Positions 1 through 32,000 of a stretch of 32,000 bases of DNA are shown piece by piece. A program made the position numbers and the translations under genes. The notes beneath the pieces were generated by a model. The model worked only from the letters and a program-made list of their open reading frames with translations. It was not told the origin of the DNA and did no database searches. Numbering within the stretch: the stretch's first letter is position 1; each line of letters starts with the position of its first letter. The stretch is from positions 1,020,001 to 1,052,000 of the forward strand of contig NC_017080.1 of the NCBI RefSeq assembly GCF_000284115.1. The letters are read 5' to 3'. This DNA is from Phycisphaera mikurensis NBRC 102666. GTDB taxonomy: Bacteria > Planctomycetota > Phycisphaerae > Phycisphaerales > Phycisphaeraceae.

Positions 1-472
1 GGCCGGCGAGGAGCAGGTCGGTCGTGTCTGCGGCGGGCGGCTCTCGCTTCGCGCGTTCCACCACCCGCCGGGCCACGGCGTCGGCGAAGGCGAGGTCGTC
101 CCAATCGAGCACCTCCGGCGGGAGCGCGGCGTCGGGCACGCGCCGCCCGCGGCGCGTCGCCTCGAAGTGCAGGTACGTCACGCCCAGGCGATCGTCGGGG
201 TCCTGCTCGGCTTCGTAGCGCCGGCCCGGCCGCATCCACACGCAAACGCCGGGCCGCAGGTCGATCACGCCGTCGGTGAGCGTCATCCGGCCGCGCCCGG
301 CCCAAACCAGCCACAGGTCGAAGTCGCGGAGGTCGCGCCACCAGCACGCGTCCAGGCGCCAGCCCGGCTCGCAGCGGACGCGGCCGCACACGCCCAGCGT
401 CACGCGCGTGCCCCGGTCGGTCCAGCCGCACGCACCACTCCGGGGTCCTTTCTCCACAACGGAAACATACAT
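1..472 (-). CDS. AraC-family transcriptional regulator, N-terminal sensor part (partial; 3-prime end lies outside the window)
   Basis: Absent from the ORF track because it runs off the window edge. My translation of the minus strand from ATG (complement of 470-472) reads MYVSVVEKGPRSGACGWTDRGTRVTLGVCGRVRCEPGWRLDACWWRDLRDFDLWLVWAGRGRMTLTDGVIDLRPGVCVWMRPGRRYEAEQDPDDRLGVTYLHFE... and stays open to position 1. It resembles the cupin-like ligand domain of AraC/XylS regulators. It is divergent to a PhyH gene, like the second pair at 19242-21101. Confidence 0.55.
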   Translation of the reverse strand, partial: MYVSVVEKGPRSGACGWTDRGTRVTLGVCGRVRCEPGWRLDACWWRDLRDFDLWLVWAGRGRMTLTDGVIDLRPGVCVWMRPGRRYEAEQDPDDRLGVTYLHFEATRRGRRVPDAALPPEVLDWDDLAFADAVARRVVERAKREPPAADTTDLLLAG

Positions 473-518
473 GTTTCTGCCCGCCGCGTCCATGGCGTCG
501 CGGCCCGGCTCGACGATC

Positions 519-1430
519 ATGGAGGCCACTCCAGAGCAAGTGGGACCCATCGCCATGACCAACACCGACACCGACACCGAAACCGAAAAACCGTTCGCCC
601 CGCCCGTCGAAAACCCCGTCGAGGATCCGCCCGAGGGCCTGTACGAGCCCGCGGGCCGGGTGGACCTCCTGCCCGGGCCCGACGCTGTGAACGACGAGGC
701 GGCCGTCTTCTTCGCCGAACGCGGGTACCTCGCCGTCGCCGGCGTGCTCACCCCCGCGGAGGTCGCCGCCTCGCTCGCCTCCCTGGAGGACCTGGTCGAG
801 GGGCGGATCGAGGGATTCAACGGCGTGCAGAACGAAGCCCAAGCCGGAGACGACCCGGAAACGCCCGCCATCGACCGCGTGCGGAAGCTGTGGTTCACCG
901 GCGACGAGTGCCAACGCTGCGGCATGCCGGTGGACCACCCGCTCGTGAAGCGGATCGTCGCCAAGCTGATGCCAGGCCGTGAGCCGGCGATCTTCCAGAC
1001 GATGGCGCTGCTCAAACCGCCCGGCCGGGGCCGCGAGAAGCCCTGGCACCAGGACCACGCCTACTTCAAGGTCCGCCTGGAGGACCGGATCGTCGGCGTG
1101 TGGATCGCGCTCGACCACGCGTTGGTCGAGAACGGCTGCATGCAGCTCATCGACGGCGGCCACCTCGGCGGCCCGCTCGTCCACTTCAGCCGGCGGGACT
1201 GGCAGCTGTGCGACGCCGACGTGATGAAGCAGGCCTCGTTGGCCGCGGTGCTCGCGCCCGGCGACGCGCTCTTCTTCGACAGCCTGCTGCCCCACGGCAC
1301 CCCGCCCAACCGCAGCGGCCGCCGCCGCCGGGCGATGCAGTTCCACTACGCCCCCGCCGACACGGTGAAGATCGCGATGGAGGAGCACGACGGGATCTTC
1401 GGCTCCGCCGGGAAGAGCGTGTACTGCTGA
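519..1430 (+). CDS. Phytanoyl-CoA dioxygenase (PhyH) family Fe(II)/2-oxoglutarate oxygenase
   Basis: C-terminal part of track ORF 276..1430. It has the HxD motif WHQDHAYF, a distal His/Arg region LLPHGTPPNRSGRRRRAMQFHY and a PhyH-like N-terminus FFAERGYLAVAGVLTPAEV. The start is uncertain, with in-frame ATGs at 471, 492, 519 and 555. The upstream ORF part is low-complexity and overlaps the divergent regulator. Confidence 0.85.
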   Translation: MEATPEQVGPIAMTNTDTDTETEKPFAPPVENPVEDPPEGLYEPAGRVDLLPGPDAVNDEAAVFFAERGYLAVAGVLTPAEVAASLASLEDLVEGRIEGFNGVQNEAQAGDDPETPAIDRVRKLWFTGDECQRCGMPVDHPLVKRIVAKLMPGREPAIFQTMALLKPPGRGREKPWHQDHAYFKVRLEDRIVGVWIALDHALVENGCMQLIDGGHLGGPLVHFSRRDWQLCDADVMKQASLAAVLAPGDALFFDSLLPHGTPPNRSGRRRRAMQFHYAPADTVKIAMEEHDGIFGSAGKSVYC

Positions 1431-1478
1431 GCCCGACTCCCGACGCGAGGTTCCGGTAATGTGAAGCTCTGCTTCCGC

Positions 1479-3032
1479 ATGCCGACAGATCCACCCGCCG
1501 AACGCCCGCCCGAACCCTCCCGGCCGCTCCGCGTCGGGATCCTGGGCCTGTTCCACGAGTCCAACACCTTCGCGACGCACCCGGCGACGCTGGCCGCGTT
1601 CCGCGGGTACGAGTGGTTCGAGGGCGACGCGTTGCGGGCGGCGATGGTGGACAACCACGACGAGGTCGGCGGCATGCTCGGCGGGCTCGACGAAGCCGAG
1701 GGCGTGGAGGCGGTGCCGCTGCTCTGGGCCGCGGCGCTGCCGGCGGGGGAGATCGAGCCCGAGGCGGAGGCGGCGCTCTGGGCCGCGGCCGAGCGGCAGC
1801 TCGACGCGGCGGGAGCGCTGGACGCGGTGCTGGCGGTGCCGCACGGGGCGGCGGTGGGGCGGACGCACCGCGACTTCGACGGCTGGTGGCTGACGCGGCT
1901 CCGCGAGAAGCTCGGGCGCGGTGTTCCGATCGTCGCGACGCTGGACCCGCACGCGAACGTGTCGGCTGCGATGGTCGAGGCCGCCGATGCGCTGCTGGCG
2001 TACCGGACCAACCCGCACGTCGACCAGCGCGCGATCGGCGGCCGGGCGGCACGCCTGATCCTGCGGACGCTGCGCGGGGAGGTGCGGCCGGCCACGGCTT
2101 GGGTTCCGCTTCCGCTGCTGCTGGACATCGAGCGTCAGCTCACCGACGAGCCCCCGTGCCGAGACTGGCTCGCCGAGGGTGACCGGCTCGGCGGAGGCAC
2201 CGGCGTGCTGGAGACCTCGCTGATCCTCGGCTACCCCTTTGCCGACGTGCCGGAGCTGGGCGCGGGCGTGCTGGTGGTGACCGACGCGGACCAGCGGGAC
2301 CCCGATCCCATCGCCGCGGGCTGGGCGCGGCGGATCTGGGCGGATCGCGAGCAGGCCCGGCCGCGGCTGCTCCCGGTGGAGGAGGCCGCGGCCGCGGCGG
2401 CTTCGGCCACCGGCACCTCCGGCCTGCTGGACATGGGCGACAACGTGGGCGGCGGGTCTTACGGCGACCAGACGGCGCTCGCGCACGCGCTGCTCGCCGC
2501 CGGCGCCACGCCGCTGTTCGTGAGCCTCAGAGATCCGGAAGCCCAGGCCGCCGCCCGCGCCGCGGGCGTCGGCGGGCGGGTGGACCTGCTCGCCGGCGGC
2601 CGGCACGAGCCGGCGCTCTGCGGCCCGCCGCTGCGGGTCTCCGGCGAGGTGGTGAAGCTGACCGACGGGGCCTGGACCGACCCCCAGCCGCTGCACGGCG
2701 GCCGCGTGAGGTACGCCGAGGGCCCGCTCGCCCACGTCCGCCTCGACGACGGCTCGGTGGTGCAGCTGGGCGGCGTGGCGATCTTCCCCGCCAGCCTCGG
2801 CCAGATCACGCACGCCGGCCTCGACCCCGCCGGCTTCCGCGCGATCGTCATCAAGGGCGTCCACGCCCCGGTCGCCGCCTACCGCGACGCCGTCACCCGC
2901 CTCGTCCGCGTCGACAGCCCCGGGCCGACCTCGGCCAACGCGCTGACGAGGGAGTACCGGCACCGGCCCCGGCCGATGTTCCCTTTCGAGGAAGACGCCG
3001 CGTTCCCGGTCGCCGCGGCGGCGGCGGGCTGA
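1479..3032 (+). CDS. MlrC-like M81 family metallopeptidase (microcystinase C-like)
   Basis: Track ORF 1461..3032 (GTG at 1461; first ATG at 1479). The N-terminal signature RVGILGLFHESNTF, then ATLDPHANVS and AYRTNPHVD, are typical of the MlrC N- and C-terminal domains. Confidence 0.85.
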   Translation: MPTDPPAERPPEPSRPLRVGILGLFHESNTFATHPATLAAFRGYEWFEGDALRAAMVDNHDEVGGMLGGLDEAEGVEAVPLLWAAALPAGEIEPEAEAALWAAAERQLDAAGALDAVLAVPHGAAVGRTHRDFDGWWLTRLREKLGRGVPIVATLDPHANVSAAMVEAADALLAYRTNPHVDQRAIGGRAARLILRTLRGEVRPATAWVPLPLLLDIERQLTDEPPCRDWLAEGDRLGGGTGVLETSLILGYPFADVPELGAGVLVVTDADQRDPDPIAAGWARRIWADREQARPRLLPVEEAAAAAASATGTSGLLDMGDNVGGGSYGDQTALAHALLAAGATPLFVSLRDPEAQAAARAAGVGGRVDLLAGGRHEPALCGPPLRVSGEVVKLTDGAWTDPQPLHGGRVRYAEGPLAHVRLDDGSVVQLGGVAIFPASLGQITHAGLDPAGFRAIVIKGVHAPVAAYRDAVTRLVRVDSPGPTSANALTREYRHRPRPMFPFEEDAAFPVAAAAAG

Positions 3033-3108
3033 TTCGATGCCGACACCTTCAGGTGATGAAAGCGCGACCCGGGACGACTCACTTTCTGAAGGCCTCCACC
3101 TTTGCCCG

Positions 3109-3214
3109 GGTGCCACGCCGCTTGCGGGGTGGTGGTCGCCGGAGGCGACGCCAGCGGAGACGAAGGTCGGCCGCGTGTCCTGCGGACACCCCACCCCGCA
3201 GGCGGCGTGGCACC
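3109..3214. repeat. REPIN-like element A1 (106 nt; two inverted 24-nt arms and a 58-nt spacer)
   Basis: Left arm GGTGCCACGCCGCTTGCGGGGTGG (3109-3132). Right arm CCACCCCGCAGGCGGCGTGGCACC (3191-3214) pairs at 23 of 24 positions. The spacer holds sub-hairpins GTCGCC-gga-GGCGAC and GTGTCC-tgc-GGACAC. An outer inverted repeat GGCCTCCACCTT (3091-3102) / AAGGTTGAGGCC (3256-3267) brackets it. Confidence 0.9.
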
Positions 3215-3310
3215 GACCGGACGGAGGATCCGGATCGTCCTCGAAAGAGGTGCAGAAGGTTGAGGCCTCAACGCGGTGGCCACGGGGGGCAGGGATGCCG
3301 AATGCAGGAA

Positions 3311-3358
3311 TCCGCGGACCGTCGCACCCAACCCTCCAAAACGCCGACCGTCCGCGGA
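3311..3358. terminator. Conserved-sequence hairpin (copy inside duplicated unit 1)
   Basis: TCCGCGGACCGTCG (3311-3324) pairs with CGACCGTCCGCGGA (3345-3358), a 14-bp stem with one mismatch and a 20-nt loop. Confidence 0.45.
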
Positions 3359-3379
3359 ACACGATCCCGCCGATCCGGA

Positions 3380-3472
3380 TCAACGCCGCGCCGGGCGCAC
3401 GATCAGCAGCCTCACGAACTCCTTCGGCGTGAAGACGGTGAGGCCGCCGTCGGCGTCGCGGTCGATGACCTT
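3380..3472 (-). pseudogene. Orphan 3-prime stub homologous to the end of the 3966..8072 gene
   Basis: The minus strand encodes KVIDRDADGGLTVFTPKEFVRLLIVRPARR-stop. The real gene end reads KVLDRNADGGLTVFTPKEFVRLLIVRPARR-stop. Homology stops exactly where REPIN A2 begins (3473). Confidence 0.6.
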
Positions 3473-3578
3473 GGTGCCACGCCGCTTGCGGGGTGGTGGT
3501 CGCCGGAGGCGACGCCAGCGGAGACGAAGGTCGGCCGCGTGTCCTGCGGACACCCCACCCCGCAAGCGGCGTGGCACC
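3473..3578. repeat. REPIN-like element A2 (106 nt)
   Basis: The two arms are perfectly complementary over 24/24 positions. The spacer is the same as in A1. The element sits at the junction between the two duplicated units. Confidence 0.9.
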
Positions 3579-3694
3579 GACTGAGCTCGCCGCCGCCGCC
3601 GCGGCGGCGGCGGGCTGATTCGGTGCCGACACCTTCAGGTGATGAAAGCGCGACCGGGGACGACTCACTTTCCGAAGGCCTCCACCTTTGCCCG

Positions 3695-3800
3695 GGTGCC
3701 ACGCCGCTTGCGGGGTGGTGGTCGCCGGAGGCGACGCCAGCGGAGACGAAGTGCGGCCGCGTGTCCTGCGGACACCCCACCCCGCAAGCGGCGTGGCACC
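3695..3800. repeat. REPIN-like element A3 (106 nt)
   Basis: The arms are perfectly complementary over 24/24 positions. The spacer differs from A1 only near gaagtgcggcc vs gaaggtcggcc. Confidence 0.9.
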
Positions 3801-3896
3801 GACCGGACGGAGGATCCGGATTGTCCTCGAAAGAGGTGCAGAAGGTTGAGGCCTCGAAGCGGTGGCCACGGGGGGCAGGGACGCCGAGGCCGGGAA

Positions 3897-3944
3897 TCCG
3901 CGGACCGTCGTGCCCAATCCTCGAAACCGCCGACGGTCCGCGGA
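3897..3944. terminator. Conserved-sequence hairpin, probable terminator of the 3966..8072 gene
   Basis: TCCGCGGACCGTCG (3897-3910) and CGACGGTCCGCGGA (3931-3944) form a perfect 14-bp stem with a 20-nt loop. It lies 21 nt downstream of the minus-strand stop. There is no U-tract. Confidence 0.5.
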
Positions 3945-3965
3945 ACGCGAGCCCGCCGGGCTGGA

Positions 3966-6900
3966 TCACCGCCTCGCCGGCCGCACGATGAGCAGGCGGA
4001 CGAACTCCTTCGGCGTGAAGACGGTGAGGCCGCCGTCGGCGTTGCGGTCGAGGACCTTCCGCAGGACCGGGTCGTAGACCTCGGCCTCGCCATCCACCCC
4101 CAGCCGCCCCGGGTCGAGCGACACGGTGGTGTCGAAGCTGTCGTGCGAGAAGTTCCCCACCAGCAGCAGCGCCTCGGGCGCGTCCCGCTTCATCGCGACC
4201 GAGACGAAGGCGTCGTCGGGGCGGTCGGTGGAGACGCCCACAGACGCCGCGTGGAAGAAGGGAACGAAGTCCGCGTCGCCGAAGTCCGCGAGCACCGGCG
4301 TCTGGTACGGCGCCATCCGCGTCATCATCGGCCCGGAGGTCAGCCGCTCGTCCGCGGCGGCCGCGTAGGGCGCGAAAGCCCCGTCGCGCTTGAGGTGCCC
4401 GCCGGCGCGGCCGTCCTCGTTGCCGGGGTTGTCGCCGTAGGGCATCGTCAGATACGAGCCCCAGTTCAGCAGCACGTCGCCGGTCATCAGCGTGAGGTGC
4501 CGGGCCGTCAGCTGGTAGTGCGGCGTGCCCAGCAGCATCCCGGGGTAGTGCGAGAGGTAGCGGTCGTCGGGCAGGAAGTCCCGCACCGGCTGGTCGTAGA
4601 GCCGGGTGTGGTCGAAGCCGAAGTAGAACTCCTCCTGCTCGCCGGTGACGCCCGCGGTCGCGAAGCTGCCGTAGCTCATCTCGATGCCCGGCGAGGTGTG
4701 CGGCATGAAGTCGGCGTCGTGGTCCAGGCAGAGCTTGTAGATCCGCTTGAACAGCTCGCGGTGCGCCAGCAGCGGGTAGCTGAAGCGGAGCTCGCCGTCG
4801 GGACCGATCGAGCCGGCGCCGGTGCCGAGCGACGCGTCGGGGAAGGGCAGGCCGAAGTCCAGGTGGATGAAGTCGGCGTCCATGTCGGTGAGCAGCTTCT
4901 CGATGCCCCACAGCGCGAAGTCCAGCCCCGGGCCGCTGGGCGCCAGCACGGTGTGATCGAAGGAGATGGCCAGTGGCTGGATCGACGCCTCGGCGCCGAA
5001 GTCCTTCCACGCCGGGTCGTTGATCGACATGTTCTTGAGGTAGTACGGCAGGTGCCGAACGCCCGTGGGCTCCCGCGAGGCGTGGTAGGCGGCGTAGGCC
5101 GCCTCCCGCTCCGGGCCGTCGATCTCGTACCACGGGCCGTAGAAGTCGTCCCGCGCGTGCCAGTGCACGTACACGCCGTTGACGCCGAGGCGGTGGTTCA
5201 CCTCGTGGATCTTCATCTCCGCCCGGACGTCCAGCGTGAGCTTCCCGCCGGCGAAGCGTGCCACCCGGTCGGGCACGCCGCCGGCCGACGTCTCGAGGAA
5301 GTCGTTCGGCCGGAAGCTCTCCTCCAGCGGGTCGTCGAGCAGGGCGGCGCCGCCCGCGTCGTCGATCCGCACGCGGTCGAGGACGAGCCGGCCGTCGCCG
5401 CCGAGGAGCAGCACGCCCTCGCGGAGGTCTTCCGCGGACGGCGCGACCGGCAGCGTGAGCGTCGCTTCTTCGCCGGCGCCCAGCGACGCGGCGAAGCGCG
5501 TCCCGCCGCCGGCCCGCTCCCAGCGGAGCGTCACCCGCTCGGCCTCCGCCACCGGGCCGGCGATCGCTTCCTCGCCGCCGCCGCTCCGCAGCGACAGCCG
5601 CGTCTGCCCACCGGCCTCGAGCAACCGGGCCTGCAGGCCCTCGTTCTCCGCGAGGTCCCCGAAGTCCAGCCAGAAGAGGTCGTGGTGTTCGGCGTCGAGC
5701 GTCGCCAGGTCGATGGTCAGCGACCCGCCGGCCGGGTCGAGGTTCCCGCGCAGCGGGTAGCGGAGGAAGACGCCGGGGGCGATGGACGCGGGCGGCACGC
5801 GGCCGGGCATCCACAGCGCCGGGTCCCGGGCGGGCTCCACGTCGTCGAGGTGGACGCCGTCGCGGATGCTCGAACTGCCCGCGAGCATCAGCTCGTCCCA
5901 GGGCAGCTCGAAGCGCTTGGTCGGAATCGCGATCAGCCCGAAGTCGTACCGGCTGCCGGCGGGCACGGTCGCGGCGTGGTCGAGCAGGTTCACGCGGAGG
6001 ACCCGCCGCCCGCCGGAGGCCTCGCCGATCACGATCTGCCGCTGCGGCTCTTCGTTGCGCCAGTCCCAGTCGTGCTCGGCGAACCACTCCAGCCCGTGGT
6101 CGAGGCCGTGCAGGCGGACCGTGGGCGCGAAGCTCATCGTTCGCTCGCCGTCGAGTTCGCCGCCGATCGGCCACTCGGCGGCGGTCATGGCGTCGATCGG
6201 CTTGAGACCGTTGTAGCCCCGCCAGAAGTGCGTCGCGGCGGCGGCGCGCATCGGCACCTCCAGCGCTAGCGAGGGCACCTCCGCGTCCCCCAGCGTCTCG
6301 ACCTCGAAGTGGAGGAAGCCGTCGAACTCCAGCGTGGAGCGGAGCCGCACCCGCAGCGGGCCGGCCGCGTAGACCTGCCGCCGCACGAGCCTCGCGTCGG
6401 TCCGCTCCAGCTCCTCGGCCCCGCCCTCGGGCGTGAGCGTCGCGTCGCCGGCCACCAGCCGCACGGGGGCGTCGAGCAGCGGCTGGTCGCCGCGGTCGAG
6501 CTCCACGACGACCTGCGTGGGCAGCAGCCCGTCGCCGAAGGTGTAGCGGCGGTTCGTCGTGGTGACGGCGTCGCCGTCGAAGCCCAGCGGCTCCCACGGC
6601 GGCAGCACGCCGTCGGACACGCCCAGCGTGTTGCCCGCCCACGCGGGCTTCTCGGGGATCGGCAGGTCCACCGTCCGCGTTCGGACCTCCTCGCCGCCCT
6701 TGAGCACCGCGACCTCTAGCTCGTGCGGCCCCGGCGTCAGGTCCGAGACGTCGAGCGTCACCGGCTCGTCCGCGAGGGAGCCCTCCCCTGACGCCACCGC
6801 CGCTCTGCCGTCCGCGGGCTTGAGCTCGACCCGCACGGCGTCCGCGCCGCGCAGCTCCTCGGGCAGGCCGGCGCGAGGCACGCCCACGCGGACGGTGCCG

Positions 6901-8072
6901 TCGGTCAGGAACCACCGCTTCACCTCCAGCGGGAAGGCCTCCGGCTCGCTCCAGGCGAACGGGACGTACTGCTCGTGCAGCGGGTCGTCGTAGGTCCCGT
7001 CGTTGGAGGCAAGCATCCGGGCGACGTAGCGGGCGCCCGGCACCGGGTGGTGGGTCGCGGTGATGCCGATCGACGGCTCCAGCGGCGTCACCTCCGCCGA
7101 GCCGCCCATGCTGCCCTCCTCCACCTTCGACAGCCGGTAGACCTTCCCGTCGAAGCCCATCGTGGTGAGCAGCTCCGGCATCGAGAGGACCAGCTCCGGC
7201 TCGTCGGCGGGCCCGAGCATGTCGAGGTACGCCGCCTGGAACTGATTGCCGTCGCCCAGGTGCGTCACCCCCACCTCGACCTGCACCGGCGGCACGACGT
7301 CGGCCACGCCGCCCGAGGCCGACGTTGGGAGCCGGAAGTCGGTGCGGATCGACTGGTCGTCGCGGAAGCGCAGCGTCCCCGCGCTCTGGATGCCCGCGAC
7401 GTCGCGGGCCGGGCTCCACGCCGAGAAGACGCCGCTGGGCTCGTAGCGCTTCACGTTGAAGCGCCAACGCTCGTCCTGCTCCGGCGGCCCGCCGACGACC
7501 GCCCAGGGCACCGTCATCTCGGCGGTCCACACGCCCTCCCCGACGTGCGCCGCGAAGCTCTCGTCCGGCAGGTTGGTCTCCCACCCGATGGCGGGCTCGT
7601 CACCGCCGCCCGCCACGAACGTCCCGTCGAAGAAGCCGCCGCCGGGGTTGATGATCAGGACGATCCCGGCGTCCGCGTCGGGGTGGTACAGGATCACCTC
7701 AAGAGCGTCGTCCTCCCACACCGCGCCGTCCCGCTCCGCGTCGGCCTTGAGCGGGGCGAGCGGGTTCTTCTCGGCCTCGAGCGCGAGGCGCAGCCCCTGA
7801 TCGTCGCCGGCGACCCAGACCCGGCTGTTGCGGGCGGCCCGATCCATCAGCGTCTCGGTGCTGTCGGCGGCCATGCGGCCGACGACCAGGAAGTCGCCGA
7901 AGCGGGTGGCGTTGTCCCACTCGCCGGCGTCGATCACGCCGTCGATGGCGACGGCGGCGTCCGCCAGGAGCGGGGCGGTGGTCACCGGCGGGCGGTAGTC
8001 CCGCTGCTCGGGCTCGGCGCTCGCGACCGCGGCGAGCAGGAGGGAGGCCGTGGGGAGGGAACGGTGGTTCAT
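3966..8072 (-). CDS. Large exported multidomain protein with an N-terminal CBM9-like carbohydrate-binding domain and glycoside-hydrolase-like middle and C-terminal regions (family unassigned)
   Basis: Part of track ORF 3966..8459. The start is set at ATG (complement of 8070-8072), which gives the signal peptide MNHRSLPTASLLLAAVASAEP. The N-terminal segment DGVIDAGEWDNATRFGDF ... GAVWEDDALEVILY ... WTAEMTVPWAVVGG ... RWRFNVKRY resembles CBM9/DOMON-like modules. The rest has normal, non-shadow amino-acid composition throughout. Confidence 0.8.
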   Translation of the reverse strand: MNHRSLPTASLLLAAVASAEPEQRDYRPPVTTAPLLADAAVAIDGVIDAGEWDNATRFGDFLVVGRMAADSTETLMDRAARNSRVWVAGDDQGLRLALEAEKNPLAPLKADAERDGAVWEDDALEVILYHPDADAGIVLIINPGGGFFDGTFVAGGGDEPAIGWETNLPDESFAAHVGEGVWTAEMTVPWAVVGGPPEQDERWRFNVKRYEPSGVFSAWSPARDVAGIQSAGTLRFRDDQSIRTDFRLPTSASGGVADVVPPVQVEVGVTHLGDGNQFQAAYLDMLGPADEPELVLSMPELLTTMGFDGKVYRLSKVEEGSMGGSAEVTPLEPSIGITATHHPVPGARYVARMLASNDGTYDDPLHEQYVPFAWSEPEAFPLEVKRWFLTDGTVRVGVPRAGLPEELRGADAVRVELKPADGRAAVASGEGSLADEPVTLDVSDLTPGPHELEVAVLKGGEEVRTRTVDLPIPEKPAWAGNTLGVSDGVLPPWEPLGFDGDAVTTTNRRYTFGDGLLPTQVVVELDRGDQPLLDAPVRLVAGDATLTPEGGAEELERTDARLVRRQVYAAGPLRVRLRSTLEFDGFLHFEVETLGDAEVPSLALEVPMRAAAATHFWRGYNGLKPIDAMTAAEWPIGGELDGERTMSFAPTVRLHGLDHGLEWFAEHDWDWRNEEPQRQIVIGEASGGRRVLRVNLLDHAATVPAGSRYDFGLIAIPTKRFELPWDELMLAGSSSIRDGVHLDDVEPARDPALWMPGRVPPASIAPGVFLRYPLRGNLDPAGGSLTIDLATLDAEHHDLFWLDFGDLAENEGLQARLLEAGGQTRLSLRSGGGEEAIAGPVAEAERVTLRWERAGGGTRFAASLGAGEEATLTLPVAPSAEDLREGVLLLGGDGRLVLDRVRIDDAGGAALLDDPLEESFRPNDFLETSAGGVPDRVARFAGGKLTLDVRAEMKIHEVNHRLGVNGVYVHWHARDDFYGPWYEIDGPEREAAYAAYHASREPTGVRHLPYYLKNMSINDPAWKDFGAEASIQPLAISFDHTVLAPSGPGLDFALWGIEKLLTDMDADFIHLDFGLPFPDASLGTGAGSIGPDGELRFSYPLLAHRELFKRIYKLCLDHDADFMPHTSPGIEMSYGSFATAGVTGEQEEFYFGFDHTRLYDQPVRDFLPDDRYLSHYPGMLLGTPHYQLTARHLTLMTGDVLLNWGSYLTMPYGDNPGNEDGRAGGHLKRDGAFAPYAAAADERLTSGPMMTRMAPYQTPVLADFGDADFVPFFHAASVGVSTDRPDDAFVSVAMKRDAPEALLLVGNFSHDSFDTTVSLDPGRLGVDGEAEVYDPVLRKVLDRNADGGLTVFTPKEFVRLLIVRPARR

Positions 8073-8101
8073 GGCGTCGCTCGCGGAGGCGTATTCTCGG
8101 A

Positions 8102-8149
8102 GCCGCGGACCGCCGCCGTCTGGCGGTCCCGGGAGGCGCGGTCCGCGGC
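8102..8149. repeat. Conserved-sequence hairpin in a divergent promoter region
   Basis: GCCGCGGACCGC (8102-8113) and GCGGTCCGCGGC (8138-8149) form a perfect 12-bp stem. An inner mini-hairpin CCGCC-gtct-GGCGG is present. Confidence 0.6.
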
Positions 8150-8164
8150 GGGCGGCAGGATCCG

Positions 8165-8187
8165 CTCTCGTATGATATGATGGAATT
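8165..8187 (+). promoter_or_regulatory. AT-rich island, putative promoter of the ABC importer operon
   Basis: Overlapping TATGAT hexamers (8171-8176 and 8176-8181) stand out against a very GC-rich background. The second ends 6 nt before GTG 8188. Confidence 0.3.
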
Positions 8188-10956
8188 GTGAGTTTCGCGA
8201 AACGGCACGACGGGTGGCATCGGACGGCCCTGCTCGCGACGCTTCTCGCGCTGCTTTGCCCACTCTTGGCCGGTCCCGCCGCCGCCCGGGAGCCCGCGTC
8301 GCAGCCCCGCGTGACCTTCAAGGCGCAGGGGATGCCCGTCCCCCGCAGCGTCGATCCCGCTTCGCTGGCCACCCGCGAGCTCGTGCGGATCTTCCAGGAG
8401 CGGCACCCCGGCATCGGCATCGAGGCCTTCGGGATGCCGAAGCTGCACGGGGCCGCCATGGACTCCGGTCCGCTGATGGCGATTGCCGCCGGCGTGCCGC
8501 CGCACGCGATCTACGTCAACTTCCGCCAATCCTCGACCTACATCGCGCAGGGCTTTCTCGAGCCGCTGGAGCCGCTGATGGCCCGGCTGATGTCCGACGA
8601 TCCGGAGCTCACGCGGATCGGCGAGGACGGCCGCTTCGCGGCCGAGCCGTCCGCGGAGCAGGTCGCCGCGGCGCTGTCGGTACTCAAGAGCCGCGTGGCC
8701 GACGCGGTGTGGCCGGTCGTGTACCGCGAGGGCATCGGCGAGAACCAGCAGGACGCGCACGTGTGGTCGCTGCCGCTGTCGATCATGGTCAACGTGCTGA
8801 CCTACCGAAAGGACCTCTTCGCCGAGGCGGGGCTGGACCCCGAGCGGCCGCCGGAGGACTGGGACGAGCTGCTGGCCTACGCCCGGGCCATCACCCGGCC
8901 GTCGCGGAACCAGCACGGGATGATCATGTACGGCGGGCAGTACCTCTCCTACGGGGCCTACTCGCTTCTGGTGGGCAACGGCGGGCGGGCGATGCAGCGG
9001 GGGGAGGACGGCCGGTGGCGGGCGACCTTCGATTCCCCGGAGATCGCCGAGTCGGCCGCGTTCCTGTGGAGGCTCGCCCGCGAGCCCTTCATCGCCGAGA
9101 ACGACGGCGGCCGCGTCGCCGACGGCGCTCTCCGCGTCGCGCCGGGCACGGGCGACGAGGTGGAGCTGAAGTGGGACCGGGGCCAGGTGGGGATGATCTT
9201 CGCCACCCTCAGCGACGACCTCATCTCCGCCTCCAACCCGCAGCTGGTCGGCTTCGCCCCGGTCCCCCGCAGCCCCGACGGCACCCGCGGCTCGGACATC
9301 AACGCGCGGATGCTCGGCGTGTTCTCAGGCTCGACCGACGCGCAGAAGCTCGCGGTGATGCGCTTCATCTGGTTCCTCGTTTCCGAGGAGGCCGAGCGCA
9401 TCCGCACCGAGATCTACGTCGAGAACGGCTTCGGCACCTTCGTCAACCCGATCTGGCTCGAGCGCTACGGCTTCGACGACGTGCTGGCGCAGGTGCCAGC
9501 CTCCGTCCGCGAGCTGTACGCCACCGCCTTCGAGACCGGCGTGCCCGAGCCCTACGGCCAGAACACGCAGAACATCTACCGCTTCATGTCCGAGCCGCTC
9601 ACGCAGGCCCTTGAGATGGACCTGCGGGAGCTGACGCCCGAGCAGCGCGAGGCACGCATCCAGCCGCTGCTGGACGAGGCCGTCGCCGAGACCAACGCCA
9701 AGCTGCTCGGGCGCATGACCTCCGAGGAGCGGACCCAGCGGCAGCGCGTCGGCTGGATCGCGCTGATCGTGCTGGTGGTGGCGCTGGGCGTGGCGGTGGT
9801 CACCACCTGGCGGTACTTCACCCGCTTCGCGCCGGTGGGCTCGGCCAGCGTCGGCGGCGCGCGGTGGCTGCCCTGGCTGATGCTGCTCCCGGCGGTGGGG
9901 ATCATGGCGTTCTGGATCTACGTCCCGCTGGGCTGGGCCTTCGGCCTGTCGTTCACCGACTACCGCCTGGCGATCCCCTCGCGCTTCGTCGGCGTGATGA
10001 ACTTCGCCGAGGCTCTGTACGACCCGCAGTTCTGGGCGTCGCTGGGCCGGACGCTCTACTACGTCGCGCTCCTGCTGGGGCTGGGCTTCTGGCCGCCGAT
10101 TGCGCTGGCGGTGCTGCTCGACGAGGTGCCGACCAAGACGGCCAAGTGGGTCTTCCGCGTGCTGGTCTACCTGCCGGCGATCATCAGCGGGGTCGTGGTG
10201 ATGTTCCTCTGGAAGCAGCTCTACGGCGAGACCGAGTTCGGCGTGCTCAACCAGCTGCTGCTCAAGCTCAACGCGCTCGGGCCCGTGCTCGCGACGCTGG
10301 TGAAGGTCGCGGTGTACGGCCTCTGGGGCTTCCTGCTGTGGACGGTCCTCCGCGTCGCGGCGCAGTCCGGGCAGTTCGGAATCGTCGGGCGGCTGGTGTC
10401 GGTCGGCCTTGCCGTGCTGCTCTCGCTGGCGACCGTCTGGACCGTGCTCAGCCCGGGCTTCCTCGACGCCTGGGGCGGGCCGGTCGGCGCCTTCGCCTTC
10501 GAGCCGCTGCGGTGGATCGGCTCGCCGGAGACCGCCATGTTCTGCACCGTGCTGCCGATCGTGTGGGCCTCGGCGGGCCCGGGCTGCCTGCTCTACCTCG
10601 CCGCGCTCAAGACGATCCCCGGCAGCCTCTACGAGGCCGCGGAGATCGACGGCGCCAGCCCGATGCACAAGCTGCTGCACATCACGCTCCCGCAGCTGAA
10701 GTACCTGATCGGCATCCAGTTCATCGCGGCGCTCGTGCTCGCCTTCCAGGGCGGGGCGGACTACATCCTCGCGCTCACCGGCGGCGGCCCCAACGGCGCC
10801 ACCAACATCCTGGCGCTGGAGATCTTCATGCGGACCTTCTCGGATCTGCGCTTCGGCCTGGGCACGGCGATGGCGTGGCTGCTGGGCCTGATGCTCATCG
10901 GCGTCACCGCGTACCAGCTGCGGCAGCTCGCCCGCGCCCAGTTCAGAGCCGCCTGA
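8188..10956 (+). CDS. Fused ABC-transporter solute-binding protein (family 1, CUT1-type) and MalF/UgpA-like permease
   Basis: One uninterrupted 922-aa ORF. It begins with the signal peptide MSFAKRHDGWHRTALLATLLALLCPLLAGPAAA. A roughly 500-aa SBP-like region follows (MIMYGGQYLSYGAYSLLVGNGG, MLGVFSGSTDAQKLAVMRFIWFLVS). Next comes a TM anchor VGWIALIVLVVALGVAVVTTW (9748-9810). The permease follows, with WLPWLMLLPAVGIMAFWIYVPLGWAFGLSFTDY and the EAA loop LYEAAEIDGASPMHKLLHITLPQLK. Confidence 0.85.
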   Translation: MSFAKRHDGWHRTALLATLLALLCPLLAGPAAAREPASQPRVTFKAQGMPVPRSVDPASLATRELVRIFQERHPGIGIEAFGMPKLHGAAMDSGPLMAIAAGVPPHAIYVNFRQSSTYIAQGFLEPLEPLMARLMSDDPELTRIGEDGRFAAEPSAEQVAAALSVLKSRVADAVWPVVYREGIGENQQDAHVWSLPLSIMVNVLTYRKDLFAEAGLDPERPPEDWDELLAYARAITRPSRNQHGMIMYGGQYLSYGAYSLLVGNGGRAMQRGEDGRWRATFDSPEIAESAAFLWRLAREPFIAENDGGRVADGALRVAPGTGDEVELKWDRGQVGMIFATLSDDLISASNPQLVGFAPVPRSPDGTRGSDINARMLGVFSGSTDAQKLAVMRFIWFLVSEEAERIRTEIYVENGFGTFVNPIWLERYGFDDVLAQVPASVRELYATAFETGVPEPYGQNTQNIYRFMSEPLTQALEMDLRELTPEQREARIQPLLDEAVAETNAKLLGRMTSEERTQRQRVGWIALIVLVVALGVAVVTTWRYFTRFAPVGSASVGGARWLPWLMLLPAVGIMAFWIYVPLGWAFGLSFTDYRLAIPSRFVGVMNFAEALYDPQFWASLGRTLYYVALLLGLGFWPPIALAVLLDEVPTKTAKWVFRVLVYLPAIISGVVVMFLWKQLYGETEFGVLNQLLLKLNALGPVLATLVKVAVYGLWGFLLWTVLRVAAQSGQFGIVGRLVSVGLAVLLSLATVWTVLSPGFLDAWGGPVGAFAFEPLRWIGSPETAMFCTVLPIVWASAGPGCLLYLAALKTIPGSLYEAAEIDGASPMHKLLHITLPQLKYLIGIQFIAALVLAFQGGADYILALTGGGPNGATNILALEIFMRTFSDLRFGLGTAMAWLLGLMLIGVTAYQLRQLARAQFRAA

Positions 10957-10979
10957 GCCGGCCGCTCCCTCATCACCCC

Positions 10980-12767
10980 ATGCCGCTGATCAGCCCCATC
11001 GAAGCCAGGACCTTCAAGGGCCGCGCGCTGCACGCCGGCATCGTCGCGGTGCTTCTGCTGATCACCGCCTCGACGGTCTACCCCTTCCTGGTGATGCTCT
11101 CCGGCTCGGTGCGCAGCGAGTTCGACGCGGTCGACCTGGACCTCGTGCCCTCGTACCTCGTCGACCAGGACACGCTGCACCGCAAGTTCCTCGCCACCAA
11201 GTACGACCTCGACCCCCAGCTCGCCAACACCGCGCTCCTGCGGCAGGGCTTCTCCTTCACGAAGTTCCCGCTGCCCGAGGGCTCCGCCTCGCCGGAGGCC
11301 GCCGAGGCGCTCGCCGCGTTCCTCACCGCGCCGGATTTTCCCCGCCACTGGGCGACGCTGGGCAACGCCTACTCCGTCCGCGATGCGCCCGAGAACCTGC
11401 GGCGGCTGCAGGAGAAGCTCTTCGCCCGCTACGACGGCGACCTCGCGCGGCTCTCCGCCGAGTCGGGCACGCTCATCGAGGACTGGGCGCTGGTCCGCCT
11501 GCCGCAGCCGCGTTGGCTCAACCCCGGCTACCTCCTCCCCGACGGCCCGCTGGAGGAGACGTACTTCGAGCTGCTCCAGCAGCGCCCCGCCGCCGAGCGG
11601 GTGCCGGTCTCGGTCACCGGCTTCTTCCTTCAGACGGTGATCTTCCCGAAGTTCGGCCAGAACGACACGGCCGCCTACAACGCCGCGCACGCGGAGCCGC
11701 TGGCCGGGTACCACGACTTCCGCCTGCCCGAGCGCGTGCCCGGGCCCGACCAACCGGAGCTGCGGGCGGAGTGGCTCTCGTTCGCGCGCGGTCTGCTCAA
11801 TCCCTCCTTCGTCGTGGTGGACGGCCTCGACGACGCCGCCTGGGCCGCACACCTGCGCGAGCAGGGGGCGGCCGAGGCCGTGGTGGCGGCCTCGTCGGCG
11901 CCCGCCGGCCGCTGGCTCGCCGGCCGCGAGCGCGAGGCGTACGAGGCGTATCTGCGCGGCGTCGACCCCGAACGGCTCCGCCTGGTCGGCCCCGAGTTCG
12001 CCTGGGCCGCCGAGCACCCCGACCTCCCGCGGATGCAGGTTGCGCTCGCCGGGCTGGAGCAACGCTTCGTCGCCGAGAACGCGGGGTCGATCCGCTGGGA
12101 CTTCCTCACCCGCAACTACGTCAACGTGTGGAACGAGCTGACGGTGCAGGGCCGCGTGCTCTTCAACACCGCCGTCTTCTGCCTCGCCGCGATCCTGCTC
12201 GCGCTGCTGGTGAACCCGCTCGCCGCGTACGCGCTGTCCCGCTACCGCCTGCCCTCGACGTACAAGATCCTGCTGTTCCTCATCGCGACCATGGCCTTCC
12301 CGCCCATGGTCACGATGATCCCGCAGTTCGTGATGCTGCGGAACCTGGGGCTGCTGAACACCTTTCTCGCGCTGGTGCTGCCGCTGATCGTCAACGGCTA
12401 CATGATCTTCCTGTTGAAGGGCTTCTTCGACGCTCTCCCGCAGGAGCTCTACGAGGCCGCGACGATCGACGGCGCCGGCGAGCTGCGGATGTTCTTCCAG
12501 ATCACGATGGCGCTCAGCAAGCCCATCCTCGCGATCCTGGCCCTGGGCACCTTCACCGGCGCGTACACGATGTTCCTCTACCCGCTGCTGGTCGCCCCCG
12601 ACCAGGACATGTGGCTGATGTCGGTGTGGCTCTTCCAGTTCCAGCAGCGGAGCACGAGCGCCGCGGTCTTCGCCAGCGTCGTCATCGCCAGCGTCCCCAC
12701 GCTGATCGTCTTCCTCTTCACGCAGCGCATGATCATGCGCGGCATCGCGGTGCCGCAGGAGAAGTGA
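10980..12767 (+). CDS. MalG-like carbohydrate ABC permease with a roughly 350-aa periplasmic insertion after TM1
   Basis: In-frame ATG at 10980 inside track ORF 9864..12767, 24 nt after the upstream stop. TM1 is ALHAGIVAVLLLITASTVYPFLVML. A long soluble segment follows. The permease core has LFNTAVFCLAAILLALLVNPLAAYALSRY and the EAA loop LYEAATIDGAGELRMFFQITMALSKP. Confidence 0.85.
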   Translation: MPLISPIEARTFKGRALHAGIVAVLLLITASTVYPFLVMLSGSVRSEFDAVDLDLVPSYLVDQDTLHRKFLATKYDLDPQLANTALLRQGFSFTKFPLPEGSASPEAAEALAAFLTAPDFPRHWATLGNAYSVRDAPENLRRLQEKLFARYDGDLARLSAESGTLIEDWALVRLPQPRWLNPGYLLPDGPLEETYFELLQQRPAAERVPVSVTGFFLQTVIFPKFGQNDTAAYNAAHAEPLAGYHDFRLPERVPGPDQPELRAEWLSFARGLLNPSFVVVDGLDDAAWAAHLREQGAAEAVVAASSAPAGRWLAGREREAYEAYLRGVDPERLRLVGPEFAWAAEHPDLPRMQVALAGLEQRFVAENAGSIRWDFLTRNYVNVWNELTVQGRVLFNTAVFCLAAILLALLVNPLAAYALSRYRLPSTYKILLFLIATMAFPPMVTMIPQFVMLRNLGLLNTFLALVLPLIVNGYMIFLLKGFFDALPQELYEAATIDGAGELRMFFQITMALSKPILAILALGTFTGAYTMFLYPLLVAPDQDMWLMSVWLFQFQQRSTSAAVFASVVIASVPTLIVFLFTQRMIMRGIAVPQEK

Positions 12768-12897
12768 GGCGAGCCGCGGTCGGTCCGATCTGCCGCCCGC
12801 TCCTGCGCCCATGGGGTGCATCGCCGTCTCTCTCGTGCCGGCCGTGGCTCCCGGCCGACCGCCCACCCAGCCGCGGGAGCTGGCCCCGGACGGCTCC

Positions 12898-12932
12898 AAT
12901 TTTCCGCGAAAAGATATGGTAAGTTCTCCATT
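12898..12932 (+). promoter_or_regulatory. AT-rich island, putative promoter with an extended -10-like motif and a palindrome
   Basis: The sequence is aaTTTTCCGCGAAAAgataTGgTAAGTTctccatt-ATG. TAAGTT (12920-12925) lies 7 nt before ATG 12933. The quasi-palindrome TTTTCCGCGAAAA is at 12900-12912. Confidence 0.35.
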
Positions 12933-15900
12933 ATGAAACCCGCCTTCCCCGTTGCCGTGTTCTCGGGTCTGCTCGCCGCCTCGCTCGCTGCGGCTCCTGC
13001 GTCCGCCGCTGAGGTCCGGGTGGAGGGAGGTGCGGCCCGCGACGTGACCCGCGGCGGCGAGGCGTTGGCGTTCGTGGTGGACGGCGACGCGCTGAGCGAG
13101 TCGGTAACGATCGAGGTGGATGCCGAGACGATCGGCGACAGGGGTCGGTACTGGGCAAACCTCTCCGACCAGCCGCCACGGGTGCTCGAGGCGGACGGCG
13201 GCGTGTTGCGGTGGACGCTGCCCTGGGCGGCGAACACGGGCGTGCGGGTGGAGCCGGCGGCGGAGGCGGCGATGGCGGAGGGCTTCGACGGCGGCGAGAG
13301 CTGGCTGCCGGAGGGCTGGAAGAGCGACTTTGAGACGCGCGGCGCCCGGGCCGTCCGCGGGGGCGAGACGGCCTACGCCGCGCGGCCGGGCCTGCCGCTC
13401 GGCGACGGCGAGGCGATGTCGGTGAACCTGGCGGAGGGCGTGGGTCGCGGCGGTTCGGGCGCGGTCCGCGTCCACAAGCCGACGGCCGGCGGCGAGGCTT
13501 ACGCGTGGGGCGGTGCGGCGGAGGTGACGCCCGGCACGGAGTACCTCGCCGAGGCTTACTACCACGTGGAGCAGATGGCCTGGGGCGGCATGGGCTCGTT
13601 CTCAGTGGAGCTGGTCAACGCCGACGGCGACAGCCGCTACCTCAGCTACGAGCGGATGAACCCGCTGCAAGACAACCGGCCGGACCGGTGGCGGCGGGCC
13701 TTCCTGCGATTCACGCCGCGGGCCGGAGAGACGATGGCGCGTCTGTGGCTGGGGGTGACGGCGGCGCCGATCACGCTGCTCTTCGACGACGCGCGCATCA
13801 TCGAGGCGCCCACGGCCATCGAGCGGGCGGGGAACCCGCTGCCGGACGACGCGGGCCCCGCGAGGCTCAGCGCCGAGGAGGTCCACGCGATGCTCGCGGA
13901 CGAGACGCCCCGGCCGGCCGAAGTGCGGACGGTCCGCGGCCAGCCGACGCTTCACGTCGACGGCGAGCCGGTGGGCAACTTCAGCTTCAACCCGGGCTAC
14001 TACGACTGGGAGGCCGGCCAGCCGGCTTATCACGGCGTCGCCGGCGAGCAGGGCGTGCCGATCCACACGATCCCCATCGCCCTGGGCGATTCCCTCGGCG
14101 GCGGCGACGCGGTGGAGGACGCGGTCTGGCAGGGACCCGGCGACTTCGACTTCTCGATCATCGAGGAGCGGATCGTCGAGACGCTCCGCCGGGCGCCCGA
14201 CGCGCTGATCCGGCTGAACCTGAGCCCCGAGCCGTACTACGGCTTCCACCTCGACCACCCCGACGCGCTGTTCCGCACCGCCGGCGGGCAGGTGGTCACC
14301 GGCTACACCCACTCGGCCCCGCTGCGGGACCTCGCGGAGGTCGGCGACACCGAGTTCGTCTCGCCCAGCTACGCGAGCGCCACCTTCCGCGAGCTCTCCG
14401 GCGACGCCTTCGAGCGGGTCGGCCGCTGGCTCGCCGACCACGACCTCGGCAAGCGGGTGATCGGCATCCACTTGATCGGCGGCCACGACGGCCAGTGGCT
14501 GCCGCACGCGAACAAGCACGGCGAGCACGGCATGCGCGACTTCGGCGTCGAGCACGTCGAGGCGTTCCGGGCGTACCTCCGGGAGATCCACGGCGATGAC
14601 GCCGGCCTCCGGGAGGCCTGGGGCGATCCGGAGGTCACGCTCGCGAACGCGCTGCCCGCCGACGACGCCGGCTTCACCGCCGACCACGTGTTCTTCGACC
14701 CCGAAGTCGGGGAGGACCGGCGGCGGATGGACACGGTCCGCTTCATCCAGGTCGGCAAGGTGGAGACGATCGCGCACCTGCTCGAGGCCTTCGACCGGGG
14801 CCTCGGCCGGCCCGCCTTCCACAGCGTGTACTGGTCGGACGTGTACCACGGCCACGACCTGGACCACTGGGCGCTGACCGAGCTGCTGCGGGTCGACGCG
14901 CTCGACGCCGTCGCGAGCATCGCCGACTACTCGAACTGGCGGCGGCAGGGCCGGCCGGGCGCGATCAGCTCGGCCGCCGCGTCGATCCGGCTGCACGGCA
15001 AGGCCTTCATCGCCGAGGTCGACCACCGCACGCCGCACGCCTGGGGCAACGCCGACGCCAACGAAAACCAGGACTGGCTCGGCCAGATCGTCGACCCGCT
15101 GGACCCGATCCACGCCGCCCGGCGCGAGTGGGGGCAGGCGATGGCGCTCGGCGGCGGCGGCTGGCACTACGGCCTCGGCGGGCAGGGCTTCGCCTTCGAG
15201 CCCTATTGCGATGCCCTCGGCGAGGCGGCCGACGCCGCGCAGCGCCTCGCGGAGGACCCGCGGCTGGAAGCGGACCGCCCGCCGGTCGCGACCTTCGCCG
15301 ACGAGCGGGCGGTGATGGCGATGAGCCAGAGAAACATCGTCAACCTGATGACCGCCCAGCTCAGCGCCAACATGGCCCGCGACCCGCTCTCCACCAGCGG
15401 CCTGGGCTACGACCCCTACCTGCTCACCGACCTGGACCACCCCGACCGGCCGCGCTACCCCGTGACGCTTCTGCTCTCGGCGGTGACGATGACCCCCGAG
15501 CAGGTGTCCTGGGTGGAGGACAACCTCCAGCGAGACGGCCGCGTGATCGTCGTGTTCCACGCGGCCGGGCAGACGCACGCCGGCGGCGTCGCCGACACCG
15601 TCGACCGGCTGACCGGCATCGCGGTCGAGATGGACGAGAAACAGACGGTCTCGCAGCGATTGCGGGCCACCGGCGACGATCCGCTCAGCGAGCAGATCGA
15701 CTTCCACCGCCACGAGACCCCCGGGCCGCTGATCCGCGTGGTGGACGAGGAGGCGGTGCCGCTGGCCACGCACGCCGGCCGCGAAGACGTGGCCGCCGCA
15801 ATCAAGCGGCACGACGGCTGGACGGGCGTCTACGTCGCCGCGCCCGGGGCGCTCACGCCGCGGCTGCTGCGGAACCTCGCCGCCGAGGCCGGGGTGGAGC

Positions 15901-16112
15901 CGACCGGACCCGAGGGCGACATGACGATGGCCGGCAACGGCCTGATCGTCGTCCACGGCATGGATGCCGAGGCGGCGACGCCGCTGCGGTGGGACGGTCC
16001 GGCGGACCTGGTCGACCTCACGACGGGCGAGACGGTCGCCACCGGCACCGCGTCCGCCGAGGTGGACGTGCCCTTCGGCGAGACCAGGTGGTTCCGCCGC
16101 GAGCTGCGCTGA
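12933..16112 (+). CDS. Exported glycoside-hydrolase-like protein with an N-terminal CBM-like jelly-roll, a GH42-like TIM-barrel region and a trimerisation-like domain
   Basis: ATG at 12933 inside track ORF 12816..16112 gives the signal peptide MKPAFPVAVFSGLLAASLAAAPASA. FRAYLREIHGDDAGLREAWGDPEVTL resembles the GH42 motif region. SPSYASATFRE is also present. The later segment YPVTLLLSAVTMTPEQVSWVEDNLQRDGRVIVVFHAAG resembles the GH42 trimerisation (GATase-like) domain. Confidence 0.75.
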   Translation: MKPAFPVAVFSGLLAASLAAAPASAAEVRVEGGAARDVTRGGEALAFVVDGDALSESVTIEVDAETIGDRGRYWANLSDQPPRVLEADGGVLRWTLPWAANTGVRVEPAAEAAMAEGFDGGESWLPEGWKSDFETRGARAVRGGETAYAARPGLPLGDGEAMSVNLAEGVGRGGSGAVRVHKPTAGGEAYAWGGAAEVTPGTEYLAEAYYHVEQMAWGGMGSFSVELVNADGDSRYLSYERMNPLQDNRPDRWRRAFLRFTPRAGETMARLWLGVTAAPITLLFDDARIIEAPTAIERAGNPLPDDAGPARLSAEEVHAMLADETPRPAEVRTVRGQPTLHVDGEPVGNFSFNPGYYDWEAGQPAYHGVAGEQGVPIHTIPIALGDSLGGGDAVEDAVWQGPGDFDFSIIEERIVETLRRAPDALIRLNLSPEPYYGFHLDHPDALFRTAGGQVVTGYTHSAPLRDLAEVGDTEFVSPSYASATFRELSGDAFERVGRWLADHDLGKRVIGIHLIGGHDGQWLPHANKHGEHGMRDFGVEHVEAFRAYLREIHGDDAGLREAWGDPEVTLANALPADDAGFTADHVFFDPEVGEDRRRMDTVRFIQVGKVETIAHLLEAFDRGLGRPAFHSVYWSDVYHGHDLDHWALTELLRVDALDAVASIADYSNWRRQGRPGAISSAAASIRLHGKAFIAEVDHRTPHAWGNADANENQDWLGQIVDPLDPIHAARREWGQAMALGGGGWHYGLGGQGFAFEPYCDALGEAADAAQRLAEDPRLEADRPPVATFADERAVMAMSQRNIVNLMTAQLSANMARDPLSTSGLGYDPYLLTDLDHPDRPRYPVTLLLSAVTMTPEQVSWVEDNLQRDGRVIVVFHAAGQTHAGGVADTVDRLTGIAVEMDEKQTVSQRLRATGDDPLSEQIDFHRHETPGPLIRVVDEEAVPLATHAGREDVAAAIKRHDGWTGVYVAAPGALTPRLLRNLAAEAGVEPTGPEGDMTMAGNGLIVVHGMDAEAATPLRWDGPADLVDLTTGETVATGTASAEVDVPFGETRWFRRELR

Positions 16113-16167
16113 GCGGGCGGGCCGGGCGAGCCGGGAGGCCGGGCGGCTCCGCCCAGCGGGCCCGCGA

Positions 16168-16219
16168 GCGCCGCGGACCGGGGCCCGTTCCGGCTCCGCG
16201 GCCCCGCGGTCCGCGGCGC
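16168..16219. terminator. Conserved-sequence hairpin, probable terminator after the GH42-like gene
   Basis: GCGCCGCGGACCG-GGGC (16168-16184) pairs with GCCCCGCGGTCCGCGGCGC (16201-16219). That gives 13 bp, then 4 bp after a 2-nt bulge. Confidence 0.5.
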
Positions 16220-16472
16220 CGCATCACCGGCTCCCCAAGCCGCTGCGTCGTCGTCGGGGACCTCCAGAGGCGAGGCGTCGGCAACGAGGGCCAGATCCCC
16301 CGCCGCGGCGAAGCCCGGCACCCGGAGGATCCACGCCGCGGTGGCCCCGCCCGCCCACGATTTCCCTAAGGTGGATCGCATCGTTCATCCTTCTGGAATA
16401 GCCGGCGGGATCTCGGACGGCTTCCTTCCCGCTCCGCCCGGCGCGCGGGCACCCGCACCGCCGGTTTCCCGC

Positions 16473-17447
16473 ATGCTCGACACGCTGCCCATCGGAGAAG
16501 CGGCGGCCCTGGGCGCGGCGGCGGCGTGGGCGGTCTCGAGCATCCTCTGGGTGCGGATCGGCCTGCACGTCCGGGCGACGGTGGTGAGCCTGGTGAAGGG
16601 CGTGCTGGCGCTGGGGATGCTCGCCGCGGCGGCGTGGGCGATGGCGGTGGACTTCGGCTCGCTCTCGCCGCTGGCGCTGGGCTTCTTCGCCCTCTCGGGG
16701 GTGCTGGGCATCGGCTTCGGCGACACGCTGTACCTCGACTCGCTCAACCGCCTGGGCCCGACCCGCTCGCTGCTGGTGGCGATGCTGGCCCCGCCGCTGA
16801 CGATCCTCGGCGGCTGGGCGGTGCTGCAAGAGCGGGTGCCCCCGCTGTCGCTCTTGGGCGTGGCGGTGACGGTGGCGGGCGTCGCCTGGGTGGTGACGCG
16901 GCGGGAGCGGCCCGCGCCAAGCCCGCGGGTGCAGGCCGAGGCCGCTGCCGAGGAGGCCGCCGCCGCGGCGGAGCCCGCCGGAGCCGACGCGGCCCGCCGG
17001 TCGCTGTGGCTGGGCCTGGCGACCGGGGGCCTGGGCGCCGCGATGCAGGCCGCCAGCCTGATCGTCAACCGCTACGGGTACGCCCAGGGCGAGGCGGACG
17101 CGACGCTCACGACGATCGTCCGCATCGCCGCCGGGGTGGCGGTGCTCGCGGCTGCGCTGCCGCTGCTGGGGCGGCCCGCGGGCGCGGTGCCGGTGTGGCG
17201 GCTGGGCGGCCGGCTCTGGGGGCTGTTCGTCGCTGCGACGCTGATTGGCACCGCCGGCGGCATGGTGCTGATGCAGGTGGCGGTCGACCGCGGCCACAGC
17301 TCCGGCGTCGTGCAGACGCTGCTCTCCACCAGCCCGCTGTTCGTGATGCCCATGGTCGCGCTCACCGGCGAGCGGCTGAGCCTCTCCGCGGTGGCCGGGG
17401 CGCTGGTGGCGACCGCCGGTCTCGGGCTGCTGTTCGCGGGGCTCTGA
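16473..17447 (+). CDS. EamA/DMT-family transporter
   Basis: ATG at 16473 inside track ORF 16341..17447. The protein has about 10 hydrophobic helices in two halves separated by a charged linker RRERPAPSPRVQAEAAAEE. The segment GFGDTLYLDSLNRLGPTRSLLV is typical of EamA repeats. Confidence 0.8.
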   Translation: MLDTLPIGEAAALGAAAAWAVSSILWVRIGLHVRATVVSLVKGVLALGMLAAAAWAMAVDFGSLSPLALGFFALSGVLGIGFGDTLYLDSLNRLGPTRSLLVAMLAPPLTILGGWAVLQERVPPLSLLGVAVTVAGVAWVVTRRERPAPSPRVQAEAAAEEAAAAAEPAGADAARRSLWLGLATGGLGAAMQAASLIVNRYGYAQGEADATLTTIVRIAAGVAVLAAALPLLGRPAGAVPVWRLGGRLWGLFVAATLIGTAGGMVLMQVAVDRGHSSGVVQTLLSTSPLFVMPMVALTGERLSLSAVAGALVATAGLGLLFAGL

Positions 17448-17546
17448 CCTCCAGGTGCGACGGCCCCCGCCACCCCCCAAGGGGCGTGGCACCCGGGCAT
17501 CGGCCGATTCCGGAAGACGTGACAGGATCCGACGCTCCCGGCGCCG

Positions 17547-17623
17547 GGTGCCACGCCGCTTGCGGGGTGGTCGAGCGCCGATGGCGCCGACGGCGCCCGC
17601 CACCCCCCAAGGGGCGTGGCACC
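17547..17623. repeat. REP doublet B1 (77 nt; same left arm as family A, variant right arm, 29-nt spacer)
   Basis: The element reads GGTGCCACGCCGCTTGCGGGGTGG, then tcgagcgccgatggcgccgacggcgcccg, then CCACCCCCCAAGGGGCGTGGCACC. The arms are complementary at 22 of 24 positions. Confidence 0.9.
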
Positions 17624-17650
17624 CGGGCATCGGCCGGTCTCCCGACGCCG

Positions 17651-17726
17651 GGTGCCACGCCGCTTGCGGGGTGGTCGAGCGCCGATGAAGCCGACGGCGC
17701 CCGCCACCCTCAAGGGGCGTGGCACC
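17651..17726. repeat. REP doublet B2 (76 nt)
   Basis: Same architecture as B1, 104 nt downstream. The right arm carries a 1-nt deletion (CCACCCTCAAGGGGCGTGGCACC). Confidence 0.9.
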
Positions 17727-17852
17727 CGGGCATCGGCCGGTCTCGGGAGACGTGACAGAACCCGACGCTCCCGGCGCCGGGTGCCACGCCTCCCGCATGA
17801 GATGGCGAGATGGACCGAATGAACCCCCGGCGAAGGCCCCGCCGCAACTGTC

Positions 17853-19025
17853 CTACCGCGTCTCTTCGTCAAGGAAGGCGGCGATGCGGTCGAGGCCGGC
17901 CTGCAGGTAGTCCTCCGGCAGGCCGAAGCTCAGGCGCACGTGGTCGGGCACGCCGAGGTGGTCGCCGGGGGCCAGCAGCACGTCGTGCCGCTCGCGGAGC
18001 CTTGTGACGAACTGCCGGCTGTCCAGGTGCGGCACGTCGAAGCGCAGCAGCGTGATCGCCGCGGCGTCGTGGGGGGTGAGCGCGAGGCGGCCGCCCTGGG
18101 TGCCGATCCAACGCTCCAGCACGGCGTAGCCCTCGCGGATCAGCGTCCGCGTGCGCTCCACGACGCGGTCGCGGACCGGGGACGCCATGGCGTACGCGGC
18201 CATGTGGTTCGCGATCGTGGCGGTGCAGAGCGTCAGGTACTCGCGGCGGGCCCACATCTGGTCCACGGTGCCGGCGTCGGTGGCGGCCCAGCCGATGCGG
18301 AAGCCCGGCAGGCCGTAGGCCTTGCTGGTGCTGCCGGTGGCGATCACCTTGTCGTACGCGTCGAAGAAGCTGGGCGTGAAGTCGCCGCCGCGCCGCTCGC
18401 TGCCGCGGTACACCTCGTCGGAGAGGATCCACGCGCCCACCCGCTCCGCCTCGGTTATGACGGCGGCCATCTCCTCGGGCGTGAGCGCCCGGCCGGTCGG
18501 GTTGTTGGGGTGGCAGACCGCGATCAGCCGCGTCCGCTCCGTGACCGCCTCGCGCAGGGCGGCCAGGTCCGGGGCGAAGCCGCGGGCGGGGTCCAGCGGG
18601 AAGGTCTTGACCTGCAGCCCGTAGTTCACCGCCGCGCCGTACACCTGCTGGTAATTCGGCGACATCACCACCACCTCGTCGCCGGGGCGGGTGACGGCCG
18701 TCAGCCCCGCGAAGTTGGCCTCCACCGCGCCCACGGTGACCAGCACGTTCGACGCGTCGGCCGTCCGGTAGGTCGAGGCGATGGCCTCCCGCAGCGCCGG
18801 CAGCCCGGCGCCCGGCGCGTAGTAGAGCGAGACGTCCCGCAGCCGATCGAAGGCTCCGGGGTCGCCCTCGTACAGCTCCGCCACCGAGAGCGGGTGCACG
18901 CCGCTCTCGCTGAGGTTGTAAGCCACCTCATACTCGAACGCGCTGAGGTCGCGCTCGAGCTCGAAGGGCAGAAACGGCGGGAAGGCCGGGAACGCGGCGG
19001 CGGGCGGGGCGGCGGATGAGCTCAT
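17853..19025 (-). CDS. PLP-dependent aminotransferase, class I/II fold
   Basis: Track ORF 17853..19058, with the start taken at MSSSAAPP (complement of 19023-19025). It has the PLP-lysine motif STSKAYGLPGFRIGW, plus CHPNNPTGRAL and SPNYQQVYG. Confidence 0.85.
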   Translation of the reverse strand: MSSSAAPPAAAFPAFPPFLPFELERDLSAFEYEVAYNLSESGVHPLSVAELYEGDPGAFDRLRDVSLYYAPGAGLPALREAIASTYRTADASNVLVTVGAVEANFAGLTAVTRPGDEVVVMSPNYQQVYGAAVNYGLQVKTFPLDPARGFAPDLAALREAVTERTRLIAVCHPNNPTGRALTPEEMAAVITEAERVGAWILSDEVYRGSERRGGDFTPSFFDAYDKVIATGSTSKAYGLPGFRIGWAATDAGTVDQMWARREYLTLCTATIANHMAAYAMASPVRDRVVERTRTLIREGYAVLERWIGTQGGRLALTPHDAAAITLLRFDVPHLDSRQFVTRLRERHDVLLAPGDHLGVPDHVRLSFGLPEDYLQAGLDRIAAFLDEETR

Positions 19026-19053
19026 GGGCGTGGGGCGGGCGGGGCGTGCGTGC

Positions 19054-19096
19054 TTCAAGCATAATGAATCAAAGATTCCGCTTCTAGAAACTTTTG
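19054..19096 (-). promoter_or_regulatory. AT-rich island upstream of the aminotransferase gene (putative promoter)
   Basis: The sequence cttcaagcataatgaatcaaagattccgcttctagaaacttttg is the only AT-rich patch in this intergenic region. On the minus strand, TTCTAG, a 17-nt spacer and CATTAT are present. Confidence 0.3.
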
Positions 19097-19193
19097 CCCC
19101 GTCCGTTGTCCGTGCGCTGACCCCTGCCGCGTCTCCGGAGCGGACGACGGCGCCCGGCCGCGCTCGCCGGCGCCGCGGGCGCGGCCGGGCCCG

Positions 19194-19239
19194 CCGCGGA
19201 CCGCGGGCTCGGGAGCCGCGCCGACGCCGCGGTCCGCGG
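19194..19239. terminator. Conserved-sequence hairpin, probable terminator of the PhyH gene 19242..20081
   Basis: CCGCGGACCGCGG (19194-19206) and CCGCGGTCCGCGG (19227-19239) form a perfect 13-bp stem with a 20-nt loop. It starts 3 nt after the minus-strand stop. Confidence 0.55.
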
Positions 19240-19241
19240 GC

Positions 19242-20081
19242 TCAGGCGGCGCCCGCCGCCGCGGCGGCGTCGAAGGGCTCGCCGCAGGGGCCCCCGCCGG
19301 TGGCGTCGGCGAAGCCGCGGTGCTCGCGGCCGTCGAAGCGGAAGCAGGGCTTGTAGTGCGAGCCGATCGCCTCGGCGGAGGCGGGGGCGTAGTGGCAGAT
19401 GAAGCTGCGCCGCCAGCGGTCGGCGGTCGTGTTCGGCTTCGAGCCGTGCACCACGCTGCCGTTGAAGAACAGCACGTCCCCGGGCCCGAGCACGGCGGGC
19501 ACGGGCACCACGCCGGCGGGCGGGCGGACGAGGTCGGTGGTGAAGCTTTCGGCGGCGTCGGCGGCCTCGGGGCAGGCCACCTCCATGCCGTGCGTGCCCG
19601 GGCAGACGAACAGGCCGCCGTTCTCGGGGGTCGCGGCGTCCACCGCGGTCCAGGCGGCCACGCAGGTTTGCGGAGCCACCTTCAGGTAGAAGTTGTCCTG
19701 GTGCAGGGCCTGGCCGCGGCCGCCGGGCGGCTTGAAGTAGAACATGGACTGCGTGGCGATCGGCTCCTCGCCGAGCAGCCGGCGGAGGATCGCCCCGACC
19801 CGCGGGTCCAGCAGCATCGCCCGGCTGAGGCCGTCGATGCGGTGCGGGTGCATCACCCGCGGGTAGCGCTTCAGCGGGTCCGAGGAGTTGCGGTCGGGCT
19901 CCCAGTGGGGAGGCTGGTCGGGTGCGTTGGCGGCGAGGTCGTCGAAGCGTTCGCGGCAGGCGTCGATCTCCGCCCGCGACCACAGGCCGCGGACGATGAC
20001 GTAGCCGTCGCGCTCCCAGGCGGCGTGTTGCTCGGGGGTGAGGGCGGCGTCGGCGTGGCGGGCGGTGGCGGCGGGGGGCAT
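19242..20081 (-). CDS. Phytanoyl-CoA dioxygenase (PhyH) family Fe(II)/2-oxoglutarate oxygenase
   Basis: C-terminal 279 aa of track ORF 19242..22718, with the start at MPPAATARHADAALTPEQ (complement of 20079-20081). It has the HxD motif ALHQDNFYL, then LFFNGSVVHGSKPNTTADRWRRSFICHY. Confidence 0.85.
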   Translation of the reverse strand: MPPAATARHADAALTPEQHAAWERDGYVIVRGLWSRAEIDACRERFDDLAANAPDQPPHWEPDRNSSDPLKRYPRVMHPHRIDGLSRAMLLDPRVGAILRRLLGEEPIATQSMFYFKPPGGRGQALHQDNFYLKVAPQTCVAAWTAVDAATPENGGLFVCPGTHGMEVACPEAADAAESFTTDLVRPPAGVVPVPAVLGPGDVLFFNGSVVHGSKPNTTADRWRRSFICHYAPASAEAIGSHYKPCFRFDGREHRGFADATGGGPCGEPFDAAAAAGAA

Positions 20082-20168
20082 GGCTCGGGTTCCTGAAGGA
20101 AGCGGGTGGCGGAGAGCTCCATCATCGCCCCTCCCCGCTTCTGCACACGGTCCGCACCGGCTGGAATC

Positions 20169-21101
20169 ATGTACGATCCTGCTGCCGTGCGACGGCCCGA
20201 GACCCCCGCCCCCGACACCCGCACGCTCGTCTGCGGGCACGACCGGCGGGGACCGGCCTACCGCAGCCGGCGCTCGGCCGGCACGGGGGACCACCTGCTG
20301 ATCTTCACGGCCGCGGGCGCCGGCGAGCTCCGCCACGCGGCGGGGCGGACGCGGCAGACCGCCGGGGAGGTGGCGCTGTACCGGCCCGGCACGCCGCAGG
20401 ACTACCGGACCGACCCGCGGACGGGGGCGGGACCGGCATCGTGGGAGCTTCTCTGGGCGCACGTGCGGCCGCCGGCCTCGTGGGCGCGGCTGCTCCGCTG
20501 GCCGGAGGAGGCGCCGGGCCTGGCCCGCCTGCGGCCCGAGCCGCACACCGCCGGGGCCGCGGAGGCCTCCCTCCGCGCCATGGTGGCCCACAGCCGGACC
20601 GCCCACGCCTTCCGCCTGGAGCGGGCGATGAACGCCCTGGAGGCGGCGCTGCTGCACCTCGTGGACGCGCTGCCGCCCGGGCCGGCGCACCCGCGGGTGG
20701 ACGACCGGCTCCGCGCCGTGCTGGACCTGCTGCACGCCCGCTTCGCCGAGCCCTGGACCAACGAGGCGCTCGCCCGGCAGGCGAAGCTGTCGACCTCCCG
20801 CTTCGCCCACCTCTTCCGCGAGCAGCTGGGCACCACCCCGCAGCGGTACCTCGAGGCGCAGCGGATCGGCCGCGCCAAAGAGCTGCTGGAGCGATCGGGC
20901 ACGACGATCGCGCGGGTGGCCGCCGAGGTCGGCTTCGACGATCCGCTGTACTTCTCCCGCCGCTTCGCGAAGCACGCGGGCGCATCGCCCCGCGCCTGGC
21001 AGGCCAAGCCGGAAGCCCGACCGGACGCCTCGCCCGCCGCGCCGCCGCGCGGGCGCCACGCGGCTTCCGGCGGAGACGCGGCCGTCCCGCCCCTCCCCTG
21101 A
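20169..21101 (+). CDS. AraC-family transcriptional regulator
   Basis: Track ORF 20106..21101 (GTG at 20106; ATG at 20169). The C-terminal double helix-turn-helix reads WTNEALARQAKLSTSRFAHLFREQLGTTPQRYLEAQRIGRAKELLERSGTTIARVAAEVGFDDPLYFSRRFAKHAGASPRAW. Confidence 0.85.
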   Translation: MYDPAAVRRPETPAPDTRTLVCGHDRRGPAYRSRRSAGTGDHLLIFTAAGAGELRHAAGRTRQTAGEVALYRPGTPQDYRTDPRTGAGPASWELLWAHVRPPASWARLLRWPEEAPGLARLRPEPHTAGAAEASLRAMVAHSRTAHAFRLERAMNALEAALLHLVDALPPGPAHPRVDDRLRAVLDLLHARFAEPWTNEALARQAKLSTSRFAHLFREQLGTTPQRYLEAQRIGRAKELLERSGTTIARVAAEVGFDDPLYFSRRFAKHAGASPRAWQAKPEARPDASPAAPPRGRHAASGGDAAVPPLP

Positions 21102-21254
21102 CCCCGCCGCACCCGCTCGCCTCCCGTCCCACGCAACACGCCCCGCCCGCCACATACCCCCTTCCACCAAACCCCTGCCACAAGAACGCTTGGCCCCTGC
21201 GGGCCCAATGGCAGGTCGCCGACCTGCCCTACGCCTAGGCGATACCGTCGGCTC

Positions 21255-21815
21255 TTGCCCGAGTATCGCCGCCGCTTCGTCCACCGGGCGTACTACTTCT
21301 TCACCCGCGTGACCGCGGGGAGGATGCCGATCTTCAAGGATCCTGCCAACGTCAAGCTCCTCCGCCTCGCCACCCGCGAAGCGATGGATCACAAGCCTTT
21401 CCGGATCATCGCGTCCGTCGTCCTCCCGGACCACATCCACGACATCATCCGCCTGCCCGAAGGCGATACCAACTACCCGCAGCACCTCCGCCGGATCAAG
21501 ACCAACTTCACAAAAGCCTACCTCGACGCCGGCGGAGCCGAGGCCGCCATCACCGATGCCCAGTCCCGCGACGCCCGGCGGGGCGTCTGGCAGCCGCGTT
21601 ACCTTGAGCACACGCTTCGCGACGAGAACGACTTCCGCCGGCACCTCGCTTACCTCCACATGAATCCGGTGCGACACGGCCTCGTGAAGAGGCCAGAGGA
21701 CTGGCCCGCGTCCTCCATCCACTCCTGGATCCGACGCGGCCTGCTCCGGCCCGGCTGGGGCACCCGTCACGGCGACGCTCCCGAGGAGACCGATGGCGGC
21801 TTCTTCGGCGACTGA
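21255..21815 (+). CDS. REP-associated tyrosine transposase (RAYT), IS200/IS605-like Y1 HUH family
   Basis: Track ORF with a TTG start. It has the HUH motif LPDHIHDII and the catalytic Tyr motif AYLHMNPVRHGLVKRPEDW. At 186 aa it is the typical RAYT size. It is flanked by inverted REP hairpins. Confidence 0.8.
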   Translation: MPEYRRRFVHRAYYFFTRVTAGRMPIFKDPANVKLLRLATREAMDHKPFRIIASVVLPDHIHDIIRLPEGDTNYPQHLRRIKTNFTKAYLDAGGAEAAITDAQSRDARRGVWQPRYLEHTLRDENDFRRHLAYLHMNPVRHGLVKRPEDWPASSIHSWIRRGLLRPGWGTRHGDAPEETDGGFFGD

Positions 21816-21853
21816 CCCCGCCGCCCCCCGTAGGGCAGGTCGGCGACCTGCCA

Positions 21854-21872
21854 TGCCGGCCGGAGGCCGGCA
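21854..21872. terminator. GC hairpin just after the RAYT gene
   Basis: TGCCGGCC-gga-GGCCGGCA forms an 8-bp stem about 40 nt after the stop at 21815. Confidence 0.35.
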
Positions 21873-22464
21873 GCGTCGGCCCACCCGATCCCCCCGCCAC
21901 CAACCCCATACCACAAGAACGCTTGGCCCCTGCGGGCCCAATGGCAGGTCGCCGACCTGCCCTACGCCTTGGCGGGGAGGCGGAAAAGGTGACAGCCACC
22001 CGACGGCGCCTCCTTCCCCTTCCCGGGTTCGAAGTGGCGACGCTCTTCGGCGTCTTGGCCTCGGTCCGCGCACCGTGAAGCGGGGGTGCCTCGGGGGCTG
22101 ATGGTCTTTGGAGCAGGCTTCCCGCTCGTCGCGCGGGAGCGGAGCGGCGGCCGGGTGCGACGGAGGGGGTTCTCGTGCTGGCCCGGCCCGCGTCGCGTTG
22201 CGACGCGGCTGGTTCGTCGTCGAGGAGGCGCGGCGTCTGCGCCTGATCGTCCCGCCGCAGCGGACCGCCGAGCAAAACGGCTTCCGGCCGCGACGGTCCG
22301 CGGCGGGCGGACGGTCTCTTCGTCGCGTGGGGGCAACCCGCGCCGGCTTGGGCAGCGGCGGGCGGAGCGGCGCGGCCTCGTTCGCAGAAGTGGTAGACTG
22401 CGTTCCGCAATCCGGAAGGAAGCAACCGGATGCACCCGTCCGTCCCACCCCGAGGTCCACCGGC

Positions 22465-25400
22465 ATGATCCATCTCCCTTCGTTCCTGGGCCGGCTGGCC
22501 CTCGTGGCCTCCGCGGCCTCTGTGGCATCGCCCGCCGCCGCGGGTGCGCTGCGGGCCGACTTCCACCGGCTCAGCCCCGGGGAGGTGCGGGCGGAGATCC
22601 GCTGGCCGGACTGGACGCTCTCGCCGCACGCGCCCGAGGGCACGCGGATCGCCGTGGAGGACGACCGCCTGGTCCTGCAGGACGACAGCCAGGAGAACGC
22701 GGCGGTGCTCAGCCTCACCGGGGACGCTTCCCGCGAGCCGCAGCCGGTGGAGATCCGCTTCTCGCTGCGGGTGGACGCGCCGGCCCGGGAGGCGGGCGAC
22801 CCCGAGGGCAGCGCCTTCGCCTTCCTGCGCTTCGGTCCGGCCTACGGCGAGGACTTGGGCTTCCTGCGGGTGATCCTTCCCGGCGACGCCGCCGAGGCGG
22901 GGCGGGCGTTCGTGGACGCTTCCTCGGGCGATGAACTCGTGCGGCCGTCCGGATCCGCGGGCGCCAGCATCCCACTCGCCGAGCCGGTGGACGTGGTGCT
23001 CCGGCTCGATCCGGCGGCGGGGACCTACGCGGTCCGCTTCGGGGGCGAGGAGGTCCTCGCCGGCGCCACGCTCGCCGGCGGCGTCGAGCCGCGCCTGGGC
23101 GTCTTCAGCGTGCACACGCCCTCGCGCGGCCGGGCCGGCATCAGCCTCGGCGATCTCGTGATCGAGCCGGTCGGCGACGCCGATGCCGACGCGGCCGGGG
23201 CGGCGCCCGCCTGGCCCACGCGTGCGGAGCCCCGGCCCGAGCTGCTCTCGCTCCTGAACGACGTCGACCTCCGCGGCGGCCGGCTCGTGGAGACGCCCGG
23301 CTTCGACCTGCAGGACGAGGGGGCGGAGTTCCAGTTCCAGCCGCACCTGTACTACTGGCCGGTCCGCGACGAGGCGGGCATCACCGCCTGGCGGTCGGAG
23401 GTCGAGAAGGAGTGGATCGGCCGGCACCTGTACAGCCTCCGGGCCTTCCCCGTGGAATCCAACCGGCGGTACGTGGTCTCGGCGCTGGTCAAGAGCCGCT
23501 TCGACCGGGCCAACAACGAGATCGACCTTGGTCTGGAGATGCTCACGATGAATCACGAGCGCCTGCCGGCCGAGCGGGTGGCGGGCCTGCCGGCGGACAC
23601 GGCGAGCGACCCCGACAACGTCGACGGCTGGGTGCGCTGGGAGTACGCGTTCGTCACCGCCAACTACGACGAGCCGGTGAAGGCCCGCTTCATCCTCCGC
23701 CACAACATCGGCTACACGGACCACGAGGCGATCGACCTCCGCCTGGCGCAGGTGAAGCTCATCGAGCTGCCCGTGGAGCCGCACGCGGTCGAGGGAGACG
23801 GGAGCGACCTGGTGACCTTCCGCGGCGGGCCGGGGAACCTGCCGATGGCGGTCGAGTCGGTGGAGGAGGACGGCGGCGTCTTCACCGTCCGGACCACCGG
23901 CGTGAAGTTCACGATCGACACCGACGCGGGGCGGATCGCCGCCCGCCAGCGGATCGACTTCCGACGCGACCTCTTCGACGCCGACCTCTCGCTGCCGCTG
24001 GCAGGCCTGCAGCTGGTGCGGCACGACGACACCGTCGCGGTGCTCCGCAACGAGCACCTGGCGATCGGCGTGCAGTGCGACGGCATGGCCGCGGTCGCCC
24101 CGCTCTCGCCGATGGCCGTCCTCGCCACCGCCCGCATCGGCGGAGCCTTCAACCGCCTCGGCCGCGGCAGCGTCTACGCCGGCGACGACTTCGGCGGCTT
24201 CGCCATCAACACGTACCCGGTGATCGGCAGCGGGACGACCGTCGATTTCGAGCCGGTGACCAGCGGGCTCTGGTTCGAGGGCCTCGCCCGCAACGACACC
24301 GAGACCATGGCGGCGGAAGGCGAGGCGTCGCGGCCGGGCTGGCAGATCCGCTGGGACCTCAAGCCCGGCGAACGGATCTTCCTCAGCGGCTTCCCCTGCC
24401 GGCCCTTCGATTGGGAACGGAGCTTCAGCGAGCACTACCAGCTCACCCATCGCGAGAACGAGGTCGAGGGTTACGACGACCCGTGGTACGACGTCGTGGA
24501 CGTGCTGATCCTCTGGGACTTCCACCAGCGCTCGTGGGGCATGGCCTTCGCGGACAACTACACGCCGTACGACGCGGAGCTCACCCAGGAGCACATCCGG
24601 GCGATCCAGGCAGAGGGCATGAAGGTCATGCCGTACAACTCGGCCTGGTTCCACCGGACGCGCGACCCGGAGGTCTGGGTCGAGAGCGCCCGGCGGATGG
24701 TCGAGGACGAGGGCTTCGAGGGCATGTACAGCGACGGCCTGCCGGCGGTGGAGTGGCTGGTGGGCTACGAGGAGATGCGGATGCTCCGCGAGGGCGTGCT
24801 GCCCGACGGCCCGATCCGCGTGCACGACTCGCTGCCGCAGAGCGGCCGCCACGTCGCGGAGTACGCCCCCTACGTCTACACCTACGCGAGCACGACCTAC
24901 CAGGCCGAGCACGTGAGCACCGACGCGGGCCCCGGCTGGCCGTGGGTCCGCTACGTGATCAACTCCTGGCGGCAGAGCAACGCCATCGGCGACATCAAGG
25001 GCGACAAGTGGCGCGGCTTCGGCGGCGACACGCCGGAGCAGCAAACCAGAAGCCGCCTCGCCGGCTTCATCTGGAACGCGCGGCCCGGCAGCGGCGCTCC
25101 CAACTACATGCAGGACGTCAAGCCGGTCTGGGACGCCCTCGAGGCCGACTGGCGGGAGCACGGCGACGACCCGTTCTACTACGACCGGCACTACCTGCCG
25201 CTGGCGCAGGAGCTCACCGGCTTCCGCATCGGCCGGGCGGCGATGCCGATCGTCGCGGAGGACGGAGACCAGGTGGAGCTCTCGACCAAGGCGACCGGCG
25301 ACGGCGTCGCGATCCGCTACACGCTCGACGGCAGCGAGCCGACGGCGGCGTCCGCGGCGTACGACGGCCCGGTCGCGCTCCCCGAGGGAGCGACGCTGAA

Positions 25401-25467
25401 GGCGGTGACGCTCGCCGAGGGCCTGGAGCCGAGCGCCGTCGCCGTTCACCCGCTGCCGGAGGACTGA
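22465..25467 (+). CDS. Exported multidomain glycoside-hydrolase-like protein with a C-terminal chitobiase/hexosaminidase-C-like domain
   Basis: ATG at 22465 inside track ORF 22108..25467 gives the signal peptide MIHLPSFLGRLALVASAASVASPAAA. The N-terminus looks like a LamG/jelly-roll region. The central segment has TIM-barrel-like motifs (DVLILWDFHQRSWGMAF, GMKVMPYNSAWF). The C-terminal segment GVAIRYTLDGSEPTAASAAYDGPVALPEGATLKAVTLAEG matches the CHB_HEX_C-type pattern. Confidence 0.75.
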   Translation: MIHLPSFLGRLALVASAASVASPAAAGALRADFHRLSPGEVRAEIRWPDWTLSPHAPEGTRIAVEDDRLVLQDDSQENAAVLSLTGDASREPQPVEIRFSLRVDAPAREAGDPEGSAFAFLRFGPAYGEDLGFLRVILPGDAAEAGRAFVDASSGDELVRPSGSAGASIPLAEPVDVVLRLDPAAGTYAVRFGGEEVLAGATLAGGVEPRLGVFSVHTPSRGRAGISLGDLVIEPVGDADADAAGAAPAWPTRAEPRPELLSLLNDVDLRGGRLVETPGFDLQDEGAEFQFQPHLYYWPVRDEAGITAWRSEVEKEWIGRHLYSLRAFPVESNRRYVVSALVKSRFDRANNEIDLGLEMLTMNHERLPAERVAGLPADTASDPDNVDGWVRWEYAFVTANYDEPVKARFILRHNIGYTDHEAIDLRLAQVKLIELPVEPHAVEGDGSDLVTFRGGPGNLPMAVESVEEDGGVFTVRTTGVKFTIDTDAGRIAARQRIDFRRDLFDADLSLPLAGLQLVRHDDTVAVLRNEHLAIGVQCDGMAAVAPLSPMAVLATARIGGAFNRLGRGSVYAGDDFGGFAINTYPVIGSGTTVDFEPVTSGLWFEGLARNDTETMAAEGEASRPGWQIRWDLKPGERIFLSGFPCRPFDWERSFSEHYQLTHRENEVEGYDDPWYDVVDVLILWDFHQRSWGMAFADNYTPYDAELTQEHIRAIQAEGMKVMPYNSAWFHRTRDPEVWVESARRMVEDEGFEGMYSDGLPAVEWLVGYEEMRMLREGVLPDGPIRVHDSLPQSGRHVAEYAPYVYTYASTTYQAEHVSTDAGPGWPWVRYVINSWRQSNAIGDIKGDKWRGFGGDTPEQQTRSRLAGFIWNARPGSGAPNYMQDVKPVWDALEADWREHGDDPFYYDRHYLPLAQELTGFRIGRAAMPIVAEDGDQVELSTKATGDGVAIRYTLDGSEPTAASAAYDGPVALPEGATLKAVTLAEGLEPSAVAVHPLPED

Positions 25468-25496
25468 GGCGCCTCGCGCGACAATCCCGCGCGTCC

Positions 25497-25602
25497 GGTG
25501 CCACGCCGCTCGCGGGGTGGCGGTCGCCGGAGGCGACGCCGGGGGTGGCGCGGACGCGTCGCGTGTCCTGCGGGCACCCCACCCCGCAAGCGGCGTGGCA
25601 CC
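25497..25602. repeat. REPIN-like element A4 (106 nt)
   Basis: It has the same 24-nt arms (one mismatch) and the same length as A1-A3. The spacer core differs, but both sub-hairpins are retained. It lies 30 nt after the stop of the 22465..25467 gene. Confidence 0.9.
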
Positions 25603-25715
25603 CGGACCTCGGGCGGGCTCGGAGGATGGGTTGAAGCTTGAGCCTGGAGGTGGGGGCACGGGAAGGGGCGATAGGCCCGCGGGAAATCGGGGTGCGGGCG
25701 AGCCTCCGCGGCGGG

Positions 25716-26990
25716 TCAAGCCTCTCGGCACTCCTCCCACAGCCGCGCCATCGCGAGCAGCGGGTTGTGGCCGAGGTAGTCGCGGCAGGGCGCGTTGGCC
25801 ACGCCCTCGGCGTAGGGCTTGCGGGCGACCGACGCGGCCGGCTCGCCGTCGGGGTGGTAGAACTCCCAGACGGTGCCGGTCCGCTCGAACTCCGCGGCCG
25901 TGGCGTTTAGTGCCCGCTCCAGGATCGCCGCCGCGGCGGCGGGGCGGCCGCAGCGGGCGCAGCCCAACGCCGCCCACAGCGTCATGCTGTTCCAGGCGGG
26001 GCCGCGCCACATCCGCGTCTCGTACGCCGGGTCGGCCGGAGCGACCGTGCGCAGCGGGTGAGCCGAGAAGAAGCGGTCGGGGTTCAGCAGCCAGTCGTCC
26101 ACCACGCGGTCGGTTTGCTCCGCCGTGGCGACGCCGATGACAAGCGGCCAGAAGCCCTCCAGCGCCATCGGCGGCGACGGCTTGCCGGTCCGGAAGGCGT
26201 CGACGAAGAGGCCGAGCCCGTCGTGCCACATCGTTCGGCGGATCGTCTCGGCGAGGGCGGCTCGCCGCTCACCGGCCGCTTCGGCCTCGGCCCCGGGGCC
26301 GAAGCGTGCGACGAGGTCCAACAGCATCCACGCGTGGCAGGAAGCGTCGACGAACGGAGCCAACTCCCCGTGCGGGCCGTCGAGGAAGCGGACGCCGTCG
26401 TCGACGCCCGACTCGAAGCTGTCCTCCAGCAGGAAGTCGGCGTAGCCGTAGGCGTCGCCCACGCGGCGGTGGCGGTCGAACCACTCCAGCTGCGCCCGGG
26501 CGTGCGGGACGCAGCGGGCGCCCAGCCCGGGGCCGTGGCCGCCCGCGACCAGCCGATCCACCAGCACCGGCCACACCGGCGGGTGCGTGAGCGCCGGATC
26601 GTGCAGCCACGGCTTGCCGTCGCGCATCATCATCACGACCGGCAGGCGGCCGTCGGGCTGCTGCAGCGCCAGCAGGTTCTCCAGCTGCCGCAACGCGTGT
26701 GCCGGCTCGTCCACGACCGCGTCCAGCGACTGGTGGACAATGTCCCAGTGCCCGAAGGCGGGGCCGTAGACGTAGCCGGGGCCGATCTCCTCCCACGGGT
26801 GAGGGAAGAGGCCGTGGCGATCGTCTCGGATCGCCCGCTCGTGCAGCTGCGCCACGCAGCCGAGGACCGATCGCCAGCGCGACCGCCCGAGGCCGGCCGC
26901 GGCTCGACGCAGGCGGGGAAGCCGGGGAGCGGATCCGGCGGGATCGGTTGGGACCGGCGGAACGTCGTCTTCATTTTGACGGAACATCAT
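25716..26990 (-). CDS. GH63/trehalase-like (alpha/alpha)6-barrel glycoside hydrolase (MGH1-like), cytoplasmic
   Basis: C-terminal 424 aa of track ORF 25716..27215, with the start at MMFRQNEDD (complement of 26988-26990). Supporting motifs are HPPVWPVLV, SFESGVDDGVRF, RMWRGPAWNSMTLWAALG and TVWEFYHPDGEP. There is no signal peptide. Confidence 0.8.
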   Translation of the reverse strand: MMFRQNEDDVPPVPTDPAGSAPRLPRLRRAAAGLGRSRWRSVLGCVAQLHERAIRDDRHGLFPHPWEEIGPGYVYGPAFGHWDIVHQSLDAVVDEPAHALRQLENLLALQQPDGRLPVVMMMRDGKPWLHDPALTHPPVWPVLVDRLVAGGHGPGLGARCVPHARAQLEWFDRHRRVGDAYGYADFLLEDSFESGVDDGVRFLDGPHGELAPFVDASCHAWMLLDLVARFGPGAEAEAAGERRAALAETIRRTMWHDGLGLFVDAFRTGKPSPPMALEGFWPLVIGVATAEQTDRVVDDWLLNPDRFFSAHPLRTVAPADPAYETRMWRGPAWNSMTLWAALGCARCGRPAAAAAILERALNATAAEFERTGTVWEFYHPDGEPAASVARKPYAEGVANAPCRDYLGHNPLLAMARLWEECREA

Positions 26991-27034
26991 CTTCCATTTA
27001 ACATAACCGTCCGCGGATCGCCATCGGCCCGCCG

Positions 27035-28414
27035 ATGTTTTCCTCCCGCCATCGCCTCGCCATGCCCCATCCCCCTCGCTACGCCGTCGTCGGCACCGGA
27101 AGCCGCTGCGGCATGTACGTCCGCGCCCTGCTGGGCGACTTCGCCAGCCACGGCACGCTCGTCGCGCTCTGCGACACGAGCCCGACGCGCATGGCGTATT
27201 GGAACGGCGTCGCAAAGGAGGAGTATGGCACCGACCCGATCCCCACGTTCGCCGCCGAACACTTCGAAGCGATGCTCCGCGAGCAGCGGATCGATCGCGT
27301 GATCGTCACCACGGTCGACGCGACGCACGACGGCTACATCTGCGGGGCGATGGAGGCCGGCTGCGACGTCATCACCGAGAAGCCGATGACCACCGACCGG
27401 GAGAAGGTGGAGCGGATCCTGGCGACCCGCGACCGCACCGGGCGGTCGCTGCGGGTGGCGTTCAACTACCGCTACGCCCCGCGGAACTCCAAAGCGAAGG
27501 AGCTGCTGCAGTCCGGCGTCATCGGCGAGGTGCAGAGCGTCCACTTCGAGTGGCTGCTGAACACGACCCACGGCGCCGACTACTTCCGACGCTGGCACCG
27601 CGACAAGGCCAACAGCGGCGGGCTGATGGTTCACAAGGCGACGCACCACTTCGACCTCGTGAACTGGTGGATCGACGGCGTGCCCGAGCGGGTCTTCGGC
27701 GTGGGCGACCTGAAGTTCTACGGCGAGAAGAACGCGGAGCGGCGGGGCGATCGGTACTTCACCGAACGCGGCCGCGAGCACCCCGACCTCGCGTCGGACC
27801 CCTTCGCGCTGGACCTCGCCGGGAATGACGAGCTCAAGGCGCTGTACCTCGACGCCGAGGCGGAGTCGGGCTACCTCCGCGATCGCTCCGTCTTCAGCGA
27901 CCCGATCGGCATCGAGGACGACATGTCGGTGATCGTGCGGTACCGCAGCCGCGCGACGATGACCTACCACCTCACCGCCTACAGCCCGTGGGAGGGCTAC
28001 CGCGTCGCCTTCAACGGCAACCGCGGGCGGATCGAGCTCGAGTGCGTGGAGAAGCCGTACGTGTCCGCCGGCGAGGGCGATCACAACTTCGCACGCAACG
28101 TGCTGGGGAACGCCGAGGCGTACGAGGTGGCCGAGCCGACGACGCTCACGATCCACCGCCACTGGCAGAAGCCGGTCCGCATCGACATGCCCGAGACCAA
28201 CGAGGGCGGCCACGGCGGCGGCGACGCGCTGCTGCTGAAGGACCTCTTCCTGCCCGACCCGCCCGCCGACCCGCTGCACCGCCGGGCCGACCACCTCGCC
28301 GGCGCCGCGGCGGTGCTCGTCGGCGACGCCGCGAACCGAAGCTTCGAGAGCGGGGCGATGGAGGCGATCCCCGCGGCGCTGCTGCCGTCCGCGCCGACCG
28401 CCGCGGCGAGCTGA
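27035..28414 (+). CDS. Gfo/Idh/MocA family NAD(P)-dependent oxidoreductase
   Basis: Rossmann start RYAVVGTGSRCG, then DVITEKPMT and RVAFNYRYAP. An alternative start is ATG 27062. Confidence 0.85.
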   Translation: MFSSRHRLAMPHPPRYAVVGTGSRCGMYVRALLGDFASHGTLVALCDTSPTRMAYWNGVAKEEYGTDPIPTFAAEHFEAMLREQRIDRVIVTTVDATHDGYICGAMEAGCDVITEKPMTTDREKVERILATRDRTGRSLRVAFNYRYAPRNSKAKELLQSGVIGEVQSVHFEWLLNTTHGADYFRRWHRDKANSGGLMVHKATHHFDLVNWWIDGVPERVFGVGDLKFYGEKNAERRGDRYFTERGREHPDLASDPFALDLAGNDELKALYLDAEAESGYLRDRSVFSDPIGIEDDMSVIVRYRSRATMTYHLTAYSPWEGYRVAFNGNRGRIELECVEKPYVSAGEGDHNFARNVLGNAEAYEVAEPTTLTIHRHWQKPVRIDMPETNEGGHGGGDALLLKDLFLPDPPADPLHRRADHLAGAAAVLVGDAANRSFESGAMEAIPAALLPSAPTAAAS

Positions 28415-28473
28415 AGCCTCGGAAGCGCCCGGACGCGCTGGCCCACGCCGGCCGCTGGAGCGGTCGTGCCGCC

Positions 28474-28519
28474 CCGCGGATCGCGACCGTCGTGGGGCGA
28501 AACCGGCCACGGTCCGCGG
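28474..28519. terminator. Weaker member of the conserved hairpin family between convergent genes
   Basis: CCGCGGA (28474-28480) pairs with TCCGCGG (28513-28519). An inner GACCGT / ACGGTC pairing is also possible. Confidence 0.3.
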
Positions 28520-28542
28520 CGCGCCACCGGGGGTGGGGGTCC

Positions 28543-29820
28543 CTAGATGTTTCCCGGCCGCGCCGGGGTGACGAACGGGCGGACCATCGGGTTCTCCAAG
28601 CCGACCAACTCGGTGAGCAGCGGGCGGTGCGGCTCGTCGGCGTTCAGGGCGGTCGGATCGGTTTGCGTCTCGAACTCCAGCGGCATCGCGTAGGCGAGAG
28701 CCGACCAGCCCCAGAAGGGGTCGAGGCCCTGGCCGGCGCCGGTCTCGGCGTTGTAGAACTCGCGGGTGGTGGCCTCGTTCAGGGCCATCGCGCACGTGCG
28801 GTAGGCGAGGTCTTCGGCCACGTCGTCGAAGCCGTACCGGCGGAGCCCGTGGAAGACCATGTAGTTGGTCGGGACCCAGGTGGCTCCGAGCCACGTGCAC
28901 TCGTGGCCGCGACGCATCTGGTAATGGTCGGGCTCTTGCTTGCTCCAGGTGGCGACGGGGTGCGGCAGCCAGAAGCGCTCCGGGTCGGTGAGGTGCTCGC
29001 GCACGAGACGCCCGGCCCGCTCCGGCGTGGCGGTGCCGTCCCAGAGCGGCAGGAACCCGGCGACGGTGAAGACCCGCTGCAGCGCTTGCGTCCGCTCGTG
29101 GCGGTCGAGGTAGAAGCCGGCTTCCTCGTCCCAGAGCAGCTCGTTGATGAGCCGGCGACGCTCGGTGGCCGCGGCCCGGAAAATCTCGGCCTCGCCGGCC
29201 TCGCCCAGCCGGTCGGCGAGCAGCGCGAGGGCGTCGTGCTCGCGGGCGATGTAGACGTTGAGGTCGACGCCCTCGACCGTGTCGCTGTGGTACTCACCGG
29301 CCCGCCGGTTCTGGTTGTCCATGCCCGAGTGGTCGGCGGAGTCCCAAACCGACAGCCCGTTGCGGTCGTGGTCGCGGAACCACACCCAGTGGTCGACGTA
29401 CTTCACCAGCCGCTCCCAGTAGCGGCCGCGGAGCCAGTTCGGGTCGACGCCCTGCCGCACGCCCAGCCAAACCATCTGCGCAAGGAAGGGCTTGAAGTGC
29501 TGCCGCAGCCGCGGCAGGCCCAGCGAGCGGGAGACGAAGCCGTTCTCCAGCTGCTGGTCGAGGAACGCCTCGGTTGTGGAGCGGCAGAACCGCGGCTCGT
29601 GCAGGTGGCTGAGGTAGCAGTTCTCGAAGTACGCGTCCCAGTCGTAGAAGACGTCGTAGCTGTAGCCATTGAGCAGGTCGCGGCGGCTGTCGAAGCTGCG
29701 GACGGCGCGGGTGTGCAGGTGGTGGTGCAGCTCTTCGAGGCGGCCGGCGAGCCGTCGGGCGGGGTCGTGGCCGGGCAGCAGCGGCGCGAGCTTCTCGTGG
29801 ACGGTGTCGAGGGCGGTCAT
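28543..29820 (-). CDS. GH63/GH37-like (alpha/alpha)6-barrel glycoside hydrolase, cytoplasmic
   Basis: C-terminal 425 aa of track ORF 28543..30648, with the start at MTALDTVHEK (complement of 29818-29820). Supporting motifs are ADHSGMDNQNR, GATWVPTNYMVFHGLRRYG and REFYNAETGAGQGLDPFWGWSALAY. Confidence 0.85.
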   Translation of the reverse strand: MTALDTVHEKLAPLLPGHDPARRLAGRLEELHHHLHTRAVRSFDSRRDLLNGYSYDVFYDWDAYFENCYLSHLHEPRFCRSTTEAFLDQQLENGFVSRSLGLPRLRQHFKPFLAQMVWLGVRQGVDPNWLRGRYWERLVKYVDHWVWFRDHDRNGLSVWDSADHSGMDNQNRRAGEYHSDTVEGVDLNVYIAREHDALALLADRLGEAGEAEIFRAAATERRRLINELLWDEEAGFYLDRHERTQALQRVFTVAGFLPLWDGTATPERAGRLVREHLTDPERFWLPHPVATWSKQEPDHYQMRRGHECTWLGATWVPTNYMVFHGLRRYGFDDVAEDLAYRTCAMALNEATTREFYNAETGAGQGLDPFWGWSALAYAMPLEFETQTDPTALNADEPHRPLLTELVGLENPMVRPFVTPARPGNI

Positions 29821-30947
29821 GGGCGGGAGGGGCCGGGCGGAGATCGAGACCAGGGTGCGGGCAGCGCCACGTCGAGCAGCACCGGCTGCTCGTGGCGGGC
29901 GTCGTCGGGGTCGTCGGTGAAGCAGCCGTTGAGCTGCGTGAAGAGCCGGGTGCCGTCGGGGCTCACCACGGCGGTGTATGCGCCGACGGCGGCGTAGCCG
30001 TGGTGCTCGTGCAGCCACGGGCCCAGGAAGGCGAGCACGGTGCGGGTGCCCCCGGCCAGGTCGTAGCGCACGAGCGGGACGCCGTACGCGCGGCCGGTCC
30101 AGGTGGAGTCGACGACGTCGTGGAGCCAGCGGCCGGTCGGGTCCAGCGGCAGGTCGGTGATCCAGGCCCCGTCGTTCCAGGCGGGGCCGACCTCGCGGAG
30201 CCGAAGCGGCTCGAACCCGAGCGCGTAGAGCGTCCCGCGGCGGGTGACCAGGATCAGCTCGCCGTCGGCGCTGAGCCCCCGCGTCGCGGCGCGGACCGGG
30301 CCATCGAGGGTGAGCCCGGTGTCTCGGAGCCGGTCCGCGGGCGTTGCGTCCGCGGCGGTGTTCACCTCCAACAGCCGCGACGGGCTCGGCGGCGTGCTGG
30401 TGAAGAAGCGTCCGCTTCGAGGCTCGAGCACGAGGCTCCGCCGCTCGGGCCGCAGCGGGCCGGGGGGCAGCCCCGCGCGCAGCGCGCGGCGGGCGTCGCT
30501 GTCGTACACGAGGAGGCTGCCGAAGCTGTGCTGGTCGTCGTCGCCGTCCCAGGCGGCGCCAGAGGGCACCCCGTCGGCGGGGAGCGCCGGGTTCTCGTAG
30601 AGCCCGCACTCCCCGATGGCCACGAGCACGCCGCGCTCCGCGTCCCACCGCTGCATCGGCCAGCTGTCGCCGGCGAAGGGGATCCCGAGGTGCTCGCTCT
30701 TGCCGGTGAGCACGTTGTTGCGGAAGAGCCGCCCGCCCCGGTCCCGCTTCGCCGGGTGGTCGCCGTAGAACGACAGGAGGAAGGTTTCGCCGCCGGCGGC
30801 GACGTCGATGCCAGTGTGCTGCTTCCCGCCGCCGTCGCCGGCCAGCGCCGGTGCGGCACCGTGAGCGAGCAGGAGCGGGAGACTGGACAGGGAACCAGGC
30901 AAGGAAAGAGCGAACCGAGGGAGAAGAGCGACTTGACGGTTCCGCAT
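29817..30947 (-). CDS. Exported hypothetical protein (possibly beta-propeller-like)
   Basis: Track ORF with the signal peptide MRNRQVALLPRFALSLPGSLSSLPLLLAHGAAPALA and normal composition. Its stop overlaps the start of the downstream GH63-like gene as ATGA (29817-29820). Confidence 0.7.
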   Translation of the reverse strand: MRNRQVALLPRFALSLPGSLSSLPLLLAHGAAPALAGDGGGKQHTGIDVAAGGETFLLSFYGDHPAKRDRGGRLFRNNVLTGKSEHLGIPFAGDSWPMQRWDAERGVLVAIGECGLYENPALPADGVPSGAAWDGDDDQHSFGSLLVYDSDARRALRAGLPPGPLRPERRSLVLEPRSGRFFTSTPPSPSRLLEVNTAADATPADRLRDTGLTLDGPVRAATRGLSADGELILVTRRGTLYALGFEPLRLREVGPAWNDGAWITDLPLDPTGRWLHDVVDSTWTGRAYGVPLVRYDLAGGTRTVLAFLGPWLHEHHGYAAVGAYTAVVSPDGTRLFTQLNGCFTDDPDDARHEQPVLLDVALPAPWSRSPPGPSRP

Positions 30948-30970
30948 GACTGTACCTAAAGTTTCACCCT
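30948..30970. promoter_or_regulatory. 23-bp divergent intergenic region with AT-rich core
   Basis: The sequence is gactgtaccTAAAGTttcaccct. TAAAGT (30957-30962) lies 8 nt before ATG 30971. Confidence 0.25.
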
Positions 30971-31774
30971 ATGGAAGTCGACGCGCTGGCCCATCTGACT
31001 CGGAGTGACGCCGAGGGCCCGCTCGCTCGCCGGATCGCGCTGGTGACCGGCGGCGGGTCGGGCATCGGCCTGGCGGTGGCGCGGCGGCTGCACGCGGCGG
31101 GTGCGGCCGTGCTGGTGGCCGATCGCGACGCGGAGGCGGGCGCGGCGGCCGCCGCGTCTCTTGGGAGCCGTGCGGCCTCCAGGAGCCTCGACGTCTCGGA
31201 TCCGGAGGCGGTCTTCGCGCTCGCCGCGGAGCTCGACGCGGCGGGCGTCGCCGTCGGCGTGCTCGTGAACAACGCGGGGATCGGCCGCGTCGGCACGCTC
31301 GACGAGGCGACCGCGGACGACCTCGACGCGATGCACGCGGTGAACGTCCGCGGCGTCTTCAACGGGTGCAAGGCCTTCGTCCCGGCGATGCGGGAGCGGG
31401 GCGGCGGGGCGGTGGTCAACCTCGCGTCGGTCGGCGGAGTCGTGGGCATCCGCGACCGGCTGGCGTACTGCGCCAGCAAGTTCGCCGTGGTGGGGATGAC
31501 CAAGGCGATGGCGCTCGACGAGGCCGACTCGGGCGTCCGCGTCAACTGCGTCTGCCCCGGCCGCGTCGCGACGCCCTTCGTCGAGCGTCGCCTCGCCGAG
31601 TACGACGACCCCGAAGCGGCCCGGGCGGAGATGTCCGCGACGCAGGCGGTGCTGCGGATGGGCCAACCCGAGGAGATCGCCGAGGCGGTGCTCTGGCTCG
31701 CCTCCGACGCCTCGTCCTTTGTCACCGGCTCGGCGCTGATGATCGACGGGGGTTGGAGCGCCGGCCGCTCCTGA
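30971..31774 (+). CDS. Short-chain dehydrogenase/reductase (SDR) family oxidoreductase
   Basis: It has TGGGSGIG, NNAG, the catalytic YCASKFAV (YxxxK) and the C-terminal GSALMIDGG. Confidence 0.9.
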   Translation: MEVDALAHLTRSDAEGPLARRIALVTGGGSGIGLAVARRLHAAGAAVLVADRDAEAGAAAAASLGSRAASRSLDVSDPEAVFALAAELDAAGVAVGVLVNNAGIGRVGTLDEATADDLDAMHAVNVRGVFNGCKAFVPAMRERGGGAVVNLASVGGVVGIRDRLAYCASKFAVVGMTKAMALDEADSGVRVNCVCPGRVATPFVERRLAEYDDPEAARAEMSATQAVLRMGQPEEIAEAVLWLASDASSFVTGSALMIDGGWSAGRS

Positions 31775-31776
31775 AT

Positions 31777-31822
31777 CCGCGGACCGCGGGCCCGGACGCC
31801 GCAAACGCTCGACGGTCCGCGG
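31777..31822. terminator. Conserved-sequence hairpin, probable terminator of the SDR gene
   Basis: CCGCGGACCG (31777-31786) and CGGTCCGCGG (31813-31822) form a 10-bp stem that starts 3 nt after the stop. Confidence 0.5.
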
Positions 31823-31855
31823 CGTCGGCCCCGGGCCGCTGCTACCTTCCGGATC

Positions 31856-32000
31856 ATGGAATCCACGGTCCTCGTCAAAGCCTTCGGCATCCTGGAGACG
31901 CTCGCCCACGAGCAGAAGGCGATGTCGCTGGCGGAGCTGACCGAGGTGCTCTCGCTCAACAAGCCGACGATCCACCGGATCCTGCAGGACCTCATCGGCC
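31856..32000 (+). CDS. IclR-family transcriptional regulator, N-terminal HTH (partial; continues beyond the window)
   Basis: Absent from the track because it is edge-truncated. My translation from ATG 31856 reads MESTVLVKAFGILETLAHEQKAMSLAELTEVLSLNKPTIHRILQDLIG, a classic IclR winged-helix N-terminus. Confidence 0.7.
   Translation, partial: MESTVLVKAFGILETLAHEQKAMSLAELTEVLSLNKPTIHRILQDLIG

Follow-up and report, generated by a model that had tools for sequence, protein, structure and literature searches.

A probable REP-type palindrome family with an unusual GGTGC head in Phycisphaera mikurensis

The short palindromic arms that recur in a 32,000-nt stretch of the Phycisphaera mikurensis genome (positions 1,020,001 to 1,052,000 of NC_017080.1; hereafter the window) probably belong to a REP/REPIN/BIME-type family whose head is non-canonical, and the hairpins of this family would be copied in trans by an HUH/Y1 transposase. 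We put the probability of this reading at roughly 0.6. The family, which we call REP-B, would then be a known kind of small and probably mobile bacterial DNA, a REP-type palindrome family, here with an unusual GGTGC head. REP and REPIN families have received much attention in Proteobacteria and very little in Planctomycetota. An earlier note, made from the sequence of the window, had compared the elements to REPINs. The architecture on which this comparison was based has stood up (a hairpin arm, an unpaired 5' head, an inverted doublet, a BIME-like array and a RAYT in the genome), while the arms lack a REPIN-type head and no RAYT flanked by the family's own repeats was found in the roughly 220 kb sampled.

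Hairpin arms, doublets and a BIME-like array

As described before, the window contains four 106-nt elements (E1 to E4), each consisting of two inverted 24-nt arms around a 58-nt spacer, with 23 or 24 of the 24 arm positions able to pair. The arm GGTGCCACGCCGCTTGCGGGGTGG is present at 3109(+), 3191(-), 3473(+), 3555(-), 3695(+), 3777(-), 25497(+) and 25579(-) with 0-1 mismatch each, and 12 matches with at most 3 mismatches were obtained in the whole window, against 0.00 expected from 100 shuffles. E1 (3109..3214, +) starts 76 nt 3' of the stop codon of an M81 peptidase gene and comprises an arm of the variant denoted Y, a 58-nt spacer with two 6-bp hairpins and an inverted Y arm with one mismatch. 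E2 (3473..3578, +; 24/24 arm pairs) is positioned exactly at the join of a duplication with a period of 586 bp, E3 (3695..3800, +) is the counterpart of E1 inside the second duplicated unit (unit B), and E4 (25497..25602, +) begins 29 nt past the stop codon of a 1121-aa gene. Identity to E1 is 99% for E2, 97% for E3 and 83% for E4; the last has retained the arms and both inner hairpins and has diverged in the central ~24 nt. In all four doublets the heads lie outside, and the homology between the copies has abrupt edges at the arm ends. The right flank of E4 is similar to the head-side spacer of the array at 17.5 kb. The sequence itself is also present in a second P. mikurensis assembly (GCA_014207395.1; 0 mismatches over 13,032 nt), and since it is identical there the repeats are not an assembly artefact.

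Each REP-B arm is composed of a head, SGGTGC, and the stem CACGCCGC-TT-GCGGGGTG, which contains one G.G mismatch. The view that the arm is itself a quasi-palindrome was confirmed: its 24 nt fold as a 4-nt tail followed by 4 bp, the G.G mismatch and another 3-4 bp, giving a stem-loop within the 20-40 nt typical of a REP. A single arm folded as DNA reaches -7.3 kcal/mol, which is not significantly better than shuffled sequences (z = -1.8). The long hairpin of the full element, also postulated earlier, reaches -87 kcal/mol when folded as RNA (z = -8.5) and -51 kcal/mol when folded as DNA (z = -8.7), and the two spacer hairpins (GTCGCC/GGCGAC and GTGTCC/GGACAC) were found as well. A GTGG motif within the arm precedes each inner spacer hairpin by 1-2 nt.

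A fold of this stability (z about -8) might point to a structured small RNA gene, as the earlier note had suggested. We regard this as exceedingly improbable, since neither a promoter-like site nor a terminator accompanies the elements, both strands fold equally well, and the element is least conserved at its centre. No Rfam family matched at the gathering threshold in the window; the matches below it were generic miRNA hairpin models far short of their cut-offs (18-31 bits vs 69-268) and one snoRNA model (14.8 vs 42).

The earlier inventory was right about the four doublets and incomplete in that it overlooked a third locus at 17470..17790, with six more arms. In this array arms of two variants, Y and Z, alternate in orientation, and the spacers are unlike those of E1-E4. 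Arm matching identified Z arms at 17470-17493(-), 17600-17623(-) and, in decayed form, 17704-17726(-), Y arms at 17547-17570(+) and 17651-17674(+), and a truncated Y head at 17780-17790. The order can be written as Z(-) L Y(+) S Z(-) l Y(+) S Z(-) L Y(truncated), with head-side spacers of 53, 27 and 53 nt and tail-side spacers of 29 nt. Two variants alternating in orientation, with alternating spacer motifs, are the hallmark of a BIME. The Y and Z arms differ by one compensated G-C to C-G change, which as covariation within the window is a single event and not significant; it retains the single-arm hairpin and costs the long hairpin two pairs. Because the same arm is found with different spacers (58 nt in E1-E4, 29 nt tail-side, 53 and 27 nt head-side), the conserved module is the hairpin arm and not the whole 106-nt unit. 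Two inverted REPs around a short spacer, the arrangement termed REPIN in Pseudomonas fluorescens SBW25 (Bertels & Rainey 2011, PMC3116915), are present in the four 106-nt doublets and in two Y+Z doublets of the array, of 77 nt and 76 nt. The E. coli BIMEs with their TnpArep (PDB 4ER8; PMC3479197, PMC6006769) resemble the 17470-17790 array in the alternation of Y- and Z-type arms, their opposite orientation and the alternating head- and tail-side spacers, although the sequences are unrelated and the REP-B stem is shorter (4+4 bp around G.G).

Long terminal inverted repeats are also a property of MITEs, and each element could in principle be a DDE-type insertion sequence with an internal deletion, mobile through its terminal inverted repeats of 24-27 nt. 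The Correia elements of Neisseria are about 100-150 bp in length, intergenic, bounded by terminal inverted repeats and transcribable into hairpins. REP-B shares this size and intergenic location and may likewise be transcribed into hairpins, and its near-perfect terminal inverted repeats and sharp homology edges would suit an origin as a Correia/ERIC-type MITE. Correia elements, however, have TA target duplications and non-hairpin ends and do not form alternating single-arm arrays, whereas the arms of REP-B are hairpins that occur in such arrays with other spacers, and no target-site duplication or flanking direct repeat was detected at any copy. An insertion sequence with such ends is absent from the window. 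The lack of matches in a plasmid collection (n = 72,556) and of exact or near-exact arms in IMG/VR viral contigs and GTDB genomes also argues against a MITE, which we consider very unlikely. JGI metagenomes gave 0 matches to the arm too; as a control revealed that the GTDB collection does not include P. mikurensis itself, these null results speak for other species only. An attC-like reading was rejected as there was no matching motif.

Convergent gene ends and a segmental duplication

Altogether, 13 arms are distributed over three separate loci with unrelated flanks within 40.5 kb, where 0 would be expected by chance, and this distribution with its sharp edges supports the REP/BIME-type reading. 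The loci are 14 kb and 8 kb apart. All three are situated between convergent genes, 22-76 nt past a stop codon, which upholds the 3'-to-3' placement claimed earlier for every copy; this was established from GC3-based gene calls, Pfam hits and the genes called in locus L001. Of the window's four convergent intergenic regions, three carry REP-B, and the fourth (28415-28542) does not. The elements lengthen the intergenic regions in which they reside, and they cause spurious ORF calls, one of which is a 150-aa 'protein' in public databases.

This placement is what one would expect if the host had selected the palindromes as RNA hairpins that block transcription in both directions or stabilise 3' ends, and that were spread and homogenised by recombination and not by a transposase. 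It would fit that either strand folds into highly stable hairpins, that canonical terminators were found neither in 2900-4100 nor in 16000-32000, and that E. coli REPs are known for mRNA stabilisation and transcription termination (PMC6006769). However, no copy is followed by a U-tract. The combination of a GC-rich hairpin and a U-tract that makes an intrinsic terminator was thus seen at none of the REP-B loci, and the proposal that the elements terminate transcription gained no support in the regions scanned (2900-4100 and 16000-32000). Selection for RNA hairpins also leaves unexplained why the loci are nearly identical, why an unpaired head recurs across lineages and why redundant arrays of 3-6 arms exist; moreover, it is the long hairpin that suffers in the Z variant, not that of the single arm, and the convergent region at 28415-28542 does without any element. 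We therefore find this explanation unlikely.

At the M81/GH123-like locus the three clustered copies had looked like repeated insertion. Our analysis indicates one segmental duplication plus a copy at the join point instead, because E1 and E3 share a duplicated unit and E2 is at the join. The 462-bp unit occurs twice with a period of 586 bp. Unit A (3011..3472) opens with the final 22 nt of the M81 gene, followed by 76 nt, E1 and a further 165 nt, and closes with a duplicate of the terminal 93 nt (30 codons + stop) of a GH123-like gene. Unit B (3597..4058) is composed likewise, with E3 in place of E1; the GH123-like gene, which spans 3966-8072 on the minus strand, has its genuine 3' end at the right of this unit. 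The join features an imperfect palindrome of 55 nt (3573..3627) that is built from the terminal GGCACC of the right arm of E2, about 25 nt of M81 3' tail in inverted copy, the M81 tail in direct orientation, and GGTGCC. A decayed relic of a sister-type REP (3622..3648, +; GGTGCCGACACCTTCAGGTGATG, to be compared with GGTGCCACCACCTTCAGGTGGTG of L006) is located 4 nt past the M81 stop, and has a twin in unit A at 3036-3062. Two of the four 106-nt copies hence stem from segmental duplication rather than transposition, and the REP-B elements mark this duplication. A tblastn search of 3033-3965 revealed no RAYT remnant.

Could the entire family then be a purely local duplication, without genome-wide members? 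Besides the presence of E1 and E3 in one 462-bp unit, the array at 17.5 kb looks like a local amplification of a Z-L-Y-S unit, and a search with the element-encoded peptide returned the local ORF alone, though this search was powerless in that it missed even E4. Three loci with unrelated flanks and different spacers are difficult to reconcile with such an origin, as are the diverged members in at least four other lineages described below, and we judge it highly improbable.

Relatives of REP-B and the RAYT genes

A looser arm pattern applied to metagenomes yielded 120 matches that were single and due to chance, with L083 alone proving to be a doublet. Diverged arms of REP-B were identified in contigs of related Phycisphaera-like organisms, spanning at least four other lineages, with the same SGGTGC head, the same CAC...GTG stem foot and compensatory changes in the stem. 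The arms of L131 (CACGACGC/GCGTCGTG) constitute the same Y/Z pair with 8 perfect stem pairs, L134 has the G.G mismatch of P. mikurensis, and the stem of L006 reads CACCACC/GGTGGTG. The head is (S)GGTGC in L131, L006 and L083, and GGGCGC in one arm of L134. When P. mikurensis, L131, L134, L006 and L083 are compared, stem position 4 is G.G, G-C or C-G, position 5 is C-G or A-T, and position 7 is G-C or C-G. As is characteristic of REPs, the structure persists across species despite changes in sequence, with the head and the CAC/GTG foot constant. These SGGTGC-CAC...GTG arms with covarying stems lend further support to the REP/BIME-type reading.

The window also contains an unannotated gene with a TTG start (21255-21815, +) that matches E. 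coli TnpArep (PDB 4ER8; E = 1.9e-28) and NCBIfam NF047646 (165.8 bits, cut-off 80), so that, judged by homology, the genome encodes a bona fide RAYT, or Y1/HUH transposase. It is the only RAYT in the window and is not part of the REP-B family: its flanks hold a different, GTAG-headed repeat, REP-A (GTAGGGCAGGTCGGCGACCTGCCAT), at 21208-21232(-), 21830-21854(+) and 21941-21965(-). This REP-A/RAYT-1 system shares with REP-B the genome, the general design (in REP-A a 4-nt head and a stem of 8-9 bp) and the formation of doublets, which for REP-A are about 136 nt. Unlike REP-B, it has the canonical GTAG head and adjoins its RAYT, and none of its sequence recurs in REP-B. Homologues of the window RAYT in the loci of four relatives (L004, L005, L006 and L130) are flanked by the identical GTAG-headed REP-A, which is 100% conserved in relatives with RAYTs down to 75-77%. 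In a second RAYT clade the genes are bordered by other GTAG REPs, and all RAYT genes of the relatives have flanking REP doublets, of 90-137 nt. The 9-mer GCCACGCCG is common to REP-B and a REP of L008 in this second clade, and was judged too weak to indicate homology.

No RAYT flanked by GGTGC arms (GGTGCCACGCC) was encountered in about 220 kb sampled (40.5 kb of P. mikurensis + 183 kb). A search for a paralogue with two RAYT queries matched no P. mikurensis protein, which is uninformative because annotation has missed even the RAYT of the window. In L003 the intergenic region orthologous to M81/GH123 holds a RAYT with 3+3 doublets, and this too supports the REP/BIME-type reading. REP-B itself is missing from that region and from L002, sites that differ otherwise too.

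Published REP descriptors require an unpaired 5' GT[AG]G, 0-2 nt away from the foot of the hairpin, or a CGTC instead (PMC6006769, PMC3733652), and E. coli TnpArep needs the GT[AG]G head (PMC6006769). All 13 REP-B arms instead have (S)GGTGC, and neither of the two tetranucleotides serves as their head. The RNAMotif rule of PMC6006769 calls for a basal stem with no fewer than 7 fully paired bp or for a bulged long hairpin, and the P. mikurensis stem fits neither. The REP/BIME-type reading is weakened by this stem, by a head other than GT[AG]G, by the absence of a REP-B-flanked RAYT from the sequence sampled and by the two 106-nt copies that go back to duplication; it is also weakened by the existence of CGTC-type REP families without a dedicated transposase (PMC3733652). 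In its favour, the REP dimers described by Di Nocera et al. (2013, PMC3733652) have the same traits, being head-outside dimers and heterodimers with conserved spacers that contain two small stem-loops and with a bias for convergent or unidirectional intergenic regions. The CGTC-tagged REPs are like REP-B in their non-GTAG head, the lack of a dedicated flanked transposase, their heterodimers and the preference for convergent or unidirectional intergenic regions, and Agrobacterium tumefaciens CGTC-3 is similar also in its head-outside dimers and conserved spacers with two small stem-loops. They differ in the head, which is SGGTGC in REP-B, and REP-B has so far been seen in Phycisphaera-like lineages only. 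With the REPIN-RAYT system of SBW25, REP-B has in common inverted hairpins around a short spacer, folding into one long or two small structures, an extragenic and species-specific occurrence and a RAYT in the genome, but its head is GGTGC and not GT[AG]G, and the RAYT that lies 3.5 kb from it has another REP at its flanks.

A proposed route of copying

In the scheme that we favour, REP-B would be copied as single-stranded DNA hairpins by an HUH/Y1 transposase acting in trans. A RAYT encoded at another site of the genome could be the enzyme; the one at 21.2 kb is a less likely candidate. Copies would persist only where promoters and coding sequence are spared, and the local arrays and the 586-bp-period duplication would be secondary, arising from recombination or template switching at the palindromes. 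REP-B hairpins in 3' UTRs may stabilise or delimit transcripts, as E. coli REPs do; such an effect would be incidental, and the repetition would have another cause.

A bolder and rather doubtful extension is that SGGTGC REPs represent a third 'tagged' superfamily, in addition to GTAG and CGTC, that is restricted to Phycisphaera-like planctomycetes and multiplies without a self-flanked transposase gene. Such repeats might be copied by a GTAG-type RAYT in trans or by a mechanism not yet tied to REPs, and their palindromes would drive local remodelling; the 586-bp-period duplication, with a join made of a doublet and an inverted gene tail, may be an example. Should the complete genome bear out that REP-B flanks no transposase gene, this would be the second REP superfamily, after CGTC, with an unexplained spread, and REP-B would then offer a convenient test of how strict RAYTs are towards the head tetranucleotide. 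The window carries at least three co-resident palindromic repeat families together with a true RAYT, and locally the GGTGC-headed family is the most abundant of them.

Double-palindrome elements and an alternating array between convergent genes

The earlier note described the four 106-nt elements correctly: they are real and not a product of chance. E1 (3109-3214), E2 (3473-3578), E3 (3695-3800) and E4 (25497-25602) each consist of the 24-nt arm GGTGCCACGCCGCTTGCGGGGTGG, a 58-nt spacer and the reverse complement of the arm, with 23-24 of 24 arm positions pairing. The window has a base composition of 72.6% G+C and contains 12 arms at ≤3 mismatches, against 0.00 expected from shuffles. Identity to E1 is 99% for E2, 97% for E3 and 83% for E4; E4 has diverged in its centre and retains the arms and both spacer hairpins. 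For the whole element, the predicted folding energy is -87 kcal/mol for RNA (z = -8.5) and -51 kcal/mol for DNA. Another assembly of this organism matches the first 13,032 nt of the window without a single difference.

A third locus, missed by the earlier note, was found at 17470-17790. Here, six further arms follow each other in strictly alternating orientation, in the order Z(-), Y(+), Z(-), Y(+), a decayed Z(-) and a truncated Y(+), where Y and Z are two variants of the arm (Z being GGTGCCACGCCCCTTGGGGGGTGG). The spacers measure 29 nt on the tail side and 53, 27 and 53 nt on the head side, and the arm layout is the same as in the BIMEs of E. coli. We refer to these GGTGC-headed arms collectively as REP-B.

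Gene placement by third-position G+C, Pfam matches and the called genes of L001 (the database locus that carries gene calls for this sequence) confirmed that the elements lie between convergent genes, and this is true of all three REP-B loci. The gaps are 3033-3965, between an M81 peptidase gene (1479-3032), which is 100% identical to a known P. mikurensis protein, and a GH123-like gene; 17448-17852, between an EamA gene and an aminotransferase gene; and 25468-25715, between a 1121-aa gene and an MGH1-like hydrolase gene. REP-B starts 22-76 nt 3' of a stop codon, and the fourth convergent gap of the window (28415-28542) is without it. No terminator-like or promoter-like sites were found at the REP-B elements in the window. 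The Rfam scan that the earlier note had proposed gave no match at the gathering threshold; its sub-threshold matches were all to generic miRNA hairpin models, apart from a single weak one to a snoRNA.

A third family of palindromes, CCGCGGACCG ... CGGTCCGCGG, whose loop varies from 8 to 25 nt, occurs in several intergenic contexts, both in the window (3308-3357, 3894-3943, 8102-8150, 16170-16218, 19189-19239 and 31773-31822) and in relatives (L002:1631-1684, L002:2130-2175 and L003:6745-6792), where it is conserved at gene 3' flanks. It may serve this lineage as its actual terminator-like hairpin, or else as a site bound by a protein. The 150-aa "protein" P0355 of public databases (window 3539-3991, plus strand; L001:12061-12513) is a spurious ORF that runs through E3 and this family. 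Elsewhere, a single 926-codon ORF (8176-10956, plus strand) joins SBP_bac_1 extracellular solute-binding and BPD_transp_1 ABC permease domains; it is one 874-aa called gene in L001, an unusual fusion, and two separate called genes in the relative L002.

Duplication around E1-E3

The earlier note had counted three copies in one region. Three are indeed present, but they do not represent three insertions, since E1 and E3 are counterparts within a duplicated 462-bp unit (3011-3472 and 3597-4058, 88-97% identical by segment). This unit begins with the final 22 nt of the upstream gene and ends with the final 93 nt of the downstream one, and E2 plus 18 more nt exactly fills the join between the two units. 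A 55-nt imperfect palindrome (3573-3627) with a self-complementary GCC/GGC tract at its centre lies here: the last part of the right arm of E2 and an inverted tail of the upstream M81 gene face the direct tail and GGTGCC. Taken together, the repeated unit, the join of doublet and inverted tail, and the palindromic GCC/GGC centre suggest that the duplication may have arisen through template switching or recombination at palindromes.

The duplication also copied a 30-codon fragment of the GH123-like gene (3380-3472, against the live 3966-4058, minus strand) with frame and stop codon kept and with 6 synonymous and 2 non-synonymous codon differences. A dead, non-functional fragment would not be expected to look like this, and the pattern may stem from recombination with a diverged allele.

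An arm hairpin conserved among relatives

A near-exact arm was not found among other species in GTDB species genomes, JGI metagenomes, IMG/VR or PLSDB plasmids. These nulls hold for species other than P. mikurensis, since a control protein encoded just outside the window retrieved only a 75% relative from the genome collection, which thus lacks P. mikurensis. Counting copies through the peptides that the element encodes in spurious ORFs lacked power. A covariance model built from the four 106-nt copies and a head-motif scan of ~183 kb of Phycisphaera-like contigs recovered diverged REP-B relatives. L131/L132 carry a 109-nt doublet with the Y arm GGGTGC-CACGACGC-TT-GCGTCGTG and the Z arm GGGTGC-CACGACCC-TT-GGGTCGTG; L134 has GGGTGC-CACGCCC-GCTC-GGGGGTG, with a G.G mismatch as in P. 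mikurensis; L006 has CGGTGC-CACCACC-TTCA-GGTGGTG in a 63-nt doublet between convergent genes; and the metagenomic L083 has a doublet as well. The window itself holds a decayed relic of the L006 type directly after the M81 stop (3622-3648), with a twin at 3036-3062.

The SGGTGC head and the CAC/GTG stem foot are conserved across P. mikurensis, these four sets of relatives and the relic, and stem positions 4, 5 and 7 show compensated changes; the window by itself shows a single covariation event, which lacks significance. The Y/Z variant pair is common to P. mikurensis and L131. The Y/Z change preserves the single-arm hairpin and costs the long hairpin two pairs, which argues that the constraint acts on the arm hairpin together with its unpaired head. 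Such a constraint would be the requirement of a hairpin-recognising single-strand DNA enzyme.

Two doublets in relatives deserve separate mention. A GGTGC-headed doublet at L134:11095-11173 lies within a called 1071-aa helicase-like gene (DEAD/ResIII/DUF3427), which points either to a REP inserted into the gene or to an error of gene calling. At L004:3167-3276 (ENA ERZ27264759 k141_544570) there is a 108-nt GTAG-headed doublet (arm GTAGTCCGCCGTCTCCGACGGGGGAC) with a G.G mismatch in each 24-nt arm and, between the arms, two hairpins of 6-7 bp. The REP-B covariance model gives it 64 bits; it shares the architecture of the 106-nt element but has little sequence identity to it.

RAYT genes and the standing of REP-B

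The window also contains an intact gene for a REP-associated tyrosine transposase (RAYT) that the earlier note had missed (21255-21815, plus strand, TTG start, 186 aa). Its product has the HUH motif DHIH, WQ and YLHMNP, and matches E. coli TnpArep (PDB 4ER8; E = 1.9e-28) and NCBIfam NF047646 (165.8 bits, cut-off 80). The gene appears to be unannotated, since no identical protein is present in the protein collection. It is flanked not by the arm of E1-E4 but by a separate GTAG-headed REP, REP-A (GTAGGGCAGGTCGGCGACCTGCCAT; 21208-21232, 21830-21854 and 21941-21965), and the same 85-nt unit stands at 21157-21241 and 21890-21974.

RAYTs of this group fall into two clades. RAYT-1 proteins in L004/L005, L006 and L130 are 91%, 76% and 75% identical to the window gene, respectively, and the REP-A beside them is 100% conserved in all of these loci. 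Their neighbourhoods are non-syntenic, with MmeI-like restriction-modification fragments, a conserved ~190-aa gene, reverse transcriptase genes and IS66/IS630 genes in the relatives, and an AraC regulator gene and a large glycan-related gene in P. mikurensis, so that RAYT-1 is perhaps not tied to one place. The RAYT-2 motifs (NHVH/WQ/YIRNNP) fit subclass 2.7 of Quentin et al. (PMC6006769). RAYT-2 genes are flanked by lineage-specific GTAG-headed doublets, namely GTAGGGCGGACGGTCCCC... in L003, GTAGGGCTGGCAGTTCCTTGCCAGCC in L009, GTAGGTCCGCCACGCCGTGGCGGAC in L008, GTAGGTCTCGCACGCCGTGCGAGAC in L134 and GTAGGCCTGGCACGCCGTGCCAGGC in L131. In L003 (11540-12792; ENA ERZ25039505 contig_12359), a 218-aa RAYT-2 with 3+3 GTAG...CTAC doublets of ~90 nt each occupies the orthologue of the convergent M81/GH123 gap that holds E1-E3 in P. 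mikurensis. Repeats have thus landed in this gap in both lineages, but they belong to different families.

The earlier note had likened the elements to REPINs in their architecture. Neither 40.5 kb of P. mikurensis nor 183 kb of relatives yielded a RAYT flanked by GGTGC-headed arms. Because this RAYT link defines a REPIN, we withhold strict REPIN status and file REP-B as working like a REP/REPIN/BIME family. Two RAYT homologue searches returned no P. mikurensis proteins, which carries little weight since the window RAYT is itself unannotated.

The anatomy of REP-B fits the REP dimers catalogued by Di Nocera et al. (PMC3733652), which have their heads outside and conserved spacers with two small stem-loops, include heterodimers with different stems, form clusters and are biased to convergent and unidirectional intergenic regions. 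REP-B differs from published REP descriptors (PMC6006769) in its GGTGC head, where these have GT[AG]G or CGTC, and in the basal stem, which in P. mikurensis is broken after 3-4 bp. The elements belong to a REP/BIME-type family with a non-canonical, lineage-wide GGTGC head. CGTC REPs set a precedent for a tagged REP superfamily without a dedicated transposase (PMC3733652); that REP-B is a third tagged superfamily, with no cognate flanked transposase, seems to us unlikely. REP-B was probably spread by a Y1 transposase acting in trans. Of the 13 P. mikurensis arms, 8 share a single master sequence, which, following the REPIN literature (bioRxiv 10.1101/2021.07.10.451892), speaks against long decay after enzyme loss, although local duplication inflates the figure.

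Follow-up and report, generated by a model that had tools for sequence, protein, structure and literature searches.

Does the small transposase-like gene at this locus belong with the hairpins on either side of it, and, if so, what kind of element do they form? In the window, i.e., the whole stretch of 32,000 nucleotides that was analyzed, gene and hairpins sit between an AraC-family regulator (20187-21101) and the gene of a 1000-aa exported, glycan-related Fn3_assoc/CHB_HEX_C_1 protein (22465-25467). This is the position, between a regulator and an exported hydrolase-like gene, that an earlier, sequence-only reading had given. The segment 21157-21974 is very probably a REPtron: one RAYT gene, for an enzyme of the HUH/Y1 single-strand DNA endonuclease-transferase type, with its cognate REPs on either side. 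Such a RAYT-REP arrangement is ordinary and already well described in other bacteria.

The RAYT (TnpA-REP) gene lies at 21255-21815 on the + strand and encodes 186 aa from a TTG start. An ATG stands at the position of this start codon in two metagenomic relatives, L124 and L126. The motifs VVLPDHIHDII and AYLHMNPVRHGLV are both found in the 186-aa ORF, with H60-I-H62 as the HUH motif and Y133 as the catalytic tyrosine. NCBIfam NF047646 (REP_Tyr_transpos), a RAYT-specific equivalog model with a curated cutoff of 80 bits, matches the protein with 165.8 bits over model positions 1-145 of 146. E. coli TnpA-REP (4ER8) aligns with residues 1-169 (E = 1.9e-28, 40% identity); HUH falls opposite HMH of the E. 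coli protein and Y133 opposite its Y115, and the C-terminal region is kept. Judged by these two matches, the protein is a REP-associated tyrosine transposase (HUH/Y1), as had been proposed from its HUH and Tyr motifs. The Pfam Y1_Tnp profile, recommended as a check on that proposal, proved marginal (20 bits, under the gathering cutoff of 23), and NF047646 was decisive instead. All 46 RAYTs compared have H60 and H62, and conservation reaches at least 90% at Y133, N137, and P138. The gene is intact as read and, by its dN/dS of 0.17-0.35 against three homologs, under purifying selection. Its tyrosine motif, YLHMNP, is of the class 2 type (Y...NP) and, compared at the level of motifs, nearest to subclass 2.2 (YIHYNP; Quentin 2018, Table 1); the same table gives Y..NQ for IS200 class 1. 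By motifs and C-terminal extension, the protein looks nearer to group 2 (E. coli-like) than to group 3.

The 32-kb window holds exactly three occurrences of the hairpin GGCAGGTCG[C/G]CGACCTGCC (21210, 21834, and 21943), while 0.09 are expected in shuffled windows and none of 100 shuffles attained three. No further copy was found in the window at up to three mismatches. All three flank the RAYT gene as GTAG-GGCAGGTC-NNN-GACCTGCC. GTAG adjoins the hairpin directly at 21830-21852 (+), and the CTAC at 21210-21232 and 21943-21965 is the GTAG of the minus strand. The bracketing of the gene by GTAG-tagged hairpins described from the letters alone was thus recovered in full, with 3/3 copies located.

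The hairpin is only one part of the repeat. Each REP unit comprises 47 nt, made of GTAG, hairpin 1, AT, a covarying hairpin 2, and GCGT, and is predicted to fold as two adjacent hairpins on single-stranded DNA. Units were searched for with a covariance model built here. Hairpin 1 is invariant and perfect, with an 8-bp stem and a 3-nt loop. Hairpin 2 (6-9 bp) is free in sequence, but its pairing is kept: compensatory changes occur at 5/6 pairs, and 99.1% of cells are paired. Its covariation score is 0.343, versus 0.074 for shuffles (0/500 attain the observed value); slid registers do not exceed 0.09. Hairpin 2 comes in two flavors, A and B, and each doublet seen in the relatives joins A with B.

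The left B-type unit (21186-21232, minus strand; 67.5 bits with the covariance model, two-hairpin ssDNA fold) reads GTAG-GGCAGGTC GGC GACCTGCC-AT-TGGGCCC GCA GGGGCCA-AGCGT, and 22 nt separate its CTAC from the RAYT start codon downstream. The A-type unit (21830-21876, plus strand; 69.9 bits, two hairpins with z = -3.4) begins 14 nt past the stop codon and reads GTAG-GGCAGGTC GGC GACCTGCC-AT-GCCGGCC GGA GGCCGGC-AGCGT. It is identical to positions 9763-9809 of L122, the closest relative together with L123. A linker (21877-21918), partly conserved with the doublet linker of L122, leads to the right B-type unit (21919-21965, minus strand; 67.5 bits), which is identical to the left one. A-type and inverted B-type units together form a REPIN- or BIME-like doublet (21830-21965) with the GTAG tags outermost. 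Folded as 21826-21969, the doublet is predicted to give one long ssDNA hairpin of -54.1 kcal/mol versus -28.2 for shuffles (z = -8.4). In the nucleotide comparison, 21819-21975 is 85.7% identical to L122 9752-9919.

Perfect 59-bp direct repeats, each with a second hairpin GGCCC-ctgc-GGGCC, had been described as bounding the cassette. They were located as described (21178-21236 and 21911-21969), and that hairpin is present in both copies. They form the perfect core of an 85-nt direct repeat, whose left copy (21157-21241) holds linker, B-type unit, and 9 nt of the RAYT leader and is 93% identical to the right copy (21890-21974). Each 59/85-nt repeat is a B-type REP unit with linker, and the right-hand one makes up half of the doublet 21830-21965. 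The second hairpin belongs to the REP itself, because the 47-nt unit is bipartite with a covarying hairpin 2. The cassette amounts to a 733-nt unit of B-REP, RAYT, and A-REP with an 85-nt terminal redundancy, and the relatives' cassettes are homologous to it as far as 21975.

Evidence that the REPs are cognate to the gene comes from metagenomic RAYT homologs, with amino-acid identities of 90% (L122/L123), 77% (L124), 76% (L125), and 62% (L126/L127). The same GTAG-hairpin stands next to every one of these genes. All six loci have a reverse REP copy upstream, ending 20-41 nt before the start codon. A copy 13-42 nt past the stop codon is forward in L122/L123 and L126/L127 and reverse in L124; it is missing from L125, since a group II intron interrupts the gene there. 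Doublets are found several times in L126/L127, while L122, L124, and L125 have one apiece adjoining the RAYT gene. REP units also occur in the relatives away from any RAYT gene, as A+B inverted doublets, tandem arrays, and copies 3-10 kb off. Such dispersed or tandem copies stand in L124 at 8382 and 19625-20049, and in L126 at 2516/2627 and 13535/13711 and as ten 73-nt units. Since the hairpin is kept beside the homologs and forms doublets and arrays in these relatives, the REP is cognate to the RAYT gene. The claim that the GTAG hairpins are the RAYT's own therefore stands, every close homolog found being so flanked despite differing genomic contexts. The tag itself is present in 3/3 window copies and in all ~60 copies in the relatives. 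A genome-collection scan used the hairpin alone, and its pattern omitted GTAG, so the GTAG beside hairpins that it matched is independent evidence.

The usual view of RAYT genes is that they are immobile and domesticated. The setting of this one is unlike that of all its relatives, which speaks, if anything, against strict positional conservation. In all close RAYT relatives the cassette adjoins MmeI-type genes; no MmeI or RidA remnants were found in the window. A cassette interrupting an MmeI-type gene in the relatives was considered and rejected: the ORFs on either side are without an MmeI Pfam match, so that adjacency is claimed and not insertion. The recommended synteny comparison was run against L128, where the slot between the AraC and hydrolase genes lacks the cassette and holds a RidA gene. 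The neighboring ortholog of L128 has 71% amino-acid identity; L128 is distant, and the absence there is consequently not an empty-site polymorphism. Nucleotide homology between the cassette and L122 spans 21161-21975, ending at the outer REPs, and the order of parts in the window is circularly permuted with respect to this 90%-identical relative. RAYT and REPs may have moved here as one unit, which would make the element a REPtron after relocation, but we consider this doubtful. If it were true, the pattern would fit a circular ssDNA or a longer than unit-length intermediate made by the HUH enzyme.

The REP population in the source DNA is small. By exact-protein look-ups along the source contig, 9.4 kb were added to the 32-kb window, and neither mismatch nor covariance-model searches found a GTAG-REP unit beyond the cassette in these 41.4 kb. 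One REP doublet was seen, and the added 9.4 kb hold no copy of either repeat family of the window. Copies of the hairpin elsewhere, whose lack would have told against the earlier reading, come from the relatives and not from these 41.4 kb. The genome-collection scan listed at least 120 matches, the source genome not among them; most are chance palindromes inside genes, the pattern being permissive in high-GC genomes. The REP family here appears small and concentrated at the RAYT gene, and the element could be inactive in this genome.

The other repeat family of the window is more abundant. It has 14 exact GTGCCACGCC arm cores in the window, forming four 109-nt palindromic elements and a cluster at 17470-17790. 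Across the 41.4 kb, the GGTGCCACGCC family counts 13-14 arms at three intergenic sites, always between convergent genes. The family had been described as unlike the RAYT-flanking hairpin, and there is indeed no sequence similarity, although the modular build is parallel: a fixed 5' tag, a hairpin 1 in which a G.G mismatch is conserved and one pair covaries, a hairpin 2 in two flavors, and heterotypic doublets. Metagenomes gave no match to the GGTGCCACGCC family, and the syntenic relative lacks it, which indicates an expansion in this lineage. It is absent from the six relatives' RAYT loci as well. The ends of Logan short-read contigs were considered as a sign of high copy number of this family and set aside, for the breaks also coincide with local duplications.

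These observations give weight to a variant in which a resident RAYT is left with stagnant or nearly extinct REPs, while the GGTGCCACGCC family proliferates through another RAYT or TIRYT elsewhere. The earlier reading had offered two options for that family, a second RAYT elsewhere or an orphaned state, and either may hold. The absence of GTAG-REP units beyond the cassette, set against the 13-14 GGTGCCACGCC arms in the same 41.4 kb, suggests as much, as do the REP-like build of that family, its confinement to sites between convergent genes, and its lineage-specific expansion. Moreover, multi-family species carry repeat-specific REPtrons, according to Di Nocera 2013 (PMC3733652). Against it, purifying selection acts on the intact window RAYT, and neither the window nor its extension showed a second RAYT. 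A search with the 46-RAYT profile also gave none, among the best 120 of 1674 matches, on the contig with the window's 1000-aa protein (3,803,225 bp), a search that is weak for a divergent paralog. On balance, such stagnation is quite possible without being the more probable state of affairs. It is compatible with the REPtron explanation rather than exclusive of it.

An autonomous IS200/IS605-like insertion sequence, with an ordinary Y1 transposase and the hairpins as its subterminal ends, is far less credible. The signs of movement speak for it: the cassette is missing from the L128 slot that holds a RidA gene, its close homologs reside in another context beside MmeI-type genes, one metagenome assembly has three RAYT alleles, spread over four contigs, and the arrangement is permuted relative to L122 with the 85-nt terminal redundancy. 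The distance of L128 weakens the first of these, as noted above. The protein also points the other way, with NF047646 far over its cutoff, Pfam Y1_Tnp below threshold, and a tyrosine motif of class 2 rather than the class 1 Y..NQ. No tnpB ORF lies beside the RAYT gene, so the TnpB partner is missing. Furthermore, the GTAG hairpins are often gene-free, in doublets and arrays, and both ends of the cassette are one REP type inverted, not a distinct LE and RE. An insertion sequence of this kind is thus improbable.

Still less probable is a single RAYT serving both repeat families, GGTGCCACGCC included. The modular architecture is common to the two, and the centrally mismatched hairpin 1 of the GGTGCCACGCC family is what group 2 enzymes need, which would suit an E. 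coli-like protein. The GGTGCCACGCC family, nonetheless, is without GTAG and its hairpin 1 is dissimilar in sequence; its arms do not flank the RAYT here, nor do they occur at the RAYT loci of the six relatives. TnpA-REP enzymes and REPs have also been reported as co-evolved, specific pairs. Lastly, the hairpins might be plain terminators or operator palindromes that belong to the neighboring genes and stand near RAYT by coincidence. Their GC-rich, intergenic location near gene ends would agree, but this reading is effectively refuted by their conservation at the relatives' RAYT loci, where the 47-nt modules accompany RAYT through five unrelated contexts and are also arranged in arrays. The invariant GTAG and the lack of terminator-like T tracts and promoter matches speak against it as well (Rfam, promoter, and terminator scans of the window or the cassette found nothing).

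Read as a REPtron, the cassette can be compared with several known systems. It resembles the E. coli K-12 REPtron (YafM, 4ER8; PMC3333891, PMC3479197) in the full-length protein alignment and in REPs with a 5' GTAG. The flavors A and B always join in inverted doublets here, as y+z do in E. coli BIMEs (PMC3333891), and the foot of the inverted REP, CC|CTAC, resembles the E. coli iREP cleavage site CC|TAC. E. coli REPs, in contrast, are single imperfect palindromes of 29-37 nt with an essential bulge, whereas the units here combine a perfect hairpin 1 with a separate hairpin 2; and E. coli has ~600 dispersed REPs, against none seen beyond the cassette in 41 kb. Hairpin 1 has the geometry of REP-Sm of S. 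maltophilia (group 3), a perfect 16-nt palindrome with a 3-nt interruption and an adjoining GTAG (PMC8266576). REPs of Marinomonas MWYL1 are concentrated around tnpA (PMC8266576), a pattern that this locus and its relatives share. An obligatory second hairpin is not described for group 3 REPs (PMC8266576), but the window REPs have one. With the Pseudomonas REPIN-RAYT systems (PMC3116915, PMC5581495), the cassette shares inverted doublets that fold into long hairpins and a RAYT flanked by REPs. In Pseudomonas, however, the RAYT is vertically inherited at a conserved position and accompanied by hundreds of REPINs, while the position here is unlike that in close relatives and the REP population is tiny and local.

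GTAG REPs have been reported from Planctomycetes and other PVC bacteria, namely Rhodopirellula baltica and Opitutus terrae, in Di Nocera 2013 (PMC3733652), which covers 24 REP families. The paper documents a planctomycete genome with several REP families and tyrosine-transposase genes, describes GTGG tag variants, and reports that REP units flanking the RAYTs of P. putida and P. fluorescens are joined to an unrelated second stem-loop. The lineage here, high-GC and apparently Phycisphaerae-like, differs from the cases in that paper. GTGG tag variants are present in Planctomycetaceae MAGs. In a literature search, the hairpin sequence itself matched unrelated primers only.

As for how such an element might work, studies in E. 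coli, S. maltophilia, and Marinomonas (PMC3333891, PMC8266576) offer an analogy. TnpA-REP would bind the folded REP on single-stranded DNA via GTAG and the hairpin, and cleavage would occur at C|T in the inverted partner or the linker, e.g., GCC|CTAC at the foot of the inverted REP. Strand rejoining could then multiply and reshuffle the REP doublets, first beside their own gene. Binding and cleavage by the studied enzymes need GTAG, and cleavage is at C|T (PMC3333891, PMC8266576). The transfer of the E. coli mechanism is an extrapolation, since a group 2-like protein is combined here with a group 3-like hairpin 1.

The REPtron described here extends the current understanding of these elements and changes none of it. 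It adds a clean RAYT-REP pair, backed by comparison with relatives, from a high-GC bacterium that is probably a planctomycete of Phycisphaerae type, a group little sampled in REP/RAYT work. The presence of two families of like build, one with a different tag and a mismatched stem, would provide, with the full genome, a test of the one-to-one pairing of REP family and RAYT. Furthermore, the bipartite REP constitutes a natural dataset for telling the parts of a REP that are read by sequence from those that are read by shape.

The ORF at 21255-21815 on the plus strand (186 aa, TTG start) lies where the sequence-only reading had placed a REP-associated tyrosine transposase (RAYT), and judging from profile and motif matches it is one. 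It matches the NCBIfam equivalog NF047646 over nearly the entire model with 165.8 bits (cutoff 80). The Pfam family Y1_Tnp, which had been proposed as a check, is a weak match that stays below threshold (20 bits, gathering cutoff 23). In the PDB, the sole match is 4ER8, E. coli TnpA-REP (E = 1.9e-28, residues 1-169), with VVLPDHIH opposite its VVLPEHMH and AYLHMNPV opposite DYIYINPV. Y133 is therefore the counterpart of the catalytic Y115 of E. coli. Across 46 aligned RAYTs, both H60 and H62 are invariant; conservation reaches 90% or more at Y133, N137, and P138. A motif table is available to separate true RAYTs (class 2) from IS200 class 1 with its Y..NQ (Quentin 2018). The motifs disagree with class 1, YLHMNP being found instead of Y..NQ; DHIH and YLHMNP fit class 2, where subclass 2.2 (Bertels group 2, E. 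coli type) appears closest. Two homologs have an ATG at the equivalent codon, which confirms the start position. Purifying selection acts on the gene: dN/dS is 0.17 against a homolog of 89% nucleotide identity, 0.30 against one of 78%, and 0.28 against one of 66%. Among the matches listed, the closest homolog from a named organism is that of Rubinisphaera italica, and another comes from a Tepidisphaeraceae MAG.

The hairpin GGCAGGTCG[C/G]CGACCTGCC occurs three times in the window, where shuffles lead to an expectation of 0.09, and no further copy was found there with up to three mismatches. As had been claimed, GTAG stands at the 5' foot of the copies (3/3): the copy with GTAG at 21830 is plus-strand, and the other two, which end at 21232 and 21965, are minus-strand. 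Each belongs to a larger REP unit obtained by unit extraction: a B-type unit upstream of the gene (21186-21232, minus), an A-type unit downstream (21830-21876, plus), and a second B-type unit (21919-21965, minus). The 59-nt perfect direct repeats reported at 21178-21236 and 21911-21969 are present, inside an 85-nt repeat of 93% identity. They are not a separate element bounding the cassette. B units flank the gene at both outer ends, and the repeats are these two units, extended by adjoining linker sequence and by 9 nt from the leader of the gene. The reported second hairpin likewise exists, not as a separate feature but as hairpin 2 of the REP. The A unit and the second B unit form a 136-nt doublet, and the 144-nt stretch holding it (21826-21969) is predicted to fold as a single strand into one long hairpin (-54.1 kcal/mol, z = -8.4).

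The REP anatomy was drawn from all GTAG-oriented copies extracted from the window and its relatives. The module measures 45-49 nt and runs GTAG, hairpin 1, AT, hairpin 2, GCGT. Hairpin 1 has an invariant stem of 8 bp and a 3-nt loop. In hairpin 2, pairing is kept while the sequence varies (cells paired, 99.1%). At 5 of its 6 modelled pairs both sides change; out of 16 distinct units, the number with such changes ranges from 1 to 8 and is 7 or 8 at four pairs. Its covariation score is 0.343 versus 0.074 in shuffles (0/500 reach 0.343) and falls to 0.09 or less once the partner is shifted by 1-3 columns. Hairpin 2 comes in flavour A, ATGCC...GGCAGCGT, and flavour B, ATTG...CAAGCGT. Each doublet seen joins an A to a B unit, the two being inverted relative to each other.

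The closest RAYT homologs were all found in metagenome assemblies. Their amino acid identity to the window RAYT is 90% over the full 186 residues in L122/L123, 77% in L124, 76% in the truncated L125, and 62% in L126/L127. A reverse GTAG-hairpin lies upstream of all of them, ending 20-41 nt before the start codon, and another REP copy follows 13-42 nt past the stop; this copy is reverse in L124 but forward in the pairs L122/L123 and L126/L127. No copy follows the stop in L125 because the gene there is cut short. Its RAYT homology ends at residue 147 and is followed by a complete group II intron (10441-12401; Rfam RF02005 158.6 bits, RF00029 41.4 bits, RVT_1 ORF), which has evidently invaded the 3' end of this gene. 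In L126/L127, the hairpin 1 loop is TTC/GAA instead of GGC/GCC, with stem and GTAG unchanged. At the nucleotide level, the window and L122 are homologous over 21161-21975, and this homology halts at the outer REPs; hence, the conserved unit is the gene plus its REPs. The pairing of gene and cognate REPs is thus repeated across L122-L127, and the view that the RAYT is flanked by its own REPs stands.

The REP family is dispersed in relatives. In L126, doublets lie on both sides of the RAYT gene, 7.4 kb away on the upstream side and 3 kb away on the downstream side, besides tandem units of 223 and 164 nt upstream and ten of 73 nt downstream. Gene callers read REP arrays of this locus (8987-9929 and 10698-11421; likewise in L127) as ORFs of 227 and 436 aa. 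In L124, a single unit lies upstream at a distance of 1.6 kb, and three more lie 9-10 kb downstream. GTAG with the identical stem and a different 3' part occurs without a RAYT in the fetched stretches of four Phycisphaerae MAGs (L048, L112, L115, L118). Further occurrences are in 23 JGI metagenome contigs (L132-L154) of lower GC, with other loops and without the second hairpin; in one of these, L140, a RAYT-like gene of 31% identity (277-597) has such hairpins on both sides. The stem, GGCAGGTC...GACCTGCC, was also seen in Planctomycetaceae/Planctomycetota MAGs (L006, L027, L032, L041, L044, L119), GTGG replacing GTAG in the Planctomycetaceae MAGs. When the genome collection was scanned with only the hairpin as pattern, there were at least 120 matches; those listed are mostly chance palindromes inside genes, and none comes from the source genome. 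In the source DNA (the window and a further 9.4 kb), a mismatch search and a covariance model recovered only the three local units. Concentration of REPs around the tnpA gene has been described for some REPtrons and taken as a sign of recent arrival (Corneloup 2021, PMC8266576), a description that would fit this cassette.

The slot was compared with L128 (GCA_964388485.1), a syntenic relative encoding an ortholog (71% identity) of the downstream 1000-aa gene. The gene order is the same: EamA, aminotransferase, PhyH, AraC-type regulator, one slot, ortholog. In L128, the slot (9506-9886; window counterpart 21102-22464) holds a 126-aa RidA/L-PSP gene, and the 23-kb locus contains neither a RAYT nor either repeat family. 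The proposed synteny comparison thus finds the cassette absent, L128 being too distant to count as an empty site. No remnant of RidA was found in the window, and the roughly 490 nt (21975-22464) that separate the cassette from the next gene carry no assigned feature. Each of the five close homologs lies directly downstream of MmeI-type restriction-modification genes, often fragmented (L122 7710-9766, L124 7962-9593, L125 9106-9836, L126 6509-9001, L127 2-1753); between L122 and L126, these genes share only 28% identity. The ORF that precedes the cassette in L122 has as its stop codon the TAG of the first GTAG. With PIN, GmrSD, IS66, and reverse transcriptases, these regions look like defence or mobile-element regions. 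No MmeI trace was found in the window. Given these differing contexts, the position of the cassette is not ancestral or conserved. The element orders, B, gene, A, B in the window and A, B, gene, and an extra forward unit with a hairpin 2 of neither flavour in L122, are circular permutations of each other. This would fit relocation of the entire unit, and would fit equally well local REP turnover on either side of a resident gene. Two divergent PhyH-dioxygenase and AraC-regulator pairs occur within 20 kb (555-1430 with 9013-9966 of sequence L157; 19242-20081 with 20187-21101) among GH123, MGH1-like glycoside-hydrolase, and sugar ABC-transporter genes, which places the cassette inside a carbohydrate-utilisation region. 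In reverse complement, the window matches about bases 152-32151 of contig JACHEL010000007.1 (215 kb, assembly GCA_014207395.1). The GC content of the window is 72.6%, and genes neighbouring it carry N_methyl/SBP_bac_10 domains. Together with the named RAYT homologs and the GTAG-hairpins of Phycisphaerae MAGs, these domains would indicate Planctomycetota, probably Phycisphaerae.

By homology with characterised enzymes (PMC3333891, PMC8266576), the most likely working can be outlined, its steps being inferred. The RAYT would bind the folded REP on single-stranded DNA via GTAG and hairpin 1. Cleavage would fall at C|T, either within the linker or within the inverted partner, at whose foot the sequence is GCC|CTAC, resembling the E. 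coli iREP site. A 5'-phosphotyrosine intermediate and strand rejoining would then duplicate or rearrange REP doublets. Hairpin 2, whose shape is conserved, may serve to position the enzyme or to stabilise folding of the single strand.

The abundant dispersed family has no sequence likeness to the RAYT REPs, as first noted; the architecture is common to both, the sequence is not. Its arm, GGTGCCACGCC[G/C]CTTG[C/G]GGGGTGG, folds as a hairpin in which a central G.G mismatch is conserved and one pair covaries; its tag is a fixed GGTG. After each arm comes a small second hairpin of two flavours, GTCGCC-gga-GGCGAC or GTGTCC-gca-GGACAC. Four 109-nt elements (3109-3217, 3473-3581, 3695-3803, 25497-25605) pair both flavours inverted (predicted fold, z = -7.3), and a cluster spans 17470-17790. 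All three sites sit between convergent genes. The family was found neither in the relatives' loci, nor in L128, nor in the JGI metagenomes. Since species with several REP families reportedly carry repeat-specific REPtrons (Di Nocera 2013, PMC3733652), its driver would most likely be a second RAYT or a TIRYT elsewhere. A Logan contig from another run (L156, SRR12223476), probably of the same strain, is identical to 4013-17494. It ends inside the first arm of the cluster (17494) and just past a duplicated repeat region (around 4013); such repeats therefore break short-read assemblies. This 300-nt direct duplication (3011-3310 and 3597-3896, 95% identity) holds one second-family element per copy and extends to the start of an adjoining CCGCGGACCG-type element. 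The latter belongs to a third palindromic family, CCGCGGACCG-N26-CGGTCCGCGG, of fixed geometry (about 46 nt) and variable centres. Its six copies are all intergenic (3312, 3898, 8103, 16171, 19194, 31777), lone CGGTCCGCGG arms lie at 13930, 22294, 28510, and 30331, and no Rfam match was obtained.

The perfect 8 bp/3 nt geometry of hairpin 1 is that of S. maltophilia-type (group 3) REPs (Corneloup 2021, PMC8266576). Combined with an E. coli-like protein, this is a mild oddity; E. coli TnpA-REP needs a bulge (PMC3333891, PMC3479197). The A+B doublets obey the same rule as the y+z REPs of E. coli BIMEs, where heterotypic doublets were known before (PMC3333891). GTAG REPs, REPtrons, multiple families and RAYTs per genome, including one planctomycete, and REPs fused to a second stem-loop have been described (Di Nocera 2013, PMC3733652), as has the clustering of REPs at tnpA (Corneloup 2021, PMC8266576). 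The cassette is an arrangement of already described features, of modest interest and well supported by the comparative data.
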